A stretch of DNA of 64,000 nt. Origin: an uncultured Anaerolineales bacterium. Lineage in GTDB: Bacteria; Chloroflexota; Anaerolineae; Anaerolineales; UBA6663. Below are positions 1-64,000 of the stretch, piece after piece. Numbering within the stretch: the stretch's first letter is position 1; each line of letters opens with the position of its first letter. The notes under the pieces are model-generated. The model saw only the letters and a list, made by a program, of their open reading frames with translations. It was not told where the DNA came from and did no database searches. The stretch lies in the NCBI GenBank assembly GCA_964608265.1, contig CAZSNP010000016.1, positions 5,566 through 69,565 on the forward strand, in the 5' to 3' direction. The translations under genes were made by a program, and so were the position numbers.

Positions 1-1
1 G

Positions 2-616
2 TGCACCTCGTACCTCAGCGACTTCGTCGCCAATCCATATGTGCCCGACGCGGTGTGGATTGCGGCGTGGTATCTCGACTACTTCGACGCCAACGCAACC
101 GTCTGGCTGGGGCAATCGGCGGCGTGTCTGTCGAACTCCCTGTGGGTCCATCAGCAGCGGCTGCGGCAATATGCCGGCGGGCACAACGAGTCGTGGGGGG
201 CGACGACGATCAACATCGACAGCAACGTGCTCGATGGCCCGGTGGCCAGCCTGCGCGATGTGACCCCTTTGGCCCAGGCAGCCGAGTTCTATCGCGACTT
301 CGATTTTGTGGATGGGAGCGCGTGCTCGCTCAACACGCCGGGCTGGTTCAACGCCGAGGAGTGCGGCGCGGGCTGGAACGATCAGCTCTCGTCGCTGCGG
401 TTGCGGCTGGGCTGGTCGGCGCGCGTCTTCCGCGACACGAACCTGGCCGGGCCGAGCTACTGCTACGTCCTCAGCGACCCCGATTTCGCCAACGACCGCT
501 TCGACGCGACGACGCTGGTTGAGAACAATGCCTCCTCGATCAAGGTGTACGACAATGCGGGGTGTGTGGATTACTTCACCTACCTCCCCTTCATTGCCAA
601 CTCAGGCGTCCCCTGA
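2..616 (+). CDS. 5'-truncated secreted protein: C-terminal part of a DUF1906 (GH25-like/Rv2525c-type) domain, a beta/gamma-crystallin-like domain and a C-terminal YLPFIAN motif
   Basis: Frame is open from position 2 (CTSYLSDFVANPYVPDAVWIAAW...QYAGGHNESWG..INIDSNVLDG). Crystallin-like segments FYRDFDF, WNDQLSSLRL and NNASSIKV follow; the protein ends YFTYLPFIANSGVP. The start lies outside the window. Confidence 0.7.
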   Translation, partial: CTSYLSDFVANPYVPDAVWIAAWYLDYFDANATVWLGQSAACLSNSLWVHQQRLRQYAGGHNESWGATTINIDSNVLDGPVASLRDVTPLAQAAEFYRDFDFVDGSACSLNTPGWFNAEECGAGWNDQLSSLRLRLGWSARVFRDTNLAGPSYCYVLSDPDFANDRFDATTLVENNASSIKVYDNAGCVDYFTYLPFIANSGVP

Positions 617-625
617 TTGAGTCTG

Positions 626-2614
626 TTATAACCTCGCCTTCACCGCCTGCGCCGTCAGGTGCGCCAATGCCATCACCGTGATCATCGGGTTGACGCCCGA
701 GGCGGTGGGGAAGGCCGAGGCATCGGCGACGAAGAGGTTGCGCACATCCCAACTCTCGCCCTGCGGCGTGAGCACCGACCGCGAGCGGCGCCCCCCCATG
801 CGACAGGTGCCCATCTGATGCGCTGAGAACACCATCAACGAGTTCGCCGCGAAGCCGAGGCGCTGCACGCGCCGGAGATACGGCTCGAGGTCAGCGCCGT
901 CGTTGCGGAATGGCGCGAGGCCGGCGTGCGGCCCGCCAATGGCGTGCGCGCCGGCTGCGGCGTGCAACCGAAAACACTCCTCCACGCCGCGCAGCATATG
1001 CCGGCCGTCGGCCCGCGAGAGCACGTAGTCCATCACCGGCCGGCCCTGTTTGTTCACGCTCACCCGCCCGCCGTCGCGGTCACGGGTGATGGCGATGAAG
1101 ACGGCTTGGTTGCGCGTGCGGGCGACGAGGGCTTTGTGTTGTTCCCCCGAAAGCCACACCTGCCCGAGGCCGATGATGCCGGCGTGCGCCGGTGGGTGCT
1201 CGACGACGAAGCCGTAGTGCCGCCCATCGAGGTTGGCCCACTGGTTGACGTAGCGCGTGAGCATCGGCCCCGTCCACGGCTCGATGAGTTCGTCGTATTC
1301 ACCGAAGACGGGCACGGTGGGATGCAGCCGCAAATTCGTGCCGATAACGGGATTCGCGATGCCGGAGCGCAGCAGCACCGCCGGCGCGTGAATGCTGCCG
1401 GCGGCGATTACGGTGGCCCGCGCGCGAACGGTCAGCGGGCGGACGCCGGCCTCCGTCGCGCACTCCACTTCCACACCCGCCGCGCGGCCGGCCTCAATCA
1501 ACACCCGCTTGGCCGTTGCGTTGACGACGAAGCGGGCCCCGTGCTCCGCCGCCTCGGGTAGATAGTTCTTCAGCGTGCTCTGTTTGCTGCCCCGCGCGCA
1601 GCCGAAGGTGCACCAGCCGCACTCCGCCGGGTCGGTGCAGCCTTTGCGATTCTGCGGGACGATGCCGCAGCCGAGGCCGAGCCGATCGCAGGCGAGTTCG
1701 AGCTTGCGCGCCTCGGCGCTCGCCCACGACTCGTCTTCGCTCACCTGCAGGCGCGCCCAGACCGAGTCCAGCGCCCGGGTGTACTCGGCGCTGAGCATAT
1801 CGGTGCAGGCGTGCTCGCGCGCCCATTCCTCGCGCACGTGGTCGGGTGTGCGGAACGAGGCGCTCCAGTTGATGACGGTGGCGCCGCCGAGCGTCGAGCC
1901 GGCCAGCACGACGAGGCCGCCGTCGCGCGTGGCGAGGACAGCCTGATTCTCGTACAGCTTCTGATACGCCGTAAGCTCGTTTTGATCGAAGTCGCCGTCG
2001 CCGGAGTTGCCGCCCTTCTCGACGACGATGACGTCTTTGCCGGCCCGCGCCAGCTCCGCCGCCACCACGCTGCCGCCCGCGCCCGAGCCGACGACGACGA
2101 CATCGCACTGCAGTGTGTCCGCCTCGGGGATGATCGTCGGCAGCCGGCCCCGTCCGGCCTCGGCGCCGCGCGCCCGCGGGGCAGGCCGATAGCCGATAGC
2201 GGGCCAATTCGGATTGCGGCCGGACTCGTCGGTGACGGAGTAGAAGAGGACGGCGGTGAGACGTTTGAGCCCTTGAAACGCTTTGCGGAGTTGGGGCACG
2301 GGGGAGACGGCCCAACGATGCAGCACCTGCTCGCGTTCGGCGGGCGTGAGCGCGGCAAAGGGCCTGAAGTGACCGGTCAGTGCCAGCGCGGTCACGGGCC
2401 GGTCGAGCGCATCGAGCAGTTGCTTGAATTCAGCCTGCTGCTCCTCGGTCTGCAAGTCGCGCACGGCGCGGGTGAGCAACCCTGGCACGTCCAGGTCGGA
2501 GGCGGCGCGCTTCCAGAAGCCGTGCTCATCGTCCGCGCGCTCAATACTGGGGATAACGGTGTCGCACAGCGCCGTGAGCGTTTGGAATTGTGCGTCGGTG
2601 AGGAAGTGAGTCAT
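626..2614 (-). CDS. GMC-family FAD oxidoreductase, long-chain alcohol oxidase type
   Basis: DVVVVGSGAGG Rossmann motif, GSTLGGATVIN, and C-terminal SAHQMGTCRMG and DASAFPTASGVNPMIT motifs. Start placed at MTHFLT (2614). Confidence 0.9.
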   Translation of the reverse strand: MTHFLTDAQFQTLTALCDTVIPSIERADDEHGFWKRAASDLDVPGLLTRAVRDLQTEEQQAEFKQLLDALDRPVTALALTGHFRPFAALTPAEREQVLHRWAVSPVPQLRKAFQGLKRLTAVLFYSVTDESGRNPNWPAIGYRPAPRARGAEAGRGRLPTIIPEADTLQCDVVVVGSGAGGSVVAAELARAGKDVIVVEKGGNSGDGDFDQNELTAYQKLYENQAVLATRDGGLVVLAGSTLGGATVINWSASFRTPDHVREEWAREHACTDMLSAEYTRALDSVWARLQVSEDESWASAEARKLELACDRLGLGCGIVPQNRKGCTDPAECGWCTFGCARGSKQSTLKNYLPEAAEHGARFVVNATAKRVLIEAGRAAGVEVECATEAGVRPLTVRARATVIAAGSIHAPAVLLRSGIANPVIGTNLRLHPTVPVFGEYDELIEPWTGPMLTRYVNQWANLDGRHYGFVVEHPPAHAGIIGLGQVWLSGEQHKALVARTRNQAVFIAITRDRDGGRVSVNKQGRPVMDYVLSRADGRHMLRGVEECFRLHAAAGAHAIGGPHAGLAPFRNDGADLEPYLRRVQRLGFAANSLMVFSAHQMGTCRMGGRRSRSVLTPQGESWDVRNLFVADASAFPTASGVNPMITVMALAHLTAQAVKARL

Positions 2615-2678
2615 TGCGTGCTTGCGGTCTTTCAAACGGGCGATTGTGCGATTGAGAGCGGTGACGGGTGCACGAAGC

Positions 2679-3164
2679 TCAAACGGATTCTCTGACGAGC
2701 ACCCTCAACTCCGCCAGATGGTTGCGCGCGTGGGTGTACATGCGCTCGGCCCACCACTGCGCGGTGCGCGGGCCGGAGGGCGGGTGCACGCCGACGCGGT
2801 TCCAGTCGTCGGCGGTGAGGGTATGCAGGCGGCTCACCGCTTGCGAGCGCTGACGGCGAAACTCGGCGACGATGTCGGCCAGCGGCTCCTCGGGCCGGTA
2901 GCCGTCCTCGAGCGACCAGCGATGATGGGGGAAAGGCTCGAGGTGCGGGCGGTCTTCGCCGAGGAGGCGATGGAGGCGCGGGAGGTAGGCCATGGTTTCG
3001 GCGTCGCGGATATGCACGGCGAGTTGATGCAGCGTCGCGCCATCGGCGTCGCGCCGCGCCTGCCATTCCGGCTCGGGCAACGCTGCGACGAGCGTGGCAA
3101 ACTCATCGGGTTGCGCGGCCAACCGATTGAGGAGGATTTCGCGGTATTGGCGCAGTTGTTCCAT
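2679..3164 (-). CDS. DinB/YfiT-family four-helix protein (putative thiol S-transferase)
   Basis: LHQLAVHIRDAE and HARNH histidine pattern; G-x-H-P motif in VGVHPP. Confidence 0.8.
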   Translation of the reverse strand: MEQLRQYREILLNRLAAQPDEFATLVAALPEPEWQARRDADGATLHQLAVHIRDAETMAYLPRLHRLLGEDRPHLEPFPHHRWSLEDGYRPEEPLADIVAEFRRQRSQAVSRLHTLTADDWNRVGVHPPSGPRTAQWWAERMYTHARNHLAELRVLVRESV

Positions 3165-3201
3165 TTGCTAAACCAATGTGACCGTCACCTATGTCGAACG
3201 C

Positions 3202-3882
3202 TCAGCGTGACAGAAGGCGCGCGCGCAGCTGGTGGATGTGCGCGGCGTGATCGAGTTCGTGCCACAGCGCGCGCCGCACCACCTTGCGCGGCGACCAGGT
3301 CTCGCCTTGAATCGTCACGACCTCGTCCCGATCCACAAACAGCCGCAGGGCTTCATTGAACTGCGCCCGCACCAGCATCAATCTGCCGAGCACGTCCGTC
3401 ATCTCCCATGCGGCCTGATGGTCGAGGTTGAAGCGGCCGAGATACCAGTTCTCGGCGCCGGCCACGTGCTTGAGGATACCGTTGATGCTCCACCGCTCGC
3501 CGGGCAACGCCGTATTCAGCGCCTCGTCGCTCAACCCCAGATACGCGTCGAGCAGATCGGCGCGCGAGGCGTACAGCCGCCGGCCAAAGACCTCGACCTC
3601 CTCGGCGGCGAGCGGGGCGCGGTCGGCGGCGAAGAAGGCATTGACTTCATACTCGTCCTGCGACACCCACGCGCGCTGCACCTCATCCACCAAAAACTCG
3701 AACGGCGCCTCGGGCGGTTGCTCGCCGTGCCGGCGCAACCAGGCGAAATATTCCGGCAGGGCGCTGCTCGCCGAGGCGACCGCCGCCTCGCGCGTCTCGG
3801 CGCCGGCAAATCCGCCCGGCCAACCGGCCAGGTGGGCGATCCAGCGGCCCTCCATTTCTTCGAGGTTGAGGTGAAAGAGCAT
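3202..3882 (-). CDS. HicB-like N-terminal domain fused to a DinB-family domain
   Basis: N-terminus WIAHLAGWPGGFAGAETREAAV resembles the HicB fold; C-terminus has WSINGILKHVAGAE and RRALWHELDH. Confidence 0.7.
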   Translation of the reverse strand: MLFHLNLEEMEGRWIAHLAGWPGGFAGAETREAAVASASSALPEYFAWLRRHGEQPPEAPFEFLVDEVQRAWVSQDEYEVNAFFAADRAPLAAEEVEVFGRRLYASRADLLDAYLGLSDEALNTALPGERWSINGILKHVAGAENWYLGRFNLDHQAAWEMTDVLGRLMLVRAQFNEALRLFVDRDEVVTIQGETWSPRKVVRRALWHELDHAAHIHQLRARLLSR

Positions 3883-3949
3883 CGGCCGGGATGAAGCGCG
3901 AAGCCGCACAGCACGCGAAGTTTCCTTTGCGCTCCTGGCAGCTTTGCGG

Positions 3950-4792
3950 TTAAGTCTCTATCTGTAAGGCGTAGTCGGCAAGGCTGGCAGCCTGCCGTCC
4001 GGCGCGGCGGTCGGCGAGGAGGGTTTCGAGCTGCAACACGACTGCCGGCAATTGTTTCAGCCCGCGCGTTTTCTTCTGCATCACCATGAGCTGATCGCCG
4101 GCGTCCCTCCCCTCGGCCTCGCGCAGAAAGAGCACAGCGGCGGCCAGGCCGAGCACTTCCGCGCGCGGCTTGAGTTCTTCGGGCAACCGCTCCGTAAACA
4201 GAAAACACGCAAACGCCTCGGCGATGATGGCGAGCGCCTCATCGGGCCGCTCGCTGTAGCGCCACGGGTGCGAGGTGCCCCACGCGATCGGCGGCGGCGC
4301 GGTCACGACGACCTCTGTGGCGGAGGCGACCGCCAGCGGCTGGCGGCCCGGGTACAGCAGGTTGGGGATGAAGACAAAGGCGCGCTCATCCGCGCCGAAC
4401 AAATCCAGCAGGAAGCGATGCAGGTCGGCGCGATCGAGCACCGCGCGCGCATCCGCCTCGGCCTGCTCGAAATCGGCGGAGTGCTCGGCGAAGAACTCCG
4501 TCACGCCTGCGGCGGTCACAAAATCCCGCCCCGCCTGACCGAAGCCCGCCGGCCATTCGACGAGCAGGGCGTGCGCATACAACGACGAGAGCCCCTCGCC
4601 TTCCCCCGCCACCGTGCGGATGTCGCGCACGGCCTCGTGCTCACGCTGCGGGGCGAAGCGACGGTGGGCGGCCTCGGCCACGCGATGCGGCTTGTAGGCC
4701 TTGACGCGCTGCTCCGCCTCCGGCCAGTCGCCGGCGGCCAGCAGCGCGCCTATCACGCGAAAGCGTTCATCGCTGCGGACTGCGATGGTCAT
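3950..4792 (-). CDS. Hypothetical protein, 280 aa
   Basis: Normal amino-acid composition and in line with the minus-strand gene run; no motif I can name with confidence. Confidence 0.75.
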   Translation of the reverse strand: MTIAVRSDERFRVIGALLAAGDWPEAEQRVKAYKPHRVAEAAHRRFAPQREHEAVRDIRTVAGEGEGLSSLYAHALLVEWPAGFGQAGRDFVTAAGVTEFFAEHSADFEQAEADARAVLDRADLHRFLLDLFGADERAFVFIPNLLYPGRQPLAVASATEVVVTAPPPIAWGTSHPWRYSERPDEALAIIAEAFACFLFTERLPEELKPRAEVLGLAAAVLFLREAEGRDAGDQLMVMQKKTRGLKQLPAVVLQLETLLADRRAGRQAASLADYALQIET

Positions 4793-4804
4793 AGTGAATC
4801 GTCA

Positions 4805-5404
4805 TCAGATATTGGCGATGGCCGTCGTCACCGGCTCGCCCGCGCGGAGGGCGACGACGCGCAGGCCCGAGTCTTTCCATTCGTCCGCCAGCGCCGCTGC
4901 CAGCCCGCGCAGGCCCTCGCGCGCGGCGCGCACGGCGGCGTGGGGCACAGCGGGATCGCGGGCCACGAGGACGATCAGACCGCCCCCAGTCTCCGGCGAG
5001 CCGGCGTCGCGGGCCGCTATCATCGCCCGGGCCACGGTCTGCGCGCACAGGAAGGTGCCTTTGAGATTCACGTCGAGCGTCCGGTTCCACTCGCCCTCGT
5101 CCATCTTGAGCGCGCTGTTGCCGGGTGTGATCTCGGCCGCGCACACCAGCATGTCAATCCTCGGATAGCGTTCGAGCACATCATAGATCAGCGTCTGCAC
5201 CGCCATCTTCTGGCTGACATCCACCGCCTGCGCCTCGGCGCGGCCACCGGCCTGCCTGATGGCCTCGGCGGTGCGCGTCGCTGAATCAGGATTGATGTCA
5301 ATGGCGATGACGGTGAAGCCGGCCTGGCCAAGCTCGCGCGCAGCGCCGCGCCCGGCGCCCCGGCCCGCGCCGGTGACGAGGGCCACCTTACCGAGGATGG
5401 TCAT
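4805..5404 (-). CDS. SDR-family protein with degenerate catalytic motif
   Basis: MTILGKVALVTGAGRGAG cofactor motif and WNRTLDVNLKGTFL are present; the YxxxK position reads VRAAR. Confidence 0.85.
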   Translation of the reverse strand: MTILGKVALVTGAGRGAGRGAARELGQAGFTVIAIDINPDSATRTAEAIRQAGGRAEAQAVDVSQKMAVQTLIYDVLERYPRIDMLVCAAEITPGNSALKMDEGEWNRTLDVNLKGTFLCAQTVARAMIAARDAGSPETGGGLIVLVARDPAVPHAAVRAAREGLRGLAAALADEWKDSGLRVVALRAGEPVTTAIANI

Positions 5405-5436
5405 ATCGCAATTGTAGTCGCGCCCACGATTGCTGG

Positions 5437-6288
5437 CTACGGTGGTGGCGGTCGCGGCCCGACGTCTTCGAGCCGGTAGCCGCGCGGATACGAGCGGTGC
5501 CGGATGTGGGCGTGGAAGACCGGGGTGCGTCGCTCGGGTAAACCGCGCACCAGCGCCGCGCGCAGCCGCAACGCCCCGCGCACCAGCGCCCGCATCCACG
5601 CCGGCGGGCCTCGAAAGCCAAAGGCCTGCAACAGCGGTTCGTCGAGCAGGGCGTAGATGAAGGGCGCGCCCAGCGCAAACAGCGGCCGGGGCAGGAACCA
5701 GCCAAGGAAAAGCTCCACCGTGGCCGTGCCCACGCGCCGATTGGTCTCTGCGTAGCGGAAGTGGCCGAGCTCGTAGCTGCGATTGAAGCGCTCGAAGACG
5801 GCGTAGTCGTCGGGAACGGCATGAATGTTCATGCGCCGTGCGATCTCACGCCACAGGTGGAAGAGGGCCAGCTTCTCGTTGGGGTGCATCGGCCGCCAGC
5901 CGAACTGCTCCATCCACCGCGCCGGCTCGAACACAAAGGTCGAGAGCACGTACAAGAAATCGTCGTTGGCGATGGCATAGCGGCCATGCTGGCGGTTCAT
6001 ATTGCGCAGGGCGGCGCGCCCCTGCGGGCTGTCGTACCCCTCCTCCGTCATCAGGCTGACGAGGATGGCGGTATCGTCGTAGCGCTTCTGCGCGGCGCGG
6101 CGGAACTCGCCGGTGCGGTCGAGCAGGGCCGAGATGCTGGGCACGGCATACGTTCGGAAGAGCGCGAACTCCAACGCGCGAGTCATGTCGAAGGGGAACT
6201 CGTACGTCGAACTCAGCCGGACGATTTCCAAATGATCGCGCTCGGGGTCGAGCCGTTCGATGCGCGCCAGGATGGAGCGTTGGGGCAT
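5437..6288 (-). CDS. DUF2236 / MpaB / rubber-oxygenase-like family protein
   Basis: RTYAVPSIS.LL..TGEF, KRYDDT, NMNRQHGRY and YVLSTFVFEP are typical of this family. Confidence 0.85.
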   Translation of the reverse strand: MPQRSILARIERLDPERDHLEIVRLSSTYEFPFDMTRALEFALFRTYAVPSISALLDRTGEFRRAAQKRYDDTAILVSLMTEEGYDSPQGRAALRNMNRQHGRYAIANDDFLYVLSTFVFEPARWMEQFGWRPMHPNEKLALFHLWREIARRMNIHAVPDDYAVFERFNRSYELGHFRYAETNRRVGTATVELFLGWFLPRPLFALGAPFIYALLDEPLLQAFGFRGPPAWMRALVRGALRLRAALVRGLPERRTPVFHAHIRHRSYPRGYRLEDVGPRPPPP

Positions 6289-6300
6289 GGTCGCCTAGCG

Positions 6301-7533
6301 CTAACCGAGCGCCACCTGCCACAACGCGCGGGGCGACATGGCGCGCAACGGGTCAATGTTGCCGATGGCGACGTTGAGCAGCAACTCCGCCAAATCGGGG
6401 TTACGGTTGGCGGCGCTGACGAAGCGGTTGAGCACCCACGGGCGGAAGTAAGTGTCGCGCACCCGGATGATGTTGACGAACATCCTCAGAAACCGGTTGT
6501 GCAGGGCGTGGATGTGCCGCCGCGCGGCGCGCTCCGCCGTCTCGCCCGCACGGAGCGCGCGGCCCAGCTCGTCCGCCGCCACCTCCGCCGACTCAAGCGC
6601 GTAATCAATCCCCTCGCCGGTGAGGGGATTGACCAGGCCGGCGGCCTCGCCGATCAGCATCAGCCCGGGGAAGGCAGCGCGCGCGGTGGGGAAATCGAAG
6701 CGCAGCGGGTAGCCTTTGATCGGCGCGCTGGGCTGCGCGTCCGTCAACAGCCCGGCCACGTAACGGTTGGCGACGAATTCATCGAAGGCCCGGCGCGGCG
6801 TGGTGCGTTGCGGCGCGCGCCCGGCGCGCACGAAGTAGCCGGCGCCCACGTTGGCCGTCGTCGGCGAGGTCGGAAACACCCAGCCGTAGCCCGGCAGCGG
6901 CACCGAGTCGAAGTGAAACTCAACCGTATCGCTCAGGCCCTGCACGTTCTCGTAATACGTGCGCGCGGCGCGGCCATACGCCGGCGCGCCCTTGAGCAGG
7001 CCGGCGCGTTCGAGCACCGAGGTCGAGGCGCCGGTGGCGAACACCGTGGCCCGCGCGCGCAGGTCGCGCAGCCCATGCGCGGTCTGGGCGCGCACGCCGA
7101 CGACCTCAGCGTGTTCCCGCAGAATCTCAATCGCGGCCGTCTGCGGCGCGAAGTGCGCCCCGGCCTCCACCGCCCGGGTGCGGATGATGTCGTCGAGCTG
7201 GTAGCGCGGCAGCACGAGGGCGAAGTTCGGCAGGTGCCCGAAGGCCGGGGCCGGCGCAACGACCGCGCGGCCGTTGGGCGCGAAGATGGCGATGCGGTTG
7301 ACGCGATAGCCCTGCGCGTCCACGCGGTCGGCCAGGCCCATATCGTGCAGCACGCGCAGCGCGCGCGGTGAAACCCCGTCGCCGCAGGTCTTGTCACGCG
7401 GGAAGTCGGTCTTATCCACCAGCAAAACATCGAAGCCCTGCGCGGCGAGGAAGTACGCCATCGCCGAGCCGGCCGGCCCCGCGCCGACGATGAGGATGTC
7501 GCGGTGTTCCACACGCTTCGGGAGCCTGTCCAT
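6301..7533 (-). CDS. Geranylgeranyl reductase family FAD-dependent oxidoreductase
   Basis: DILIVGAGPAGS, FPRDKTCGDG, GYGWVFP, GEAAGLVNPLTGEGIDYA. Confidence 0.9.
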   Translation of the reverse strand: MDRLPKRVEHRDILIVGAGPAGSAMAYFLAAQGFDVLLVDKTDFPRDKTCGDGVSPRALRVLHDMGLADRVDAQGYRVNRIAIFAPNGRAVVAPAPAFGHLPNFALVLPRYQLDDIIRTRAVEAGAHFAPQTAAIEILREHAEVVGVRAQTAHGLRDLRARATVFATGASTSVLERAGLLKGAPAYGRAARTYYENVQGLSDTVEFHFDSVPLPGYGWVFPTSPTTANVGAGYFVRAGRAPQRTTPRRAFDEFVANRYVAGLLTDAQPSAPIKGYPLRFDFPTARAAFPGLMLIGEAAGLVNPLTGEGIDYALESAEVAADELGRALRAGETAERAARRHIHALHNRFLRMFVNIIRVRDTYFRPWVLNRFVSAANRNPDLAELLLNVAIGNIDPLRAMSPRALWQVALG

Positions 7534-7627
7534 CGCAATCGGACTCTAGCGCAAAGGCCCGAAGATGCAAGGCCGCCATGCTCGACACTCGGCGGTCGCG
7601 CTCGCAATGCGTCCTGACCTTCGGGCT

Positions 7628-9586
7628 TTATTCGATGTCGGCCAGCTCCCGCCAGGCCCGCAACACCTCCGCCACGCTCCACGCTTGCGCGGGGCAGGCA
7701 TGCGGGGTGTGCGGCGGGTCGGCGTCGGCGACCTCGCTGAGGCTGCCGAGGCCGTGATCGCTGAGATGGCGCAGCAGCGGGTCGAGGAAACTGAGCGCGG
7801 CCGCGCGGTCACCGTACACGCGGAAGTGCGCGCTGACGAACGGGCCGATGAGCCACGGCCAGACCGTGCCCTGATGGTATGCGGTGTCCCGCGTCACCCG
7901 GTCGCCGTTGTAACGCGGATGGTAGTTCGCGTCGTCGGGCGGCAGCGTGCGCAGGCCGAGTGACGTCAGCAGCCTGCGCGCACAGACCTCCACCACTGCG
8001 CGCTGCTGCCCGGCGGTGAGCGGCGAGTGCGGGAGCGAGACGGCGAAGAGTTGATTGGGCCGCAGCGTGGCCTCGGGCCCGTTCGGGCCGTCGAGCACGT
8101 CGAAGCAGCAGCGGGTTGCCGGGTTCCAAAAGCGCTCGAAGCCGGCGCGGGCCGCCTCCGCCAGCGCGTCGTACTCCGCCGCCGGTTCCGCCAGCCGCCG
8201 CGCGAGAGCCGCCATCACCCGCAGCGCGTTGTACCACAGCGCATTGACCTCCACCGGCTTGCCGATGCGGGGCGTCACCACCCAATCGTCAATCTTCACA
8301 TCCATCCATGTTAGTTGCACGCCCGGCTCGCCGGCATACAACAAACCGTCGCGCGGATCAACATGGATGCGATAGCGCGTGCCGCGTCTGTGCCACGCGA
8401 TGATATCGGCGAGCACCGGCCACAGATCGCGCACGAGGCCGTCATCGCCGGTCGCGGCGTGATAAGCGCGGACGGCCTCCACATACCACAGCGTCGCATC
8501 CACCGTGTTGTAACCCGGCGTTTCATTCGCATCGGGGAAGTTGTTGGGCAGCATCCCCTCGCTGGCGAAGCGCGCGAAGGTGCGGAGGATTTTCGCCGCC
8601 ACGTCGAAGCGGCGCGCGGCCAGGGTCAGGCCGGGCAGGGCGATCATGGTATCGCGGCCCCAATCGTTGAACCACGGGTAACCGGCGATCACGCTGCGGC
8701 CCTCCGGTTCGCCCGGCAGCGGGCGCGCGACGATGAATTGATCGGCGGCCAGGACGAGCTGGCGAATGGCGGCCGGCGCGGCGCCAAGGCCAGATCGCTC
8801 GATGAGCTGGGCCTCGTAGGCCCGGCGCTGCCGGAGCGGCTCGGCATGCCGCGCGGCGCCGGCGGCGCTGAGGGTGAAGATCACGGACTCGCCCGGTTGC
8901 AACGTCACGCGGAACACGCCGAGGCACACGTTGTCGTCCACCGCATCGAGTCCGCGCCCGTGCTCGACGCTGAGGAAGTAGGCGCGATAGCGTTCGGAAC
9001 GCGGCTCGGCCTCGGCGCGGTCGCTGGTCACAAAACTGATCGGCTTGCCGTCGCGCACGATCCGCAGCCCGCCGGCGACCCGTTCGGCGACGAGCGGCAG
9101 CGGGTCGTTGATCGAGGTGACGTGATGGTCGCGCTGATTGGCGATGACCTTGAGGCTGAGCGCGAGCGGAACCGAGGCGCGCCGCACGGTGTATTCAACG
9201 AAGGCGGTGTTTTCACCCGGCTGCATCCACAGCCGTTTTTCGAGCAGCGCATCGCCGAGGGCGAAGGCCCATACCGGGATCGCGCCGTCGAGCCGGAAGT
9301 GCTCGATGAACTGAAACCCCGCCGGCTCGATGCCGCCCTCGGCCCATTGATTGGCGAAGAGCGGGTAATCGCGGCCATCGTACCTCGCGGTCTCGTCGAA
9401 TTTCGTGATCAGCAGCGTGCGGCCCACCGGCGGGGCCAGCGCGGCGATGAGCAACCCGTGATAGCGCCGGGTCAGCATCCCGGCCACCGTTCCCATCGCA
9501 TAGCCGCCGAGCCCGTTGGTCACGAGCCATTCCTTTGCTCCGGAGATGGCGGGGTTCCCGCACACATCGCGTCCAAAATCAACCAT
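7628..9586 (-). CDS. Glycogen debranching enzyme / amylo-alpha-1,6-glucosidase (GH133-like)
   Basis: EWLVTNGLGGYA, IAGYPWFNDWGRDTMI, LTWMD, YHQGTVWPWL, CPAQAWSVAE. GGAGG SD before ATG 9586. Confidence 0.92.
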   Translation of the reverse strand: MVDFGRDVCGNPAISGAKEWLVTNGLGGYAMGTVAGMLTRRYHGLLIAALAPPVGRTLLITKFDETARYDGRDYPLFANQWAEGGIEPAGFQFIEHFRLDGAIPVWAFALGDALLEKRLWMQPGENTAFVEYTVRRASVPLALSLKVIANQRDHHVTSINDPLPLVAERVAGGLRIVRDGKPISFVTSDRAEAEPRSERYRAYFLSVEHGRGLDAVDDNVCLGVFRVTLQPGESVIFTLSAAGAARHAEPLRQRRAYEAQLIERSGLGAAPAAIRQLVLAADQFIVARPLPGEPEGRSVIAGYPWFNDWGRDTMIALPGLTLAARRFDVAAKILRTFARFASEGMLPNNFPDANETPGYNTVDATLWYVEAVRAYHAATGDDGLVRDLWPVLADIIAWHRRGTRYRIHVDPRDGLLYAGEPGVQLTWMDVKIDDWVVTPRIGKPVEVNALWYNALRVMAALARRLAEPAAEYDALAEAARAGFERFWNPATRCCFDVLDGPNGPEATLRPNQLFAVSLPHSPLTAGQQRAVVEVCARRLLTSLGLRTLPPDDANYHPRYNGDRVTRDTAYHQGTVWPWLIGPFVSAHFRVYGDRAAALSFLDPLLRHLSDHGLGSLSEVADADPPHTPHACPAQAWSVAEVLRAWRELADIE

Positions 9587-9862
9587 AGGGCCTCCAAGTA
9601 AACGGATTGTAGCCGCGACGGTCAAGCGTGCAACGAGCCGAAACTTATGACGGCCCGACCGGTCTAACGTGATACGCTACTGAACACAAGCGGAGGCGGA
9701 ACCGCTCTGGTGGGGGCGGCCGGGTGGATTGCGGCAAGGGGGAGTTGGTTGGGCGGCCCACAACGGTGGCCCAAGTTGGTTATACTGCCTCCCGCAATCG
9801 AACCAGCCGGTGTCAGGGCGAGTAACGAAACCAGCGGTCACTTCAATGCGTAAAGGGCAATT

Positions 9863-10579
9863 ATGGCCACTCAAAACCATCATCTCGTGCATGTGGACAA
9901 CGTCGTCAAAGACTTCCAGGGCCCGTCCGGCACGATTCACGTGCTCAAGAGCGTCAGCCTCACGGTGCAGCCGGGCGAATTCGTCGGCGTGCGCGGACCG
10001 AGCGGTTCGGGCAAATCAACGTTGGTGAACATGATCACCGGCATTGACCGCCCGACCGGCGGCAGCGTGCGGGTGGCGGGCGAGCCGCTGGAGAAGATGA
10101 ACGAAAACCAGTTGGCGCGTTTCCGCGGCAAGAAGATCGGCGTGATCTTTCAGTTCTTTCAACTCTTGCCCACGCTCACCATCGTCGAGAACGTCATCCT
10201 GCCGATGGACTTCTGCCGGATGTACAAGCCGAGGGAGCGCACCGAACGGGCGATGCTGCTGCTGGATCAGGTCGGGTTGGCCGATCAGGCGCACAAGTTG
10301 CCCAATACGCTCTCGGGTGGGCAGCAGCAGCGCGCCGCCATTGCCCGCGCCCTGGCCAACGACCCGCCGCTGCTGGTGGGCGACGAGCCGACGGGCAACC
10401 TCGATTCGAAGACGGCCGACAAAGTGTTCTCTCTCTTCGAGGATCTGGTGCAGCAGGGCAAGACCTTCATCATGGTCACCCACGACAACGACCTGGCCAG
10501 GCGCATGCCGCGGCTGGTACAAGTCTTCGACGGCGAGTTGTACGAGGGCATGGATGCGCACATTGCGGTCACGGCGTGA
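9863..10579 (+). CDS. ABC transporter ATP-binding protein (LolD/MacB type)
   Basis: Walker A GPSGSGKST, signature LSGGQQQR, Walker B LLVGDEP, H-loop VTHD. Confidence 0.95.
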   Translation: MATQNHHLVHVDNVVKDFQGPSGTIHVLKSVSLTVQPGEFVGVRGPSGSGKSTLVNMITGIDRPTGGSVRVAGEPLEKMNENQLARFRGKKIGVIFQFFQLLPTLTIVENVILPMDFCRMYKPRERTERAMLLLDQVGLADQAHKLPNTLSGGQQQRAAIARALANDPPLLVGDEPTGNLDSKTADKVFSLFEDLVQQGKTFIMVTHDNDLARRMPRLVQVFDGELYEGMDAHIAVTA

Positions 10580-10601
10580 TCATCAGCCGACACCTTACAC
10601 C

Positions 10602-13001
10602 ATGACCCCGCCCGTTAGTGTGGCTTTCAGAAAGGTGTGGCGTGACCTTTGGAACAACAAGGGTCGAACCACGCTCGTCGTCGCCAGCATCGCCACCGGC
10701 GTGCTGGCTTTGGGCATGATCACGGCCAGCAATGCGCTGATGACGCGGCAGATGACGCTCTCACAACTGGCCAGCCGGCCAGCGCATGTTTCGCTGGGCT
10801 TGCGCGGAACGGTGGACGATGCCGACGTCAAAAGCCTGGCGCGCCTGCCGCAGATCGAGGGCATTGAGGGTGAAGTGGAGGCCGGTATCCGCTGGAAGCC
10901 GACGCTGGAGGCCGAGTGGAGCAACGCCGGGTTGGTGGCCCGCGCCGATTACGAAGCGCAGCGATTCGACGTGGTCGAATTGCGCGGCGGTGTCTGGCCG
11001 CAGGGCGAGACGGTCGCGGTCGAGTTCAACCACGTCGCGCCCTACAACCTCCCGCCCATCGGTGGAACGGTGTACTTCGAGGTGAACGGGCGCGCCCGGC
11101 CGGTGCAGCTCGGCGGCACCGTCCGCGACCCGTTGCGCTTCCCGCCGCCGTTTGCCGACTCGCCGACCTTCTACGTCAGCCGCAACTTCATCCAGGAGTT
11201 GGCCGGCTTCCGCGACTTCAACCTGATCAAGTTCACCCTCCCCGACTACACCGAGGCGCGCGCCGAGGCGGCCGCCGACGTGGTCGAGGAACGGCTGATC
11301 AAGATGGGCCTGTCCGCCGGCGTGCCGCAGATCAATGATCCCAGCCGCCACTTCCTGCAAGACCTGATGGACGGCGTCGGGCTGATCCTGCTGGTGATGG
11401 CCGCGCTCTCGCTCGGCATGAGTGTTTTCCTCGTCGTCAACACCCTCAACGCCATCCTGGCTCAACAGATCCCGCAGATCGGCATCATGAAGACCGTCGG
11501 CGGGCTGCGTGGGCAGATCGCGCAACTGTATCTCGCGGGCGTCATCGTGTACTGCGCGCTGAGCCTGCTGGTGGCGGTGCCCGTGGGCGCGTTTGGCGGC
11601 AATGCGCTCGCCGGCTGGATGCTGAGCCTCATCAACGTGCCGGCCTCGCCGTTTGAGATCCTGCAGCAATCGCTTGGGCTGCAGTTGCTCACCGGTCTGA
11701 TCGTGCCGCTGCTGGCCGCCTCATGGCCGATTTTGCAGGGGGTCGCTGTCTCGGTGCGCGAGGCCCTCAACGCTTACGGCCTCGGCACCGGGCGCTACGG
11801 CAATCGCTGGGTGGATCGATTGCTCGGGCGGGTGCAGGGCCTGCCGGGCATGGCCGCGCTCGCGCTGCGCAATACCTTCCGGCGGCCCGGGCGCGCGGCG
11901 CTCACCCAGATCACCCTCATCAGCGCCGGCGCGATCTTCATGATGGTCGTCACCACGCACTATTCCTTCAACGAAACCCTCCACACCATCTTTCGCAGCC
12001 TGGGCTACGACGTCATCATCGGCTTTCAGCAGTTTCAACGCACCGAGGAAGTCGAGCCGCTGATCCGGGCGCGGCCCAATGTGGATTACGCCGAGATGTG
12101 GGTCTTCCGCAGCGCGGCGCTGAAGAAGGAAGGGGCCAGCGGGCCGGGCAGCGACCACGTCGTCTTTCTGCGCGGCATCCCGGAGGCGGCGCAACTGTTC
12201 GCGCCCGAGATCGTGGCCGGGCGCAACCTCACGCCGCAGGATGGGCAGGCGCTGATGCTCAATCAGAAGCTGGCGCGCGAGATGGGCGTGACCGTCGGCG
12301 ACCGCGTGGTGCTCGACCTCGACGACCGCGGCGAGAGCACGTGGACGGTGGTGGCCCTGCTCTTCGACCTGAGCGCGAACCAGACGACGGCCTATGTGTC
12401 GATTGACAAACTCAACGAACACATCGGCGCGGTCGGGCTGGCCGGCATCGCGTGGATACGACTGAACGAGTCCACGCGCGAGACGCAGGCGGCAGCGGAG
12501 CGTGACATGCGCGATTACTTCAAAACGCAGGGGATGGAGCTGGGCTTCACCAATTCGGCCATCAAAGATCAGGAGCAATCCAACGCGCAGTTCAGTATCC
12601 TCACCACGTTGCTGCTCATCATGACTTTCCTGATCGCCGTCGTCGGCAGCATCGGGCTGAGCGGCACACTCTCGATCAACGTGCTCGAACGCCGCCGCGA
12701 GATCGGGGTGATGCGAGCGGTCGGGGCATCGTCGCTCGATGTGGCCCTGATCTTCATGGGCGAGGGCTTGCTGCTCGGGTTGTGCAGTTGGGCGGTGGCC
12801 GTGCCGATCAGCGCCGTGGCCGGGCGGGCCTTTGTGCAAACCATCGGCGATGTGATAGATTTCCCGGCCCAGTACTACTTTTCCTTTGCCGGGGTGTGGA
12901 TTTGGCTGGCGATCGTGATCACGCTTGCGCTGGTCGCCAGTTGGCTGCCCGCGCGCCGCGCGACGCAGATCAGCGTTCGAGAGAGCCTGGCATACGAATA
13001 A
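10602..13001 (+). CDS. ABC transporter permease (FtsX/MacB type, duplicated)
   Basis: KVWRDLW..KGRT N-terminus, two permease repeats, LERRREIGVMRAVGA. The start is the ATG at 10602, not the ORF-track start at 10317. Confidence 0.92.
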   Translation: MTPPVSVAFRKVWRDLWNNKGRTTLVVASIATGVLALGMITASNALMTRQMTLSQLASRPAHVSLGLRGTVDDADVKSLARLPQIEGIEGEVEAGIRWKPTLEAEWSNAGLVARADYEAQRFDVVELRGGVWPQGETVAVEFNHVAPYNLPPIGGTVYFEVNGRARPVQLGGTVRDPLRFPPPFADSPTFYVSRNFIQELAGFRDFNLIKFTLPDYTEARAEAAADVVEERLIKMGLSAGVPQINDPSRHFLQDLMDGVGLILLVMAALSLGMSVFLVVNTLNAILAQQIPQIGIMKTVGGLRGQIAQLYLAGVIVYCALSLLVAVPVGAFGGNALAGWMLSLINVPASPFEILQQSLGLQLLTGLIVPLLAASWPILQGVAVSVREALNAYGLGTGRYGNRWVDRLLGRVQGLPGMAALALRNTFRRPGRAALTQITLISAGAIFMMVVTTHYSFNETLHTIFRSLGYDVIIGFQQFQRTEEVEPLIRARPNVDYAEMWVFRSAALKKEGASGPGSDHVVFLRGIPEAAQLFAPEIVAGRNLTPQDGQALMLNQKLAREMGVTVGDRVVLDLDDRGESTWTVVALLFDLSANQTTAYVSIDKLNEHIGAVGLAGIAWIRLNESTRETQAAAERDMRDYFKTQGMELGFTNSAIKDQEQSNAQFSILTTLLLIMTFLIAVVGSIGLSGTLSINVLERRREIGVMRAVGASSLDVALIFMGEGLLLGLCSWAVAVPISAVAGRAFVQTIGDVIDFPAQYYFSFAGVWIWLAIVITLALVASWLPARRATQISVRESLAYE

Positions 13002-13068
13002 TTCGTAGCGCGCCGGACGCAGGGCGTGCCGCATCACGCACTGCGCACCACGCCATACGCGCATCACC

Positions 13069-14415
13069 ATGAAAAAGAGACTTCTTCCGATTGTGTTTCT
13101 CGCCGCGTTGCTCACCGCCTGTGGCACGGCCGCCTCCACCGCCGCCCCCGAGTCCGACATCCCGCCGGTGGTGGATTCGGGCCGGGTGATCGCCGAAGGG
13201 CGGCTGGAGCCGGGCAGCCATGTGCAGGTCTCGTTCCTGGCCGGCGGGCAGGTGGCCGAGGTGCTGGTGAAGGAGGGCGACACGGTGCAGGCCGGCGCCG
13301 TGCTGGCGCGGCTGGAAAATCGCGAGCCGCTGCAGGCCCAGCTCGCACAGGCCGAGCAGGCGGTGCTCGACGCGCGCCAGGCCATTCAATCCCTGAACGA
13401 CAACGCCGCCCTGGCCGCTGCCCAGGCGCAGCGCGAGGCGGCCCAGGGCGTCGCTGATCTGGAGAAGGCCGAGCGCAAACTCAAATACACCGCCGCCCCC
13501 GATATCAAGTTCTACGAAGATGAGTTGAAGAAGGCGCAGGACGCGCTGGCGACGGCGCAAGAGAACGCCACCATCACTGCCATCGGCGATATCGAGAACG
13601 CGCTGGCCGGCGCGCGTGACCGGCTCCAGAAGGCGACCGATATCTACAACGATGCGCAGAAGGCGCAAGCGGAGTGTACGGGGTGCGAGTTTGTGTATGC
13701 GCCGGCAGCCGGCACCTTCGTGAAGTTGGACGATGCGCGCAAGGAATTCGTGGACGCCACCGACGCGGTGAAGGTGTGGGAGTTGCGTCTGGCGCAGGCG
13801 CAACGCGGCGACGCGCAGACGGTCGCCGACCTGAAGAAGCGTGTGGATACCGCGGCCGCCAATCTGCGCGATGCCCGGAACCCGAAGGCGCAGGACATCT
13901 CGCTGGCCGAGGCCGAGGTCCAGCTCATCCAGGCGCGGATCGACGACGCCAACCGCCGTTACGAGAAGTTGCAGGCCGGCCCCGACCCCGACCAACTCGC
14001 GGCCGCCGAGGCGCGACTCAAGACCGCGCAAGCTAATCTCGACTCGGCCAAAGCCGCGCTCGACAACACCGAACTGCGCGCGCCCATCGCCGGCACGGTG
14101 GCCGATTTCAAACTTAAGGTCGGCGAGCAGGCGGCGCCGGGCGTGCCGGTGGCCACCCTGGCCGAGTTTGCGCAGTGGGTGGTGAAGACCAACAACCTCA
14201 CCGAGATCGAAGTGGTGAAGATCAAAGTTGGCCAGGCCGCTGAGGTCGTGCTCGACGCGCTGCCCGAGGTGACGCTCAGGGGCACGGTGCAATCCATCGC
14301 TACCGTCTTTGTCGAGAGCCGGGGCGATGTGACCTACACCGTCACCATCGCCCTCGACAGCCTCGACCCGCGCGCCCGCTGGGGGATGACGGCCCAGGTC
14401 ACGCTCGCGCCGTAA
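13069..14415 (+). CDS. HlyD/MacA-family periplasmic adaptor (membrane fusion) lipoprotein
   Basis: Lipobox LLTAC, lipoyl half-motifs (EVLVKEGDTVQAGAVLARL and LRAPIAGTV), long helical hairpin, C-terminal WGMTAQV. Confidence 0.92.
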   Translation: MKKRLLPIVFLAALLTACGTAASTAAPESDIPPVVDSGRVIAEGRLEPGSHVQVSFLAGGQVAEVLVKEGDTVQAGAVLARLENREPLQAQLAQAEQAVLDARQAIQSLNDNAALAAAQAQREAAQGVADLEKAERKLKYTAAPDIKFYEDELKKAQDALATAQENATITAIGDIENALAGARDRLQKATDIYNDAQKAQAECTGCEFVYAPAAGTFVKLDDARKEFVDATDAVKVWELRLAQAQRGDAQTVADLKKRVDTAAANLRDARNPKAQDISLAEAEVQLIQARIDDANRRYEKLQAGPDPDQLAAAEARLKTAQANLDSAKAALDNTELRAPIAGTVADFKLKVGEQAAPGVPVATLAEFAQWVVKTNNLTEIEVVKIKVGQAAEVVLDALPEVTLRGTVQSIATVFVESRGDVTYTVTIALDSLDPRARWGMTAQVTLAP

Positions 14416-14425
14416 CCCGCTCGAC

Positions 14426-14457
14426 AGACCCTGAAGGTTCGAAGACCTTCAGGGTCT
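14426..14457. repeat. REP-like palindrome (13-bp stem); may also act as a terminator
   Basis: AGACCCTGAAGGT-TCGAAG-ACCTTCAGGGTCT. Shares 17 of 18 nt with the element at 34089-34128 on the opposite strand. Confidence 0.8.
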
Positions 14458-14532
14458 ATTTGTTTACAACCCCGTTACATCTTCAACACCCGCACATGAC
14501 ACCTCGCCGCGACGATAGCGCCGAGGTGATTC

Positions 14533-16059
14533 ATGCCCCGCACACTCTCGCGCCGTGATGTCCTGAAAGCCTCCGGCCTGGCCGCAACGATGGCGGCGCT
14601 GGCCGCCTGCGACCCGCGCAAAACCAGCGCGCCCACCGCCCCCCCGACACAGGCTCCCCCGGGGACGCCGGTTGCCGTTGCCCCTCCGGCCTCCTCCGGG
14701 GAGCCGCGCGCCGTTTCGCTCGCCCACGCGCTGCGCCGCCTGACCTTCGGACCCACACCCGCGATGCGGCAGCACGCCGAGGCCATCGGCCTCGAAGCCT
14801 GGCTCAGCGAGCAGTTTGACCCGACCATCACCGAGAACGCCGCCGTCACCAGCCGGCTGGCCTCATTCACGACGTTGACGATGTCGGTGGCCGAGCGTGT
14901 CGAGGCCGGAGGCCTGGCCGTGCAGGAGTTGATCGGCGCGACGCTCGCCCGCCAGCGTTTCAGCGACCGGCAGGTGTACGAGATGCTGGTGGATTTCTGG
15001 TCGAACCACTTCAGCATCTACGCCGGTCTGCGCACGACGCGCTACACCAAAACCGACGACGACCTGCATGCGCTGAGGCCCAACGCGCTCGGCACCTTTC
15101 GCGATTTGCTGTGGGCCTCGGCGCACAGCCCGGCCATGCTCGCCTATCTCGATCAGGCCACAAGCACCAGGGAAGCGCCGAACGAAAACTACGCCCGCGA
15201 GTTGCTCGAACTCCATACGGTAGGGGTGGAGGGGGGATACACACAGCGCGATGTGGAAGCCGTGGCCCGCGCGCTTACCGGGTGGAGCCTCGTCGGGCCA
15301 CGTGAGCGGCGGTCCGGCAATGAGCCGGGCACGTACATCTTCCGGCCGGACACTCACGACGACGGCGCGAAGCAGGTGATGGAGCTGGCGCTACCGGCGG
15401 GCGGCGGCAAGGGCGATGGTGAGCGCCTCATCGAGTATCTCGCCGCGCACCCGAGCACGGCGCGCTTCGTCGCCACCAAACTCGCGCGCCGCTTCGTGGC
15501 GGACTTTCCGCCGCCGGCGCTCATCGAAAAACTGGCCGCCGCCTTTCAAGACTCGCGCGGCGATGTGCCGATGTTGATGCGGACACTGGTCCTCTCGGAG
15601 GAGTTCGCGGCCTCGGCGTGGCAAAAACTCAAACGCCCGCTCGAGTTCGTCATCTCCGCGCTGCGCGTCACCGAGGCCGAGATCGCACAGCCGCGCCCGC
15701 TGGTCGAAACGCTGCGCGCGCTCGGGCAGATCCCGTTCAACTGGCCCGCGCCCAACGGCTACCCCGATGTGGCCGGATACTGGCTCAACACCAGCGGCCT
15801 GCTCGCGCGCTGGAACTTCGCCCTCACCCTGGCCGCCGGCAAATACAAGGGCGCGCAGCTCAATCTCAAAGCCCTCACCCGAGAGGCCGGCTCGGCGGCG
15901 GACGTCGTGGCCGTGCTCGGCGAGCGCTTCACCGGCGAGCCGCTGCCCGCCGCGGCGCGCGACATCCTGATTGATTTCGCGTCAGCCGACTCGCTCGAGA
16001 AGCGGCTGCCGCTCGTCGCGGGCCTGATCCTCGGTTCACCGTATTTCCAATGGCGATAA
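14533..16059 (+). CDS. DUF1800-family protein, Tat-exported
   Basis: Tat motif SRRDVLK; FWSNHFS, SPAMLAYLD, NENYARELLELHT.G, YTQRDV. Confidence 0.92.
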   Translation: MPRTLSRRDVLKASGLAATMAALAACDPRKTSAPTAPPTQAPPGTPVAVAPPASSGEPRAVSLAHALRRLTFGPTPAMRQHAEAIGLEAWLSEQFDPTITENAAVTSRLASFTTLTMSVAERVEAGGLAVQELIGATLARQRFSDRQVYEMLVDFWSNHFSIYAGLRTTRYTKTDDDLHALRPNALGTFRDLLWASAHSPAMLAYLDQATSTREAPNENYARELLELHTVGVEGGYTQRDVEAVARALTGWSLVGPRERRSGNEPGTYIFRPDTHDDGAKQVMELALPAGGGKGDGERLIEYLAAHPSTARFVATKLARRFVADFPPPALIEKLAAAFQDSRGDVPMLMRTLVLSEEFAASAWQKLKRPLEFVISALRVTEAEIAQPRPLVETLRALGQIPFNWPAPNGYPDVAGYWLNTSGLLARWNFALTLAAGKYKGAQLNLKALTREAGSAADVVAVLGERFTGEPLPAAARDILIDFASADSLEKRLPLVAGLILGSPYFQWR

Positions 16060-16098
16060 AGGCGTCTCCGTGGCAAATGAATTCGAAGGAGAGTAGAC

Positions 16099-17376
16099 AT
16101 GGCGTTTGATCTATCGCGTCGGGATTTTTTGAAACTGGCTTCGGCGGGGCTAACAAGTTGGGCCCTGGCCCCGGCCTTGCCGGCGTGGATGCCGCGCCTC
16201 GCCTTCGCCGCCGAGAACGTCGAGCCGCAGGGCGATGTGCTGGTGTGCGTCTTTCAACGCGGCGGCATGGATGGGTTGAACGCCGTCATCCCGCACGGCG
16301 AGGCCGAATACTATCGCCGCCGGCCCATGCTGGCCGTGCCCGAGCCGAAGTCGGGTGATGACGGCACGGGCATTGACCTCGACGGTTTCTTCGGCCTGCA
16401 CCCCGCGCTGCGCCCACTCAAGGATTTGTGGGATGAGAAGGCCCTCGCCATCGTGCACGCCACCGGCTCGCCCGACCCCACCCACTCGCATTTCGATGCG
16501 ATGGATTACATGGAGCGCGGCACGCCCGGCGAGAAGAGCATCCCCACCGGCTGGATCGGTCGCCATCTGCAAACGGCCCCCTGGCAGAACGAGTCGCCCT
16601 TCCGCGCGGTCGGCATGGGCGGCGCGGCGCAGGCCTCGCTGCGCGGGCCGGTGCCGGTGACGGTGCTCAAATCCATCGCCGATTTTCACCTCGCCGGCCG
16701 CACGCAAGACCTGGCCGAGATTCAACAAACACTCACCGCGCTGTACACGTTGAACCCATCGCTCACCGGCCCGGCCGATTCCACTTTCGACGCGATTGAG
16801 ATTTTGGAGAAGGTGGATGTGACGAACTACACGCCCGCCGCGAACGCGCAGTATCCCGAGGGCGATTTCGGTTTGGCGTTGAGGCAGGTGGCGCAGTTGG
16901 CCAAGGCCGAGGTCGGCCTGGAGGTGGCGTGTTTGGATATCGGCGGGTGGGACACACACGCCGCGCAGGGTGGGGTGAAGGGCGAGTTGCCGGGCCTGCT
17001 CGCGCAACTGGCCGGCGGGCTGGCGGCGCTGTATCACGACCTCGGTGACCGGGCCAAACGGGTGACGATTGTGACCATGAGCGAGTTCGGGCGGCGCGTG
17101 CCGGAGAACGGTAGCGCCGGCACCGATCACGGCCACGGCAACTCGATGTTTGTGCTTGGCGGCGGCGTGAACGGGGGCAAGGTTTACGGCGAGTGGCCCA
17201 CCCTGGCGCCGGAGGCTTTGGCCGACCCCGGCGACCTCGCCATCACCACCGACTTCCGCGATGTGCTCGGCGAGATCGTGCAGAAGCGCCTCGCCAACCC
17301 CAAACTGGCCGAGGTCTTTCCCGGTTACACGGATTGGAAGATGCGCGGGGTGGTGCGGGACAATGCAACTGCCTAA
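16099..17376 (+). CDS. DUF1501-family protein, Tat-exported
   Basis: Tat motif SRRDFLK; RGGMDGLN, RSHF-like HSHFDAM, GGWDTH, SEFGRR..ENGS.GTDHGHG, TTDFRDV. Confidence 0.92.
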   Translation: MAFDLSRRDFLKLASAGLTSWALAPALPAWMPRLAFAAENVEPQGDVLVCVFQRGGMDGLNAVIPHGEAEYYRRRPMLAVPEPKSGDDGTGIDLDGFFGLHPALRPLKDLWDEKALAIVHATGSPDPTHSHFDAMDYMERGTPGEKSIPTGWIGRHLQTAPWQNESPFRAVGMGGAAQASLRGPVPVTVLKSIADFHLAGRTQDLAEIQQTLTALYTLNPSLTGPADSTFDAIEILEKVDVTNYTPAANAQYPEGDFGLALRQVAQLAKAEVGLEVACLDIGGWDTHAAQGGVKGELPGLLAQLAGGLAALYHDLGDRAKRVTIVTMSEFGRRVPENGSAGTDHGHGNSMFVLGGGVNGGKVYGEWPTLAPEALADPGDLAITTDFRDVLGEIVQKRLANPKLAEVFPGYTDWKMRGVVRDNATA

Positions 17377-17448
17377 CGCAAAGTCGCTATGGAGCCGGGG
17401 CGCAAAGGAGTGCGCCCCCGTGCGTCTTTGCACGCAGGCGGCTTTGCG
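17377..17448. repeat. CGCAAAG-type nested palindromic repeat
   Basis: CGCAAAGTCGC...GCGGCTTTGCG outer stem enclosing GGGGCGCA/TGCGCCCC. A related sequence lies at about 3898-3953. Confidence 0.6.
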
Positions 17449-17465
17449 CTGAAAACGCCCGAAAG

Positions 17466-17495
17466 AAAAAGAGCCTCTGCAACGGGCAGAGGCTC
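17466..17495 (-). terminator. Intrinsic terminator of glgP
   Basis: 10-bp stem GAGCCTCTGC/GCAGAGGCTC with an A-tract at 17466-17470 (U-tract on the minus strand), 5 nt after the glgP stop. Confidence 0.85.
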
Positions 17496-17500
17496 TCGGT

Positions 17501-19687
17501 TTACTTCCTCCCGTTGGCGCTCACCGCCGGCGGGAAGTACATCTCCTCGACGTACTGCTTGACCATGCGCCGCATGCTGAACTGCGGGGCGAGGGTGGAG
17601 ACGCACTCCTTGATGCGCCGGATCCAGCCGGCGGAGATGGTGTTCGAGTCGCCGTAGTACAGCGGCACGATCTGATTCTCGAGCACATCATACAGGCTGG
17701 CGGCGTCCTTGGCATCCTGCGCAGCGTGATCGGCCAGTTCACTCTCATCGCCGATGGCCCAGCCGTTCTCGCCGTTGTAGCCCTCCTGCCACCAGCCGTC
17801 GAGGATCGAGAAATTCAGCACACCGTTGAGCGAGGCCTTCATCCCGCTCGTGCCGCTGGCCTCCAGCGGGCGGCGCGGATTGTTCATCCACACATCCACC
17901 CCCTGCACCAGATGGCGGGCGAGGTTGATATCGTAGTCCTCGAGGAAAGCCACGCGGCCGGCGAACTCGGCGCGCTTCAATTGCCGATAGACCTCCTGGA
18001 TTACCTTCTTGCCGGGCTCGTCCATCGGGTGCGCCTTGCCGGCGAAGATGATCTGCACCGGCATCTGCGGATTGTTGACGATGCGAAGCAGCCGATCCAC
18101 ATCGCGCATCACCAGCGAGCCGCGTTTGTACGTCGAGAAGCGGCGCGCAAAACCGATGGTGAGTTTGTAGGGGTCGAGCAGTGTGCCGGCCGCCACGATC
18201 TGCACCGGATGGCGACCGAGCGCCACCCATTGCTGCCGGGCGCGGTCACGGATGTGGGCCATCAACTTGCGTTTGAGGTGGAGGCGCGCCGCGCGGATTT
18301 CCTCATCCGGTGCGGCCAGCAATGCCTGCCATGTCTCCGGGTCGTCGAGGTTCTCCATCCAGTCCGGCCCGAGGTAGCGGTCGTAGAGCAAACGCATGCG
18401 GCGCGCCAGCCAGGTGCCGGTGTGCACGCCGTTGGTGATGGCTCCAATCGGCACCCGCTCCATGGGCGTATCCGGGTAGAGGAACTTCCACATGCTGCGG
18501 CTCACCTGACCGTGCAACTCGCTCACCCCGTTGCTGTGGCGCGACATCCGCAGCGCCAGCACCGACATGCCGAAGGAGGCGCCCCACGATTGCTGCATCC
18601 GCGCCAAATCAATCAGCCCCTCGCGCGTCAGGCCCATGGCCGGCCAGTATTGATGGAAGTAACGATCCATCATCCAATCGGGGAACTCCTCGTTGCCCGC
18701 CGGCACCGGGGTGTGAGTGGTGAAGACGGTGCACGCCCGCACCTCGGCCATCGCCGTCTGGAAATCCTTGCCCGGCGACTGGCCATCGCCGACCACCAGT
18801 TCGCGGATGCACTCAAAGGTCAGGAAGGCGGAGTGGCCCTCGTTCATGTGCCACACCGTCGGGTGCAGGTTGAGCACGCGCAGGGCGCGCACGCCGCCGA
18901 TGCCGAGCACGATCTCCTGGCAGATGCGCGTGTCTTTGTCGCCGCCATACAGCCGCGCCGTCAGGTCGCGATCGGCCGCGGCGTTCTGGGTGATGTCGCT
19001 GTCCAGCAAAATCAACGGGATGCGGCCAACCTGAATCTTCCACAGCCGCACCCACAACCTCCGCTCGGGCAGTTCCACCGACACCATCACCGGTTGGCCG
19101 TCGGCGTCGAGCAGCGGGATGATGGGCAGATCGTCGAACGAGTAGCGGATGTAGCCCGCCTCCTGCCAGCCATCCTCGGTAATGCGTTGCGAGAAGTAGC
19201 CCTGGTTGTAATACAGACCGACGCCGACAAACGGCAGATCGAGATCGGAGGCTTCTTTGGCGTGATCGCCCGAGAGCACGCCGAGGCCGCCCGAATAGGT
19301 GGGGAAGCTCTCGTGCAGCCCGAACTCGGTGGAGAAGTAGGCGATCAATTCGTCTTTGCGGCCGGGATAGGTGCGGGCGAACCAGGTCTGATCATCGCGC
19401 ATGTAGGCATCGAAGCCGGCGATGATCCGGTCGTACAACTCAAGGAACGCGGGGTCCTGCAGCGCGCCATTCAGCTCTTTGCGTTTGACGCGCTTGAGGA
19501 ATTTGATCGGGTTGTGGCTGCACTCCGTCCACAGTTGCCGATCAATCGATTCGAACATCTCGCTGGCGTCCGAGTTCCAGGTCCACCACAGGTTATAGGC
19601 CAGATCGATCAGGCGATTGATGCGTTTGGGAAGGCTGACGCCGCTCAACATCGCCGGCGTCGAGGCAGCAGGCTCAACAGACAACAT
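17501..19687 (-). CDS. glgP: Alpha-glucan (glycogen) phosphorylase
   Basis: AYFSTEFG, YSGGLGVLSGDH, HMNEGH, TNGVH, GFARRFSTYKR, PLP-binding EASGTSGMK. Confidence 0.96.
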   Translation of the reverse strand: MLSVEPAASTPAMLSGVSLPKRINRLIDLAYNLWWTWNSDASEMFESIDRQLWTECSHNPIKFLKRVKRKELNGALQDPAFLELYDRIIAGFDAYMRDDQTWFARTYPGRKDELIAYFSTEFGLHESFPTYSGGLGVLSGDHAKEASDLDLPFVGVGLYYNQGYFSQRITEDGWQEAGYIRYSFDDLPIIPLLDADGQPVMVSVELPERRLWVRLWKIQVGRIPLILLDSDITQNAAADRDLTARLYGGDKDTRICQEIVLGIGGVRALRVLNLHPTVWHMNEGHSAFLTFECIRELVVGDGQSPGKDFQTAMAEVRACTVFTTHTPVPAGNEEFPDWMMDRYFHQYWPAMGLTREGLIDLARMQQSWGASFGMSVLALRMSRHSNGVSELHGQVSRSMWKFLYPDTPMERVPIGAITNGVHTGTWLARRMRLLYDRYLGPDWMENLDDPETWQALLAAPDEEIRAARLHLKRKLMAHIRDRARQQWVALGRHPVQIVAAGTLLDPYKLTIGFARRFSTYKRGSLVMRDVDRLLRIVNNPQMPVQIIFAGKAHPMDEPGKKVIQEVYRQLKRAEFAGRVAFLEDYDINLARHLVQGVDVWMNNPRRPLEASGTSGMKASLNGVLNFSILDGWWQEGYNGENGWAIGDESELADHAAQDAKDAASLYDVLENQIVPLYYGDSNTISAGWIRRIKECVSTLAPQFSMRRMVKQYVEEMYFPPAVSANGRK

Positions 19688-19838
19688 GTTGGGTTATCTC
19701 CTGGTGGAACCGCTTGCAAAAAAAGCGCCGCGACTATACCACAGCGCGAGGGCGCGGGTAAACCAGGAAAATAGGGTATAAGGTTTCAACATTGCCCATT
19801 TGAAATTATGACGATACACTGTGATGACAATCCGCGTT

Positions 19839-20591
19839 ATGCAATTTCCACCTAGTTTCCAATCGCAACGTGTGCAGTTGTTTGTAACGTGCATTGTGGA
19901 CTCGCTCTATCCACACGTGGGCCGCGCCACGGTGGAGGTCCTGGAGCGCCTTGGCCTCGAGGTGGCTTTTCCCGAGGCGCAGACTTGCTGCGCCCAGCCA
20001 GCCTACAACGGCGGCTTTCGCGACGAGGCGCGCCAGGTGGCGCTGCGCTTTCTGGATGTCTTCGAGCCGACCGCGCCAGACCCGGTTGTGTGCCCGTCCG
20101 GCTCATGCGCGGCGATGGTCGTGCACGGCTACGCGGATCTGTTTCACGACGACCCGAAGACTCGTCGGCGCGTCGAAGCGATCGCCGCCCGCACCTTCGA
20201 GTTCTCGCAATTCCTCGTGGAAGTGCTCGGCGTCACCGATGTGCACGCGCACTTCACCCGCAAGCTGACCTATCACCCGTCTTGCCACCTCACACGACTG
20301 CTGCGCGTCACCGCAGCGCCGCGAACGCTGCTCGCCAACGTGCGGGGTGCGGAGTGCGTGCTGCTGCCCGGCGCGGAGGAATGTTGCGGCTTTGGCGGGC
20401 TGTTCTCGGTGAAGCACGGTGAACTTTCCGGAGCAATCCTCGACAAAAAGATCGAGAACATTCAGGCCACCGGCGCTGAGGCCCTGGTGGGCTGCGACAT
20501 GAGCTGCCTGATGCACATGCAGGGCGGCCTCAGCCGCGACGGCGCGCCCATCGAGTGCCTGCACCTGGCCGAAGTGTTGAACCAACTTTGA
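19839..20591 (+). CDS. LutA/YkgE-family Fe-S (CCG domain) oxidoreductase subunit
   Basis: VQLFVTCIVD, QTCCAQP, PSGSC, YHPSCH, ECCGFGG.FS, DMSCLMHM. Start uncertain (19821-19839). Confidence 0.88.
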   Translation: MQFPPSFQSQRVQLFVTCIVDSLYPHVGRATVEVLERLGLEVAFPEAQTCCAQPAYNGGFRDEARQVALRFLDVFEPTAPDPVVCPSGSCAAMVVHGYADLFHDDPKTRRRVEAIAARTFEFSQFLVEVLGVTDVHAHFTRKLTYHPSCHLTRLLRVTAAPRTLLANVRGAECVLLPGAEECCGFGGLFSVKHGELSGAILDKKIENIQATGAEALVGCDMSCLMHMQGGLSRDGAPIECLHLAEVLNQL

Positions 20592-20655
20592 AAGTTGTCA
20601 GGTTGAAGCTTCAACTTGCAACCTCTCCACCAAACTCGTGACACAAGGACTCTTC

Positions 20656-22458
20656 ATGACCAACTCCATCCCCGCGCGCAGCGCCATTGCCAGGGAGCAT
20701 ACGTGGAATGCCGAGAGCGTCTTCGCCTCGGTCGAAGCCTGGGAGGCGGAGTTGAAGTCCGTCCTCGCCGCCATCCCTGCCGTGAGGCGCCACGAAGGAA
20801 CGTTGAGCGGCGGCGCGCCCGTCGTCGCCGAGGCCATGGAAGCCGCCAACGCCCTGCGCCGGCGCGCCGATACGGTCGGCATGTATGCGACGATGCATTA
20901 CTTCACCGATACGGCCAACGGTGCAGCGGCCGAACGCCGCGGTCAGGCGCTGGGCGCCGTCGCGCAAGTCTACGCGGCGACGGCCTTCATCGTCCCCGAG
21001 CTGATCGCGATCGGCGAGGCTACGCTGACCGAGTGGATGAAGGCGGAGCCGCGACTGACGGAGTATGGCCATTACTTCCACGACTTGTTCCGCCAGCAGG
21101 CGCATGTGCGCTCCGCCGAAGTCGAGGAACTGCTGGGCTTGCTCGCTGATCCGTTCGTCAGCGTGAGCATGACGGCCAGCATGCTCACCGACGCCGACAT
21201 GCAATTCCAGCCGGGCCGCAACGCCGGCGGCGAACCGGTCGAGGTCGCCCAGGGCTCGATTGACGACATCCTCGCCGGGCCCGACCGCGAGGCGCGGCGC
21301 ACCGCATGGGAGAGCTACACCGACGAGTTCCTCGCGCACAAACACACCTTCGCCAACAACCTCGCCACCTCCATCATCCAAAACGTCTTTCAGATGCGGG
21401 CGCGCCGCCATCCCACCACGCTCGAGGCGTCGCTCTTCAACAACAACATCCCCGTCGAGGTCTTCCACAACCTCATCGCCACCTTCAAGAAAAACCTGCC
21501 GACCTGGCACCGCTACTGGCGCATCCGTCGCAAGGCGCTCGGCGTCGAGACGCTGCACCCGTACGACATCTGGGCGCCGTTGACCAAAGCGCGCCCGCAC
21601 GTGCCCTACGAAACGGCGGTGGCCTGGATCTGTGACGGTATGGCCCCGCTCGGTTCCGAGTATGTGGAGACGGTGCGTCGCGGCTGCCTCGAGCAGCGCT
21701 GGGTGGATAAGTACCCAAACCAAGGCAAGTTCTCGGGTGCGTTTTCCAGCGGCGTGCAGGGCACACATCCCTTCATCGTCATGACGTACACCGACGACAT
21801 CTTCAGCCTGAGCACGCTCGCGCACGAGCTGGGCCACTCGATGCATTCGTATTATTCGTGGCGCACGCAGCCGTACGTGTACTCGGGCTACTCGCTCTTC
21901 GTGGCCGAGGTGGCCTCGAACTTCAATCAGGCCATGGTGCGGGCGCATCTGCTCAGGAACAATCCGCAGCGCGACTTTCAGATCAGCGTCATCGAAGAGG
22001 CGATGAACAACATCCATCGCTACTTCTTCATCATGCCCACCCTGGCGCGCTTCGAACTGGAGTGCCACGAGCGCGTGGAGCGCGGGCAGGGGCTGAACGC
22101 CGAGGGCATGATCGGCCTGATGGCTGACCTGTTCGCCGAGGCGTACGGCGGTGAAGTCAACGTGGATCGGGAGCGGGTCGGCATCACCTGGGCGATGTTC
22201 AGCCACCTGTACGCCGACTACTATGTGTATCAATACGCCACCGGCATCTCCGGCGCGATGGCTCTGAGCAAACGCATCCTGGCCGGCGAGCCGGGCGCGG
22301 CCGAGGCCTACATCGAGTTTCTCAGAACGGGCAGTTCGCTTTACCCGCTGGATGCACTCCGGCGCGCGGGCGTTGACCTCAGCACCCCGGCCCCGGTCGA
22401 GACCGCCTTCGGGGTCTTAGCCGGATTGGTGGATCAATTGGAATCGCTGGTCGGTTGA
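20656..22458 (+). CDS. pepF: Oligoendopeptidase F (M3B)
   Basis: EHTWNAESVF, GKFSGAFS, zinc motif TLAHELGHSMHS, FVAEVAS, YVYQYATG. Confidence 0.95.
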   Translation: MTNSIPARSAIAREHTWNAESVFASVEAWEAELKSVLAAIPAVRRHEGTLSGGAPVVAEAMEAANALRRRADTVGMYATMHYFTDTANGAAAERRGQALGAVAQVYAATAFIVPELIAIGEATLTEWMKAEPRLTEYGHYFHDLFRQQAHVRSAEVEELLGLLADPFVSVSMTASMLTDADMQFQPGRNAGGEPVEVAQGSIDDILAGPDREARRTAWESYTDEFLAHKHTFANNLATSIIQNVFQMRARRHPTTLEASLFNNNIPVEVFHNLIATFKKNLPTWHRYWRIRRKALGVETLHPYDIWAPLTKARPHVPYETAVAWICDGMAPLGSEYVETVRRGCLEQRWVDKYPNQGKFSGAFSSGVQGTHPFIVMTYTDDIFSLSTLAHELGHSMHSYYSWRTQPYVYSGYSLFVAEVASNFNQAMVRAHLLRNNPQRDFQISVIEEAMNNIHRYFFIMPTLARFELECHERVERGQGLNAEGMIGLMADLFAEAYGGEVNVDRERVGITWAMFSHLYADYYVYQYATGISGAMALSKRILAGEPGAAEAYIEFLRTGSSLYPLDALRRAGVDLSTPAPVETAFGVLAGLVDQLESLVG

Positions 22459-22484
22459 TGCCGGTCGTGTGTGGTCCGCCGCCG

Positions 22485-23644
22485 CTACCCATCACGCAGA
22501 GCGGAGAGTGTTACTGCTTCCGGCGCGGCCGCCGGGCGCGGCGCGCGCCACCACGCCAGCGCGATGGCGAGCGCAATGACGCCGAGGCTGATTTGAAACG
22601 GCAGCGTCGGGCTTTGAGCGTATAGCACACCGGCCACCAGCGGGCCGACCATCATCGCCGCTGAAGCCACCGTCTCCGAAAGGCCAAAGGCCACCCCCGT
22701 CTCGGCCTCGCCCACCAGTTGCCCGGTCTGCGCCGACACCATCGCATGCCCAAGTGAATAGCCCGCGCGGAGCAGATAGGCCACTGCCAGGCCGGGCCAG
22801 CCCGGCAGGGTGAGCAGCGCCGCCATGCAGACGGCGGCGATGACAAGCGCGATGAGGAGGCCCGGGCGCGGCGCGCGATGGCCCATGACGGCATTGGTCA
22901 GCACGATGCCGAGCGAGCCGAGGGAGCCGAGCAACCCGACCGAGGCCACGTCGAAGCCGCGCACCTCCTGGGCGAAGGTCGGCATCAGGGGCAGGCCGAT
23001 CTGAATCGCCAGCAGCGCGACGAAGCCGACGAGCAAGTAACCGAGAAGGCACGGTTGCGGAGGAGCGGCCCGTAGCGCCACTCGCCGTGCGCGGCGTGGG
23101 TGATGGGTTGCGGCTTGAGGCAACCGATCGCCACCGCCGACAGGGTGAACAAAAAGAACGCCGCGCCGAACGTATATCGCAGCCCGAACGTCTGCCCCAT
23201 CCAGCCGCCGAGGCTGGGCGAGAAAATCGTGCCGGCCCAGAATCCCGAGTACACCAGAGTCAGCGCGCGTTGCAGGCTCTGCCCGCCGCGCGCCTCCGCG
23301 ACGTAGGCGTTGATGGGGGTGACGACGAAGATGGTCGAGGAATACAGGGCCAGCGCGATGACGAACAGCGTGAGGCTGTTGGCGGCGAACATCAACAGCC
23401 CGGCCGCCACGGCCATCAACCAGCCGCCGAGGATGACGCGCTTGCGGCCATAGTGATCGGCCAGGTAACCGGCGGGCAGGTGCGCGAACGCCCCGGTCAG
23501 CGCGGCGATGGAAAGCGCGCTGCCCGTCGCCACCGGGTCGGCGCCGAGCTCGCGCAGGTACAGCGGCTCGATGTACAGGAACAGCCCCTCCCCGAATCCC
23601 CACAACAGCAGCGCGAGGGCGAGGAGTCTGTTGTCGCGCGTCAT
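22485..23644 (-). pseudogene. MFS transporter split by a one-base frameshift near 23045 (pseudogene or sequencing error)
   Basis: The N-half (23644 to about 23046) has motif A GYLADHYGRKR; the C-half (GYLLVGFVALL...) is in another frame. Adding one C (GCC TTC [C]TC GGT TAC) restores ...RNRAFLGYLLV... and a 386-aa protein. Confidence 0.85.
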
Positions 23645-24402
23645 GGGGCGGCCGGCGAGTGCGCGCGCACGAAATCGCGGATGCGGCTGAAGAGTTGCGG
23701 GGTTTCGTCATCCAGCGTGACGACATGGCCGCTGCGCTGCAGCCAGAACATCTCGCGCTCGGCCCCGCTCAGCCGCTGATGGAGATAGGGCATGTTCTCG
23801 CCGGGGATGAAGTCATCGCCGTGCGAGTGGATGAGCAACACCGGCGCGGTGATGTTGGGGAGCAGGGCGTCGGTGTCCTTGAGCAGCGCGTAAAACTGGC
23901 CGACCGCGGCGGTGGGGAAGACGGGGTACGAGCCGGTATAGGCCCGGCCATGATCCACATCGGCCTTCATCACGTAACGAAAGATGGAACTGTACAGCCC
24001 GGCGAAACGGGGGCGCCAGCCCGACGCCGCGTAGAAGGGCAGGCCGGGGGCGCTCATCGTCACCACACCGGCAAACGGGTACTGCGCCGCCAGACGCAGA
24101 GTCAGCACGCCGCCCATTGACAGCCCCATCACAAAGATGCGCTCACATACCCCGCGCAGCAAGTGATAGCCGTCGAGCGCGGCGGCAACCCAATCGCGCC
24201 AGTGACCCCGGTTCATATCTTCGGCCTGGGTGCCGTGGTGGGCGAGGCGCACTGCGTGCACCGTGAGGCCGTCCGAGTGCAGGACGGCGGCCAGCGGGCG
24301 CAGGTCGCTCGTCGCGCCGGTGAAGCCATGCAGCAACAGCGCGCCGGTTGCGCCGCCGCGCAGAAAGAAGGGTTCACTGCCGGGTCGAAGGGAATCAGGC
24401 AT
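23641..24402 (-). CDS. Carboxylesterase, alpha/beta hydrolase (Est/YvaK type)
   Basis: LLLHGFTG, nucleophile elbow GLSMGG, catalytic Asp (HGDDF) and His (SGHV). Confidence 0.92.
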   Translation of the reverse strand: MPDSLRPGSEPFFLRGGATGALLLHGFTGATSDLRPLAAVLHSDGLTVHAVRLAHHGTQAEDMNRGHWRDWVAAALDGYHLLRGVCERIFVMGLSMGGVLTLRLAAQYPFAGVVTMSAPGLPFYAASGWRPRFAGLYSSIFRYVMKADVDHGRAYTGSYPVFPTAAVGQFYALLKDTDALLPNITAPVLLIHSHGDDFIPGENMPYLHQRLSGAEREMFWLQRSGHVVTLDDETPQLFSRIRDFVRAHSPAAP

Positions 24403-24563
24403 AGGGTGTCCGGGAAGGCCAAGAGATTTTGGCAGCGGATTGTGTATCCGGGCCTCCCCTTCTCTCAGCGGGCCAAGGGGAAGGGGATGAGGGAGGGCCG
24501 AGCGAATTCACACGCGGCTGGTCGCTTCATCCGTTGCCAGGCGCCTATGATAAACTAAATTTC

Positions 24564-25145
24564 ATGCCCCGGAGAATCCACGGCCTGATCGCGCGCGTGA
24601 TGGTCGCGCGCGACCCAGGCTCACTCGTCTCCACCTCGATCCCGCAGACGGCTGTGACTTTCGAAGGCTTCGACGGCGACAAGCACGCCGGTTTCACGCG
24701 CGGCGCCGACGGCCGCACGCCGCACTATCCGCGCGGCACGCGAATACGCAATGACCGGCAGGTCTCGCTCGTCTCGGTTGAAGACCTGGCGCAGATCGCC
24801 TCCGGGTTGGGCGTGCCCGTCGTCGAGCCGGAATGGTTGGGCGCGAATCTGCTTGTGAGCGGCCTGCCGCGCTTCACGCTGCTGCCGCCGGCCACGCGAC
24901 TGTTCTTCGCTGAAGGAGTTGTGCTCGCGGTCTCCGGCGAGAATGAGCCGTGCCTCGGGCCGGGCAGGGTGATGGCCCAACACTATCCGCAACTCACCGC
25001 CTCGCGATTCCCAAAGGCGGCCCGGCATCGGCGCGGCGTGGTGGCCGTGGTCGAGAAGCCCGGCGTCATTCACGCGGGCGAGGCCGTCATCGCCCACCTC
25101 CCCGACGTTGCGTCCTATCCCCTCGCGAACGAGACCGCCGCATGA
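24564..25145 (+). CDS. MOSC-domain protein
   Basis: GFDGDKHAG, RQVSLVS, LGANLLVSG, NEPC, RRGVVAVVEKPGVIHAG. Start placed at ATG 24564. Confidence 0.88.
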   Translation: MPRRIHGLIARVMVARDPGSLVSTSIPQTAVTFEGFDGDKHAGFTRGADGRTPHYPRGTRIRNDRQVSLVSVEDLAQIASGLGVPVVEPEWLGANLLVSGLPRFTLLPPATRLFFAEGVVLAVSGENEPCLGPGRVMAQHYPQLTASRFPKAARHRRGVVAVVEKPGVIHAGEAVIAHLPDVASYPLANETAA

Positions 25146-25681
25146 CTCAGGTCGGACACAGCCTGGTGGGGCTGGCCGTCGGCGTGATGGTTGCGCCTCG
25201 GCAGCTTTCGTGGCGAGGGCGGTTGGTTTACGGCGCAACGTTCGCCGCCCTCGCCAACTTGCCCGACCTGCCCGCGCCGAATTGGGGCCACGACCGCTAC
25301 CACATCAGCCATAGCCTGTTCGTCAATGCCCTCCTCATCACGTTGATCTGGGCCGCGCTCGGATGGCACGCCGGGCTGCGGGGGCGCCTCGGCGGTTGGG
25401 CGGTGGCCGTGGGCGGCGGGCTGGCGTGGCTCAGCCACCTGCCGCTCGACTCGTTCTACAATCACGGCCTCGGCGTCGCCATCTTCTGGCCGCTCTCCGA
25501 CGCGAGCCTGGTGCTACCGATAACGTGGTTTTCGACCGTGCCCTCGCCGCCGCCGTTCACGCCGGCCCATTGGCAGGAGTACGCCGCCGAGTTCGCGAGC
25601 TACGCGCCCGCCGTGCTGCTGGCCTGGGCCGTGCGACGGCGGGAGTTTATCAAACTGTTCGGGTGGGTTGAAGCGGCATGA
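25142..25681 (+). CDS. Membrane-bound metal-dependent hydrolase (YbcI/YdjM-like)
   Basis: VGHSL, ANLPDL, HISHSL, SHLPLD and G..IFWP motifs; ATGA overlap with the MOSC gene. Confidence 0.85.
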   Translation: MTQVGHSLVGLAVGVMVAPRQLSWRGRLVYGATFAALANLPDLPAPNWGHDRYHISHSLFVNALLITLIWAALGWHAGLRGRLGGWAVAVGGGLAWLSHLPLDSFYNHGLGVAIFWPLSDASLVLPITWFSTVPSPPPFTPAHWQEYAAEFASYAPAVLLAWAVRRREFIKLFGWVEAA

Positions 25682-26556
25682 CGACTTACGGCGCGCAGAC
25701 GATGGTAGGTGAGTTGAAGGGCGTGATCGTCAAGCGTCCGGCGGAGGCCTTTCACGATCAGGCCGCCATCGGCGCGCAGTGGCGGGCGCTCAACTATCTC
25801 GGTGAGCCGGATTTTGGTGCGGCTTCCGGGCAACACGCCCAACTCGTCGAATTGCTCAGCCGCAACGGAACCGAGGTCGTGTACCTCCCGCAGGCCGAAG
25901 GCACCGGCCTCGACTCGGTGTATGTGCACGATGCGGCCATCGTGTGCGCGCGCGGCGCGATCCTGTGTAACATGGGCAAGCCGCAGCGGCGCGGCGAGCC
26001 GGCGGCGCTTGGCGCATTCTTGCGCAGCCTCGGCCTCCCGGTGCTCGGGCAGATCGGCGGGGAAGGGTTGCTCGAGGGCGGTGATGTGTTGTGGGTGGAT
26101 GAGCGAACGGTCGCGGTGGCTGAGGGCTACCGCAGCAACGCGGCGGGCATCCGCCAACTGCGCGCGCTGCTCGGCGATCTGGTGGACGACGTCCGCGCCG
26201 TTCCGCTGCCGCACTGGACGGGGCCGGCGGACTGCCTGCATCTGCAATCGGTCATCAGCCTGCTCGACCACAAACTCGCGCTGGTGTACTCACGCCTCAT
26301 GCCCGTTCCCTTCCGGCAATATCTTCTGGCGCGCGGCTTCAGCCTCATCGAAGTGCCGGATAGTGAGTACGACTCGATGGCGTGCAATGTGTTGGCCGTC
26401 GCGCCGCGCCGGGTGATCGCGGTGGCCGGCAACCCGATCACCCGGTCGCGGATGGAGGCCGCCGGCGTGGCCGTGATGACGTACGCCGGGAGCGACATCT
26501 CCATCAAGGGCGCGGGCGGCCCGACCTGTTTGACGCGGCCATTCTGGCGGGGCTGA
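25678..26556 (+). CDS. Amidinotransferase / dimethylarginine dimethylaminohydrolase-like protein (pentein fold)
   Basis: DSVYVHDAA, LEGGD, CLHLQS, and catalytic Cys in GGPTCLTRP. Confidence 0.9.
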   Translation: MTTYGAQTMVGELKGVIVKRPAEAFHDQAAIGAQWRALNYLGEPDFGAASGQHAQLVELLSRNGTEVVYLPQAEGTGLDSVYVHDAAIVCARGAILCNMGKPQRRGEPAALGAFLRSLGLPVLGQIGGEGLLEGGDVLWVDERTVAVAEGYRSNAAGIRQLRALLGDLVDDVRAVPLPHWTGPADCLHLQSVISLLDHKLALVYSRLMPVPFRQYLLARGFSLIEVPDSEYDSMACNVLAVAPRRVIAVAGNPITRSRMEAAGVAVMTYAGSDISIKGAGGPTCLTRPFWRG

Positions 26557-26619
26557 AACCTCGGCGCTTTCGCCTGCCGGCCCAGCGCCTCCAGCCCGGC
26601 CCTCTCGGGTTGACCGGGG

Positions 26620-27252
26620 TCAGTCGCGCGGACGAAAGAGGGCGCGCCATTCGGTGGCGACGACGACCGCCAGCCCGGCCAGGGTGAGTGGCCAGCCCCA
26701 GCCAATGGGCCACGGCGCACGCAGCAGCCCGGCGGCGACGGGCAGCAGCGACCACAGCGCCCACAGGCTGTAGCCGATACCGATGACCGCCAGCACGATT
26801 TGCGCGAGGCTGCTCAACCAGTCCGGCGCGATGAAAGCCAGCCCGGTGCCGGCGACGACGGCGCAAGCGACAAAAAACTGAGCCTGAAATTCCGGGTCGC
26901 CGTACGCGGTGAGGAGGTACGGATAGTACGGGAAAACCGCTGCCACGCTCAAACCGGCGCAACCGAGCAAGACCCATCCCCACGCTGAATCCGGCCAGAG
27001 GGCGAGGGCCGGGCGGCGCTTGGCAATGCGCGATTGGGCTGAGGCCAGCGCGAACAGCAGCGCGAGGCATGCCGCGGGGATGAGGAACGACAACCGGTTG
27101 AACGGCACCTCGCCGAGTTGCACCGCCGGCATGAACGTCACCCACTCCGACAACTCGTAGGCGTTAAGTTGCAGCGCGACAGCCGGGAGCGCCAGCCACG
27201 GCATCCAGTAGCCGAGGAGGGCGGCGAGGAGGGCAAAGTGTCGTGGACGCAT
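26620..27252 (-). CDS. Hypothetical multi-pass membrane protein
   Basis: About six hydrophobic segments; in line with the minus-strand gene run. Confidence 0.75.
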   Translation of the reverse strand: MRPRHFALLAALLGYWMPWLALPAVALQLNAYELSEWVTFMPAVQLGEVPFNRLSFLIPAACLALLFALASAQSRIAKRRPALALWPDSAWGWVLLGCAGLSVAAVFPYYPYLLTAYGDPEFQAQFFVACAVVAGTGLAFIAPDWLSSLAQIVLAVIGIGYSLWALWSLLPVAAGLLRAPWPIGWGWPLTLAGLAVVVATEWRALFRPRD

Positions 27253-27304
27253 GAAGGAGGCCGGCGAGCAGGGTGCAAGAGAGCGGCATACCGCTCCCCT
27301 GCAT

Positions 27305-28447
27305 CTATTGCGGGATCAGGTCGTCCAACACCCGCTGTATCTCCTTCTCCTCCGTCCCCTGCGTCACGAAGTAGTCGGCCATGAAGGCGGAGCGGCGCAA
27401 GCGCACGGCCATCGGCGCGACGGCGCGCACATCGGCCAGGCCGGCTTCGGTGCGTCCGTCGGCGGCGGCCAGCGCGCGCGCGGCCTCGAACAGCGTGATC
27501 TCGGCGCGGAGCGAATCGACCTCCATTGTGCGCACCATCTCCAGCCCGGCGTGTTCGGCGTCGGGGGTGAGGCTGACCTTTGGCAACAGATTCCGGGCCG
27601 TTTGAATCTCGTCGCGCATCGTGATGGTCTCAGCCGCGTATGCGGCCGACATGAGGCGGGCATTGGTGAAGTAGGCGCGCGTGCGACGGTAGGCCTCGAG
27701 CCGATCGTTTTGATCCTCCAGGCCATGCACGATCAACCGCAAGCCGAAGCGATCCATGATCTGCGGCCGGAGCCGTCCCTCTTCCGGATTCATCGAGCCG
27801 ATGAGGACGAAACGCGAACGATACGTGGCTGAGAGCGGGCCGCGCCGCACCGTGTAGACTCCCTGCGCCGAAGCGTCGAGGATGGCGTCCACGATTTCAT
27901 CCGGCAGCAGATTGACCTCGTCGATGTATAACAGATTTTGGTCGGCGCGGGCCAGGATGCCGGGGCGGATTTGCATGCGGCGGTGCGCGGCGGACGCCTC
28001 GTCCAGCCCGCCGACCACATCTTCGATGCGGGCATTGAGCGGCAACTCCACCAGCTTGACGGGATCCACATACGTGAGCGGCTGCCCTTCGCCATACTTC
28101 TTCGCGCAATCGGGGCAGACGGCGTCGATGCCGCCGGTCTCGATGTCCTCGGGCAGGCAACCGTACTGGCACAGCGAGCGATTGACGAAGGGCAACAGGT
28201 CGGCCAGCGAACGCACGGCCGTGGTCTTGCCGGTGCCGCGCGGCCCGACGAGCAACACACCGCTGATGGACGGGTTGATGAGGGCCAGCAGCAGCGCCGT
28301 CTTCATCTCGCGCTGCCCGACGAGGGCGAGGAACGGGAAGCGCAGATCCTCGGCCAGACCCCGATCACCGGGCGTGACGGCGTCGAGGAAGCGTTTGCCG
28401 GAGACTTGCTCGACGAGCTGCTGCAGGGAGGAAAGTGGTTCGGGCAT
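27305..28447 (-). CDS. AAA+ ATPase, magnesium-chelatase subunit I (ChlI/BchI)-like
   Basis: FPFLALVGQ.EMK.AL, GPRGTGKTT, PGILARADQNLLYIDEVNLL, GSMNPEEGRLRPQIMDRFG. Confidence 0.9.
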   Translation of the reverse strand: MPEPLSSLQQLVEQVSGKRFLDAVTPGDRGLAEDLRFPFLALVGQREMKTALLLALINPSISGVLLVGPRGTGKTTAVRSLADLLPFVNRSLCQYGCLPEDIETGGIDAVCPDCAKKYGEGQPLTYVDPVKLVELPLNARIEDVVGGLDEASAAHRRMQIRPGILARADQNLLYIDEVNLLPDEIVDAILDASAQGVYTVRRGPLSATYRSRFVLIGSMNPEEGRLRPQIMDRFGLRLIVHGLEDQNDRLEAYRRTRAYFTNARLMSAAYAAETITMRDEIQTARNLLPKVSLTPDAEHAGLEMVRTMEVDSLRAEITLFEAARALAAADGRTEAGLADVRAVAPMAVRLRRSAFMADYFVTQGTEEKEIQRVLDDLIPQ

Positions 28448-28454
28448 TGGGTGG

Positions 28455-28498
28455 GCCGGGGAGCATGGGGCTGGGGAGCAACGCCCATGCTCCCCGGC
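28455..28498. repeat. Perfect 15-bp inverted repeat (GGGGAGC-type palindrome)
   Basis: GCCGGGGAGCATGGG (28455-28469) and CCCATGCTCCCCGGC (28484-28498), with another GGGGAGCA in the loop. Confidence 0.8.
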
Positions 28499-28518
28499 AC
28501 CCCTACTCGCCGGCTGAT

Positions 28519-28995
28519 CTACGTCTGCGTCTTATGGCGTTGCGCCAGCCGATACGCCTGCCGCTCCCTGGCCGCCTCCCAGCGTTGGCGTTCGGCGTCG
28601 CTTTCGACGAGCAACGACGCGACCGGCGCCGGCTTGCCATGCTCATCCAGCGCGACGTAGACGAAGTAGGCGGTGTTGGTGTGCGTCGTCTCGCCGGTCA
28701 GCAGATTCTGCGCGCTCACCTCGATCTGCGTCTCGATGGATGTGCGCCCCACATACGTCAACTCCGCGTCGAGGGTGACCAGATCGCCGACTTGGATCGG
28801 CTCCTTGAACAACACCTGATCCACCGCGACGGTGACGACGGGCCGCTGGCTGTGGCGCATCGCCGCCGACGCGCCGGCCTCATCCATCAAACGCATAATG
28901 TAACCGCCGTGTACGTTACCGAGCATGTTCGCCTCGGCGGGCGGCATGAGCAACGAGAGAGTGACGCGCGAGGCGCTGACGGGTTTAGCCTCCAT
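28519..28995 (-). CDS. Acyl-CoA thioesterase (hotdog fold)
   Basis: ANMLGNVHGG, DEAG, VTVAVD, YVGRTSIE, AYFVYVALD. Confidence 0.92.
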   Translation of the reverse strand: MEAKPVSASRVTLSLLMPPAEANMLGNVHGGYIMRLMDEAGASAAMRHSQRPVVTVAVDQVLFKEPIQVGDLVTLDAELTYVGRTSIETQIEVSAQNLLTGETTHTNTAYFVYVALDEHGKPAPVASLLVESDAERQRWEAARERQAYRLAQRHKTQT

Positions 28996-29056
28996 AGCGA
29001 ATGGCCGATAGTTTAACCGATGTGCTGGCGCTCAGCCATTGGCGATCGGCCGTCCG

Positions 29057-29425
29057 CTAGTCGAGGTCTTTGGCGTCGGGGTCGGCGTCGAGGGTGTGCA
29101 GGCGCTCGGGCATGTCCTCGAGCACATCCACCGTGTCGTGATTGAGTTCGGACATCATCGGCGCCAGCGGCGCGTGCGGGGGCAGGGTGATCCGGACCGG
29201 GGGCCGGGCCGGCGGGGTGCGGCGCGGGCGGATGTCGTCCCAGGCGCGTTTGGCGAGCACGCGCATGTCGCGGCTGAGCACGCCGACGTACGCGCCGCTG
29301 ACCGAGTACACGTTGCAGTCCTCATCCACCCAGCCAATCCACTCCCCCAATTCATTGTACAGATAATGATCCACCAGCATGCCGGCCCAATGGCCGCGCG
29401 TCGTATACAGTGGGGTCTGTGCCAT
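29057..29425 (-). CDS. Small hypothetical protein with repeated G-x-W/Y-x-G beta motifs (4-fold beta-flower-like)
   Basis: LYTTRGHWAG, LYNELGEWIGW and VYSVSGAYVG repeats, then a Pro-rich tail. Start MAQTP is preceded by TATAAT. Confidence 0.7.
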   Translation of the reverse strand: MAQTPLYTTRGHWAGMLVDHYLYNELGEWIGWVDEDCNVYSVSGAYVGVLSRDMRVLAKRAWDDIRPRRTPPARPPVRITLPPHAPLAPMMSELNHDTVDVLEDMPERLHTLDADPDAKDLD

Positions 29426-29503
29426 GCCTCGCATTATAAGCACCCCGCGTGATGAACGGCGTGAAGATTAGGTTGGACTCAGTTTGCGAGCGGGTGGCGC
29501 GGG

Positions 29504-30658
29504 CTAAAGGCCGGCGGCGACGCGCCGATAAGCCTCGAGCAGGTGCTGGGCCGACGCGTGCCAGGTGAACCCCGCCGCGCGCCGGAAACCGCGGGCGATG
29601 AGGTCGGCGCGCGCGCCGTCGTCGGTGAGGGCGCGGTGGAGCGCCGCGGCCAGAGCGCGCACATCCGTGGGGGAAACGAGAAGGGCGGCGTCGCCCGCCA
29701 CCTCGGGCAGGCAGGCGGCGGTGGACGTGACCACCGGTGTGCCGCAGGCCATCGCCTCGAGCAGCGGCAGCCCGAAGCCCTCGTACAGCGAAGGGTAGGC
29801 GACGACCCGCGCCGCCGAGTACAGCGCGGGCAGATCGGCCTCCGCCACAAAGCCGGGGAAGAGCACGCGGCCAGCCAGCTTCAGCCGTTCGACCTCGGCG
29901 AAGATCGAATCAAACAGCCAACCCCTGCCGCCGGCGATGACCAACTTCACCTCGGCGATTTGCGCGGACAGATCGGCGAAGGCTTGCATGAGGCGGACGA
30001 GGTTTTTGCGTGGCTGTAACGTGCTGACCGAGAGGATGAATGGCTCCGCGCCGAGGCGATACCGGGCGCGCACGGCGGCCAGCCGCGCCGGGTCGGTCAC
30101 CGGATAGAACGTGGCCTCCACGCCGGGGTAGAGCACGGTCACCTTCGCGGCCGGTGTCCGGTACAGCTCAATCAAGTCGTCCTTCGTGGCCTGTGAGTCG
30201 GCGAGGATGTGATCGGCGCGGGCGACTGAGCGCGGGACGACGGTGTTGAGGTAACTCAGCAGCGTCGGCGCAGCCGAGCCGGGATCGCGCACGAAGGACA
30301 GATCGTGCACGGTCAGCAGCGTGCGCGTGCGGCCCGCGACGGGCGGCAATGTGAAGTCGGGCGAATGAAAGACATCCAGCGGGCCGGTGATCGTCTGCAC
30401 CGGCAGCGGCAGCCGGGCGCGGTGCCAGATGCGCGCCAGCCAGATATCGTGAAAGGGCAGGGCTCTGAGGCGGAAATTGGCTGGCAGCGGATTGGGTAAC
30501 GGATGTAACGGAGGCCGGGCTGCGTAGAAGAGGCGGTAGTGATTGTGGTGATCAGCGGCGCTCAATGCGCGCAGCAACTCGCGCGTGTAGCGGCCGATGC
30601 CCGCGCCCTGCGCCACCGCCGAGGTCACGTCAATGCCGATGCGCAATCCGCCGTGCAC
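29504..30658 (-). CDS. Glycosyltransferase family 4
   Basis: [44 protein letters not shown]. Confidence 0.95.
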
Positions 30659-30716
30659 AGAATCTTTCGCCCCGGGCGCCGGGGTGGCCGCGTGGACCGG
30701 GCGTGCCGTGTGAAGG

Positions 30717-31121
30717 CTAGCCTTCAGTCACCGGGGGCGCTTTGGGGCCGAGCGCGCGCCGCACGTGGTCAATCAGCGTCTTCGAGTTGATGGGCTTGGT
30801 GAGGAAGGCATCCGCCCCGGCCGATTGGCTTTCCATCCGCGTCTTCTGGTCGGCCTTGGCGGTGAGGATGACGACGGGGAGGTTCTTGATGATTTCGCTG
30901 GAGCGCACTTTGCGCAGGATGGTGAAGCCGTTGATGTCGGGCATCATCAGGTCGAGCAGGATCAAATCCGGCGTGCGGCCCTCCAGCCATTCCAGCGCTT
31001 CCTGGCCCGACAACACCGAATGAGCTTCGAAGCCGGCGTGCGACAACATCATCCGCATGATGTTCGCCAGGTCGGGATCGTCGTCTACGATGAGGATGGT
31101 GGGTTTAGTGTCGGCCGACAT
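30717..31121 (-). CDS. Single-domain response regulator
   Basis: ILIVDDD, phospho-Asp in LLDLMMP, ILTA, FLTKP. Confidence 0.93.
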   Translation of the reverse strand: MSADTKPTILIVDDDPDLANIMRMMLSHAGFEAHSVLSGQEALEWLEGRTPDLILLDLMMPDINGFTILRKVRSSEIIKNLPVVILTAKADQKTRMESQSAGADAFLTKPINSKTLIDHVRRALGPKAPPVTEG

Positions 31122-31641
31122 CGCGATAGGTCCAGTAGCGGTTGACGAAAAAGTTCCAGAACAGCAGCGCGCCCACCCGAGTCATGAGCGCGAGGTTTCC
31201 AGCGACGTTGAATTGTAATGCGGCGAGGGCCGTCGCGCCAATCAGACCGCGCCAAATCCCCAACGCAATCGAAAACACCGGCGCGCCGATGAGCAGGCCG
31301 GCCACGCTCACAATCGCGAACTTCGTGAGCTTTTTGGCCTGATTAGCTTCCCTGGCTTCGGGATAAATCCACATATAGTTCCACAGGAAGTTGCTGAGGA
31401 CAGCCAGACAAAACGAAAACGATTGCTCGATGACTTCGGGATGGCCGGTGAAGTAAGCGCCGATCTGCGGCAAACCGGCGGGCAGGAGATTCAGCGCCAC
31501 CCACGGGCCGATGAACAGCGCGTGCATGAGGTTGAAACTGCCGAGGTCAACGGCGAAGCCAACAGCGCCGACCATCAAGAACTTGATGAAGCGCTTGCGT
31601 TCTTTGGGCTGACTACGCGCCAGGGTGACGATACGGGTCAA
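31105..31641 (-). CDS. GtrA-family membrane protein (lipid-linked sugar flippase-like)
   Basis: RFIKFLMVG...D, SNFLWNYMWIY, WNFFVNRYWTY. TTG start at 31641 with a GGAG SD; alternative starts at 31671 or 31695. Confidence 0.85.
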   Translation of the reverse strand: MTRIVTLARSQPKERKRFIKFLMVGAVGFAVDLGSFNLMHALFIGPWVALNLLPAGLPQIGAYFTGHPEVIEQSFSFCLAVLSNFLWNYMWIYPEAREANQAKKLTKFAIVSVAGLLIGAPVFSIALGIWRGLIGATALAALQFNVAGNLALMTRVGALLFWNFFVNRYWTYRDVGRH

Positions 31642-33064
31642 CGGCTTTGTCTCCGCCAGCGATGATAGCATGAAGGACTCCGAGCCACGCGCCAAGCAAT
31701 AAATCGGTGTTGTTGACGTGCAGGTTGTCTACCAGATGATGCGTGAGCAAGTGCGCCCACACGCCCAACAACCCCAGCGCCAACCCGCGCCGCACACCCT
31801 CCGACCGGCGGAGGGTGCGAAACGTAAGGATAACGACCCACAGCCACAAACCCCCATAGGCGGCTAGTCCTACCAGCCCGGTCTCGGCCCACATGTGCAG
31901 GTAGATATTGTGGGCGTGCCCGAGCGCGTTTGGCCAGTTGATCAGGCGATACTGTTCGTACGCGCCCACGTAGTTTCCCAGCCCCACGCCCCACCACGGG
32001 TTGGCCTCGATCATGTTTTGCGCGGCCTGCCAGTGCGCCAGCCGCTCCACCAGCGCGAAGTTCGCATCGTTGATGTTGATCCCGCGCACATCGCTGACAT
32101 TGATGAAGTCGGTGATGTTGGCCAGCCGGGCGGTGACACTGGCCGGGAGCAGGCCGGTTGCCGCGAGGGCAGCCACCGCGCCGATGACGCCGAGCACCAG
32201 CCCGGCCCCCAGCCACAGCCGCCGGGGCAGACACATCGCCAGCACAATGATGGCCGCGCCGACCCCCAGCCACGCGCCGCGCGAAGCCGAGACGTAAATC
32301 GCGATGACGAGCAAGCCCGCCAGAAACAAGTAGCAGGCAGCAAGCAGCAGATTCCGCCAGCGATGCCGCTCCTGAAAGGCAATGCTCAGGTGGGCCAGGG
32401 CCAACCCGGCGGCCACCGGCCAGATCAACCCGAGGAAACCGCCGAAGGGATTGGGTTGCTCGAATGAGCCGTAAGCGCGGAAGAGGCCCTCGGCGACCTC
32501 GAAGCTCTCCGGGCCGGCGCCACGCCAGCGCCACTGCCACAGCCCCACGCCCGCCTGCAACACGCCCGAGAGCAGGATCGCGCCGATGACCCACCGCAAC
32601 CGGCCACGCTTTGCTTCGGAATATGTGATGATGAGGACGAAGGCGACCTCGATCCACTTGATGACTTCATTGAGTCCATCGCGCCATGCAGCGGCCTGAA
32701 AGAGCGACAGCGCGCCCGCCCCGATCCACACAGACAAGGGAAAAAGCAACTGAAGTTTAGGGAGGGTGATTTCACGCCGCAACGCGCCGCGCAGCAGCCA
32801 GCCGGCCAGGGCCAGCGCGAAAAAAATCTGGCCGAAGTCGTAGAGCGGGCCGACGCGCCCGGTCGCGGCCAGGTAAGCGCGCGTCGGCCCCAGCACAATC
32901 GCCGCGCCGAGGCCGATGGCCGGTTCCCGGATCGAAAGGGCCACCACCGCGCCGCCCACGATGAGCACGGCGCTGTATTCGATTGGCAGAAATGCGATGA
33001 GCAGGCTGCCAGGGAGTGCGGCTGCCAGGAGGTAATTGGCGATTGGTAATTGCGCCCGCGTCAC
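31613..33064 (-). CDS. O-antigen ligase / Wzy-family membrane protein
   Basis: RAYGSFEQPNPFGG, SASRGAWLG, ERLAHW, GVGLGNY, HAHNIYL, HHLVD. Confidence 0.92.
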   Translation of the reverse strand: MTRAQLPIANYLLAAALPGSLLIAFLPIEYSAVLIVGGAVVALSIREPAIGLGAAIVLGPTRAYLAATGRVGPLYDFGQIFFALALAGWLLRGALRREITLPKLQLLFPLSVWIGAGALSLFQAAAWRDGLNEVIKWIEVAFVLIITYSEAKRGRLRWVIGAILLSGVLQAGVGLWQWRWRGAGPESFEVAEGLFRAYGSFEQPNPFGGFLGLIWPVAAGLALAHLSIAFQERHRWRNLLLAACYLFLAGLLVIAIYVSASRGAWLGVGAAIIVLAMCLPRRLWLGAGLVLGVIGAVAALAATGLLPASVTARLANITDFINVSDVRGININDANFALVERLAHWQAAQNMIEANPWWGVGLGNYVGAYEQYRLINWPNALGHAHNIYLHMWAETGLVGLAAYGGLWLWVVILTFRTLRRSEGVRRGLALGLLGVWAHLLTHHLVDNLHVNNTDLLLGAWLGVLHAIIAGGDKAVDPYRHPGA

Positions 33065-33108
33065 GCTCGCACCCTATCTTCAATCTGCCAGTAACCCGTA
33101 ACCAGGAA

Positions 33109-34065
33109 CTATCTCCCTATGACCCCACGGAAGTATTCGATCGTCGTCGTAAGCCCGTCTTCGAGTTCGATCTTCGGCTCCCAGCCGAGCACGGCCCTGG
33201 CCTTGGAGATATCGGGGCGGCGTTGCTGCGGGTCGCCCGGGGTGCGGCCCTCGCCGACGAAGCGCAGCCCGCCGGGGTTGCCGGTGATGGTGTTGACGAT
33301 CTCGGCGAACTCGCGGATGCTCATCTCGCGCGGGTTGCCGATGTTGGTCGGCAGGGTCTCGTTGGACATCAGCAGACGATAGATGCCCTCGACCAGATCA
33401 GACACGTAGCAGAAGCTGCGCGTCTGGGTGCCGTCGCCGTACACGGTGAGCGGCTCGCCGCGCAGCGCCTGCCCGACGAAGTTTGGCACCACCCGCCCAT
33501 CATCCAACTGCATACGCGGGCCATACGTGTTGAAGATGCGGACGATGCGCGTATCCACGCCGTGCGTGCGATGGTACGCCATGGTCAGCGCCTCGGCGAA
33601 GCGTTTGGCCTCGTCGTACACCGAGCGCGGCCCGACCGGGTCGACGTGCCCCCAGTACGTTTCCTTCTGCGGATGTTCGAGCGGGTCGCCGTACACCTCC
33701 GAGGTCGAGGCGAGCATGAAGCGCGCGCCCTTGGCCTTGGCGACCCCGAGCGCGTTCAGCGTGCCAAGCGCGCCAACCTTGAGCGTTTGGATGGGCAGTT
33801 GCAGGTAACCGGTCGGCGCGGTTTTGCTCGGGCTGGCCGGCGAGGCCCAGTGCATCACCACCTCAATCGGCCCGTCAATGTAAATGTGCTCGGAGACGTT
33901 GTGCTTGATGAAGCGAAAGTCATCGCGGCCGGCGAGGTGCTGGATGTTGCGGGTGCTGCCGGTGATGAGGTTGTCCATCGCGATGACGCTGTGGCCCTCG
34001 GCCAGAAGCCGATCGCACAAGTGCGACCCGATGAAACCCGCCCCGCCGGTGATGAGGATGCGCAT
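33109..34065 (-). CDS. UDP-glucuronate decarboxylase (UDP-xylose synthase)-like NAD-dependent epimerase/dehydratase
   Basis: [72 protein letters not shown]. Confidence 0.93.
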
Positions 34066-34088
34066 GGGAAACCCTTCGTCTTTTGAAT

Positions 34089-34122
34089 AGACCTTCGGGG
34101 TTTCCAAAAACCCCGAAGGTCT
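34089..34122. repeat. REP-like palindrome (15-bp stem)
   Basis: AGACCTTCGGGGTTT-CCAA-AAACCCCGAAGGTCT; same family as 14426-14457. Confidence 0.85.
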
Positions 34123-34146
34123 TCGAACGCAAACGCCGCGATTCTA

Positions 34147-37100
34147 TCACGCAGCCTCGCGGCCAGCGCGCTGGATCAGGGCCAGCGCCAGCATGAACAC
34201 AAACGCCAAATCAACAAGAAAGAATGAATGATCGACCAGCCCGTGCGCGAGCATATCGGCGACGAGGGCCATCAGACCGATGGGTAGAGGCGACGCAGGC
34301 AGCGTCCGGGCGGCACGCCAAAACGCGGCCATCAACCACACGCCGCACCCGAAGCCGAGCACGCCGAGACGGCTGAGGAAATCCAGCACGATGTTGTGCG
34401 GGTGCGAGAGGTTGGGCTCCTGCCACGCAGCGGGCAGGATGTAGAAGCCGCGATACGCATACAGAAAGTTATCCGGGCCGACGCCGAGCAACGGGTGATC
34501 GAGAAACATCCGCCACGCCGAGGCCCACAGGTTGATGCGGAAGAAACCGGTGCCGGATTGCGGGTCGAGGGCGCCGGCGAAGCGCGGTAGCTGCGCGAGG
34601 AAGGGCAGGGCGATGACGGCCAGCGCCAGGCCCGCCGCCACCATCCCCGCGCCGCGCCGCCCCTGCCAGCCGATGATGATCACCGCCAGCGCCGCCGGAA
34701 TCCCGAGCAGCAGCGCCCCGCGTGAAAAGCTGAGGACGATTGCGAGGCCCATCACCAGCGAAGCGAGGCCGTGGAGCAGCCGGCGCAGTGGCGGCGTCGC
34801 CGTGCGTGGCGGCCCGATGACGACGACGGCCAGCGCCAGCGGCAGCGCGCGGCCCAAGTAGAGGCCGAGGTTGTTCGGCGAGCCATACACGCTGCGGATG
34901 CGGGCCACGCCCTCTTCGGTGACGATGAGGTTGGTCTGCGTCGCAAATTGATACAAACCGATGGCGGCCACCAGCACCGCGCCGAGGACGAAGAAGTCGG
35001 CGATGCGCCAAAGAGCTTTTGCGTCGAGCGGAGTGGCGCGGAGTAGAAAGTAGAAGGTTGCCGATCCCAGGAGGACGGTGCGGAATTCGTATACGGCCAC
35101 CGCGCGTTGCGCGGCGTTGGCCGTGCTCAGCGCTGAGACAGTGAGTAGGGCGACGACGCCCCAATCAATAAAGGTCAGCCGTGGACGCTGCCACGCAGCG
35201 CGCTGGCGCAGCAGGGCCGGGCCGTGGCGCACCATCCAGGCGCTGAAGGTCAACCACACCGAGAATTCGAGCACCGACGCGCCGCGCTCCCACAACATCC
35301 GCGGAAAGAGGAAGAACGGGATGAAGACGGCGATGAATGCCAGCGCGAGATCGAGGCGCGCATAGAACAGGATGAAAAGCGCTAGCAGCGCCACGACGGC
35401 GAGGACGAACGACGGCGAAAAGTAAAACAGCCCGGCGCTGAACGCGGTGACGAGGATGGGGACGGCATCGCCGAAGCGACGGGTGAAGGCGGTGACTTGT
35501 GTGTCGAAGGCGAGCCAGGCCGAAAGAAACACGAGGGTCGAAAGAAAAAACGTTGACAGCACCTGGCCCGTGTCGCCGAGGCGCTGCCACAACGAAGAAA
35601 GGCGCTGGCCGACGCCCCCCCACGCCAGCGCGCGGCCCGACCACCCCAGGCCCGCCGCGCTCAACACGCCCAGCGCGAGCAATCCGCCGACGGCGAGATG
35701 GAAATCGCCCGCCGGCAACCGACGCCCCACGCTGAAACCCGCCATCGCCCACTGATCCCACCCGCGCTCCGGCTCGATGATGGCCGTGTGCGCGACGTTC
35801 GGGTCGAGGCCCGAGGCGATGGGGATGACGGCGACCTCCGGCTTGAGGGTGGGCGAGGTGAGGACGAGATACGCGCCGCGCCCGTCACGCGGCAGCAGGT
35901 TGGCGGGCGCGCCGTCCACCGTCACGTACAGATAACCGCGATAGTCGCCGCGCCGCACGCGCAGGCCGAGGTCGCTGCCGTGAAATGCAAACGTGAGTCG
36001 CGCACTGGAGAATTGTTCGGGGATGTCGGCCCCGAGGTCGGAGAACTTCCACGCACCGGTGTATTGCGCAAACGGGTTGGGCGCGGGATAGTTTCCGGGC
36101 GGCGCGGTTACGGGTGATTGGAGGTTGGAGAGCGATTGGCCCAGCGGCGTGAGTTGATTGTTCGTGTCGGCGAGGGCGAAACCCCAGCGCGGGTCGCCGG
36201 CGGGCGCGCTGGGTTGATAGTTCTCGAGCGCCAACGGCCCGGCCCACGGCCACTCCTGCGCGGCGCGTTCGTAAGCGCTGCGGGTGTATTCAACTTGTTG
36301 TTCGGGTGTGGCTTTGCCCCAGGGCGAATCCAATGTGTTCCATCCAAAATTGCTCGCCCAAAGCTGCTTATGTCCATCGCCGTTGCGCACCATCACCTCG
36401 CGCAGGAGCGTGAAGCGCGAGAAGTTGAGGAGGTGCGCATCGGCCTGCCGATCATCGGGCCCGGTGTAGAAGCCGTACGGCTTGCCCGCCGCCGCATCGA
36501 AGGAGTGATGCGCGCCGAGGTCGTACAGTTGCTGCAGATAGAGCAGGTCGCTGATGTTCTCCGGCCCGGCCTCGGTGGTGGGCGCGAGCGCGGCGGCAAG
36601 GACGGTGGCGGTCGGGTCGGCGGCGTGGATGGCGGCGTAGGCTGCCTGTAGCAGCGCACCGTACCCCGCCGCAGACGGCGGCCCGCCCCACGCCGCGCTC
36701 AGGTTAGGCTCATCACCGATTTGGTAAACATCAATCCGGTCGCGATAGCGCGCGGCGAACTCGGCCACCTGTGCGCCATAATAGTCGGCAGGGTGCTCAA
36801 CGGAGGCGGACAGCACGGCGATAATGCTTTTGCCGCGGGCCGACACTGTGTTTACGATGAGGTCGTAGCCGTCATACGGGCTGCGTTTGTGAACGACACC
36901 GGGCGGATCAATGACAAATCCGTGCCGCAGCCAGCCGAAAGACGGCAGGCGATCGAGCGCCGTGTTGATCTCAGCCTCGCTCGGCGCGGGGAAGGCGACA
37001 TTGACTGCGCGCAGATTGGCCGGGCGTGGGTCCAGTGAGGGATCGGGCAGGCCGTCCACCGCTCCGAAGACCTGCGCGCCGCGTTGATGCAGGACGGCGG

Positions 37101-37161
37101 CCAGCCCGAGCAGCGAGCCACACAGCAACACCGCGCTGAGTATAAAGAGGACTCGTTTCAT
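34147..37161 (-). CDS. Fusion protein: N-terminal clan GH-A-like glycosidase domain, beta-sandwich domain, then multi-pass O-antigen ligase/Wzy domain
   Basis: YQIGDEPN, AYAAIHAADP.ATVL, FDAAAGKPYGF and LWASNFGW in the N-half. RIRSVYGSPNNLG, SFSRGA, RINLW, GVGPDNF, HPHN and AHGLVD in the C-half. Confidence 0.88.
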   Translation of the reverse strand: MKRVLFILSAVLLCGSLLGLAAVLHQRGAQVFGAVDGLPDPSLDPRPANLRAVNVAFPAPSEAEINTALDRLPSFGWLRHGFVIDPPGVVHKRSPYDGYDLIVNTVSARGKSIIAVLSASVEHPADYYGAQVAEFAARYRDRIDVYQIGDEPNLSAAWGGPPSAAGYGALLQAAYAAIHAADPTATVLAAALAPTTEAGPENISDLLYLQQLYDLGAHHSFDAAAGKPYGFYTGPDDRQADAHLLNFSRFTLLREVMVRNGDGHKQLWASNFGWNTLDSPWGKATPEQQVEYTRSAYERAAQEWPWAGPLALENYQPSAPAGDPRWGFALADTNNQLTPLGQSLSNLQSPVTAPPGNYPAPNPFAQYTGAWKFSDLGADIPEQFSSARLTFAFHGSDLGLRVRRGDYRGYLYVTVDGAPANLLPRDGRGAYLVLTSPTLKPEVAVIPIASGLDPNVAHTAIIEPERGWDQWAMAGFSVGRRLPAGDFHLAVGGLLALGVLSAAGLGWSGRALAWGGVGQRLSSLWQRLGDTGQVLSTFFLSTLVFLSAWLAFDTQVTAFTRRFGDAVPILVTAFSAGLFYFSPSFVLAVVALLALFILFYARLDLALAFIAVFIPFFLFPRMLWERGASVLEFSVWLTFSAWMVRHGPALLRQRAAWQRPRLTFIDWGVVALLTVSALSTANAAQRAVAVYEFRTVLLGSATFYFLLRATPLDAKALWRIADFFVLGAVLVAAIGLYQFATQTNLIVTEEGVARIRSVYGSPNNLGLYLGRALPLALAVVVIGPPRTATPPLRRLLHGLASLVMGLAIVLSFSRGALLLGIPAALAVIIIGWQGRRGAGMVAAGLALAVIALPFLAQLPRFAGALDPQSGTGFFRINLWASAWRMFLDHPLLGVGPDNFLYAYRGFYILPAAWQEPNLSHPHNIVLDFLSRLGVLGFGCGVWLMAAFWRAARTLPASPLPIGLMALVADMLAHGLVDHSFFLVDLAFVFMLALALIQRAGREAA

Positions 37162-37230
37162 TGCGTGCCGCGTGAAACGCGAAACGTCAGGGCGCGGTTC
37201 CCCTCACGCCTCAACGTCATCCTTCACGAG

Positions 37231-38865
37231 TCACTGTCCCCAGTCGATCTCCGTCGCCAGGCCATCGCCCGTGAGTTGCTGGCTGGCGCCCGTCTCGGCA
37301 TCCACCAGCCACACATTGCCTTGATAGAGGATAGCGACCAGCCGGCCATCGGGTGACCAGGCCGGCGTCGTGCCCGCGTCGAGGCCCGGCTGATCGGCCG
37401 GCGGGAAGAGGGCGCGGATGTTGCTGCCGTCGCGATCCATCACCGTGAGCGTATAGCGGCTGAAGGGCGAGGTGTTGGGGTCAACGGCCTGCAGATAAGC
37501 CACCCGCTCGCCGGTCGGCGACGGCGCCGGGTTCGAGTAGATGCCGGCGCGCGGCACGAGGGTCAGCGACAGGCTGGCGAGCGAGGACAGTGCCGTCACA
37601 TCGAAGACCGGCGAGTCTTCGGCTAACTCAATCCCCAGCGGCGCGCCGTGGGTGATGGTGTACAACCATTCGTTGTCGGCCCAGCGCAGCGTCGGGTACC
37701 ACGCCCAGTTGCTGCGCGAGTTGTACGCCACGAAGCTCGCCAGCTCGGTGCGACTGAACGTCGTCAAATCCACCACCCCCACCGAGTCGGTGCGGGCATA
37801 CGCCATCCGCAGCCCGTCGGGCGCGAAGGCGTAACCGGTGCCCCACCAGCCATACGCGCCGCCGGCGTTCGTATCCACAACCTGCACCGGGTTGAACTCG
37901 AGGCGGCGCGTGCGGGGATTGGTCCCCCACGTCAGCAGCCACAGGTCGTTGTTCGCCTGCCAGTCCACCGGGCCGCGCGGGTTCTTCTCGGCGGTCGAAT
38001 AAGCAATGGTGGGCGAAATCGTTTGGGCCGGCGACCATTCGGCGTAAAGGGTATTGCTCACCGGGATGCTCAACGGTTTGCCGCCGAGCGCGGTGGTGAG
38101 GGTGAAGACCGACAGCGTATTGAAGACGCGGTCGAATTGGGGCGACTGCGTATCGGTGAAGTTGCGGCTAAAGAGCAGGGATTGGCCGTTGGGCGACAGG
38201 TCGAAGACGAAGCCGTCGAGGTCGCCGTTGAGGGTGAGGGGCGTGCGCCTGCTCGAGTCGCCGCGCATCACCCAGGCGTTGCCACCGCTGAGGTAGGCCA
38301 GCGTGCCGGTGATCGGCACTACCGTGAAGCTCTGCTGTGCGCCGACGAAGATGATCTCCGGAACCGGCTCGGCGAGGATGTCGCGCCTGATGGCGCTCCG
38401 GCTGACCTGCACGCCGTCTTCGAAGACGATGCGATACGTGATCTCTTCCCGGCCGTTGACGCCGGCCTGCTGCAAGCGACGCTCGCCGCGCGGCAGGCCC
38501 TCATTCGGGATGACGTCACTGCGATACGGGATGTCGTTTTGCTGGGTCTCGAACGTCTCGCGGATACGGGTGATGGTGACCGTTGCCCCGTCGGTCAAAC
38601 GCGTCTGCGGCCCGGGGTCGAGGCGATCCAGCTCCCCGACGCTGACGCCGGCCTGCGCCAAAAACTCACGCACCGTCGCCGTTTGCGAGAGCGCGAAGCG
38701 GCGCGTCTGCCCGTCAGCGATGACGGCAACGGTGATCGGGGCCGAGGTGGCGGGAGGCGCAGCCGGCGTCGGGACGAGGACAGCACAGGCCGAAAGCAGA
38801 AGGCCCAGAGCACAAGACGCACCGCTCAACCGATATGGGTGCGATTTGAATTGTGCCTTGAGCAT
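37231..38865 (-). CDS. Lipoprotein with DUF348-like and G5 domains and a TolB-like (PD40) beta-propeller
   Basis: Lipobox LLSAC; TVREFLAQAGV..GELD..P; G5 QAGVNGREEITYRIVFEDG...EPVPEIIFVG; propeller repeats SPNGQ, APDG, SPTG, AWSPDG. Confidence 0.85.
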   Translation of the reverse strand: MLKAQFKSHPYRLSGASCALGLLLSACAVLVPTPAAPPATSAPITVAVIADGQTRRFALSQTATVREFLAQAGVSVGELDRLDPGPQTRLTDGATVTITRIRETFETQQNDIPYRSDVIPNEGLPRGERRLQQAGVNGREEITYRIVFEDGVQVSRSAIRRDILAEPVPEIIFVGAQQSFTVVPITGTLAYLSGGNAWVMRGDSSRRTPLTLNGDLDGFVFDLSPNGQSLLFSRNFTDTQSPQFDRVFNTLSVFTLTTALGGKPLSIPVSNTLYAEWSPAQTISPTIAYSTAEKNPRGPVDWQANNDLWLLTWGTNPRTRRLEFNPVQVVDTNAGGAYGWWGTGYAFAPDGLRMAYARTDSVGVVDLTTFSRTELASFVAYNSRSNWAWYPTLRWADNEWLYTITHGAPLGIELAEDSPVFDVTALSSLASLSLTLVPRAGIYSNPAPSPTGERVAYLQAVDPNTSPFSRYTLTVMDRDGSNIRALFPPADQPGLDAGTTPAWSPDGRLVAILYQGNVWLVDAETGASQQLTGDGLATEIDWGQ

Positions 38866-38891
38866 TGTCGGCTATAATCCGCCGTCGCTGG

Positions 38892-39452
38892 CTAACGCGT
38901 GAATTTGCCCGTGATCGCCATTTGCCCGTCGGCGATGGCGAGGTGGGTGACCTTGAAGCCGCTGGCAAACGAGCCGGCGCTGCCCGTGAGCGCTTCGTTG
39001 AGCGTCGTCGAGACGCTGTCGAGCAGCGCGCTGGGAACGGGCAGCGGGCCGAAGTCGGCCTTCTCGGCGGTGAAGACGACGTTGCCTTCCGCCGACACCG
39101 TGACGGCGATGACGATCAGCGCCGAGGTCCTGACGCCGTTGGCCTCCGCCGTACCGTACAACTGGATTTTGCCGTCGCGGAGGAAGACCTGCGGGTCTTT
39201 GAGGATGGCGTTCTCGTTCTCATTCAGCTTGAGGGTGACGAAGGAAGTCAGTTGTTGCTCGGTGAAGGTGACGCTGACGTCGCCGCCCGACGGGACGCTG
39301 GTGGCGGCCTGTTGCCAGGCGTTGGGCACTTCGCCGGCAGCTTCGGTGGAAAACGGCACCGGTGAGGCGGGTGGGGTGGGCCCACCCACCGTGAGATCAC
39401 ACGCCAGGCCTGCCAACGCTAATACCAATACGACGAACAGACTGCGTTTCAT
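38892..39452 (-). CDS. Hypothetical lipoprotein (possibly LmeA/DUF2993-like lipid-binding fold)
   Basis: MKRSLFVVLVLALAGLAC lipobox; FTEQQLTS and ADFGPLPVP; AGGAG SD. Confidence 0.8.
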   Translation of the reverse strand: MKRSLFVVLVLALAGLACDLTVGGPTPPASPVPFSTEAAGEVPNAWQQAATSVPSGGDVSVTFTEQQLTSFVTLKLNENENAILKDPQVFLRDGKIQLYGTAEANGVRTSALIVIAVTVSAEGNVVFTAEKADFGPLPVPSALLDSVSTTLNEALTGSAGSFASGFKVTHLAIADGQMAITGKFTR

Positions 39453-39467
39453 ACTCAACTCCTGAAA

Positions 39468-40238
39468 ATGTCGAGCGATTATAGCACGCGCGAATCGGGC
39501 AACTCCGTCGAGGCCCAACCGGTCGCCGCCAACACTGTCGGTGACAACGAATGGGTGAAGGTCAACCCACCGCCTGAGGCATTGGAGCTGCGGGCCGAGG
39601 TCGTTCCCCCGGAGGCGTTGCCGCCGGCCGAGCCGCGGCCCGCCGAAGAGACCGCGCTCGCGCCGGAGCCGCCCCTCGCCATCGAGCTGCCCTCCACCTC
39701 ACTCAGCCTGGAAGCACTGGTGGAGAGTTTGCTGTTTGTGGCCGATGGCCCGGTGCCGGTGGCGCGCCTGGCCGAGGCGCTCGAGGCCAGGCCGCAACAC
39801 ATCGAGGCCGCGCTGGAGGCGTTGGGCCGGCTGTACGCCGATCGCGGTCTGAGCCTGCAACGCGCCAAAGACAAAGTTCAACTCACCACCGCGCCGGCCG
39901 CCGCCGACCACGTGCAGCGCTTCCTCGGGCTGGCGGCCTCCGCGCCGCTGAGCAAGGCCGCCCTCGAAACGCTGGCCATCATCGCCTATCAACAGCCCGT
40001 GACCCGCCCGCAGATCGAGGCGGTGCGCGGCGTCAACTCGGATAGCGTCATCAAGAACCTGCTGACGAAGGGCCTGGTCGAGGAGTCGGGCCGCACCGAA
40101 GGGCCGGGCCGCCCGGTGCTCTACTCCACGACGGCGGAGTTCCTGCAGCACTTCGGCCTGGCCTCGCTCTCCGATCTCCCGCCCCTCAACCTCGACGGCC
40201 TCAAACCTGCGCCACCGACCGAAATCCTGAAGGGCTAA
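39468..40238 (+). CDS. scpB: SMC-Scp complex subunit ScpB
   Basis: LEALVESLLFVA, LSKAALETLAIIAYQQPVTRPQIEAVRGV, GRPVLYSTT.EFL.HFGL.SL.DLP. True start uncertain. Confidence 0.93.
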   Translation: MSSDYSTRESGNSVEAQPVAANTVGDNEWVKVNPPPEALELRAEVVPPEALPPAEPRPAEETALAPEPPLAIELPSTSLSLEALVESLLFVADGPVPVARLAEALEARPQHIEAALEALGRLYADRGLSLQRAKDKVQLTTAPAAADHVQRFLGLAASAPLSKAALETLAIIAYQQPVTRPQIEAVRGVNSDSVIKNLLTKGLVEESGRTEGPGRPVLYSTTAEFLQHFGLASLSDLPPLNLDGLKPAPPTEILKG

Positions 40239-40270
40239 GGCCGTCGGCCCGCGCGGCGTATAATCGCCGT

Positions 40271-41656
40271 ATGAGCCTGGCCGCGCGCGTCCGCAACTTC
40301 ATCGAACAGCGCGGCTTGCTGCGTCCCGGCGACGCCGTCGTCGTCGGCGTCTCGGGCGGGCCCGATAGTCTGTGCCTGCTCGATGTATTGTGCCGCCTGG
40401 ATTGGAGATTGACCGTGCACGCCGCGCACCTCAATCACGGGCTGCGGGCCGAGGCCGGGCGTGAGGCGGAGTTCGTCCGGGCCGAGGCCGCTGCGCGCGG
40501 GGCGAGCTTTCATCTCGCCTCCGTCGACACCCGCGCGTATGCCTCCGCCCACCGGCGCTCGGTTGAAGAGGCGGCCCGCGAGCTGCGCTACGACTTCCTC
40601 GCCCAAGTGACTGCGCAAACCGGCGCCCAAACTATTGCCGTCGCGCACACCGCCGACGATCAGGCCGAGACCGTCCTCATGCACTTCCTGCGCGGCAGCG
40701 GCGTGGCCGGGTTGAGGGGGATGCTGCCAAAATCAGGCAAGGGCGAACAGCCGGTTATCGTCCGCCCGCTGTTGATTGCGGCCCGGTCCGAGGTCGAGGC
40801 CTATTGCACCGAGCGCGGCCTTCAGCCGATGCGCGACCCCACCAACGCCGACACGACCTACTTTCGCAACCGGCTCCGGCATGAACTGCTGCCCGCGCTC
40901 GAAATGTACAACCCCAACATCCGCACGACGCTGGCGCGGACCGCCGAGGTGATGGCGGGCGAACACGAGCTGGTGCTGCGAGCGGTTGACGCGCTGTGGG
41001 ATGAGATCGCGTGCGCCGGGACTGAGGCCATCACCCTCCATCGAGCGCGGTGGCGAGCGCGGAGCGTGCCCGAGCAGCGCGCCTTGCTGCGGCGCGCCGT
41101 TCAACTCCTTCGCCCCGGCCTGCGCGACATTGATTTCGCCCCGCTGGAGGCCGCGGTGCGCTTCAGTCGCGATGCGCAGACTGGCCGTGTGTGCGACCTC
41201 GCCGATGGTCTGTGCCTGGCCGTTGATTACGAGTCTATTGTGCTGCGTGAGTGGTCGGGCGTTACCCTGGAGGCGGCGGTGCCGCAACTCAAGGCGGATG
41301 GCCGGCTGGCCGAGGGGTGGGAGTTCCGGGCTTTTCCGGTGGCCGGATGGTCGCCGGAGGAGTCAACGCCATGGCGCGTCTTCGTGGATGCACGGGCACT
41401 GGCTCAGCCGGTGGGCCTGCGTCGCCGGCGCGATGGAGACCGCTTTCAGCCACTGGGGTTAGCCGGGCACCACATCAAGGTTTCCGACTTCCTCATCAAT
41501 CGCAAAATCTCCGCTCCGCTGCGCGCCGGTTGGCCGCTGGTCGTGTGTGGTGAGGCCATCGTATGGGTGGCCGGACTGCGCCTCGATGAGCGCTTCAGAA
41601 TCACCGACGCCACTCAGGCCGTCGTCGGTCTGGAGTTCGGGCGCACTCCCGTGTGA
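40271..41656 (+). CDS. tilS: tRNA(Ile)-lysidine synthetase
   Basis: GVSGGPDS, HLNHGLR, EEAARELRY, AHTADDQAETVL, RNRLR and the TilS C-terminal domain. Confidence 0.96.
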   Translation: MSLAARVRNFIEQRGLLRPGDAVVVGVSGGPDSLCLLDVLCRLDWRLTVHAAHLNHGLRAEAGREAEFVRAEAAARGASFHLASVDTRAYASAHRRSVEEAARELRYDFLAQVTAQTGAQTIAVAHTADDQAETVLMHFLRGSGVAGLRGMLPKSGKGEQPVIVRPLLIAARSEVEAYCTERGLQPMRDPTNADTTYFRNRLRHELLPALEMYNPNIRTTLARTAEVMAGEHELVLRAVDALWDEIACAGTEAITLHRARWRARSVPEQRALLRRAVQLLRPGLRDIDFAPLEAAVRFSRDAQTGRVCDLADGLCLAVDYESIVLREWSGVTLEAAVPQLKADGRLAEGWEFRAFPVAGWSPEESTPWRVFVDARALAQPVGLRRRRDGDRFQPLGLAGHHIKVSDFLINRKISAPLRAGWPLVVCGEAIVWVAGLRLDERFRITDATQAVVGLEFGRTPV

Positions 41657-41686
41657 GGCAGTGTCGCACTCTCCGCTGAGGCTCGG

Positions 41687-42019
41687 ATGCAACCAAAGTT
41701 CAACGTCTGGCTTGAAAAGAATAACAAGGTCGTGCTCAGCCCGTGGCGCGTCAGGCTGCTCGAGGCGGTGGCCGAGGCTGGCTCCATCAGCGCCGCGGCC
41801 GAAAAGTTGGGCGTGCCGTATCGCCGCTGCTGGGAGAAGTTACGCGAGATCGAGCACGGCCTCGGGGCCAAGGTGATCGAAACCGCGGTAGGCGGCTCAG
41901 GGGGCGGGGGCGCGCACCTCACCGCCGTCGGGCAGCGCGCCGTCGAACAATTCCACGCCTTCTATGATGGCCTCGACGACGAGGTTGAGCGCCGCTACCG
42001 CGCCGTCTTCCAGGCCTGA
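41687..42019 (+). CDS. ModE N-terminal-type winged-helix transcriptional regulator (no molybdate-binding domain)
   Basis: RVRLLEAVAEAGSISAAAEKLGVPYRRCW, GGSGGGGAHLT. Confidence 0.88.
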   Translation: MQPKFNVWLEKNNKVVLSPWRVRLLEAVAEAGSISAAAEKLGVPYRRCWEKLREIEHGLGAKVIETAVGGSGGGGAHLTAVGQRAVEQFHAFYDGLDDEVERRYRAVFQA

Positions 42020-42070
42020 CTTGTGGCGACGGATTGTGTCACAACGTGGGCACACACGCTTTGTCAGTGA

Positions 42071-42192
42071 CAGCCGCATCCTGAGGGGGTCGCAGCGGAT
42101 GAACGTTGCGCGCGGGCGCTTTCGCCCGCGCAGTCGAGAGACACGCACGACCCCCGCACCGCGGCTTGCGTGCGCGGTGAGATAGCGGACTG
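42071..42192. ncRNA. Candidate structured RNA (three-way junction), identity unknown
   Basis: Closing stem 42071-80/42181-92; GGGGGTCG/CGACCCCC; 9-bp and 7-bp terminal hairpins; lies between convergent genes. Confidence 0.45.
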
Positions 42193-42210
42193 AGGCCTCA
42201 AAGAAAAAAA

Positions 42211-42410
42211 CGCTCTAAATTGGTTTCAAGGAGGTACGTGTCACCCCGAGCGAAGCGGGCGTTCGCAGAACGCACGGTCTCTACCCAAGCCCGGCGCGAT
42301 TTGCGGCCAGCCAGAGATGCCGCGATGCCGTCGTTACGAAGTAACGCCGCATCGTCCGTCGCTCCGCTCCTCGGCATGACATTCGACCTCCCTGGTTTCA
42401 ATAAAGAGCG
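42211..42410. mobile_element. 200-bp non-autonomous MITE-like element with imperfect terminal inverted repeats and a 9-bp target-site duplication
   Basis: AGAAAAAAA at 42202-42210 and 42411-42419. The ends CGCTCT..GGAGGT..TGTCA / TGACA..ACCTCC..AGAGCG match at 18 of the first 25 nt. Internal hairpins; no ORF. Confidence 0.7.
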
Positions 42411-42412
42411 AG

Positions 42413-42434
42413 AAAAAAACGCGCCACCGGCGCG
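42413..42434 (-). terminator. Intrinsic terminator of the Xer-like gene
   Basis: On the minus strand: CGCGCC-GGT-GGCGCG followed by T7. Confidence 0.75.
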
Positions 42435-42470
42435 CCTCCATCCCATGCTCATCTGTGTGATTGCCCGGCA

Positions 42471-43418
42471 TCAAATCCCCGGCTGCACCAGCTTCTTCAG
42501 CTTCATCCCGATCTCGCGCCATTGAATCCTGCTCAGCCCCATGCGCTGCCGGATGCGGTCATAGTCCATCCCGGCCCGCGCATCGCGCACCATGCACGTC
42601 CAGCGGCACATCTCAAAAGAGATGTGTTTGTCGAGGCCGGCGGCCACGGTCACATCTTCCAGCAGGTATTCGAGGCGGCGGGGCGAATACGGGAACACCT
42701 TCTGTTCCGGCGCATATTCGGCGACGTAGGCATTGTAGACGTTGATCCAACTCGTCTCGAGCCGCAGCTTGCGCTCCTTGTACCGATTGCGCGTTTCGTT
42801 GTAGCGCACCCACAGCACCGGCTCCGCGGGGTTGGAGAGATCAATGTGGTTGAGTTCGAGGTTGAGGCACTCACTCTTTTTGATCCCGGTTTGCAACAGG
42901 AGCGAGAGGAGCAGATACGGGCGGATGTCGGGCTTTTCCGCGCGTGCCCACAGGCTCTGGGCCGCCGTGCGCGCGGTCTCGACCTCGGCCTCGGTGAGGA
43001 AGGCGGGCAGGGGGCTGATGACGGTTTGCTGCACGATGGGGAGCGCCGGGTCGCCGGGCAGCACGCCCGCGGCCTCGAGCCAGCGGAAGAACGCCTTGAG
43101 GGAGGTGACGCGCCGGGCGTAGGTTTTCGGGCTGCGGCCCAGTGCCCGTTGCTGCTCGAGCCACTTCTCCAAGTCGCGCGTGGTGATCTGGTTCAGCCCG
43201 CGTCCCCCGCCGAGGAAGGCGGCGAAGAGATTCAGGTCACCGCCAAACGATTTGACCGTGTTCTCGCGCGCGCCCTCACGCCGCATGTGCGCGCACCAGG
43301 CTAGGATGGCGGCCTTCAATGACGAGGCGTCGTGCAGCGCGCTTACGGGGCGTTGTTTGGCGGGCGGCGAGGCTTCAGCGGTCGGCACGCTGAAGAGCGG
43401 CAGTTGCTCGATCATCAC
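42471..43418 (-). CDS. XerC/D-like tyrosine-recombinase-fold protein with degenerate active site
   Basis: SAM-like N-domain (NTVKSF..DL..F, SPKTYARRVTSLKAFFRWL); catalytic domain reads TGIKKSE, SFEMCRWT, MGLS, with no C-terminal Tyr. Confidence 0.9.
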   Translation of the reverse strand: MMIEQLPLFSVPTAEASPPAKQRPVSALHDASSLKAAILAWCAHMRREGARENTVKSFGGDLNLFAAFLGGGRGLNQITTRDLEKWLEQQRALGRSPKTYARRVTSLKAFFRWLEAAGVLPGDPALPIVQQTVISPLPAFLTEAEVETARTAAQSLWARAEKPDIRPYLLLSLLLQTGIKKSECLNLELNHIDLSNPAEPVLWVRYNETRNRYKERKLRLETSWINVYNAYVAEYAPEQKVFPYSPRRLEYLLEDVTVAAGLDKHISFEMCRWTCMVRDARAGMDYDRIRQRMGLSRIQWREIGMKLKKLVQPGI

Positions 43419-43549
43419 GCCGCTACTGTAGTCTGAATCGAAAAGAATGCAAATGAAGCCGGACGCGAGCGCGGATTTCGTTGGCCCTTATCTCCGGGCC
43501 TCGCTCCGCCCCGCTCGGCATGCCACCACCCAGAATGCACCCGCGGGCG

Positions 43550-46500
43550 TCAGGCCTGGGCTTTGGCGTATACGCCGTTGGTCGGCGTGTGCACAGGCAG
43601 GACGACGTTGAAGGTGCTGCCCTTGCCCGGTTCGCTCGTCAACCAGATGCGACCACCGTGCGCCTCGACCAGGGCCTTGGCCACCGACAGACCGACGCCC
43701 GTATCCCCTAGCCCGGCGATGAGAGGCGCATCGGCGCGATAGTGGCGGCTGAAGACGCGCGGTTGATCTTCGGGGGCGACGCCGCCGCCGGTGTCCTTCA
43801 CGGCGATGAGGAGGCCCGAACCGCCGGCGCCGGCTTCGTTGTGCACCTTGAGCATCACCTCGCCCTCCACCCCGGAGGCGTTGCCGGCGTTGCTGAGCAG
43901 GTGGGTGAAGATCTGCCGCAGCGCGTCGCGGTCGGCGCTGACGGCCGGCAGGTTGTCGGCGACATCGAGCCGCAGGTTGATGCCCTTCTCGCGGAACTGC
44001 GCGCCGCAACTGAGGATGGCATCCTCGACGATATCGAAGATGTCGAGGCTCTCGGGCACCAGTTGCAGCGTGCCGGCATCGATATCCGTCACGCGGATGA
44101 GGTCGTTGAGCAGGGCCTCCATGCGCTCGCACGAGGCCTTGATGCGCTCCATGAACTTGCGCTGCAACACGCCCAGGATGCCGACCGACTCGCCGAGCAG
44201 CAAATCCGAATAACCGACGATGGCGGCCAGCGGCTGGCGCAACTCCTGCGACAGCGAGATGATGATCTCCATCGAGGCTTCAGGCAGGAAGGGTCGCGAG
44301 GCCTCCGCCGCCGAGCCGGACGGCGCAGTGAGGGAGGCCTGCATAAGTTGCAGTTGCTGTTCCTTGTCGGCCAGGTCTTTCTGTACCAGGGTGAGGGCGT
44401 GCGTTTGATTGGAAAGCTCGGCCAGCGCCGCCATGGCGTCGGTCAATTCGCGTTCCTTGGTCGCCAACTGCGTCTGCGAGGTGCGCAGGGCCGCTTGCAC
44501 CTCGGCCAATTGCGCGCGCGCGGCTTGCGCCTCGGCTGTGCCGGCCTGGGCCTCCGCCAGTTGCTGATCCTTGCGCGCCAGCGCCGCCTGGGCCTCCGCG
44601 AACTGCGCCCGCATCGTTTCGAATTGCGCCTGCAACCCGGCCAGCTGCGTCATCTGTGCAGCGGCGGCCAGGGCAGCGGCGAGTTCGCCCTCTTTGGTTG
44701 CGAGCAGGGCCCGGGTCTGAGCGAGTTCGGCGTGAGCGGCTTGCAAGCGCGCCTCGGCCTCGGAGGTGGCGCTGCCTTTCCCGGTCAGCCGCTCGATCTC
44801 GAGCCGGGCCTGCTCCAGGTCAGCCCGCAAGCCCTGTTCCTGTTGCACCACAAAATCGTAATCGAGCTGAAGGGTATCGGCGTGAGCTTGCTGAGCTTCG
44901 AGCTTTTCGCGCAGTTCGGTGATTTCGACTTCGAGGGCGGCGCGCGCCTCGGCCAGCGGCTTGGTCTTCTCTTTGACCTCGGAGTGCGCCGCGGCCAATT
45001 CCTGTTGGGCGCGCTCGTACCGTTCGCGCCACTCGGCGGCGGCCTGACGTTCCGTATCGAGCCAGTTGGCCCGCAACTGCGTCACTTCGCTTTCGAGCTG
45101 AGTTCGCTGCGTCGTGACCTCGGCCAGTTCGAAGCGAAGCGTCGCCATCTGTTGCGTCAGGGATTCGACCTGGGTGCGCCACTCGGCCGCCTGCGCCTCG
45201 TCGGCCTGCATCAGCGAGCGCAGTTGCTCCAGCTCATCCTCCAGCTCGGCCCGCCGCGCTTCGGCGGAGCGCAACGCGGCCTGCACCCGCTCGATCTCGG
45301 CGGATTGCGTGCTGAAGGCCGAGGCGTTGGCGCGGAACGGCTCGAGTTCCGAGCGGAACTCATTGCGCTGGCGTTCGGCCTCAGCCAGGCGGTCGTTGAG
45401 GCGCTCGATCTCGGCCTGCTGCGCCTCCAAATCCTGACGCTGCGTTTCCAGTTCGAACTCGGCCGTCTCGAGTTTCTCGCGCAGGTCGTCATCGGTTGCA
45501 GTGGCGGCAGCAGCGGCGGCGGCGACCGGCATCGCCGGCATCTCCAGCCGCAGCTGCTGAATGTCCTGATTCAGCCGCAGCGCTTCCGAGCGCGCATCCT
45601 CCAGCGCGATCCGGAGTTGATCGGCTTCGAGGCGGGCGGTGCGCCGCGCATCCTCGGCGGTCGCGGCCTGAGCCTGAACTTTATCGAGGCTGCGCTGCAT
45701 GCGGTTGAGTTTGCCGTCGCTGCTCAGCACATCGGCCAGCGGGTCGCGGAAGGCAGACAGCAATTGCTCGTCGTCGGCTGTCCAGTCTTTGCGCGTCCCG
45801 CCCGGCAGGCCCATCACCAGCAGCGCGCTCACGAGTTTGTCGTTCAGCCGCAGCGGCAGGACGAGCGTCGGCCCGGTTTGCCCGAGGTTGACGGCGTTGG
45901 TGATGCGCCGCACCTCGGCGGCGTGCTGCTCGGGCGCGATGCGAGTGGGGCTGGGGGCCTCGAGCGCGGCCCGCAAGCGCGGCAGGTCGTTGATCGGCAG
46001 CGGCGCGCCGGGCAGGTGTTGCTCCCTGACCCGATGAAAGGCGTTTTGAACCGCGCTCGCGCCCAACTCATCCGGCGGCGCAATCAACATACACAGATCG
46101 GCGCCACTGGCGTGGGCGACGGCCTCGGTGACCCGCCCGGCTAATTCCTCGGCGTTGGCGGCGGTGTTGAGGCCGGACAGCGCGGCGATCACTTTCGGAT
46201 CGAGGCGCGCCCGGGTCTCGGTCGGCGCGCTGGGGGCGGCCGGCGCGGTCAGCGGCGTGGCCTGGGTTACGGTGGCCGACGGTTGCGCGTTGACCCGGCG
46301 ATAGACGAGCGCCGCGAAGAGCGGCATCGCAATGAGTTCGAGATAGCGAACCGCAAACGGGAACTGCGCCTCGGGTTCGAATTTCAGCGAGTGAAAGACG
46401 TAACCGGGCAGCAGCACCACCAGCACGGCCAGCCCGAGGGGCCAGTTGTCCCGGCGGCGAACGGCGATCAACAATCCACCGGCTACGATGAATACGATAT

Positions 46501-46999
46501 GGGCGAGGAGCCAGCCGCTCTCCCACACGTTATTGGGGTTGGTGTAATACCCGAGGCCGCGATAATCGTTGTTGGCCCAGGCCAGCGCGCTGACCACTCC
46601 GACGGTGAGTGTCAGCAGGCTCAGCCCGAACAAGAGCAGAATATCCGCCCAGCGATCGGCCTGAGGAAAGGCGGCGATCCACACGATCAGCAGCAGGGCC
46701 AGGGCGCTGGCCGTGCGCACGAGCACCGGACTGACGAGGGCGCTGTCGAGTTGCAGCGCTCCTCCCCAGCCCAATAAATCCAGCACGAAAGGCGGGAGCA
46801 GCGCGGCGAGGGCAAGCAGAAACAATCCGATCGCGGCGAACGCCAGACGGGCGCTCACCCAGTTGCGGTCGCGCCACCAGCCGCTGAGGGCGATGGCCGA
46901 GGCCATGCCCAGGACAAAAATCAGGGCGTAGTGATAGAGAAGGCTGAGGGGGAATTCGCCGATCTCGGCGAGGAGGGTAGTCAGGGCTTCAGCCGACAT
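43550..46999 (-). CDS. Membrane sensor histidine-kinase-like protein: about 7 TM, GAF-like domain, long coiled coil, HisKA-like (His replaced by Gln) and HATPase_c
   Basis: H-box SQELRQPL; N-box LLSNA; G1 DTGGG; G2 GVGLSVAK; AHGGRIW. Ala/Glu/Gln/Leu/Arg heptad-rich region at residues ~430-890. Confidence 0.9.
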   Translation of the reverse strand: MSAEALTTLLAEIGEFPLSLLYHYALIFVLGMASAIALSGWWRDRNWVSARLAFAAIGLFLLALAALLPPFVLDLLGWGGALQLDSALVSPVLVRTASALALLLIVWIAAFPQADRWADILLLFGLSLLTLTVGVVSALAWANNDYRGLGYYTNPNNVWESGWLLAHIVFIVAGGLLIAVRRRDNWPLGLAVLVVLLPGYVFHSLKFEPEAQFPFAVRYLELIAMPLFAALVYRRVNAQPSATVTQATPLTAPAAPSAPTETRARLDPKVIAALSGLNTAANAEELAGRVTEAVAHASGADLCMLIAPPDELGASAVQNAFHRVREQHLPGAPLPINDLPRLRAALEAPSPTRIAPEQHAAEVRRITNAVNLGQTGPTLVLPLRLNDKLVSALLVMGLPGGTRKDWTADDEQLLSAFRDPLADVLSSDGKLNRMQRSLDKVQAQAATAEDARRTARLEADQLRIALEDARSEALRLNQDIQQLRLEMPAMPVAAAAAAATATDDDLREKLETAEFELETQRQDLEAQQAEIERLNDRLAEAERQRNEFRSELEPFRANASAFSTQSAEIERVQAALRSAEARRAELEDELEQLRSLMQADEAQAAEWRTQVESLTQQMATLRFELAEVTTQRTQLESEVTQLRANWLDTERQAAAEWRERYERAQQELAAAHSEVKEKTKPLAEARAALEVEITELREKLEAQQAHADTLQLDYDFVVQQEQGLRADLEQARLEIERLTGKGSATSEAEARLQAAHAELAQTRALLATKEGELAAALAAAAQMTQLAGLQAQFETMRAQFAEAQAALARKDQQLAEAQAGTAEAQAARAQLAEVQAALRTSQTQLATKERELTDAMAALAELSNQTHALTLVQKDLADKEQQLQLMQASLTAPSGSAAEASRPFLPEASMEIIISLSQELRQPLAAIVGYSDLLLGESVGILGVLQRKFMERIKASCERMEALLNDLIRVTDIDAGTLQLVPESLDIFDIVEDAILSCGAQFREKGINLRLDVADNLPAVSADRDALRQIFTHLLSNAGNASGVEGEVMLKVHNEAGAGGSGLLIAVKDTGGGVAPEDQPRVFSRHYRADAPLIAGLGDTGVGLSVAKALVEAHGGRIWLTSEPGKGSTFNVVLPVHTPTNGVYAKAQA

Positions 47000-47215
47000 A
47001 CGGTTTGCATACGCCGAATCGAAAATCCGTGCGGATTATAGCACACGGTTTAAGGATGATTTGAGCGTGCAAGAGTCATGCGCGTCGCCCGATCTGGTTC
47101 GGCGCGAAGTTGCGGCTGAGGTAAAATCCCGCCCGCAGTCCAGGCGTAAGGGTGCCTTAATCTTTGTATGCCACCCTGTTTGAGTGAACATAGTCTGGAG
47201 CGTGTATAAACTCCG

Positions 47216-47815
47216 ATGAGTGCCGACAGGCCCCCGGCCGAACTTGACCAATGGATCCGACGCGGCTCAGCCGGCGAAGAGCCGGCCTGCGCGGCGCTGT
47301 TCGATCATTACTATCCGCAGGTCTTTCGGCTGTCGTTGGGCCTCCTCAACGATTGGCACGACGCCGAGGAAGTTGCGCAGGACACGTTCGTGTACGCGCT
47401 GAAGAACCTGGCCCGCTACGACGCCACCCGCTCAGCCTTCCGCACGTGGCTGTTCACCATCGCCCTGAGCCGCTGCCGCAACAAGCGCCGGCGCAAGTTC
47501 TTCGAGCTGCTGCCGCTTGAGTCGCTGGCCGCCGACAGCGTGCCGGTGCCGCGCGAAGTCGAGTCAGCCCTCGACCGGCGCGGCCTGAAGCGACAAATGT
47601 GGCAGGCCCTGCAGGCGCTCTCGCCCCAGTTGCGCGAGGCCGTTGTGCTGCGGTATCTCGGCGAGATGCGCTTCAAGGAAGTCGGCGAGGCGTTGGGCTG
47701 CAACCCGAAGACGGCCGAATCGCGCGCGCGGTTGGGCGTGGCGGCGATCCGCAAACACCTCCGCAGCAGCAGCCTGGGGTGGGAGACGGCCCTGAGCGAA
47801 ATGGCGGCCTGGTAA
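47216..47815 (+). CDS. ECF-type RNA polymerase sigma-70 factor
   Basis: DAEEVAQDTF, FRTWLFTIALSRCRN, LSPQLREAVVLRY, region 4.2 KTAESRARLG. Confidence 0.93.
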   Translation: MSADRPPAELDQWIRRGSAGEEPACAALFDHYYPQVFRLSLGLLNDWHDAEEVAQDTFVYALKNLARYDATRSAFRTWLFTIALSRCRNKRRRKFFELLPLESLAADSVPVPREVESALDRRGLKRQMWQALQALSPQLREAVVLRYLGEMRFKEVGEALGCNPKTAESRARLGVAAIRKHLRSSSLGWETALSEMAAW

Positions 47816-47819
47816 ACAA

Positions 47820-48188
47820 ATGAGCTTGCAATCCGACGACCCAACCCTCCGCGTCCTGGCGAGCGCGGTGAACGACATCCACATTCCGGCGCGAGCGGCC
47901 TGGCTCACCGTTCGGGCGACGATGCGAGCGGCAGTCATTCCGGCCCCGCGGCGTTTTGCGCTTCGCTCGGTGATGGCGAGCGTGAGCGCCATCGCTGCCT
48001 TCTTCGTTTTTTCGCAGGCCAGCCTCATCAACGCGCTGGCCGACCCGACGGTGACCGCCGGCTTTGTGCCCGCGCCGCAGGTCGCACTCAGCACGCCGGT
48101 TGCCAGTGTTGCGCAGCCCGCCGCCACGATGACGCCCCAGCCGGGCACCAATGTGGCCCCGATCCCGTTGCCGCCCGATCGCAGCTAA
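47820..48188 (+). CDS. Small single-TM protein, putative anti-sigma factor
   Basis: Starts 4 nt after the ECF stop; one hydrophobic segment and a Pro/Thr-rich tail. Confidence 0.65.
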   Translation: MSLQSDDPTLRVLASAVNDIHIPARAAWLTVRATMRAAVIPAPRRFALRSVMASVSAIAAFFVFSQASLINALADPTVTAGFVPAPQVALSTPVASVAQPAATMTPQPGTNVAPIPLPPDRS

Positions 48189-48192
48189 TCAC

Positions 48193-49005
48193 ATGGAAGA
48201 ACGTCTGCAGAAACTCCTCGCGCAGGCGGGCCACGGCTCGCGCCGGGCGTGCGAGGACCTCATCACGCAGGGCCGCGTGCGCGTCAACGGCGAGCGCGCC
48301 ATCCTGGGGCAGAAGGCTGACCCGGCGCGCGACACCATCACCCTCGACGGCGAGCGATTGGCCGCGCCCGGCAAGTTGATATACATTCTGCTCCACAAGC
48401 CGCGCGGCGTCGTCTCGTCGCTCGAGGCGCAGGGCGAGCGAAAGACGGTGGTGGATTTGGTGCCCGAACACATCCGCCGCAACGCGCGGTTGTACCCGGT
48501 CGGGCGGCTTGATCTCGACAGCGAGGGTGTGATCGTGCTGACGAACGATGGCGACCTGACCAACACCCTCACCCATCCCCGTTACGGCGTGGAGAAGGAA
48601 TACCGCGTTTTGGTGAAAGGCCAGCCGGATGGCGAACGATTGGACGCGTGGCGGCGCGGCGTCGTCATCGAGAACCGCGAGACCGGTGAGCGCTACCGCA
48701 GCCGGCCGGCGAAGGTGCGCCGCGAGGAATCAGGCGCCCGCGAGACCACCTGGTTGCGTGTGATCGTGAAGGAAGGCAGGAAGCACGAGCTGCGCGATAT
48801 CGGCCTGACCCTCGGGCTGCCGGTTGAACGCCTCATCCGGGTGCGGCTCGGTTCGCTGGAGCTGGGTGAGTTGCGGGCGCGTGAGTGGCGGGAACTTACC
48901 CCCACCGAAGTGCGGGCGCTCAAGCGCGAGGGCAGCCAAGGCGACAAGGGCAACGCGGGACCACGACGAAACTCGCCGGGCAAGGCCCAGCGTCCCGGAC
49001 GGTGA
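48193..49005 (+). CDS. rluB: Ribosomal large-subunit pseudouridine synthase (RluB/RsuA family)
   Basis: MEERLQKLLAQAG.GSRR S4 domain, RLYPVGRLDLDSEG, HPRYGVEKEY, EGRKHELR. Confidence 0.9.
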   Translation: MEERLQKLLAQAGHGSRRACEDLITQGRVRVNGERAILGQKADPARDTITLDGERLAAPGKLIYILLHKPRGVVSSLEAQGERKTVVDLVPEHIRRNARLYPVGRLDLDSEGVIVLTNDGDLTNTLTHPRYGVEKEYRVLVKGQPDGERLDAWRRGVVIENRETGERYRSRPAKVRREESGARETTWLRVIVKEGRKHELRDIGLTLGLPVERLIRVRLGSLELGELRAREWRELTPTEVRALKREGSQGDKGNAGPRRNSPGKAQRPGR

Positions 49006-49017
49006 ACGATCCTGGAG

Positions 49018-52000
49018 TTGAGAATGACGACAGCAACCTTTGACGACGACAAGACCTCAGTGCTCGACCGCCCGGCGTGGAGCGTGTTGGCGCTGGATTG
49101 GGAGAAGGCGCTCTACGCGGTGCTCATCATCGCCGCCTTCGTCACGCGCTTCTACGATGTCGGCGCGCGGGTGATGAGCCACGACGAGAGCCTGCACACG
49201 CAATACTCGTGGTACCTGTACAAGAACGGCAACTATCAACACTCGCCGATGATGCACGGGCCGCTCAAATTCCATCTGACGGCCTTCACCTACTGGCTCC
49301 TGGGCGACGACGACTTCACCTCGCGCCTCGCCACCTCGCTGATGGGCGTGGCGGCGGTCGGGTTGTGTTACTTCTTCCGCAAGTGGCTGGGCCGAACCGG
49401 CGCGCTGGTCGCCGCGCTGCTGCTGCTTATCTCACCATACCAGCTCTACTACGCCCGCTACATCCGCGATGAGCCGTACGTGATGGTGTGGGGGATGCTG
49501 ATTGCGTTGATGATCTTCAACTACATGGAGAGCCGCGCCCCCAGGTTCCTCTACGGGCTGGCCGCCGTCAGCGCCTTGTTCTACGCGACGATGGAGAGTT
49601 CCTTCATCTATGTCGCCATCGCGATGTTCTTCCTCGGGCTGTACTTCCTATATGAGCTTTTGGTGCTGCAATGGCCCCGGCCCGAGATGCGCACGGCCTT
49701 TTGGGGGTTGATGGCGGTCGCCGGGGTGCTGGCAGCCGTCGGCGTCGGCCTGTTCTTCATGCGCGACCGATTGGGCATCTCGCCGCTGGATGGAGGGCAG
49801 GTTCAGGCGCCGGCCGAGCCGGGGCGGCTGACGCCGGAAGGCGGCCCGATCTCGGCGATGGAGGGTTACGCCGATCTGGCCTGGCTGGGCGCCCTCATCG
49901 CCGGGGCCTTCGCGTTGTGGGTCGTCGTGCGCGCCTTCGGGCAGGAACGCTTCCGCCAATTCGCGGCCATTGACCTCATCGCCGTGCTGGGCCTGTTTGT
50001 GCTGCCGCAACTGGCTGCGCTGCCGGTGCGCGGGCTGGGCTTCAACCCGGTCAATTACAACCCGCCGCCGATGACGGGATTTGATGTCGGGGCGTTCTTC
50101 ACCTCGGATGCCGGTGTGACGGTGCTGGTGACGGTGGTGCTCGTGATCGTTTCGCTCGGCCTGGGGGCGCTGTGGAATCTGCGCGTCTTCCTCATCTGCG
50201 CGGCGATCTTCTACGGCATCTACATCCCGCTCTTCACGACCTTCTTCACCAACGGCGCGGGCCTGGCCACCGGCATGATCGGCTCGCTCGGCTACTGGCT
50301 CGAGCAGCACGGCGTGCGGCGCGGCAGCCAGCCCTGGTATTACTACGCCGTCATCAACCTGCCGCTGTACGAATTCCTGCCGGCCCTCGGGGCGTTGTTC
50401 GCCGGCGGCCTCGGCCTCTATCGCTTGTTCAATCGGCCGCCGGTCGCGGCACCGGCGGATGAGGCTCAAACGGGGCCAAAGTTCCCGGCGTTGCTGTACA
50501 TCGGCTGGTGGAGCGTACTGGCCTTCGGGGCGTTCAGCGTTGCCGGTGAAAAAATGCCGTGGCTGACGACGCACATCTGTCTGCCGCTGATCTTGCTCAG
50601 CGGCTGGGCCATCGGGCAAGTGATCGACTCAATCAACTGGAGTCACTTCCGCGAGCAACGGGCCTGGATCGTGGCCCTGCTCCTGCCGCTCACCCTCGTC
50701 GCCATCCTCGGGGGCATCGGGCAGTTGCTCGGCAACGGCGCGCCGCTGACGGGCGAACGCTCGGAGATTCAGACCGCCGCTGCCATCGGCGGCTTTGTGG
50801 CGGCGTTGGTTGTGGTCGTCATCGGCGTGGCCGGGCTGTATCGCTGGGGCGCGCCGTTGGGTTGGGGCAACGTGGCCCGCCTGGCCACGCTGACGGTCTT
50901 CGGGCTGCTCGCCCTCGTCACCGCCCGCACCGCCTACATCGCCACCTTCATCAACTACGATTACGCCAACGAGTTCCTCGTCTACGCTCACGGCGCGCGC
51001 GGCGTCAAGACGGTGATGGATCAGATCGAGGACATCTCCGAGCGCACCACCGATGGCCTCGGCCTGCGCGTGGCCTACGACTCGCCGGTGGCCTGGCCGA
51101 TGACGTGGTACATGCGCAACTACAAAAATCAGGTTTTCTACGGCGACACGCCCAGCCGCGCGCAACTGCAGGACGTGCCCGTCGTCATCGCCAGCGACAA
51201 AAACGCCAGCCGGGTCGAGACCTTGCTGGGCGACAGCTACTACAAGTTCGACTACATCCGCATGGTCTGGCCGATGCAGGATTACTTCCCGACCGACAAA
51301 TCCATCGGCGAACGCATCTTGACCAGCCTCGGCGACGCGCGGATGCGGCAGGCGCTGTGGAACATCTGGTGGGCCCGCGATTACACGCTGTATCAGGAGT
51401 TGACGGCTGAAACGAACCCGGGCCGGTCGTTCGAACTGGCGCAGTGGCCGATGGCCGACCGGATGAAGATGTACGTCCGCAAAGACATCGCCGCGCAGAT
51501 CTGGAGCTTCGGCGTCGGCCCGACGCAGCTGGCCGTCGAAGTGGAGAAGGATCCGTACCTCGAGGCGCGCCAGACCATCGCCGCGAACTTCATCTTCGGG
51601 GTGCAGGGGCAGGGCGACGGCCAGTTCAACGCGCCGCGCGGCATCGCCATCGGCCCCGATGGCTCGGTGTATGTCGCCGATACCTTCAATCACCGGATTC
51701 AGAAGTATGATGCCGAAGGTCAATTTGTCCTGGCCTTTGGCCGCTTCGGTGATCTTTCCAAGGGGACGGGCAGCGAGGGCGGCACGTTCAACGAGCCGTG
51801 GGGCATCGGCGTGGGGCCGGATGGCTCGGTGTACGTCGCCGATACGTGGAACTATCGCGTGCAGAAGTTCGACGCGGAGGGCCGCTTCGTGCGGATGTGG
51901 GGCAAGTTCGGTCAGGACGGCGCCTTTGACTCGTTCTACGGCCCGCGCGACATCGCCGTGGATGCGCAGGGCAACGTGTATGTGACCGACACCGGCAACA

Positions 52001-52470
52001 AGCGCGTGGTGGTTTTTGATCCAAACGGCCTCGGCCTGACGAGCATCGGCTCGGAGGGCTTTGAGCCGGGGCTGTTCGATGAGCCGGTCGGGCTGGCGAT
52101 GGCGGCGGATGGCTCGCTGTATGTGGCCGACACCTGGAACCAGCGCATTCAGCGCTTCCGCCCGAATGGCGTGGATGGCGAGTACCTGTTCGACACCGAG
52201 ATCAAAGTGAAGGCGTGGCAGGGCACCTCGGTGGAGAACAAACCCTTTATCACCACCGATACCCAGGGCCGCATCTACGTCACCGATCCGGAGGGCTTCC
52301 GCGTGCTGGTGTTCAGCGAGGCGGGTGAGTTCCTTACGACGTGGGGCGACCCCGGCGCCGACAACACGACCTTCTCGACGATCTCCGGCATCGAAGTGGA
52401 CGCCGCCGGTAATGTGTACGTGGTGGACTCCGGCAACCATCGCGTGATGCGCTTCCCGCTTTTGCCATAG
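49018..52470 (+). CDS. GT-C-fold membrane glycosyltransferase (Agl23/TIGR03663-like) fused to a C-terminal NHL-repeat propeller
   Basis: RVMSHDESLH, HGPL, YYARYIRDE, YWLEQHGVRRG.QPWYYY, EKMPWL; NHL repeats FNAPRGIAIGPDGSVYVADT and similar. Confidence 0.88.
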   Translation: MRMTTATFDDDKTSVLDRPAWSVLALDWEKALYAVLIIAAFVTRFYDVGARVMSHDESLHTQYSWYLYKNGNYQHSPMMHGPLKFHLTAFTYWLLGDDDFTSRLATSLMGVAAVGLCYFFRKWLGRTGALVAALLLLISPYQLYYARYIRDEPYVMVWGMLIALMIFNYMESRAPRFLYGLAAVSALFYATMESSFIYVAIAMFFLGLYFLYELLVLQWPRPEMRTAFWGLMAVAGVLAAVGVGLFFMRDRLGISPLDGGQVQAPAEPGRLTPEGGPISAMEGYADLAWLGALIAGAFALWVVVRAFGQERFRQFAAIDLIAVLGLFVLPQLAALPVRGLGFNPVNYNPPPMTGFDVGAFFTSDAGVTVLVTVVLVIVSLGLGALWNLRVFLICAAIFYGIYIPLFTTFFTNGAGLATGMIGSLGYWLEQHGVRRGSQPWYYYAVINLPLYEFLPALGALFAGGLGLYRLFNRPPVAAPADEAQTGPKFPALLYIGWWSVLAFGAFSVAGEKMPWLTTHICLPLILLSGWAIGQVIDSINWSHFREQRAWIVALLLPLTLVAILGGIGQLLGNGAPLTGERSEIQTAAAIGGFVAALVVVVIGVAGLYRWGAPLGWGNVARLATLTVFGLLALVTARTAYIATFINYDYANEFLVYAHGARGVKTVMDQIEDISERTTDGLGLRVAYDSPVAWPMTWYMRNYKNQVFYGDTPSRAQLQDVPVVIASDKNASRVETLLGDSYYKFDYIRMVWPMQDYFPTDKSIGERILTSLGDARMRQALWNIWWARDYTLYQELTAETNPGRSFELAQWPMADRMKMYVRKDIAAQIWSFGVGPTQLAVEVEKDPYLEARQTIAANFIFGVQGQGDGQFNAPRGIAIGPDGSVYVADTFNHRIQKYDAEGQFVLAFGRFGDLSKGTGSEGGTFNEPWGIGVGPDGSVYVADTWNYRVQKFDAEGRFVRMWGKFGQDGAFDSFYGPRDIAVDAQGNVYVTDTGNKRVVVFDPNGLGLTSIGSEGFEPGLFDEPVGLAMAADGSLYVADTWNQRIQRFRPNGVDGEYLFDTEIKVKAWQGTSVENKPFITTDTQGRIYVTDPEGFRVLVFSEAGEFLTTWGDPGADNTTFSTISGIEVDAAGNVYVVDSGNHRVMRFPLLP

Positions 52471-52494
52471 TCCCGCAATGGAATGACAGCCGCC

Positions 52495-52623
52495 GAACGG
52501 ACGAGGGCGAACCACCATCCTCGTCCGTTTGCCGTGTGCACGCAAAGGTTGTCAGCCGGTGAGCAGACCGACGCGGTCGTCGAGACCGCGTTGGTCTTTT
52601 CCCGACAACTCGTGCGTGCACAC
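52495..52623. other. Two tandem hairpins (11-bp hairpin plus a 90-nt rod) upstream of sucC
   Basis: Stems 52496-506/52519-529, 52534-544/52613-623, 52548-553/52604-609 and 52565-578/52584-597. Confidence 0.6.
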
Positions 52624-52662
52624 CCGTATGCCTCTTCAGGCGTCCGGTATCGGTATCCGATG

Positions 52663-52668
52663 TATAAT
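52663..52668 (+). promoter_or_regulatory. Probable sigma-70 -10 element of sucCD
   Basis: TATAAT about 50 nt upstream of the GGAGG SD and TTG start. Confidence 0.6.
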
Positions 52669-52719
52669 TTCGCGCGGCCCGCCATGGGCCATACCCCCTC
52701 AAACCAAAGTGGAGGCCCC

Positions 52720-53859
52720 TTGAAACTTCACGAATATCAGTCGAAGCAACTGTTTGCGCAACACGGTGTGCCCATCCCCAAAGGGCGCGTGGCGACGACG
52801 GCGCAGGAGGCGCGTGATATCTGTATCGAACTCGGCGGCCGGGCGGTCATCAAGAGCCAGGTGCTGGTGGGCGGGCGTGGCAAGGCCGGCGGCATCAAGC
52901 TGGCGAAGTCGCCGCAGGACGCCGAGGACCTGGCGGCGCAGATTCTGGCGATGCACATCAAAGGCCTGCCGGTGCGCAAAGTGCTGGTGGATGAAGCCGC
53001 CGACATCAAGAAGGAGATCTACCTCGGCATCACGAATGATCGCGCGGCGCGCAGGCCGGTGATCATTTGCTCGTCGGAGGGCGGCGTCGAGATCGAGGAG
53101 GTGGCCAGGACCAACCCGGAGGCCATCATCCGCGAACACATCGACCCGATCATGGGGCTGCGCGATTACGAAATCCGCAACATCGCCCTGAGCATCAACC
53201 TGCCGCGCGAACACTGGAAGGCGTTCGGGCAAATCCTGGGCGGCCTGTATCAAACCTATCGCGACACCGACGCCTCGCTGGCCGAGATCAACCCGCTGGT
53301 CATCAACGGCGCCGGGCAGCTCGTGGCCCTCGACGGCAAAATCGTCCTCGACGACAACGCGCTGTTTCGCCATCCCAACCTGGCCGAGATGCGCGACCTC
53401 GATGAGGAGTCGCCGCAGGAAACTGAGGCGCGCAAATACGGATTGAGCTACGTCAACCTTGGCGGCGAGATCGGCTGCCTGGTGAACGGCGCGGGCCTGG
53501 CGATGGGGACGATGGACATCGTCAAACACTTCGGCGGCACCCCGGCCAATTTCCTCGACATCGGCGGCGGCGCGGGCGCGGATAAAGTTGCGGCGGCGCT
53601 CAAGATCATCATGTCGGAGCCGAACCTCAAGGCCATCCTCATCAATATCTTTGGCGGCATCACGCGCTGCGATGAAGTTGCCAGGGGCATCATCGCGGCG
53701 ATGAAGGAGGTCGGGGTGGGCGTGCCGATGGTGGTGCGGCTGGTGGGCACCAACGAGGAGGAGGGCCGGCGCCTGCTGGCCGACGCCAATCTGATCACGG
53801 CGGCCTCGCTGGCCGAAGCGGCCCAGAAGGCGGTCGCGGCGGCGCGGAATCACCAATAA
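52720..53859 (+). CDS. sucC: Succinyl-CoA synthetase beta subunit (ADP-forming)
   Basis: [50 protein letters not shown] start with GGAGG SD. Confidence 0.96.
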
Positions 53860-53907
53860 CGGAAAACTCATAACCAGAGATTGGTTATTGGTTGCCTGGA
53901 CAAACAC

Positions 53908-54768
53908 ATGAGCATTCTCGTCAACAAAGACACACGCCTCATCGTGCAGGGCATCACCGGGCGCGAGGGGTTGTTTCATACCAAGCAGATGGTCGCCGCC
54001 GGCACGAAGGTCGTGGCGGGCGTGACGCCGGGCAAGGGCGGTGAGTGGGTGGAGGGCAACATCCCGGTGTTCGAGACGGTGAAGTCGGCCGTGGAATCCA
54101 CCGGGGCGAATTGCTCCGTCATCTTCGTGCCGGCCAAGTTCGCGCCGGATTCGATTTACGAGGCCGCCGACGCCGGCCTGCCGCTCATCGTCTGCATCTC
54201 CGACTGGCTGCCGGTGCAGGATATGATGAAGGCGCGCCAATACCTCGACGCGCGCGGCATCAAACTCATCGGCCCGAACTGCCCCGGGCTGCTGACTCCG
54301 GGCGAGGCCAAGGTCGGCATCATCCCCTATCACATCGCCAGGCCCGGCAACGTGGGCCTGGTGTCGCGCTCGGGCACGCTGACGTATGAAGTCGTGGCGG
54401 CGCTCACCGCGCACGGCATGGGGCAAAGCACCTGCGTCGGCATCGGCGGTGACCCGGTGAAGGGGCTGAACTTCATTGACGTACTGGCGATGTTCGAGGC
54501 CGACCCGCAAACCGAGAAAGTGGTGATGATCGGTGAGATCGGCGGCAACGACGAGGAACGCGCCGCGGAGTTCATCGCCAGCAAAATGACCAAGCCGGTC
54601 GCGGCCTTCATCGCCGGGCAGACGGCGCCGCCCGGCAAACGCATGGGCCACGCCGGCGCCATCATCGAGGGCGGCTCGGGCACCGCCGAGGACAAGGTCA
54701 GAGCCCTCGAAGCTGCGCGGGTCAAGGTCGCCAAACATCCCGAAGAAATCCCGGGCCTGTTGAGTTAG
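53908..54768 (+). CDS. sucD: Succinyl-CoA synthetase alpha subunit
   Basis: [38 protein letters not shown], phospho-His in RMGHAGA. Confidence 0.96.
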
Positions 54769-54802
54769 GCCCCTCGCCTGTCAGCCCAATCGGAGGATCG
54801 CC

Positions 54803-55186
54803 ATGCCCCCAGTCATCAACAAATCCGTCAACGCTATCGAGAGCGCTCAGGCCGCCGTGGCGGCCAACGCCAGGAGCGCCGATGCCCACGCCGGTCTCGG
54901 CTGGGCGTATTACGGCAAAGGCCAACTCACCGAGGCGTTGAGCGCCCTGCAACAGGCGCTGGCGCTGGATGGCGACCACCTCGAAGCCCACTACGGCCTC
55001 GGCCTGTTGCACAAGGCGATGGGCGCGAAGATGGAAGCGATTGCGGAGTTTCAGAAGGCCATTGCGCTGGCCGGCAGGATCGAAGACCGCGACCGCAACC
55101 TGATGCTGGTGCGGATCATCCAGGGGCACATCAACCAGTTGAACACAGGGGATTGGGCGCTGGGCAAACACGAGCAGCACGCCTGA
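54803..55186 (+). CDS. Small tetratricopeptide-repeat protein
   Basis: AHAGLGWAYYGKG..EA...LQQALALD and AHYGLGLLHK...A..EFQKAI TPR units; GGAGG SD. Confidence 0.85.
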   Translation: MPPVINKSVNAIESAQAAVAANARSADAHAGLGWAYYGKGQLTEALSALQQALALDGDHLEAHYGLGLLHKAMGAKMEAIAEFQKAIALAGRIEDRDRNLMLVRIIQGHINQLNTGDWALGKHEQHA

Positions 55187-55215
55187 GCGGCGCAACAACC
55201 GCCATCGCTTCGCCG

Positions 55216-55259
55216 AGTCCGCCTGTGGCGCCGGGGTGTGGCCGGCGTCGTGGCGGACT
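55216..55259 (+). terminator. Possible terminator hairpin after the sucCD-TPR run
   Basis: AGTCCGCC/GGCGGACT outer stem with an inner GC stem, followed by a weak TTCTCT tract. Confidence 0.45.
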
Positions 55260-55272
55260 TTCTCTATCTCGC

Positions 55273-55842
55273 ATGTCCATCCGTGTGATCGCTGGCAGCG
55301 CCAAAGGGCGCCGGCTCAAACTGGTGCCGGGGGAGAGCACGCGGCCGATCATGGATCGCGTGAAGCAGGCGCTCTTCAACATCCTGGGCGACGCCATCCT
55401 CGAGGCGCGCGTCCTCGATTTATTCGCCGGCACGGGCGGGGTGGGGATCGAGGCGCTGAGCCGGGGGGCGGCCTACGCGGAGTTCGTCGAGAGTGGGCGG
55501 GTAGCGGTCAACATCATCCGCGAGAACCTGCACGCCACCGGGCTGCTGCCGCTGGCGCGCATCATCCGCTCGGATGTGTTTATCCATCTGCGCAACGCGC
55601 CGCGCGAGGGGTTCGACTACGTGCACATCGCGCCGCCGCAATATCGCGGGCTGTGGTCAAAGACGCTGCAGGCGCTGGAGGCGAAGCCCGAATGGGTCAA
55701 CCCCGATGGGATCGTGTGCGTTCAGATCGATCCCCGAGAGTATCAGGCCCAAGAACTGGCGCACTTCACGCTCGTGGACGAGCGCAATTACGCCAACACC
55801 CGGTTGTGCCTGTACGAGCGTCAGAGCCTGTCGCCGGCCTGA
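55273..55842 (+). CDS. rsmD: 16S rRNA m2G966 methyltransferase
   Basis: IRVIAGSAKGRRL, TRPIMDRVKQALFNIL, LDLFAGTG.VGIEALSRGA. Confidence 0.93.
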   Translation: MSIRVIAGSAKGRRLKLVPGESTRPIMDRVKQALFNILGDAILEARVLDLFAGTGGVGIEALSRGAAYAEFVESGRVAVNIIRENLHATGLLPLARIIRSDVFIHLRNAPREGFDYVHIAPPQYRGLWSKTLQALEAKPEWVNPDGIVCVQIDPREYQAQELAHFTLVDERNYANTRLCLYERQSLSPA

Positions 55843-55858
55843 GCCAGCGGCTGTCTTC

Positions 55859-58087
55859 CTACTTTCCCTCGTTGCCTTCTTTTCCGTCGCCCTCCGGCCT
55901 CTTCTCCGCCTTGAGGTAAACCACCGCCAAGGGCGGCACCGTCAGCAGCAGCGAATGCGGCTGGCCCTGCCAGGGCGTCGGCTCGGAGGGCAGGCCGCCG
56001 GCGTTGCCCATGTTGCTGCCGCCGTAGTGCGCCGAATCGCTGTTGAGGATTTCGCTATAGCGGCCGCCGACCGGCGCGCCCACGCGATACCCGGTGCGCG
56101 GGACGGGGGTGAAGTTGGCGACGACGACCATGCACTCGCGCTTATCCTCGGCGTAGCGGATGAACGAGACGATGCTCTGATCCACGTCGCGGAAGTCCAC
56201 CCACTGAAAACCATCCCATTGAAAATCTACTTCGTGCAGGGAGGCCTGTGCGATGTACACGTGATTGAGGTCGCGCACAAAGGCCTGCATCTGCCGATGA
56301 AACGGCTTGTCGAGCAGGTACCAATCCAGCCCGGCCTGGAAATTCCACTCATTCCACTGCGCGAACTCGCCGCCCATGAAGTTGAGCTTCTTGCCGGGGA
56401 AGGCGGTCATGTAGGCGTACAACGCCCGCAGGTTGGCGAACTGTCGCCACTCATCGCCGGGCATCTTGTTGAGCAGCGAGCGTTTGCCATACACCACCTC
56501 GTCGTGCGAGAACGCCAGGATGAAGTTTTCGGTGTAGGCGTACATCATGGCAAACGTCAGATTATTGTGGTGATAGCGGCGGTGCACCGGGTCTTTCTGA
56601 AAATACTCGAGCATGTCGTGCATCCAGCCCATGTTCCACTTGAAATCGAAGCCCAGCCCGCCGAGGTAGACCGGGCGCGAGACCATCGGCCAGGAGGTCG
56701 ACTCCTCGGCGAACGTCAGGACATCGGGGTGATGTTCGTGCACGAGGTCGTTGAAGCGCTTGAGGAAATCCACCGCTTCGAGGTTCTCGCGCCCCCCGAA
56801 TTTGTTCGGCACCCACTCGCCGCTCCTGCGCGAGTAGTCGAGGTAAAGCATCGAGGCCACCGCATCCACCCGCAGGCCGTCGATGTGATAGTTCTCGAGC
56901 CAGAAAAGCGCGTTCGAGAGCAGGAAGTTACGCACCTCGCTGCGCCCAAAGTTGAAGATGAAGGTGCCCCAGTCTCTGTGCTCGCCCTGGCGCGGGTCGG
57001 CGTGCTCGTACAGATGCGTCCCGTCGAAATAGCCCAGGCCGTGCTCGTCTTTCGGGAAGTGCGCAGGCACCCAATCAACCACCACGCCCAATCCGGCCTG
57101 GTGGGCTTTATCCACGAAGTAGCGGAAGTCGTCGGGCGAGCCGAAGCGCGAGGTGGGGGCGAAGTAGCCGGTGACCTGATAGCCCCACGACCCATCGTAC
57201 GGATGCTCGGCGATGGGCATCGTTTCGAGGTGCGTGTACCCCATCGCCCTGGCGTACGGCACGAGATCGTCGGCCAGCTCGCGATAAGTCAACCACTTGT
57301 TGTCGTCCTTGCGTTTCCACGAGCCGAGATGGACTTCGTAGATGTTGATGGGCGCTGCGAGGCGGTGGGCCTGCTTGCGCGTCGCCATCCACTCGCCGTC
57401 GTTCCATTGATAGCGATTGAGGTCGAAGACCACCGAGGCGTTCGCCGGACGCAGTTCGGTGGCGAAACCATACGGGTCGGCCTTGTTGGCCATGTAGCCG
57501 CGAAAGCGACTCTTGACTTCGTACTTGTAGACGGTGCCGGGTCCGATGGTCGGGATGAAAAGCTCCCAGATCCCGCTGCCGCCGCGGGGCCGCATCGGGT
57601 GGCGGCGACCATCCCAGCGGTTGAAGTCTCCGACCACACTCACCCGCAGCGCGCCGGGCGCCCACACGGCGAAGACGGTGCCCGCGACTCGCTGATGCGT
57701 GATCGGATGCGCGCCCAGCTTCTCCCACGCTTTGAGCAGGTTGCCTTCGTTGTACAAATACAAATCCATCTCGCCCAGCACCGGCGCGAAACGATATGGG
57801 TCTTCCACCACCTGCGTGTTACCGCTCCAATCGGTAACGGCCAGTTGGTACTCGAAGAACCGAGTCTCGTCGGGCAGCGCCAGTTCGAAGAAACCCTCTT
57901 CGTGCACGCGCTCCATCGGCATGGCGGTTTGGCCGCGCTGCACGGCGACCTCCTTCGCCTCCGGCTGAAAGGTCCGCAGAACCAGCCCGGCGCCCTCCGG
58001 CCCCGGATGCAGACCGAGGACATCGAACGGCGCGCCGTGATAGCCGCCGACAATGGCGGCAATAAGATCGGGGGCGGTGGCGGGCAT
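55859..58087 (-). CDS. glgB: 1,4-alpha-glucan branching enzyme (GH13)
   Basis: [55 protein letters not shown]. Confidence 0.97.
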
Positions 58088-58104
58088 GGGTACTCCTCGC
58101 TGGG

Positions 58105-60531
58105 TCAGCTGCGAAACTCGACGGCTGACTCCGAGATCCTCAGTCGTTCGGCCAACTGCAGGGCCGGTTCCATTCGGGCGCGCGGCGCATGCGCGGCCTG
58201 TGCGCGCAGAAAGGCGAGCAACATCTCCTGCGCGCGGGCCGGGCGAATCTCAAAGCCTAAACGCTCGGCGGCAGTGATGACGTTGCTCAGGCGCAGGCTG
58301 CGTTCGGTCAGTTCGCCATCACTGATGAGGGCCTTGACGCCATCTGCCACTGCGGCCTCGAGTGTGCGCACCGCCTCGCCCGTGTCGAGTTGAATGCCGT
58401 CGCGGCGCGCCAGGTCGAGCACGCCGGCCAGGTTGGCCTCAGCCGCTTCATCCGGTTCGCGCGCCAGTTCCGCCGCGGCCTGCGCGAGTTGATGGCTGAG
58501 CGTGTATTCGGCGGCCACGCGCAGTTCGGTCGGCACCGGCATGTTGGCCTCGCGCAACGCGGCGATTGTGCCGAGATGGCGCGTGTAAATCTGTTGATAC
58601 GATTGCGCCAGCCCCGTCAGCGTCTCCTCGTCGAGCACCTTCAGCAACCGCCGCCGGTCGGAGGGCGGCAGATCGCCGAGCCCGTAAAATGTCGGGCCGA
58701 GCGCGGCCTTGAGGGTGCGCATGAGTTGGGCCTGGGTGGCGTCGGCGGGCTGATCGATGATGACGTCGCACACCTTGCGGCCATCCTGCGGATCATCACA
58801 AAACACGACCGAGGCCGCGAAGTTGTACCCGCCCAGATGCAGGGCGGCGAACGACCAGCCGGTGCGATGGCCGGTGAACTGTGACGTCATGCGTACGTGC
58901 CCGCAGACCAGCGCATACTCGCCGACGGTGGTGGTGGAGGTGAAGAGCTGCTCGATGCGCCGGCCATGCCGGTGGTAGCGCACCGGGAACGGATGGCTGA
59001 GCGCGGCGATGGCGTGGCTGGCGGCGATGCGATTGGAGTGGATGGCGACCGGCAGCACCAGCGCCTGGTAGACCCTGTCGCCCGTCGGGTGCTGGGGAAA
59101 GTTGCCCTCACACTGGGCGAGCGCGGCGAGCAACGGCGGGGTGAAATCCTGCGCCGTGACGCGCGAGGCCAGTTCGATCGCGCGCGCGGCGTACTTGAGC
59201 ACCTGGGCTGTTTCGAGGCCGGCGATGTCGTCGAAGAACCAGCCGCAACTCGTATACATGAACAACGCGTGCTTCTGCATTTCGAGCAATGTCAGCGCGC
59301 GTTCGCGTTCGTCGGCGGTTAGGTTACGGCGGGCATGTTTGGTGACGAAGGCCTCGGCCCGCTCGGGCGTGCGATTGGCCAGCAGCGCGCCGTAGGCATC
59401 GCGCACCGCCCAGGCCTCGCCCGCAAACAGGCTGCCACCCTCGCGCGCGAACACGTCGGCCAGAGCATCGCGTAATCCATCCAGGGCGGCCCGCAGCGGC
59501 GCGCGCCAGCGCTGATGCCCGCCCGGGGTGCGGCCCGTGTTGCAACTGCAATCGCGGCTCCACCGGCCCACGCCGTGCACGCAACTCCACGAGGTGTTCG
59601 GCCGGATCCGCACCTCCCACTCCGGCGGGTTGGCGTCGAGAAACGCGCCGTAGTTCGTCAGCGTGAAGCCGGCCTGGGCCGCCTGATGAGTGGCCGCGTA
59701 GATGAGGGTGCGCTCGGCGCTCTTCTTGTGATGGCCGAACGTCTCGCCGTCGGTGGCGAAGTGGATGAGCTGGCGATGCGGCCGGCGCGAGTCAATCGCC
59801 TCTTCCAGGCGGCGGATGAAATTCCAACTGCTGGCCAATGTGTCGCCGAAGCTGACGCTGTGCGCGAGCGCGCCATCGTAGAAGAACGCCACGAGGCTGC
59901 GGCCACCCGGCAGGCGGCAGAGATATGGCCGTGACGGGTCAACGCCGCCGCCGGCGACGTTCCACCACTCGCCCCCGCTCAACGGACGAATGGCGTCGGC
60001 CTGCCCCGGCGCGAGGATGACGAAACGCAAACCGGCCTCGGCCAGCACTTCCAGCGTCTCGTCGTCCACGGCCGTCTCGGCCAGCCACACCGCCTCGGCG
60101 TCGCGGCCAAAGTGGAAGCGAAAGTCAGCCAGGCCCCACTGCACCTGGGTCACTTTGTCGCGCCGGTTGGCCAGCGGCATGATGAGGTGGTTGTAAACCT
60201 GCGCGATGGCGTTGCCGTGCCCCCAGCGCGCGCGGCTCGCCGCATCGCCCGCCCTGATCCGGTCATACACATCCGGCGCGTGCTGGCGAATCCACGACAG
60301 CAGGGTGGGGCCGAAGTTGAAGGAGATGTATTCGTAGTTGTTGAGGATGTCAACCACGCGGCCATCGTCGGCCAGCACGCGGGCGAAGGCGTTGGCGCGG
60401 TAGCACTCCTCGTTGATGCGTTCGTTCCAGTCGTGAAACGGCGCGGCGGTCGGCTCGCGATCAATCTCGTCCGTCCACGGGTTCTCGCGCGGCGGCTGAT
60501 AGAAATGTCCATGAATACACAAATGGGGCAT
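58105..60531 (-). CDS. GH57-family protein with DUF3536 domain
   Basis: [80 protein letters not shown]. Start is at 60531, not 62196. Confidence 0.92.
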
Positions 60532-60684
60532 GGGCCTGATTATAACCGTACCTCTTCCGCACTCCGGAGCACGCATCCAACGCTCGGTGAATGAGTGTTG
60601 CCTGGCGTGCCCTGGCGAGGGGCAAGGATTAAGGTCTCCCCGAGTGTATAATCGCTGCGATCCCTCAATTTTTGGAGCGTGTTC

Positions 60685-61896
60685 ATGACGTTGGACGAAC
60701 AAGTGGCCTTGTTGATGCAGGGCACCGAGTACGGTGACGACGCGCTGCGTCAGGCGATGGAACGTGAATTGCGCGCGCGATTGGCGGAGGGCCGCCCGTT
60801 GCGCGTGTACTGCGGCTACGACCCGACCTCCACCGATCTGCATCTCGGCCACACCATCACCATGCGCAAGCTGCGCCAGTTTCAGGATTTGGGGCATGAG
60901 GTGACCTTCCTCATCGGCAGCTACACCGCGCTGGTCGGCGACCCGTCGGACAAGAACAAGGCGCGGCCGGTGCTTACGCAAGAGCAGGTGGCCGAGAACT
61001 CCCGGACCTACGCCGAGCAAGCGTTCCGCGTGCTCGACCGGGGCCGGACGCAGGTGCGGTACAACGGCGAGTGGCTGTCGGAGCTTTCGCTGGTGGATTT
61101 GATCCGGCTGGGGCAGAACTTCACCGTGCAGCAATTTCTGGTGCGCGAGAACTTCGCCAGGCGCCTCGACGCGGGCGAGCCGATCTACTTGCATGAGACG
61201 TTTTATGCGCTGATGCAGGGCTACGACGCGGTGGCGATGCGGACCGATGTGCAGGTGGGAGGCACTGATCAGCTCTTCAACATCGTGGTGGCGGGCCGCA
61301 AGCTGCAGGAGGCGCTCGGGCAAAGGCCGCTGGTCGGCATCATCACCGGCATCCTGCCCGGCACCGACGGCGTGCAGCGCATGTCCAAATCCACCGGCAA
61401 CGTCATCCCCATCAACACCACGCCCGAGGATATGTACGGCAAGATCATGTCGCTGCCCGACTTCGCCATGCCGCTGTACTTCAAGCTGGCGACGCGCTAC
61501 ACGCCGGCGCAGGTAGCCGAGGTCGAGCGCGGCTTGAGCGACGGCACGCGCCATCCGCGCGATACCAAGATGGAACTGGCGCGCGAGATCGTCGCCATCT
61601 TCTACGGCGACGACAAAGTGACCGGGGCCGAGGAACACTTCAAGACCGTTTTTCAGAGGGGCGCTGTGCCCGAGGCGATGGAGACGGTGACCGTGGCGGA
61701 CACGCCGCTGCTCGTGGAATTCCTGGCCGCGCACAAGCTCACCGCCTCCAAAGGGGAAGCCCGCCGGCTGATCGAGCAGCAGGGTGTCCGGGTGGGCGGC
61801 GAAACCGTCACCGACATCACCGCGCGGTTGGATTTCAACGGCGAAGCGGTCGTTCAGGTCGGCAAGCGCAAATTCGTGCGGGTGGTGCGCGCATAG
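60685..61896 (+). CDS. tyrS: Tyrosine--tRNA ligase
   Basis: YCGYDPT, HLGH (HIGH), MQGYD, GGTDQLFN, RMSKS (KMSKS), C-terminal S4 domain VGKRKF. Confidence 0.96.
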   Translation: MTLDEQVALLMQGTEYGDDALRQAMERELRARLAEGRPLRVYCGYDPTSTDLHLGHTITMRKLRQFQDLGHEVTFLIGSYTALVGDPSDKNKARPVLTQEQVAENSRTYAEQAFRVLDRGRTQVRYNGEWLSELSLVDLIRLGQNFTVQQFLVRENFARRLDAGEPIYLHETFYALMQGYDAVAMRTDVQVGGTDQLFNIVVAGRKLQEALGQRPLVGIITGILPGTDGVQRMSKSTGNVIPINTTPEDMYGKIMSLPDFAMPLYFKLATRYTPAQVAEVERGLSDGTRHPRDTKMELAREIVAIFYGDDKVTGAEEHFKTVFQRGAVPEAMETVTVADTPLLVEFLAAHKLTASKGEARRLIEQQGVRVGGETVTDITARLDFNGEAVVQVGKRKFVRVVRA

Positions 61897-61912
61897 AGTC
61901 GCGCATGTTACA

Positions 61913-62110
61913 ATGAGCAATCGAGCCATCCGAAAGGCGATTTTGAGTCTGCGCCGCCGAATCAGCGAACATGAGCACAAGGTTGTGCAAGAGCGCACCA
62001 GGCCGAATCCGGACGAAGGCGTCATCACCCATTGGCTCGGCGAGATCCGCGTTTTTGAGCAGCGATTGCGGCGATTGGAAGATCGATTGGCGCGACGGCG
62101 AGGCCAGTGA
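61913..62110 (+). CDS. Small basic helical hypothetical protein, 65 aa
   Basis: MSNRAIRKAILSLRRRISEHEHKV...HWLGEIRVFEQRLRRLEDRL; coiled-coil-like; lower GC than flanks. Confidence 0.7.
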   Translation: MSNRAIRKAILSLRRRISEHEHKVVQERTRPNPDEGVITHWLGEIRVFEQRLRRLEDRLARRRGQ

Positions 62111-62397
62111 CTATGGCGACTGACACACACGATGAGATAAGCCTGGCACTTGGGCTGGCTGGGGTGGAGTCCGAAGTCAATGTGGTGGCGATGCATCTGA
62201 CGGAGGTCGAGCTGGAAGCTGATCGCGTACTCGACTTATTGGCCACCCTCCGCTCAATGGCACGTCAAGGCGACGCCACCAGGACCGAGGAAACCCTCGC
62301 GGAATTGGTGATCGCCCTTGAGCATCTGGCCCATCACGCTCAAGCCGCGCTGCCCACCCTTCAACGCGAACTCGAGTTGGACTCGGCCGCAGAATAG
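62107..62397 (+). CDS. Small acidic helical hypothetical protein, 96 aa
   Basis: GTGA overlap with the upstream stop (alternative ATG at 62113); Glu/Asp/Leu-rich. Confidence 0.7.
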   Translation: MTMATDTHDEISLALGLAGVESEVNVVAMHLTEVELEADRVLDLLATLRSMARQGDATRTEETLAELVIALEHLAHHAQAALPTLQRELELDSAAE

Positions 62398-62444
62398 ATT
62401 CGGTCGCCCTCTTCCAGCCCTATGGGGTGGCCTGAGCTCTATCC

Positions 62445-64000
62445 ATGACCTGGCTCGCGCCTCCGCCGCCTGACGACACCTCCACGGCCCGGCTGGAGGA
62501 ATTGGCCGACCTGGCCGAACTGGGCCGCGCCATCCTCGGCGCACAGCTCGACCTCCACAAACTCGCCGAACTTATCTACCAGCGCGCCGGCCAGCGCGTC
62601 GACGCCACCATCTTCCAGCTTGGCCTGTTCGAGGGGGATCGCTACCGCATGCTGATCTGGGTCGTGGACGGCGAGGAACAGCCGGCCCGCGACTTCCGCC
62701 TCACGCCCGAGTCGCCCGGCATCGTCGGTTGGGTGCGCGCCAGCGGCCAGCCGCTGCTCGTGCGCGACTATGAAACCGAAATGGACACGCTGCCGGCGCG
62801 GCCCCGCTATCTCTCCGATAACCCGCCGCGCTCGGCGGTCTTCGTGCCACTCCAGGCCGGCGAGCGCGTGCTGGGCGTCATGTCCATCCAGAGCCGCGCC
62901 CCCGCTTCGTTCACCGATGAAGACCTGCGCCTGTTGACGATCTTCGCCAACACCGCCGCCGCGGCGCTCGAGAACGCGCGCCTGTACGAGCAGGCCCGGC
63001 GCCGCGCGACGCAACTGCAATTGCTGGCCGAGGTCTCGCAGCAGCTCAACATCCTGCAGCCGCTGCCCACCTTTTATCAGCAGGTGGTTGATCTGATCAG
63101 CGGTCAGTTCTACGACGTCTTCGCCAGCCTGTTCGAGCTGGAGCGCGGCGCGCTGCGCCTCGTCGCCACCACCCGGCCGGATTGGAAGGGCGCGACGCTG
63201 ATCGTGCCGCTGGGCACCGGGCCGGTCGGCGAGGCGGCGCAATTGATGCGGCCCGTGATCCTGCAGGATTTGCCGGAGTATCACCTCGACGCCGCCGAGG
63301 CCTTTGCCGCCACCCTGCACGCCGAGATGGCGCTGCCGCTCGAGGTCGAGGGCCGCACGCTGGGGGTGTTGAGTGTGCAGAGCCAAACCACCGCGTTTGA
63401 TGAAACGATGCAGTCCCTGTTTCAATCGCTGGCCGCGCAGATGGCCTTTGCCGCGCTCGAGGCGCAGGTGTACGCCGCCGAGCAGCGCCGCGCCGAACAG
63501 TTGGCCGCCATCTCTCAGGCCTCGCGCGTCGTGGTCTCCACTCTCGAACTCGATCAGTTGCTCGAGCAGGTGCTCGAACTGGCAGAGGATCGCTTTGGTT
63601 TCGCGCGCACGCAGATCTACTTGTTGCACGAAGGGCGGCTGGTGTATCAGGCCGGCACGCAGGCGTGGGAGGCGCGCTGGGGCAACGAGCCGCTCGCCTA
63701 TCCGGTGGACGGCCCCGGCCTCATCGCCCTGACGGGCCGCACGCTGAGACCGAGGCTGGTGGAGGACGTGCGCCTCAATCCGGACTACGTCGCCGGGCCG
63801 GGCCTCGATGACACGCGCAGCGAGATGACGGCGCCGATGCTGATGGCCGACCGGCTGCTCGGGGTGGTGGACGTGCAGTCGGACGAGGTGGCCGCGTTCA
63901 ACGACGACGATTTGCAGACGCTGCAAACGCTGGCCGATACGCTGGCCATCGCGGTCCGCAACGCGCGGCTGTTCGAAGCCGAACGGCGCCGCCGCCAACT
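62445..64000 (+). CDS. 3'-truncated multi-GAF-domain signalling protein (output domain outside window)
   Basis: Not in the ORF track because it has no stop in the window. Translates MTWLAPPP...; three GAF units ending LGVMSIQS..F..EDLRLL, LGVLSVQS..AFDE and LGVVDVQS..AFNDDDLQTL. Confidence 0.9.
   Translation, partial: MTWLAPPPPDDTSTARLEELADLAELGRAILGAQLDLHKLAELIYQRAGQRVDATIFQLGLFEGDRYRMLIWVVDGEEQPARDFRLTPESPGIVGWVRASGQPLLVRDYETEMDTLPARPRYLSDNPPRSAVFVPLQAGERVLGVMSIQSRAPASFTDEDLRLLTIFANTAAAALENARLYEQARRRATQLQLLAEVSQQLNILQPLPTFYQQVVDLISGQFYDVFASLFELERGALRLVATTRPDWKGATLIVPLGTGPVGEAAQLMRPVILQDLPEYHLDAAEAFAATLHAEMALPLEVEGRTLGVLSVQSQTTAFDETMQSLFQSLAAQMAFAALEAQVYAAEQRRAEQLAAISQASRVVVSTLELDQLLEQVLELAEDRFGFARTQIYLLHEGRLVYQAGTQAWEARWGNEPLAYPVDGPGLIALTGRTLRPRLVEDVRLNPDYVAGPGLDDTRSEMTAPMLMADRLLGVVDVQSDEVAAFNDDDLQTLQTLADTLAIAVRNARLFEAERRRRQ

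Follow-up and report, generated by a model that had tools for sequence, protein, structure and literature searches.

Why would a membrane protein of the O-antigen ligase/Wzy type carry, on the same chain, a glycosidase-like domain with asparagine at the position of the nucleophile? The question is raised by a gene (34147..37161, minus strand) in the window, the whole 64,000-nucleotide stretch of DNA that was analysed. The reading frame is open across 1004 amino acids without interruption, and its product consists of a transmembrane (TM) anchor, a PslG-like barrel, a beta-sandwich and a Wzy_C membrane domain. The N-terminal signal-anchor (37072..37158, minus strand; residues 2-30) has a hydrophobic segment at residues 4-22 and keeps Lys2-Arg3 on the cytoplasmic side. 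In the full-length AlphaFold2 model (pLDDT 90.3, pTM 0.80), a TM helix at residues 2-30 is followed by eight barrel strands, a sandwich at ~356-480 and a helical bundle at 487-1003; a model of the ectodomain has a pLDDT of 93.3 and a pTM of 0.92. The sequence-only reading had described a signal-anchor, a GH-A-type TIM barrel, a beta-sandwich and a ligase/polymerase domain, and all four are borne out by Pfam, homology to PslG and AlphaFold2.

In a search for relatives in which 8000 candidates were scored, 1452 proteins of the database reach E<=1e-3, and the best 120 of these are nearly all about 1000 residues long and include Wzy_C. The fusion architecture is present in at least 588 species-representative genomes, and those titles among the matches listed that name a lineage all name Chloroflexota. 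The fusion is a real membrane protein, distributed across Anaerolineae, where its gene is near-universal. A literature search for a fusion of a GH fold with Wzy_C found no description, and the architecture appears to be undescribed, not uncommon. The original characterization of an unusual hydrolase-fold/transferase combination has to be withdrawn in view of the number of genomes and the existence of fused relatives that are catalytically canonical.

The ectodomain is made up of a clan GH-A type (beta/alpha)8 barrel (36127..37029, minus strand; residues ~45-345) and, as in GH39 enzymes, a beta-sandwich (35716..36114, minus strand; residues ~350-482, with AlphaFold2 strands at 356-480). When DSSP is applied to the model, the barrel is seen to have the eight strands and appended sandwich of the clan GH-A/GH39 fold. 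Comparison with GH5, GH39 and clan GH-A, as proposed from the sequence, puts PslG (GH39), the closest solved relative, first by both sequence and fold. In a phmmer search of the PDB, residues 127-280 align to PslG with an E of 4.4e-5, family profiles give the same match at E 4e-23 and 3.7e-29 with the residue pairing unchanged, and Foldseek against the PDB lists PslG on top (E 1.2e-19), then GH39, GH79, GH5 and GH30. Searches of the ectodomain with Pfam and NCBIfam return no GH model, only CE2_N at an E of 0.12 (PF17996); the sandwich is weakly CE2_N-like, and some homologues have precomputed PF17996 matches. Relatives from the canonical branch likewise reach no GH family cut-off in Pfam. With homology to PslG significant and scores below the Pfam GH cut-offs, the ectodomain may be a separate family of clan GH-A. 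No paralogue of the ectodomain was found within the window.

The presumptive active site can be read from two motifs. GDEPN (36703..36717, minus strand) follows strand 4 and starts at residue 149; D150 occupies the position of the clan's Asn, and E151 (codon 36709-36711), just past the strand at 145-148, is the equivalent of the acid/base and is aligned to PslG Glu165. ASNFGW (36340..36357, minus strand) starts at residue 269, and N271 (codon 36349-36351) is at the C-terminal end of strand 7, in the nucleophile position and aligned to PslG Glu276. The phmmer alignment pairs WNEPN of PslG with GDEPN and STEWGW with ASNFGW, and in a second GH39 structure, 5jvk, TEIGWN pairs with snfGWN. Judged by the residues expected in clan GH-A, the acid/base Glu is present, while the Asn of N-E-P is replaced by D150 and the strand-7 nucleophile Glu by N271. 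The codons first given for the Glu of GDEPN and the Asn of ASNFGW agree with the translation, and the E-versus-N survey suggested at the same time reveals Asn at the apparent nucleophile as a family trait: among the best 120 of the 1452 homologues, position 271 is N in 77, H in 21, Q in 9, S in 4, A in 3 and D in 3, and never E. In the same 120, D150 is invariant (the canonical branch has N) and E151 is kept in 119.

A wider survey adds 148 sequences from a search of 50%-identity representatives (about 150 of ~5300 representative relatives). Position 271 drifts among N, H, Q, S, A, G, R and D in this set, and the catalytic states are a canonical branch with NEP, E and Trp at position 313 (NEP+E+W), DEP+E, DQP+E, DEP+N/H/Q/A/S and HN+H. 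The target falls in the DEP+N/H/Q/A/S group. Among the 148 added sequences, the canonical branch consists partly of complete stand-alone TM-GH-sandwich-TM proteins. Different catalytic pieces are missing from the derived branches: the acid/base is gone in DQP+E, and both Glu are gone in the HN+H (HN/H/A) branch, for example in a Thermoflexus locus (L026). E271 is still present in 24 DEP representatives, and E151 is retained in 76 of the 80 nucleophile-less representatives (~95%). In the target's own subclade two active-site loops are gone; W84/E88/W96, the ~20-residue loop between strand 3 and helix 3, and W149 are absent. The pattern shows a stepwise erosion of the catalytic site and, since the pieces lost differ from branch to branch, hydrolysis would not be what the family conserves.

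To judge from column conservation, strong purifying selection nonetheless acts on the nucleophile-less domain. The half-barrel from beta4 to beta8 is the best-conserved segment of the protein, with a mean identity of 69% and 38% of columns at least 90% conserved; the Wzy_C region reaches 65% and 29%. Residues typical of a sugar cleft (R79, E151, N153, E197, N202, Y229, N246, R249, W268, W274 and D323) are nearly invariant, as is the loop DDPRWGF, which is aligned to the PslG segment containing the -1-subsite residues Arg331/Asp332 (PMC11912335). The suggestion that the domain is a non-hydrolytic binding module, with putative roles in selecting acceptors or setting chain length, stands in part. 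It is favored by the variation at 271, the DQP+E and HN/H/A sister groups, the loss of loops and the purifying selection; it is qualified by Glu313 at strand 8, which accompanies N/H/Q271 and stays a candidate alternative carboxylate.

The helical membrane domain (34150..35703, minus strand; residues 487-1004) is predicted by AlphaFold2 to contain one extra TM helix and then a WaaL/Wzy-like bundle. Within it, the Pfam Wzy_C region (34348..34767, minus strand; residues 799-938) scores 76 bits with PF04932 against a cut-off of 31.7 bits. Profile matches to WaaL (7tpg) have E values of 1.4e-5 and 3.3e-10, and two invariant periplasmic-loop residues, R875 (34537-34539) and H922 (34396-34398), pair with R265 and H313 of chain 7tpg_B. 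In WaaL, pyrophosphate binding and catalysis are proposed to rest with arginines and a histidine (PMC12800693). From these alignments, the Wzy_C part looks intact. Assignment to IctB (TIGR00947) was rejected, the score being 63.7 bits and the equivalog cut-off 366.4. Chloroflexota are described in one preprint, at least, as increasingly viewed as monoderm (bioRxiv 10.1101/2025.08.19.671072), which makes an acceptor different from lipid A-core likely.

The fusion gene lies in a conserved locus with the gene order G5-propeller protein, fusion, UDP-xylose synthase, second Wzy_C protein, GtrA-like protein and GT4. The UDP-glucuronate decarboxylase (UDP-xylose synthase; 33109..34107, minus strand) matches human UXS1 (2b69) with an E of 1.7e-114, the next family being at 1e-45, and its gene follows that of the fusion on the downstream side in 37 loci (62 loci have at least 4 kb of downstream sequence), as well as in a canonical-branch locus (L085). 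The second, stand-alone Wzy_C protein (31613..33064, minus strand; 483 aa) scores 91 bits with Pfam Wzy_C, is syntenic in 34 loci and is 30% identical to the membrane domain of the fusion over 292 aa. A GtrA-like small membrane protein (31105..31695, minus strand) was located by tblastn in the same position as gene 14205-14744 of locus L002, which carries PF04138 GtrA_DPMS_TM; the protein in the window has no NCBIfam match of its own. The conserved run ends with a GT4 glycosyltransferase (29504..30658, minus strand; Pfam Glycos_transf_1 and Glyco_transf_4), syntenic in 32 loci. In a scan of the locus for promoters and terminators, counts were at chance level. Given the conserved UDP-xylose synthase neighbor, the glycan of this locus probably contains xylose.

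With these pieces in hand, the reading that we prefer, with a probability of roughly 0.55 on sequence grounds, is an intact WaaL/Wzy-type transferase of Und-PP-linked glycan that carries a non-hydrolytic, PslG-derived, glycan-binding ectodomain. The gene product would be a bimodular envelope-glycan enzyme. Its C-terminal Wzy_C domain, of the GT-C type, most likely moves an Und-PP-linked glycan onto an acceptor at the outer face of the membrane, and the N-terminal module would be held between two TM helices on the same face as the transferase site. This module would descend from a membrane-anchored endoglycosidase of the PslG type (GH39-like, clan GH-A), having on the way exchanged the strand-7 Glu for Asn271, the strand-8 Trp for Glu313 and the Asn of N-E-P for Asp150, and having shed two loops. 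With the nucleophile, the Trp platform, the N-E-P Asn and both loops lost, we infer that classical double-displacement hydrolysis is impossible for the ectodomain. Its cleft instead probably binds a glycan chain, either product or acceptor, and presents or retains it for the fused transferase without cutting. The data themselves show the architecture, the homology, the residue states, the distribution of the family and the synteny; that hydrolysis has been lost, that the module binds glycan and is coupled to the transferase, and that the glycan contains xylose are all inferred. In P. aeruginosa, membrane-associated PslG has been reported in a Psl synthesis complex with the Wzy polymerase PslJ (PMC6813494; PMC13434223), and the presence of both in one complex makes it biologically sensible that the two types should be covalently fused.

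The alternative that survives best is that the ectodomain has stayed enzymatically active through a rewired active site. Glu313 (36223..36225, minus strand), the first residue past strand 8 (307-312), is a candidate relocated carboxylate that could serve as nucleophile or base. Position 313 is occupied in the canonical branch by an invariant strand-8 Trp (26 of 26 representatives), a residue that lines subsite -1 in clan GH-A (GH5/GH-A). Of the 156 sequences that have N/H/Q271, 128 carry an acid at 313 (118 Glu, 10 Asp), compared with 3 of the 62 that have E271. A second option is that Asp150 and Glu151 form a GH20-like pair, with substrate-assisted chemistry on a 2-acetamido sugar. Either way, the domain would act on the polymer of the fused transferase as PslG acts on Psl, trimming or releasing it, and the near-universal E151, the D150 invariant in close homologues, and the location of E151, 271 and 313 in the most conserved half of the barrel are consistent with this. 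However, D150 predates the loss of the nucleophile, as the DEP representatives with E271 attest, and is not a specific compensation; the GH20-like pair is weakened as a candidate by the same observation. Position 271 can also be A, S, G or R, many of these sequences having Ala313, HN/H/A lineages do without E151, and the target's subclade has deleted the loops that flank the cleft. After correction for shared ancestry, the association of 271 with 313 falls short of significance (~3 contrasts in the same direction and 0 in the opposite out of 9; median p 0.25-0.5). On balance, we consider a rewired enzyme possible but doubtful.

Co-variation of 271 and 313 was also considered as evidence of nucleophile migration in its own right and set aside: strong as it is in the raw counts, the phylogenetically independent contrasts are too few for significance, and it serves as a lead only. 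The retention of E151, together with Glu313 in the N/H/Q271 lineages, could mean altered, not lost, chemistry.

It is unlikely, in our estimation, that the nucleophile-less barrel and the GT-C domain make up a composite catalytic/processivity unit, either by migration of the second carboxylate from strand 7 to strand 8 (Glu313) or with the barrel as a glycosynthase-like or chain-holding module. In the latter case, the module would take the Und-PP-activated glycan or growing chain and would be a monoderm's built-in device for chain length or hand-over, replacing a separate Wzz/PCP protein.

We think it quite improbable that the barrel has given up sugar binding and now serves as a rigid scaffold or docking platform, with the co-transcribed G5-propeller protein or the periplasmic loop of Wzy_C as possible partners. 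In 61 loci, the gene for the DUF348-G5-PD40 beta-propeller envelope protein (37231..38865, minus strand; Pfam) lies upstream of the fusion in the same orientation, mostly within 2 kb; of the 83 loci, 68 have 2.5 kb or more of sequence on that side. In locus L002 the two genes overlap by 4 bp at the start of the fusion. A full-length pTM of 0.80 suggests a fixed arrangement of domains, and conservation extends beyond the catalytic face: conserved residues occupy 12 of 72 positions on that face versus 5 of 71 and 13 of 158 elsewhere. With so modest an enrichment, part of the constraint may reflect a protein-protein interface, and conservation confined to the catalytic face was rejected as proof of binding. 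Against a pure scaffold, the sugar-cleft residues from R79 to D323 are nearly invariant, and fused members of the canonical branch have no G5 neighbor; the fusion would therefore be older than the partnership. Finally, an assembly chimera, read-through or decaying pseudogene, for which the eroded catalytic residues and nothing further could be cited, can be dismissed, as the same architecture recurs in more than 1000 database proteins and the species genomes counted above, with an uninterrupted frame, many invariant columns and confident AlphaFold models.

Glycoside hydrolases (PslG, BcsZ, PelA and others) are a very common component of loci for polysaccharide synthesis. The need for a hydrolase in polysaccharide synthesis is still called elusive in one account, at least (PMC9075953). 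The present family is a natural Rosetta-stone fusion of a PslG-like module with a Wzy_C enzyme and, with canonical, half-dead and fully dead states in a single bacterial class, its natural variants could test whether the role in synthesis needs hydrolysis. The analysis also draws attention to a GH-A-like domain that goes unannotated in proteins labeled only 'O-antigen ligase family' or 'hypothetical', and to a conserved envelope-glycan locus, probably for a xylose-containing product, in Anaerolineae, a class with a poorly understood cell envelope.

Among known systems, PslG of Pseudomonas aeruginosa (GH39 endoglycosidase; PDB 5bx9, 4zn2 and 9g17) is the nearest to the ectodomain. Both have an N-terminal anchor, a barrel plus sandwich and an x-E-P-N acid/base motif, and PslG, too, is encoded in a polysaccharide locus, one of the Wzx/Wzy type, beside the Wzy_C polymerase PslJ. 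Unlike the fusion, PslG stands alone as an active retaining hydrolase; its nucleophile is Glu276, and Asn164 precedes its acid/base. The fusion has Asn at the nucleophile, Asp150 and a cleft missing two loops, and is covalently joined to a Wzy_C protein; its TM-score to PslG is ~0.55-0.60, and it matches no Pfam GH39 model.

The membrane domain is comparable to WaaL of Cupriavidus metallidurans (GT121; PDB 7tpg and 7tpj), with which it shares Wzy_C, a bundle of many helices and, in a loop, invariant Arg and His residues; Wzy polymerases and the O-oligosaccharyltransferases PglL/PglS belong to the same Wzy_C superfamily, and the roles of ligase, polymerase and protein O-glycosylase are indistinguishable from the sequence data here. 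The fusion differs from WaaL in its extracytoplasmic N-terminal module of ~490 residues and its one extra TM helix; further, its host class is regarded as monoderm and without LPS, and the lipid A-core acceptor of WaaL cannot be assumed.

The only bimodular O-antigen ligase mentioned in a CAZy survey is WadA of Brucella/Mesorhizobium (GT121 plus GT25; PMC10920833). Like the fusion, WadA joins a Wzy_C-type domain to a second carbohydrate-active module for the same glycan, but the partner in WadA is a globular GT25 of the cytoplasmic type, presumed active, whereas that in the fusion is an extracytoplasmic GH fold without its nucleophile. GH18 chitinase-like lectins and the GH1 domains of Klotho are GH barrels that remained under selection after loss of a catalytic carboxylate, with sugar binding surviving. 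Those are soluble or signaling proteins of eukaryotes, whereas the barrel of the fusion is joined to a bacterial GT-C enzyme, in a family where canonical, half-dead and fully dead versions coexist.

The fusion gene (34147..37161 on the (-) strand) is open over 1004 codons, and the two motifs on which the sequence-only reading was built lie exactly where it placed them: the acid/base motif GDEPN starts at residue 149, with the codon of E151 at 36709-36711, and ASNFGW, read as carrying Asn in place of the nucleophile, starts at residue 269, with the codon of N271 at 36349-36351. The observation on this reading frame is confirmed. AlphaFold2 was run on the full-length protein (115-sequence alignment; pLDDT 90.3, pTM 0.80) and on the ectodomain alone (55 locus-derived sequences; pLDDT 93.3, pTM 0.92). 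Both models begin with a transmembrane (TM) helix at residues 2-30, and the modeled barrel has eight strands. E151 directly follows strand 4 (residues 145-148), N271 is at the C-terminal end of strand 7 (266-272), and strand 8 comprises residues 307-312; a beta-sandwich (about 356-480) and a helical bundle (487-1003) complete the chain. In a Foldseek search of the PDB, PslG is the top hit (ectodomain E 1.2e-19; TM-score about 0.55-0.60), followed by other GH39 structures, then GH79, GH5, GH30, GH53 and more barrels of clan GH-A. The models and this ranking thus confirm the claimed clan GH-A barrel with beta-sandwich.

Curated models do not cover the N-terminal domain. The sole Pfam match in the fusion is C-terminal (Wzy_C at residues 799-938; 76 bits, cut-off 31.7), and NCBIfam gives only sub-threshold matches to IctB and TfpM. 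The HMM comparison had been suggested by the sequence-only reading. Among solved structures, phmmer matches the fusion to PslG (E 4.4e-5), placing GDEPN opposite WNEPN and ASNFGW opposite STEWGW, so that the paired PslG residues, counted along its chain, are Glu165 and Glu276. PslG is a GH39 endoglycosidase from the Psl locus of Pseudomonas, in which Glu165 is the acid/base and Glu276 the nucleophile, the latter covalently trapped in a 2025 probe study (PMC11912335). Profiles built from the family extend the match over the whole barrel (E 4e-23 and 3.7e-29) with the same residue pairing, and in a second GH39 structure, 5jvk, TEIGWN falls opposite the family's snfGWN, in agreement with Asn at the nucleophile position. 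Membership of GH39 itself is not established, because no relative tested, the catalytically canonical ones included, reaches a Pfam GH cut-off. Judged by these alignments, the ectodomain is homologous to PslG, yet lacks two of the catalytic features that define clan GH-A.

The suggested survey of Glu versus Asn can be read first from the 120 closest homologues among the matches listed. D150, P152 and N153 are invariant there and E151 is present in 119, whereas position 271 is Asn in 77, His in 21, Gln in nine, Ser in four, Ala in three and Asp in three, and Glu in none. Once 148 further sequences from a representative search are added, a graded series of catalytic states emerges. A canonical branch (26 representatives) has N-E-P-N, Glu271 and an invariant Trp313; 24 representatives combine D-E-P-N with Glu271; 10 have D-Q-P-N with Glu271, the acid/base being lost instead; and a large branch that holds the target has D-E-P-N or H-E-P-N without Glu271. 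H-N replaces D-E at 150-151 in five species-genome lineages (L026, a Thermoflexus sp., and L027, L045, L051 and L061). In four, residue 271 is His and residue 313 is Ala or Thr, so that both catalytic carboxylates are gone from a protein that is still full-length; in L061 these two residues are Asp and Asn. In a FastTree of the barrel, built with the scored columns removed, the Glu/non-Glu271 state requires 9-11 changes, at least six of these being forced by well-supported branches, and the starred clade to which the target belongs comprises 21 sequences, all without Glu271. Short canonical representatives of 550-700 residues (P0216, P0219, P0247-P0251 and P0255) are complete, with an N-terminal TM helix, barrel, sandwich, one C-terminal TM helix and a basic tail, which points to a putative stand-alone, double-anchored PslG-like hydrolase. 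Joined to a Wzy_C gene, this module is the likely precursor of the fusion; canonical members fused to Wzy_C also occur.

The C-terminal half was correctly taken for a ligase/polymerase domain: besides the Wzy_C match, it matches Cupriavidus metallidurans WaaL (7tpg; E 1.4e-5 and 3.3e-10), and the family-invariant R875 and H922 align with R265 and H313 of the 7tpg chain. The proposal for enzymes of the WaaL type is that arginines hold the pyrophosphate and that a histidine takes part in catalysis (PMC12800693). Having passed the Wzy_C sequence tests, the fusion probably works like a WaaL/Wzy-type transferase. From the AlphaFold2 helices, hydrophobic segments and known WaaL topology, the predicted order is Lys-Arg inside, TM1, ectodomain outside, one extra TM helix and then the WaaL-like bundle, with three helices after its large loop (about 857-923). 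On this prediction the outer face carries both the barrel and the Wzy_C loop. The best explanation, to which we give a probability of about 0.55, is that an intact Wzy_C transferase would carry a PslG-derived, non-hydrolytic glycan-binding ectodomain.

Alternatively, E313 or D150 might support a rewired catalysis in the ectodomain. Residue 313 comes directly after strand 8, where an aromatic is typical of clan GH-A. An acid is found there in 128 of the 156 sequences with Asn, His or Gln at 271 (118 Glu, 10 Asp), against three of the 62 with Glu271, and where 271 is Ala or Ser, 313 is mostly Ala; E313 could thus be a candidate carboxylate moved onto the neighboring strand. After correction for ancestry, however, too few independent events are left (about three contrasts of nine in the same direction, none opposite; median p 0.25-0.5), and the association is not significant. 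The related proposal of a GH20-like D150-E151 pair is weakened by the occurrence of D150 in branches that still have Glu271. We consider rewired catalysis rather unlikely.

As for a non-hydrolytic glycan-binding ectodomain, further pieces of the cleft are gone in the target and in the sequences closest to it (P0002-P0008 and P0013): they lack the W-x-x-I-E-P...W...W-D segment after strand 2 (W84, E88, W96), have a strand-3/helix-3 loop shorter by about 20 residues, and replace W149 with Gly or Leu. The missing segment and loop residues, kept in the rest of the family, belong to the region of residues 81-132 (36766-36921), which is the least conserved of the protein, with 25% mean identity. The beta4-beta8 half-barrel is the top segment (69% mean identity to the query, 38% of columns at least 90% conserved; 65% and 29% for the Wzy_C region). 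By this measure, the barrel is not decaying despite its lost catalytic parts. Residues of sugar-cleft type (R79, E151, N153, E197, N202, Y229, N246, R249, W268 and W274) are invariant or nearly so, as is a D-D-P-R-W-G-F loop aligned with the PslG segment bearing Arg331 and Asp332, which hydrogen-bond the -1 sugar (PMC11912335). Conserved positions are only modestly more frequent on the catalytic face (12/72) than elsewhere (5/71 and 13/158), and part of the constraint may therefore come from an interface. A pure scaffold or docking role for the ectodomain seems improbable.

Of 8000 candidates scored in a word-indexed search, 1452 proved to be relatives at E<=1e-3. The 120 matches listed are almost all about 1000 residues long with Wzy_C, labeled, where a label is given, 'O-antigen ligase family protein' or 'hypothetical protein' (Anaerolineales, Anaerolineae, Chloroflexi). 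With the ectodomain alone as query, an exhaustive search of 50%-identity representatives gave 5279 relatives at E<=1e-3, of which 327 reach E<=1e-30. With each species represented by a single genome, a scan confirmed at least 588 fusion loci, and an artefactual fusion can be dismissed. Among the best 80 of these, 79 titles name a Chloroflexota lineage (Anaerolineales, Promineifilaceae, Ardenticatenales, Thermoflexales, Aggregatilineales) and the remaining one only 'bacterium'. The combination had been called unusual; given this spread, it is instead a standard Anaerolineae gene, not peculiar to the source genome.

The fusion belongs to a run of genes that are all on the (-) strand. Upstream is a DUF348-G5-PD40 propeller protein (37231-38865). 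Downstream are a UDP-glucuronate decarboxylase (UXS, UDP-xylose synthase; 33109-34107), which reaches no NCBIfam equivalog cut-off despite E 1.7e-114 to human UXS1; a second Wzy_C protein (483 residues; 31613-33064) sharing 30% identity with the membrane domain of the fusion; a GtrA-like protein (31105..31695); a receiver-only response regulator (30717-31121); and a GT4 glycosyltransferase (29504..30658). The receiver gene is placed alike in five loci (L005, L006, L010, L057 and L058) and has a match elsewhere in three more; its best named relatives, all weak, include the exopolysaccharide regulator EpsW. Synteny was scored over 83 loci (L001-L083), 68 with at least 2.5 kb upstream and 62 with at least 4 kb downstream. 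In 61, the G5-propeller gene precedes the fusion on its strand, mostly at a distance of no more than 2 kb (in L002 there is a 4 bp overlap with the fusion start), and UXS, Wzy_C, GtrA and GT4 genes are downstream in 31-37. L002 and L003 have a Macro-domain gene (11110-11649) between fusion and UXS. The G5 gene is absent from both canonical-branch loci examined (n=2), and this partnership is restricted to the derived branch. A canonical-branch locus, L085, also has UXS and a second Wzy_C immediately downstream, which makes the fusion-UXS-Wzy_C trio an old one. Xylose may be part of the glycan, given the conserved UDP-xylose synthase.

Full-text literature searches for a fusion of hydrolase fold and O-antigen ligase returned nothing relevant. 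A CAZy survey of Und-PP-sugar transferases, in which O-antigen ligases form GT121, cites a single bimodular enzyme, WadA (GT121+GT25), and no fusion to a hydrolase fold (PMC10920833). This large family, its N-terminal half unannotated, offers natural active, half-dead and dead variants from which the contribution of a hydrolase-fold partner to polysaccharide synthesis could be learned. In Pseudomonas aeruginosa, PslG (GH39) and the Wzy polymerase PslJ belong to one Wzx/Wzy-type machine (PMC13434223), and membrane-associated PslG has been proposed as a member of the synthesis complex (PMC6813494). There the two are separate proteins, whereas the fusion has its PslG-like and Wzy_C parts in a single polypeptide.

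Follow-up and report, generated by a model that had tools for sequence, protein, structure and literature searches.

Within the 64-kb stretch of DNA from an uncultured Anaerolineales bacterium that was analyzed here in its entirety (the window), one gene encodes a protein with the predicted fold of a Xer recombinase and with most of the catalytic residues of such enzymes replaced (Table 1). The best explanation, to which we assign a probability of roughly 0.55, is that this protein is a non-catalytic, Xer-derived DNA-binding pseudo-recombinase that is possibly tethered to the β clamp. It belongs to a large Chloroflexota family that is hitherto undescribed in the literature searched, in which nothing was found on dead Xer-like proteins from Chloroflexota or on clamp-bound tyrosine recombinases.

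Table 1. Features of the pseudo-recombinase gene and its surroundings in the window, with XerD residues numbered as in E. coli
Feature	Position	Strand	Basis or remark
Xer-like pseudo-recombinase ORF	42471..43418	(-)	315 aa if GTG 43418 is the start
QLPLF, candidate β-clamp-binding or partner-docking short linear motif	43392..43406	(-)	Conservation, shuffles
Predicted-disordered linker, poorly conserved, from motif to core-binding domain	43320..43391	(-)	AF2, conservation 0.29
Core-binding (SAM-like) domain, residues 34-116	43071..43319	(-)	Pfam PF02899 and AF2
Catalytic-fold domain, residues 143-311, pocket inactivated	42486..42992	(-)	Pfam, alignment, anchored count
Arg-I: R148 of XerD replaced by K180 (QTGIKKSE)	42879-42881	(-)	
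His-II: H244 of XerD replaced by E269	42612-42614	(-)	
Arg-II: R247 of XerD retained as R272 (SFEMCRW)	42603-42605	(-)	
His-III: H270 of XerD replaced by L295 (MGL)	42534-42536	(-)	
Tyr nucleophile: Y279 of XerD replaced by G304	42507-42509	(-)	
Terminator-like hairpin CGCGCC-GGT-GGCGCG, then T7 (U7)	42413..42434	(-)	36 nt past stop; ΔG -20.8 kcal/mol, z -3.6
Promoter-like TTGCAT-16 nt-TACAGT	43425..43452	(-)	Read by eye; below consensus-scan threshold
Histidine kinase (multi-TM N-terminus, long coiled coil, HisKA and HATPase_c)	43550..46999	(-)	Pfam; upstream, co-directional

On near-identical contigs (L081 and L082), gene callers chose as start the codon equivalent to the ATG at 43415, which is probably also the true start in the window and would yield a protein of 314 amino acids. 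Pfam detects Phage_int_SAM_1 (PF02899, 1.1e-12, residues 41-117) and Phage_integrase (PF00589, 3.5e-9), and the AF2 model has a mean pLDDT of 87.7 that rises above 90 in the helices of residues 34-116. Foldseek matches this model to XerA (the top match), Cre, λ Int, Tn1549 Int and XerH at E-values of 7e-12 to 1e-7, with a probability of 1.00 for XerA, Cre, λ Int and XerH. All three approaches agree with the earlier note in placing the protein, by its predicted fold, within the tyrosine recombinase superfamily, with a SAM-like domain followed by a catalytic-fold domain. Below threshold, the family models that match best are XerD (TIGR02225, 86.8 bits) and XerC (TIGR02224, 77.2 bits), both limited to the N-terminal two-thirds of the protein. 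Equivalog identity with either was rejected, as these scores lie far under the curated cut-offs of 329.6 and 335.15 bits, respectively. The protein is basic, with a pI of 9.55 (family median 8.98).

Alignment to E. coli XerD (a reference sequence checked to be 100% identical to PDB 1A0P) indicates that, of the six catalytic residues, Arg-II is the sole one kept and the other five have been replaced; the hairpin that carries the catalytic lysine is longer by two residues and contains R210 and R212 instead, although the equivalence of positions there is uncertain. The motif readings made earlier from the sequence (TGIK, EMCRW, MGL and no nucleophilic tyrosine) are thus literally correct, and the same substitutions are conserved across Chloroflexota. 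Among 121 close homologues, Arg-I is lysine and His-II is aspartate or glutamate in every one, Arg-II is arginine in 120, His-III is leucine or isoleucine in all, and tyrosine occurs in none at the nucleophile position. In a count anchored on the xG[LI] motif, tyrosine was likewise absent at positions +5 to +13 in 193 of 194 close members. Because the substitutions are fixed across homologues, the pattern reflects neither chance nor decay; and because the tyrosine, both histidines and Arg-I are replaced, no covalent phosphotyrosine intermediate is expected to form. A catalytically competent tyrosine recombinase was rejected as an identity for this protein, since the R-K-H-R-H/W-Y set is lacking family-wide. 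The C-terminal helix (residues 297-311) is kept in the AF2 model, and Q299, W300, R301, E302, K306, L307 and L310 within it are invariant. Two of the Foldseek entries, 6en2 and 6emy, are complexes of Tn1549 integrase with DNA that were crystallized by means of R-to-K at Arg-I and Y-to-F, and because such mutations were used there, an Arg-I lysine and loss of the tyrosine are compatible with DNA binding.

The family is present in at least 595 species-level genomes and is spanned by 159 representatives at 50% identity (E ≤ 1e-30); all named members of the branch to which the window protein belongs are from Chloroflexota. Carriers include complete or near-complete genomes of Anaerolineae, among them CP070708.1 and Thermanaerothrix solaris (NZ_JAUHMF01). 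Between the window gene and its 85%-identical relative on L081, dN is 0.107 and dS is 1.16, and ω is about 0.03-0.2 in close, unsaturated pairs, to which the estimate was confined since distant pairs of these GC-rich genes are inflated by dS saturation (ω of 0.4-0.57). Purifying selection on the gene is thus strong. Its neighbors at related loci are core genes (tilS, mreBCD, era, purB, and those for LCP and the histidine kinase), these loci showed neither flanking repeats nor a mobile context, and no viral relatives were found among 2.9 million viral contigs. A mobile-element origin was rejected on the basis of the viral scan and the core-gene flanks. From sequence comparison, it is very probable that this is a non-catalytic protein kept by selection, and the earlier description of the gene as intact rather than decaying holds: its substitutions are fixed family-wide, the nucleophile position carries no tyrosine, and orthologues are abundant and uneroded.

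Ahead of the core-binding domain, the protein carries the pentapeptide QLPLF within a stretch (residues 1-24, comprising the motif and part of the linker) that has pLDDT values below 50. No other segment of the protein is as conserved as QLPLF, which has a column conservation of 0.82 as compared with 0.29 for the linker. The motif occurs in only 2 of 3880 shuffled N-termini and 1 of 665 neighboring proteins, and is unique to the pseudo-recombinase among the 47 ORFs of the window. Q5, L6, P7 and L8 are invariant. In a set of 81 loci, the glutamine is replaced by D, E or T in 37. Representatives at or below 50% identity hold positions 1, 2, 4 and 5 (L in 32 of 37, L in 31 of 37 and F in 28 of 37 for the last three), while position 3 varies among S, P, A, D and E; variants in distant members include QLSLF, QLSFF, QLDLF and QLALF, and many Anaerolineales have [DE]LPLF. 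Motifs that bind the β clamp are of the QL[SD]LF type, with glutamine as their best-conserved residue. The pseudo-recombinase has a pentapeptide of this type in an exposed flexible segment, where β-clamp clients carry such a penta- or hexapeptide, and by this resemblance the clamp is a tentative candidate for its partner, at somewhat less than an even chance. Since glutamine gives way to D, E or T at so many loci, the partner could be other than DnaN. Moreover, motif and linker are both missing from 33 of the 81 loci (about 40% of the sampled species), which form a coherent Anaerolineaceae clade, and the tether is therefore not essential to the core function of the family. Neither dnaN, dnaA nor any other replication gene is a conserved neighbor at related loci, and dnaN is not encoded within the window.

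As a non-catalytic DNA-binding pseudo-recombinase, the protein would retain the two-domain C-clamp and wrap DNA with it, aided by basic residues that persist within or close to what was once the active site (K180, R272 and, in the hairpin, R210, R212, K214, R216 and K217). DNA would be held, but left uncut, at a particular site or structure, in the service of a core chromosomal function in Anaerolineae and other Chloroflexota. DNA binding by the window protein is likely on these grounds; the acidic D or E found at the position from which His-II normally touches the scissile phosphate counts against this explanation and could weaken the DNA contact at that point. The N-terminal motif, on its disordered tether, would dock on the β clamp and so place the DNA-binding module on DNA that has just been replicated, in a manner comparable to Hda and ImuB. 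Clamp binding and the biological process that it may serve are both putative, and recruitment of the pseudo-enzyme by the clamp to freshly replicated DNA throughout Chloroflexota seems doubtful. If correct, clamp clients would gain a new class, one derived from the DNA clamp of a site-specific recombinase, which might serve lineage-specific replication control, termination or post-replicative chromosome organization, as a functional analog of Hda, SeqA or XerD-at-ter in other phyla. No dif-like site with three or fewer mismatches is present in the window, although dif need not adjoin xer genes, and the cumulative GC skew rises monotonically across the window with no switch that would mark an origin or terminus.

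The histidine kinase upstream of the gene is the conserved upstream neighbor of the family in Anaerolineales, its orthologue cluster being represented at 46 loci, co-directional with the gene and positioned at about -3.7 kb. Across approximately 60 loci with upstream sequence, the order histidine kinase, LCP, pseudo-recombinase on one strand is recurrent (histidine kinase in 46, LCP in 57), and convergent tilS/mreB genes are also conserved beside the gene; in L081, mreBCD follows tilS and scpB is lacking. Deep-branching members (L084-L086) do not have the linkage to histidine kinase and LCP. Gaps of 80-170 bp separate the gene from those upstream. The terminator proposed earlier is borne out as a GC-rich hairpin followed by U7. 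The proposed promoter was read by eye and agrees with clear TTGAC(T/A)TTT-17-TAG(G/T/C)AT promoters at the same place in orthologous loci, but a consensus scan for promoters and terminators reported neither element of this gene. Because the -10 element ends 9 nt ahead of the ATG at 43415, the sequence suggests a leaderless or near-leaderless mRNA. Just past the promoter of the family gene, about one-third of loci carry a conserved, gene-specific element of 11 nt, (T)GGCTATGCG(A/C)A, and 27 of the 44 occurrences of this element in 1.2 Mb lie in that position; the element is absent upstream of the gene in the window and at most loci. One recombinase half-site is likewise 11 nt in length. Downstream, the gap of 450 bp looks structured, and the whole window has no match in Rfam. 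The same gap (42020-42470) holds a 13-amino-acid remnant of a modABC-like transporter (E of about 0.01), which is suggestive of a deletion scar.

The earlier note proposed a dedicated DNA-binding or SMC-regulating role, of which the former fits a dead protein under selection. As a regulator or unloader of SMC-ScpAB, the dead recombinase would occupy chromosomal sites and there unload or stall SMC, a role that the loss of catalysis would suit and for which PMC12322038, citing Karaboja 2021, names XerD as a sequence-specific SMC unloader. The clue to this role was scpB, 2.2 kb from the gene in the window. However, scpB lies on the opposite strand with tilS and an HTH gene intervening, is adjacent at 0 of 80 related loci (by tblastn of the window neighbors and by unbiased neighbor clustering), is absent at 85% identity (L081), and recurs only in a 99%-identical contig of the same species (L082). 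Nor are smc, scpA or parB ever conserved neighbors, the window lacks a terminus signature, and the protein has no family-level kinship with the streptococcal XerD-like protein. The closeness of scpB is a coincidence of one lineage, and because this linkage was the only evidence for an SMC interpretation and is not conserved, the interpretation is unsupported and the role quite unlikely. It is also improbable that the protein is the non-catalytic partner of an active Xer, holding one dif-like half-site for synapsis or regulation while an intact paralogue exchanges strands. The sub-threshold matches to XerD and XerC would accord with such a partnership, as would retention of the conserved C-terminal helix, by which recombinases dock on the neighboring protomer. 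In addition, XerC/D homologues and predicted dif sites have been reported from Dehalococcoides, also of Chloroflexota (PMC3025954). Yet no intact Xer is linked to the gene in 1.35 Mb, where the sole intact recombinase is an integrase pair of mobile-element type (L004); the window contains no dif-like sequence, and the N-terminal docking motif has no counterpart among known Xer partners.

A site-specific transcription factor that controls its own gene, the adjacent envelope genes (histidine kinase and LCP) or both would account for the conserved gene order on one strand and for an element of half-site length near the promoter, but this too has a low probability: the GGCTATGCG element is missing upstream of the window gene and at most loci, the deep-branching members have lost the linkage, the intergenic gaps and separate promoter speak against an operon, and the N-terminal motif is left unexplained. 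Recombination by non-canonical chemistry or an alternative nucleophile could draw on the retained Arg-II, the lysine at Arg-I and, in a distant sub-branch, a conserved tyrosine three residues C-terminal of the canonical spacing (KY[RL]KLA). Such activity is very improbable, given that the KY[RL]KLA tyrosine column is leucine in the clade of the window protein, that nearly every close member lacks tyrosine near the site, that the whole family lacks both histidines and Arg-I and has an acidic residue in the pocket, and that flanking repeats and mobile context are lacking. A decaying pseudogene or the remnant of an integrated mobile element would also combine a recombinase fold with a destroyed active site, but is effectively refuted by an intact frame in hundreds of species, by the low ω and the conservation of the substitutions themselves, and by core-gene flanks in the absence of viral relatives.

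To our knowledge, few cases of dead recombinase folds acting as DNA binders have been described, namely TnsF in transposons, the uncharacterized streptococcal XerD-like protein and Crypton-derived animal genes. Here, a dead recombinase-fold protein is encoded by a strongly selected core gene of a phylum-level lineage. The Chloroflexota are filamentous and mostly uncultured and, as far as we know, next to nothing has been described of how they control replication and segregation; were the QLPLF peptide to bind DnaN, the pseudo-recombinase would be the first clamp client with a recombinase fold and would offer a handle on the chromosome biology of this phylum. Hundreds of database entries now carry the name “integrase/recombinase XerD” or “site-specific integrase” but almost certainly do not represent recombinases, which matters when mobile elements are counted and dif/Xer systems are surveyed.

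Similarities to known systems are evident at several levels. With XerD and XerC, the window protein shares similar length and the two-domain architecture of a SAM-like core-binding domain and a catalytic-fold domain; it differs in the replacement of five of six catalytic residues, the lack of a nearby dif, and an N-terminal motif and linker that are absent from Xer proteins. The XerD-like protein of streptococci is encoded next to scpA-scpB. Like the window protein, it is a Xer paralogue encoded on the chromosome whose active-site motifs are degenerate, and both have LGL for LGH (validated S. pneumoniae sequence; MGL in the window). It is, however, about 245 amino acids long, has no N-terminal tether and retains a C-terminal tyrosine; the Chloroflexota family shows no conserved linkage to scpAB, and in the window scpA does not adjoin the gene. 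The analogy drawn earlier between the two does not extend to family-level homology, as the window protein is unmatched by NF002685/PRK02436 even at E ≤ 1 (the streptococcal sequence, as a control, scores 371.8 bits with NF002685) and the two proteins show 25% similarity over 150 amino acids. B. subtilis XerD, a recombination-independent SMC unloader according to PMC12322038, sets a precedent for non-catalytic Xer action, but it is still a recombinase with intact catalysis, for which unloading is an additional function.

An inactivated tyrosine-recombinase domain has also been reused in TnsF of Tn6022-like transposons, where it serves as a selector or bender of DNA sites (PMC10293859). TnsF has N-terminal zinc fingers and duplicated CB domains and resides within a Tn7-like transposon, whereas the window protein is the product of a stand-alone core gene, has a disordered N-terminus, and has no transposon genes nearby. 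A target selector of the TnsF type was rejected, there being no Tn7-like/Tsy element, no zinc fingers and no mobile relatives. Hda and ImuB, of AAA+ and Y-family polymerase folds, respectively, are structurally unrelated to the window protein; their clamp binding is demonstrated where that of the window protein is putative, and part of the Chloroflexota family is without the motif. Nonetheless, Hda bears QLSLPL at residues 6-11 of a flexible N-terminal loop (PMC5397184), and ImuB, a catalytically inactive polymerase homologue, bears QLPLWG (PMC10421592 and PMC11791113). Like these, the window protein, with its motif at residues 4-8, is a dead enzyme paralogue whose flexible end bears a motif of the QLxL(F/P/W) type.

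On two near-identical public contigs, gene callers place the start of the Xer-like gene at an ATG at 43415, which gives a protein of 314 aa. This protein carries a SAM-like core-binding domain (PF02899, 1.1e-12) and a Phage_integrase catalytic-fold domain (PF00589, 3.5e-9) in Pfam, and matches the NCBIfam equivalogs of XerD and XerC only in part (86.8 and 77.2 bits, with cut-offs of 329.6 and 335.15, respectively). Its AlphaFold2 model, for which 26 family members were used, has high confidence (mean pLDDT 87.7) and displays two helical domains (residues 34-116 and 143-311) preceded by a disordered N-terminus (residues 1-24, pLDDT ~40). XerA, Cre, lambda Int, Tn1549 Int and XerH were all matched at probability 1.00 by Foldseek in the PDB, so that, as judged from the predicted structure, assignment to the tyrosine-recombinase fold is secure. 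The protein is basic (pI 9.55; family median 8.98) and is not truncated, since it retains a conserved C-terminal helix (297-311). Long antisense or overlapping ORFs around the gene (e.g. 42220-42525, +, and 42522-43304, +, 260 aa) are artefacts of 66% G+C, unsupported by any homologue. Among PDB sequences the best match (E 5.7e-7) is chain 14 of 9i5v, a 401-aa protein deposited as 'Ribosome-associated translation inhibitor RaiA', whose residues 20-162 align with the recombinase core-binding domain and Arg-I region; apparently, either a recombinase-like region is fused there to a ribosome hibernation factor or the chain carries the wrong label.

The Xer-like gene and its neighbours in the window
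Feature	Coordinates	Strand
scpB	39468-40238	+
tilS	40271-41656	+
HTH_1 protein (ModE-like), 110 aa	41687-42019	+
Non-coding gap between HTH_1 gene and Xer-like stop, 450 bp	42020-42470	
Xer-like ORF, intact, 315 codons from GTG	42471-43418	-
Histidine kinase, 1149 aa	43550-46999	-
ECF-type sigma factor	47216-47815	+

Catalytic positions were read by aligning E. coli XerD (reference sequence 100% identical to PDB 1A0P, residues 3-292) with the window protein and 120 homologues. Arg-I (XerD R148) is replaced by K180 within QTGIKKSE (K in 121/121 close homologues), His-II (H244) by E269 within SFEMCRW (D/E in 121/121), and His-III (H270) by L295 within MGL (L/I in 121/121). The nucleophile, Y279, corresponds to G304, a position held by G, S or K and never by Y among the 121, while Arg-II (R247) is retained as R272, also in SFEMCRW (R in 120/121). 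Equivalence of the catalytic Lys is uncertain, because its beta-hairpin is two residues longer in the window protein and bears R210/R212. As MAFFT gap placement is unreliable near the C-terminus, the nucleophile was sought again from an xG[LI] anchor in 194 close members: position +9 is G in 113, C in 42, S in 23 and K in 8, with others in the remainder, and a Tyr anywhere from +5 to +13 occurs in only one. The catalytic replacements recur in 78 full-length representatives (<=50% mutual identity) found when 1.8 billion proteins were searched with a profile. A distant sub-branch (representatives P0141-P0172 and others) ends in KY[RL]KLA, whose conserved Tyr lies three residues further on than the canonical nucleophile spacing would place it; this sub-branch also lacks Arg-I and both His, the window's clade has Leu in that column, and the Tyr is tentatively read as a buried helix position. 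All four motif readings of the earlier note were thus correct, and its claim that the enzyme is catalytically dead is supported.

The family is large, with more than 4000 database matches (the best 120 at 55-99% identity), members in at least 595 species-representative genomes, and 159 representatives at 50% identity with E<=1e-30. In the window's branch, every named member belongs to Anaerolineae or Chloroflexota; members include the isolate Thermanaerothrix solaris, one complete chromosome and marine Tara contigs. One protein of the distant sub-branch, P0160, is labelled Candidatus Binatia; the KY[RL]KLA sub-branch may extend beyond Chloroflexota, or the label may reflect mis-binning. Relatives were absent from 2.9 million viral contigs, and the context of the gene points to an envelope and housekeeping neighbourhood of the core chromosome rather than to a mobile element. 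Nei-Gojobori estimates on codon alignments gave an omega of 0.10 between the window gene and that of L082, a 99%-identical contig of the same species (dN 0.004, dS 0.040), 0.09 for L081, an 85%-identical relative (dN 0.107, dS 1.16), and 0.03-0.2 for close pairs elsewhere; omega is raised in distant pairs because dS saturates. The gene is therefore under strong selection, and the earlier view that it is not decaying holds.

Ahead of the folded domains lies a short peptide, QLPLF, in which Q5, L6, P7 and L8 are invariant in the alignment and F9 nearly so. Conservation, taken as mean majority-residue frequency, is 0.82 for this motif, 0.29 for the linker that follows and 0.64-0.71 for the folded domains. 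Among distant representatives, positions 1, 2, 4 and 5 are held and position 3 varies (QLSLF in nine, QLPLF in six; also QLSFF, QLALF, QLDLF, QLELF, QLSMF and others). When N-termini were shuffled, QLx[LMFI]F (the strict pattern) arose in 2 of 3880; it is carried by 1 of 665 neighbouring proteins, and a slightly looser pattern is unique among all 47 window ORFs. At the level of sequence, the motif is that of the bacterial beta-clamp-binding consensus, QL[SD]LF, making clamp binding a candidate function, to which we assign a probability of roughly 0.35-0.4. Against clamp binding, a survey of 81 species-level loci gave a Q-type motif in 11 and [DET]LPLF in 37, the Gln thus often being lost, and motif and linker are both absent from 33. 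Because these 33 form a coherent clade (the nearest relative is motif-less in 26/28), the tether is dispensable in one large lineage. It could also be that the partner of the motif is something other than DnaN.

Neighbouring genes were clustered without preset targets, and the following pattern is that of Anaerolineales. Upstream in 46 loci, and on the same strand, is a histidine kinase of ~790 aa (multi-TM N-terminus, coiled coil, HisKA, HATPase_c); a LytR-CpsA-Psr (LCP) gene lies directly upstream in 57 of ~60 loci with upstream sequence. This kinase-LCP pair is conserved across Anaerolineales; the window's clade lacks the LCP gene and has the kinase right next to the Xer-like gene. The convergent downstream gene is tilS in 24 loci and DUF47/PhoU-like in 28, with era, a DNA methyltransferase and purB further on. 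One deep-branching marine member keeps a downstream ABC transporter-tilS-mreB order with different upstream genes, and a second shares no neighbours. The window kinase exceeds the length of most orthologues by a long Ala/Gln/Glu-rich coiled coil, and no receiver-domain partner adjoins it. A modABC-like ABC transporter fills the position of the window's non-coding gap in L081 and in two deep-branching loci (L084/L085), and a 13-aa remnant of the ATPase C-terminus persists at 42146-42184 on the expected strand (85% identity, E ~0.01), which suggests that the gap is a deletion scar that orphaned the HTH_1 gene.

The 80-170 bp gap 5′ of the Xer-like gene contains, in many loci, a clear promoter of its own (TTGAC(T/A)TTT, 17 nt, TAG(G/T/C)AT), and so the gene is probably transcribed alone. 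The window counterpart, TTGCAT-16 nt-TACAGT, was not called by a consensus scan; it ends 9 nt 5′ of the ATG, suggesting a leaderless mRNA. A GC hairpin followed by U7 lies 3′ of the stop. About a third of loci (among L012-L078, e.g. L025, L027 and L024) share a gene-specific 11-nt element, (T)GGCTATGCG(A/C)A, 12-18 nt 3′ of the -10 box and ~25-40 nt 5′ of the start; this word class occurs 44 times in 1.2 Mb, 27 of them at that position, and the element is absent from window 43419-43549. Since 11 nt equals one recombinase half-site, it may serve as an operator for autoregulation or as a leader element.

The recombinase-type DNA clamp is intact and the basic residues of hairpin and pocket are retained, while the nucleophile and general acid/base residues are absent. 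Tn1549 integrase-DNA crystal complexes were obtained with R-to-K at Arg-I and Y-to-F (PDB titles), and such changes are thus compatible with DNA binding. We infer non-cleaving binding to a DNA site or structure and, in members that have the motif, recruitment by a partner, for which the likeliest candidate is the sliding clamp that stays behind on newly replicated DNA. Conceivably, the protein could then mark, block or bend a site, or recruit or evict other factors.

Other readings are less probable. XerD is described, in a passage of PMC12322038 citing Karaboja 2021, as a sequence-specific SMC unloader, and the earlier note had proposed an SMC-regulating role from the proximity of scpB. When each window neighbour was sought in 80 related loci (<=10 kb flank), scpB appeared in none, including L001 and L003, which keep HTH_1 and tilS, nor in L081, where the modABC-like transporter, HTH_1 and tilS lead into mreB-mreC-mreD-PBP2. 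Only L082 has scpB nearby, so the linkage arose by recent rearrangement within a single lineage and says nothing about function. The clustered neighbours include no recurrent replication, SMC or FtsK gene, nothing ties the protein to XerD-type unloading, and an unloader role is unlikely. The window scpB has an N-terminal extension of ~80 residues and no adjoining scpA, and an S4 + PseudoU_synth_2 (RluB-like) gene lies 8 kb away (48151-49002). scpB and rluB are adjacent in many Firmicutes, and the block from tilS to the ECF sigma gene may have been inserted between them by rearrangement.

Service as a silent partner of an active Xer is similarly doubtful, as is a role as a transcription factor. 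The only intact recombinase in 1.35 Mb of related DNA belongs to a mobile-element-type pair in locus L004, and neither a dif-like site nor a GC-skew switch was found in the window, which also gave no Rfam match; no DNA target emerged from these scans. The adjacent L004 genes (1540-4160) encode proteins of 541 aa and 328 aa, of which the shorter keeps the full R...HxxRH...GH...Y set; they lie in one MAG, ~6.5 kb from its dead Xer-like gene, and are probably mobile-element recombinases. An unconventional active recombinase is highly improbable, with no Tyr near the nucleophile position in 193 of 194 close members, and a pseudogene is hardly credible given the low omega of close pairs and the large, uneroded family.

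Non-cleaving DNA binding by such a fold is not new in kind, since TnsF (PMC10293859) and the streptococcal XerD-like protein are both inactivated tyrosine recombinases reused as DNA binders. The parallel that the earlier note drew with the latter fails on sequence comparison: the window protein gives no NF002685 match at E<=1 (a streptococcal control scores 371.8 bits) and is 25% identical over 150 aa only, as expected of a different family. The Chloroflexota family is separate from both, and a literature search found no description of it; it is distinguished as a core gene of a major phylum-level lineage, with its own conserved replacement set and a candidate clamp-binding tether. For that tether, Hda bears 6-QLSLPL-11 in a flexible N-terminal loop (PMC5397184) and QLPLWG serves ImuB, a polymerase homologue that is catalytically dead (PMC10421592); by analogy, the window protein would closely resemble them as a dead paralogue of an enzyme whose flexible terminus carries a clamp-binding peptide.

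Follow-up and report, generated by a model that had tools for sequence, protein, structure and literature searches.

A long-stalked member of a large Chloroflexota family of sensor pseudo-histidine kinases

How might a protein built like a membrane-bound sensor histidine kinase act when the histidine that should carry the phosphate is missing? The question is raised by a minus-strand gene within a 64,000-nt stretch of DNA from an uncultured Anaerolineales bacterium (the window). A model given only the letters and their open reading frames (the sequence-only reading) had described its product as a giant pseudokinase of 1149 aa with about seven TM helices, a GAF-like domain, a coiled coil, HisKA and HATPase_c. 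This architecture was recovered by the reading frame, a hydropathy scan, Pfam and AlphaFold2, and its features are collected in Table 1. The 1149-codon frame is uninterrupted and represents a genuine gene: an identical protein (P0001) occurs in an independent assembly, relatives P0002–P0004 were also matched, and hundreds of relatives share its substitutions, which together with P0001 puts the feature far above chance. Our preferred answer, given a probability of about 0.55, is that the protein is a kinase-dead and probably phosphatase-dead sensor pseudokinase that signals by binding partners and is probably linked to the envelope. The AlphaFold2 model used throughout is that of a monomer, with a pTM of 0.41, and is silent on the dimer, on whether the stalk is extended or folded, and on the arrangement of DHp and CA.

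Table 1. Positions of the pseudokinase gene, its domains and key codons, and the neighbouring gene in the window
Feature	Residues	Window coordinates	Strand	Basis
Whole gene, 1149-aa 7TM-GAF-stalk-DHp-CA pseudo-histidine kinase	1-1149	43550..46999	-	ORF, relatives, family profile search
Seven-helix membrane domain	19-237	46289..46945	-	Hydropathy and AlphaFold2
Cytoplasmic GAF domain	268-425	45725..46198	-	Pfam GAF, Foldseek, pLDDT about 95
Helical coiled-coil stalk, seven helical segments	427-891	44327..45721	-	Composition, AlphaFold2, periodicity
Flexible Pro/Gly/Ser hinge between stalk and DHp	892-906	44282..44326	-	pLDDT, Pro frequency
DHp (HisKA) helical hairpin; QELRQP replaces HE[LF]RTP	907-975	44075..44281	-	Pfam HisKA, HK853 alignment
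CAG codon, phospho-acceptor position	Gln918	44246..44248	-	Sequence; aligned with His260 of HK853
CAG codon, H+4, phosphatase T/N position of HisKA kinases	Gln922	44234..44236	-	Aligned with Thr264 of HK853
HATPase_c (CA) domain; N box degenerate (His1033, Asn1040)	983-1135	43595..44053	-	Pfam, Foldseek, residue comparison
Xer-like tyrosine-recombinase fold with dead active site, next gene downstream		42471..43418	-	Pfam Phage_int_SAM_1 and Phage_integrase; XerD/XerA alignment

The DHp domain is readily recognized (Pfam HisKA at residues 915–976, E = 2.8 × 10−11; predicted helices at 907–936 and 944–975). Its H-box reads SQELRQP, as the sequence-only reading had noticed, and residues 900–985 contain no His that could serve as a nearby substitute. 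The comparison with orthologues that it had called for gave Gln, not His: Gln occupies the acceptor position in 88 of 116 family members (His in 4), in 120 of 120 further relatives, and in relatives at 75% and 44% identity. Among 83 motif-bearing ORFs in the fetched loci, the codon at this position is CAG in 74 and CAA in 7. The H+4 position is Gln in 93/116 members. In a control set of 113 ordinary kinases, which were hits to the window protein's own kinase domain and not a random kinase sample, the acceptor is His in 111, and H+4 is T in 95 and N in 7. The protein accordingly lacks both the acceptor His and the Thr or Asn at H+4 of HisKA kinases, and shows instead a feature of DivL-type pseudo-histidine kinases, a histidine kinase fold with a non-phosphorylatable acceptor residue kept in orthologues. 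Autophosphorylation at the canonical site, which had been doubted from the start, is thus not expected from the sequence. That a single base separates the His and Gln codons does speak for an error of sequencing or assembly, with CAG called in place of CAC, or for a decaying pseudogene of an ordinary kinase. The chance of this is negligible given the identical protein in the independent assembly, the Gln in near and distant relatives with both Gln codons in use, the intact frame and the high-confidence predicted folds of the domains; for practical purposes the family-wide Gln refutes a sequencing error or private mutation.

Conservation in the protein is highest in DHp helix 1 and the loop motifs. 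A Ser at H−3 is kept across the family, which says little by itself, and the family comparison found no invariant family-only Ser, Thr or Tyr facing the acceptor site. In the HisKA kinase CrdS, changing the Asn at H+4 to Gln left no measurable phosphatase activity, while the H+1 residue is required for kinase activity only (PMC3510030). The head of the window protein is, to judge by its residues, probably kinase-dead and probably also phosphatase-dead.

The CA domain (Pfam HATPase_c at residues 1023–1136, E = 8.4 × 10−24) had been read as having intact N, G1 and G2 boxes. G1 (DTGGG), the F-box VF with its Phe and G2 (GLGDTGVGL) are indeed present, matching DxGxG and GxGxGL, and so is the Mg-binding Asn1037; the N box, HLLSNAGNAS, however departs from the complete N-x-x-x-N-A-x-K-F/Y pattern. 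Its first Asn (N in 110/113 ordinary kinases) is His1033, its Lys (K in 100/113) is Asn1040, and its aromatic residue (F/Y in 94/113) is Ala. The losses of the first Asn and of the Lys are family-wide, the Lys being missing even in the four His-bearing members, and its position varies among A, S, N and G and so looks unconstrained. In CpxA, where the first Asn of the N box is paired with the Glu at H+1, replacing that Asn leaves the protein kinase-deficient (PMC3904827). In the family as a whole, G1 and F are retained at ≥94%, the two G2 glycines are eroded to 72–75%, and at least 90% conservation is seen for Asn1037, for the Asp and glycines of G1, for the Phe of the F box and for a Glu/Asp at H+1. 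The head, as far as its residues tell, keeps the adenine/Mg pocket (Asn1037, DxGxG, F box), most of G2 and the DHp surface. The core nucleotide pocket is thus kept, but the head is no complete kinase module for using ATP, since catalytic N-box residues are lost and H+4 is Gln. The retained pocket and the acidic H+1 residue would also be compatible with residual or altered catalytic activity.

At the other end of the protein, the hydropathy scan gave seven TM segments, which AlphaFold2 places with pLDDT > 90 at residues 19–44, 47–78, 86–110, 116–143, 158–181, 186–205 and 215–237. By the positive-inside rule, the N-terminus would lie outside and the C-terminus in the cytoplasm. The membrane domain matched no Pfam model and gave no significant PDB fold match with Foldseek; residues Y22, R51, P91, R95, W107, W141, W186, G199, R218 and P226 are kept across the family. 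A Pfam scan restricted to the N-terminal part puts the GAF domain above threshold (residues 283–417, E = 2.1 × 10−6, 28.7 bits against a cut-off of 22.4). Foldseek matched this region to the PtsP GAF domain (3ci6/3trc; E = 5 × 10−4 to 9 × 10−4, target TM-scores 0.58–0.68) and also to phytochrome GAF domains, and Pfam found GAF in 15 of 26 family fragments. The 7TM bundle and GAF domain form the conserved input module of the family, co-occurring with the QELRQP DHp in all 84 loci that carry a family gene.

Input module and head are separated by a stalk of 465 residues, 433 of them helical in the AlphaFold2 model, composed of 22% A, 14% E, 13% L, 12% Q and 9% R and with Pro at 488, 491, 554 and 681 only. 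The local 3.5-residue periodicity is strong (z = 10.6 against shuffles), and gave no signal in the TM, GAF and CA regions of the same protein; autocorrelation peaks at lags of 7, 14 and 21 (z = 5.8, 6.1 and 5.3). The stalk-coding DNA contained no tandem DNA repeats. The stalk is therefore a heptad-periodic helix of the kind that forms dimeric coiled coils, in agreement with the ~450-residue coiled coil first proposed, but it is not one continuous helix. The predicted helices (427–486, 503–599, 604–678, 680–739, 744–781, 784–816 and 822–891) are separated by six breaks (487–502, 600–603, 679, 740–743, 782–783 and 817–821), which would allow it to fold back, though it might also form a rigid rod with a length of tens of nm. 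Stalk and DHp are joined by the sequence APSGSAAEASRPFLPE (892–907), with pLDDT below 50 at 892–905. Of 92 family members, 77% have a Pro 8–25 residues before the H position; among 104 ordinary kinases the figure is 2%. This Pro/Gly hinge is family-specific and, in the model, uncouples the stalk from the DHp.

How unusual is this protein? A family profile search returned 1057 representatives at 50% identity, 1891 clusters were counted at a threshold of E ≤ 1e-40, and at least 561 family genome loci were confirmed, all in Chloroflexota. The window protein carries all three family DHp motifs, QELRQP, GESVGILG and LQRKFxERI (LQRKFLERI), and has the Pro/Gly hinge directly before DHp helix 1. It is a member of a large, unnamed family of sensor pseudo-histidine kinases found mainly in Anaerolineae. 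A typical member has about 780 aa and most have a short stalk (median linker 141 residues), with a range of about 100 to 1300 residues; in one locus (L008) the stalk has been lengthened in part by 44-residue repeats. The stalk of the window protein is unusually long for its family. The long stalk of the giant first described is thus real, but the protein is no singular oddity: it belongs to a very large family in Anaerolineae, as one of its long-stalk members.

The family gene typically comes first in an operon that also encodes a LysM protein, a cell-wall enzyme of the LCP type and a catalytically dead recombinase resembling Xer. LysM and LCP genes are found in 53/65 and 58/65 of the other family loci, respectively, with the LysM start lying −8 to +11 nt from the family-gene stop in 50/65. 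The dead Xer-like gene lies downstream in 39/65 loci; in the long-stalk clade it follows the family gene directly. In the window it begins 132 nt beyond the pseudokinase gene, on the same strand; among 41 homologues, Lys replaces Arg-I in all, and G, H, F or N stands in place of the nucleophile Tyr. LysM and LCP genes are absent between these two genes and no homologue was found in the rest of the 64,000 nt; the closest relatives (L001 and L006) lack them too, and the window protein appears to belong to a long-stalk clade that has kept only the dead Xer-like neighbour. The conserved LysM, LCP and dead Xer-like neighbours point to a link between the pseudokinase and the cell envelope, which is probable from family synteny, the sole basis for it, the window locus having neither LysM nor LCP. 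Nothing was found in support of the polar, septal or nucleoid-sensing role suggested earlier. The sequence-only reading had also noted that no response regulator is adjacent, and this holds widely: in 83 of 84 loci carrying a family gene no receiver-domain gene lies within 10 kb (one has such a gene), and the only receiver domain in the window (30717–31121) is 12.4 kb away. Cognate regulators of ordinary kinases are usually encoded nearby; here, a partner encoded at a distance is possible.

Since the residues for phosphate transfer are lost, the family probably signals by binding partners. In the mechanism that we favour, the head would transfer phosphate neither to nor from a response regulator, and would act as a dimer to which a conserved cytoplasmic partner docks, through the strongly conserved DHp helix 1 and perhaps under the influence of bound nucleotide. 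The 7TM/GAF module would control docking via proximity, oligomerisation or localisation and not, as in ordinary kinases, by rigid helical coupling. The pathway may report on or organise cell-envelope assembly, a view based on the genes that usually share the operon, which encode a LysM protein, a glycopolymer transferase of the LCP type and a dead, Xer-like protein that would bind DNA. A bolder and rather doubtful extension is a module found throughout Anaerolineae that signals without a phosphorelay. Here, a 7TM/GAF sensor facing the envelope, with a catalytically silent head on a stalk of tunable length, would join its LysM, LCP and dead Xer-like partners in linking the state of wall assembly to a response in the cytoplasm or at the level of DNA. 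The output, in place of a response regulator, would be the dead recombinase.

Three other explanations were weighed against partner binding by a silent head. The protein might be an atypical active kinase, with a CA domain that uses ATP to phosphorylate a non-canonical target: a Ser, Thr or Tyr in its own chain or in a different protein, or the His of a genuine kinase with which it forms a heterodimer. GHKL-fold kinases such as SpoIIAB/RsbW and PDK/BCKDK provide precedents. The family-wide conservation of Asn1037, G1, the F-box Phe and the acidic H+1 residue favours such activity, and the conserved pocket makes it hard to defend the view that nucleotide binding is irrelevant; a possible partner is also seen in the His-bearing PAS/GAF kinase encoded 134 bp upstream of the P0004 gene, with similar proteins near the family gene in 7 loci. 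We nevertheless consider an active kinase unlikely, as the near-invariant N-box Lys and first Asn are replaced, the Lys position looks unconstrained, the G2 glycines are eroded, no partner kinase or substrate-like neighbour is conserved across the family loci, and an invariant family-specific Ser, Thr or Tyr facing the acceptor site was not seen.

The amide at H+4 in most members can also be read as a catalytic residue, making the protein a phosphatase devoted to the phosphorylated form of an orphan response regulator, in which the Gln922 amide positions the hydrolytic water, as in HisKA_3 kinases, where the key residue is the Gln of the HDxxxQ motif, and the CA nucleotide acts as cofactor. 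ADP stimulates the phosphatase activity of HK853 and EnvZ via the CA domain (PMC7005713), which fits such a cofactor, and helix 1, where a response regulator would dock, is strongly conserved. The CrdS substitution to Gln at the same position tells against this reading, as do the lack of a linked receiver gene in 83/84 loci and the absence of the His that itself enhances the phosphatase reaction in HisKA kinases (PMC7005713), and we regard it as improbable. We think it about as improbable that the main role of this membrane protein is structural or cytoskeletal, with the stalk as a spacer, ruler or filament former in filamentous Anaerolineae and the head as a non-signalling dimerisation module. 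The heptad-periodic stalk with its freely evolving length, the repeats in L008 and the uncoupling hinge would suit such a role, but the head and not the stalk is the most conserved part and retains family-specific motifs and a nucleotide pocket, and most members make do with a short stalk.

Known systems offer partial parallels to the proposed silent, partner-binding head. The best match for residues ∼905–1140 is HK853 of Thermotoga maritima (PDB 2c2a, 3dge, 6rh0; sequence E = 1 × 10−32; Foldseek E = 8 × 10−17, target TM-score 0.82), which has the same class I HisKA fold, a DHp hairpin followed by a Bergerat-fold HATPase_c. HK853, however, has His260, Thr264 and the N-box Asn and Lys where the window protein has Gln918, Gln922, His1033 and Asn1040, and it has a cognate regulator, RR468, whereas no response regulator lies near the window gene. 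The suggested likeness to His-less pseudokinases such as DivL of Caulobacter crescentus (PDB 4q20) was confirmed, with a target TM-score of 0.82 and a sequence match at E = 6 × 10−24 for the predicted head. Both are membrane-anchored, combine a HisKA/HATPase_c fold with a non-His acceptor, and are encoded away from a response regulator, and DivL provides a precedent for a histidine kinase fold that senses by binding and has neither kinase nor phosphatase activity (PMC4211667). The acceptor in DivL is Tyr, not Gln, H+4 is still Thr (T557, numbering of PMC4211667), the sensor consists of PAS domains in place of 7TM plus GAF, and the long stalk and Pro/Gly hinge are missing; DivL is alphaproteobacterial, with known partners DivK~P and CckA, while the window family is from Chloroflexota. 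As identity is about 30% and confined to the kinase core, the His was lost independently, and orthology with DivL was rejected.

RetS of Pseudomonas aeruginosa (PDB 6dk7, 6dk8; sequence E = 4 × 10−18, target TM-score about 0.7) is likewise kinase-like and signals outside the ordinary kinase-to-regulator route. It works through binding to another kinase, GacS, and its membrane sensor module consists of seven helices. RetS differs in keeping its His, in carrying receiver domains and in having neither a GAF domain nor a long stalk, and its membrane module is of the 7TMR-DISM family, to which the window protein gives no match. Closer to home, Chloroflexota GAF sensor kinases, such as the one beside P0004, share the order of GAF, helical linker, HisKA and HATPase_c, but their His and N box are canonical, and they have neither the 7TM module and hinge nor the QELRQP and GESVGILG motifs.

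The window protein is encoded by an uninterrupted ORF of 1149 codons at 43550-46999 (-), and its H-box is SQELRQP, with the Gln codon CAG at 44248-44246, as the sequence-only reading had described. Pairwise alignment to the solved kinase HK853 puts Gln918 on the phospho-acceptor His260 and Gln922 on Thr264, and no alternative nearby His is found in residues 900-985. That reading proposed orthologues as a check on the Gln, and they agree with it: the acceptor position is Gln, Gln and Asn in the three closest relatives (75%, 44% and 35% identity), and among the listed family members with an alignable H-box (116) it is Gln in 88 and His in only 4, the others having Arg, Asn, Glu, Ser and so on. 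The residue after it (H+1) is Glu or Asp in 113/116, whilst H+4 is Gln in 93/116 and Thr in 13/116; in each of another 120 proteins related to a typical member, the acceptor and H+4 are both Gln. Both CAG and CAA encode the family's Gln, in a codon count biased by the loci having been partly chosen through the motif. With two Gln codons in use, Gln in relatives and an identical protein (P0001) in an independent assembly, a sequencing error or pseudogene is for practical purposes excluded. The His-bearing members were rejected as an active ancestral state because the N-box Lys is missing from all four of them, which makes them look unlike working kinases, and the degenerate CA domain thus appears ancestral to the family.

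Catalytic positions were compared between 114 family members and 113 ordinary kinases, the latter being matches to the window protein's own kinase domain. The family keeps the Mg-binding Asn1037 (112/114), the G1 Asp (110/114) and G1 glycines (109/114 and 107/114), the F-box Phe (110/114), and the H+3 Arg and H+5 Pro (109/114 each), with the two G2 glycines retained in only 72-75% of members. The N box had been taken to be intact, but it is not, and its losses are family-wide. Its first Asn, present in 110/113 ordinary kinases, is His1033 in the window protein, and His (56 members), Asn (13), Arg (11) or Gln (9) in the family. Its Lys, which touches the ATP phosphates and is present in 100/113 ordinary kinases, is Asn1040, with Ala (27), Ser (15), Asn (13) and Gly (9) in the family; the aromatic residue that follows (Phe or Tyr in 94/113) is Ala, and Ala, Val or Cys in the family. 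Judged by its residues, the head is more degenerate than had been thought: the phospho-acceptor, the usual phosphatase residue and two CA-domain catalytic residues are lost, and the adenine/Mg pocket is retained. The DHp surface is very conserved (QELRQP, GY, LLLGESVGILG, LQRKFLERI), with many positions at 90% or more.

The architecture of the window protein was modelled with AlphaFold2 from a 100-sequence family alignment (mean pLDDT 80.7), and its segments are listed in the table with other features of the window. The seven TM helices that had been claimed are found both in the model and in a hydropathy scan, and by the positive-inside rule the N-terminus would be outside and the C-terminus inside. 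In line with the earlier assignment, the alpha/beta domain is of the GAF type: a Pfam scan restricted to the N-terminal part scores GAF above threshold, and the Foldseek matches are the GAF domains of PtsP and phytochromes. The 7TM module has no Pfam or NCBIfam model, no PDB sequence match and no significant Foldseek match; a GPCR hit, at Foldseek rank 36 with E 5e-3, is a generic bundle match.

Segments of the window protein (residues) and other features of the window (nucleotides).
Feature	Position	Strand	Basis or remark
Seven TM helices	residues 19-237		AlphaFold2, pLDDT >90
Disordered linker	residues 240-263		AlphaFold2
Alpha/beta domain (GAF)	residues 268-425		AlphaFold2, pLDDT about 95
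Seven long helices (stalk)	residues 427-891		AlphaFold2
Disordered stretch (hinge)	residues 892-905		AlphaFold2
DHp hairpin, then CA domain	DHp residues 907-975		AlphaFold2
HisKA	residues 915-976		Pfam, E 2.8e-11
HATPase_c	residues 1023-1136		Pfam, E 8.4e-24
Debranching enzyme, DUF3417-phosphorylase and GH57+DUF3536 genes	7628-9625, 17501-19687, 58105-62196	-	alpha-glucan/glycogen metabolism
Glycosyltransferase	29504-30658		receiver's cluster
Response regulator	30717-31121	-	134 aa, single domain
GtrA-like protein	31105-31695		receiver's cluster
O-antigen-ligase-like protein	31613-33064		receiver's cluster
Wzy_C protein	34147-37161		receiver's cluster, 1004 aa
G5/DUF348/PD40 protein	37231-38865		receiver's cluster
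Xer-like gene	42471-43418	-	homologues at L001, L005, L006 and about 38 other loci
Antisense ORF	43742-46144	+	800 aa
ECF-type sigma factor	47216-47815	+	divergent from pseudokinase gene
Small ORF downstream of sigma factor	47820-48188	+	no Pfam hit
PMT_2-NHL fusion	49018-52470	+	1150 aa
ORF	52699-54738	-	679 aa
ORF	55574-58393	+	939 aa

The stalk is rich in Ala, Glu, Leu, Gln and Arg and nearly free of Pro. Its local 3.5-residue periodicity stands 10.6 SD over shuffles, with none in the TM, GAF or CA regions, and its autocorrelation peaks at lags 7, 14 and 21, which together with the predicted helices confirms the heptad-rich helical stretch that had been described. If it were a fully extended two-stranded coiled coil, its roughly 433 helical residues would reach ∼60 nm; because six breaks are predicted, it may adopt a folded arrangement instead of the long rod that had been suggested. 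Measured as the residues separating the N-terminal module from the H position, the linker has a family median of 141, is 476 in the window protein and rises to 756 among representatives, and the family's long-stalk proteins are the closest relatives of the window protein. A 2026-aa member from an Anaerolineales MAG (L008, 694-6774 (+)) shows how the stalk can expand: it is roughly 1300 residues long with a 44-residue internal repeat (autocorrelation z = 6.2), and no further Pfam domain was found in it. Recent repeat expansion was rejected as the origin of the window protein's stalk, the gene having no tandem DNA repeats and the protein no dominant long repeat.

In ordinary kinases the His-bearing helix is continuous with the signalling helix upstream of it. 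Among family members 77% have a Pro 8-25 residues before the H position, versus 2% of the ordinary kinases; for Pro or Gly the shares are 90% versus 15%. These family-specific residues and the disorder predicted at the hinge indicate that the head is tethered to the stalk without rigid coupling, which argues against the usual piston or rotation transmission; we infer that regulation is by proximity, clustering or localisation.

Among 1.84 billion representative proteins, a profile built on the 7TM+GAF N-terminal module matches 1057 at E <= 0.001, of which 414 reach E <= 1e-30. A scan of one genome per species with family-specific DHp motifs gave at least 599 matching stretches and at least 561 confirmed loci. 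All 80 loci that were kept are from Chloroflexota, almost all labelled Anaerolineales, Anaerolineae, Caldilineales or simply Chloroflexota and one being a Limnocylindria MAG, and the DHp motif and the 7TM+GAF module share one ORF in all 84 loci with a family gene. Public sources call these proteins no more than 'ATP-binding protein' or, alternatively, 'signal transduction histidine kinase'. A literature search on pseudo-histidine kinases, Anaerolineae kinases and His-less kinases with Gln returned nothing specific on the family, and the string QELRQP is absent from the searchable literature. The QELRQP family is apparently undescribed: a new, very large and taxonomically coherent pseudo-histidine kinase variant, marked by a signature and a gene neighbourhood peculiar to it.

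Downstream synteny was tallied over the 65 family loci whose sequence extends 4.5 kb or more past the gene. In 53/65 the family gene is followed, in the same orientation, by one for a LysM-domain membrane protein, and in 50/65 the start of this second gene lies -8 to +11 nt from the family gene's stop, a spacing that implies translational coupling of the two genes. An LCP (LytR-CpsA-Psr) protein is found downstream in 58/65 and a Xer-like protein in 39/65, with TilS beyond on the opposite strand in 38/65; at least one of the LysM, LCP and Xer-like genes is present in 63/65. In the window and at the loci of the window protein's closest relatives (L001 and L006) the Xer-like gene comes immediately after the family gene, at 39-132 nt, with the LysM and LCP genes absent, and tblastn found no LysM or LCP homologues elsewhere in the window. 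The Xer-like protein has a tyrosine-recombinase fold and, from its sequence, a dead active site: Lys replaces Arg-I in 41/41 homologues, Asp or Glu replaces the box-II His, Val, Ile or Leu the third His, and Gly, His, Phe or Asn the nucleophile Tyr, whilst a C-terminal motif, SKIQWRE, is very conserved. It may be a DNA-binding protein. One pseudo-enzyme thus adjoins another, the dead Xer-like gene being syntenic with the pseudokinase family.

The sequence-only reading saw no adjacent cognate response regulator, and the sole receiver domain in the 64 kb window is indeed 12.4 kb from the pseudokinase gene. Among relatives, linked response regulators are essentially absent, a receiver-domain ORF lying within 10 kb in only 1/84 loci with a family gene. 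The window's own response regulator sits inside an envelope-polysaccharide cluster (about 29500-38900) and is a candidate partner to test against the pseudokinase. A 1194-aa PAS and four-GAF kinase with a canonical, His-bearing HisKA and a HATPase_c (L002, 4283-7867 (+)) lies 134 bp upstream of P0004, one of the closest relatives; such kinases are near the family gene in about 7 loci and are not conserved, and they could be a partner kinase in some lineages. The divergent ECF-type sigma factor, with a small ORF behind it that is possibly an anti-sigma factor, was rejected as a conserved partner, since it is not conserved at other family loci, where the upstream neighbour is usually a TPR protein.

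Knowledge of pseudo-histidine kinases comes from a few studied examples, DivL among them, and the filamentous Anaerolineae are a major, poorly studied class common in sediments, digesters and activated sludge. Here the loss of catalytic residues is fixed in a family spanning hundreds of Anaerolineae species, whose signature joins Gln at the acceptor and phosphatase positions, a degenerate N box with the nucleotide pocket kept, a hinge breaking the usual sensor-to-kinase helix, a stalk varying more than ten-fold in length, and tight operon linkage to cell-wall proteins and a dead recombinase. We conclude that the window protein is a sensor pseudo-histidine kinase. Its family shows this architecture, the loss of four catalytic residues, a preserved nucleotide pocket and DHp surface, the operon partners and essentially no linked regulators; the catalytic losses support in outline the earlier DivL-like, His-less reading. 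The head would be a dimeric docking module, possibly modulated by nucleotide, for a conserved partner, and the 7TM/GAF module would control it through no rigid helical coupling, in a pathway that probably concerns the cell envelope. The genomic context points to the envelope rather than to the polar, septal or nucleoid sensing that had been suggested. If this mechanism is true, the family offers a natural system for studying signalling by a kinase fold that does no chemistry, and a first way into the regulation of the Chloroflexota envelope. Family proteins labelled as kinases also inflate two-component-system counts for the phylum.

The closest functional analogue is DivL, which has neither kinase nor phosphatase activity and whose DHp face senses DivK~P (PMC4211667). 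The window protein and DivL are not orthologues: identity is about 30% and confined to the kinase core, the acceptor is Gln where DivL has Tyr, H+4 is also lost, the sensor is 7TM+GAF rather than PAS, and, unlike DivL, the window protein carries a hinge and a long stalk and comes from Chloroflexota.

An atypical kinase with some other residue or protein as its target would be compatible with the kept nucleotide pocket, and we regard it as unlikely. The first N-box Asn, which His1033 replaces, is Asn356 in CpxA, where it forms a hydrogen bond to the H+1 Glu at the interface between DHp and CA; substituting it leaves CpxA strongly kinase-deficient (PMC3904827). A dedicated phosphatase using Gln922 would fit the constancy of Gln at H+4, but the model is weakened by CrdS, in which the change of the H+4 Asn to Gln (N375Q) abolished phosphatase activity (PMC3510030). 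In HisKA kinases, moreover, the phosphatase reaction is enhanced by the His itself (PMC7005713). We keep it as a minor rival, less probable than the atypical kinase. A mainly structural role for the stalk is marginally less probable again. A sensor pseudokinase with a tethered docking head remains our preferred reading.

The window is rich in envelope genes, including Wzy_C proteins, glycosyltransferases, the G5/PD40 protein and the PMT_2-NHL fusion, in which a PMT_2-like multi-pass membrane glycosyltransferase is joined to a C-terminal NHL-repeat beta-propeller. Genes of alpha-glucan/glycogen metabolism are scattered through it: a debranching enzyme (GDE_N/GDE_C), a DUF3417-phosphorylase and a 1363-aa GH57+DUF3536 protein. 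The 800-aa antisense ORF spans the coiled-coil coding region of the pseudokinase gene and looks like a shadow ORF, not a gene, the antisense of GAG/CAG/GCC-rich codons being GC-rich and stop-poor. The 939-aa and 679-aa ORFs have no Pfam match at E <= 1e-5, and a 742-aa ORF on the other strand overlaps the former, so that either strand may code there.
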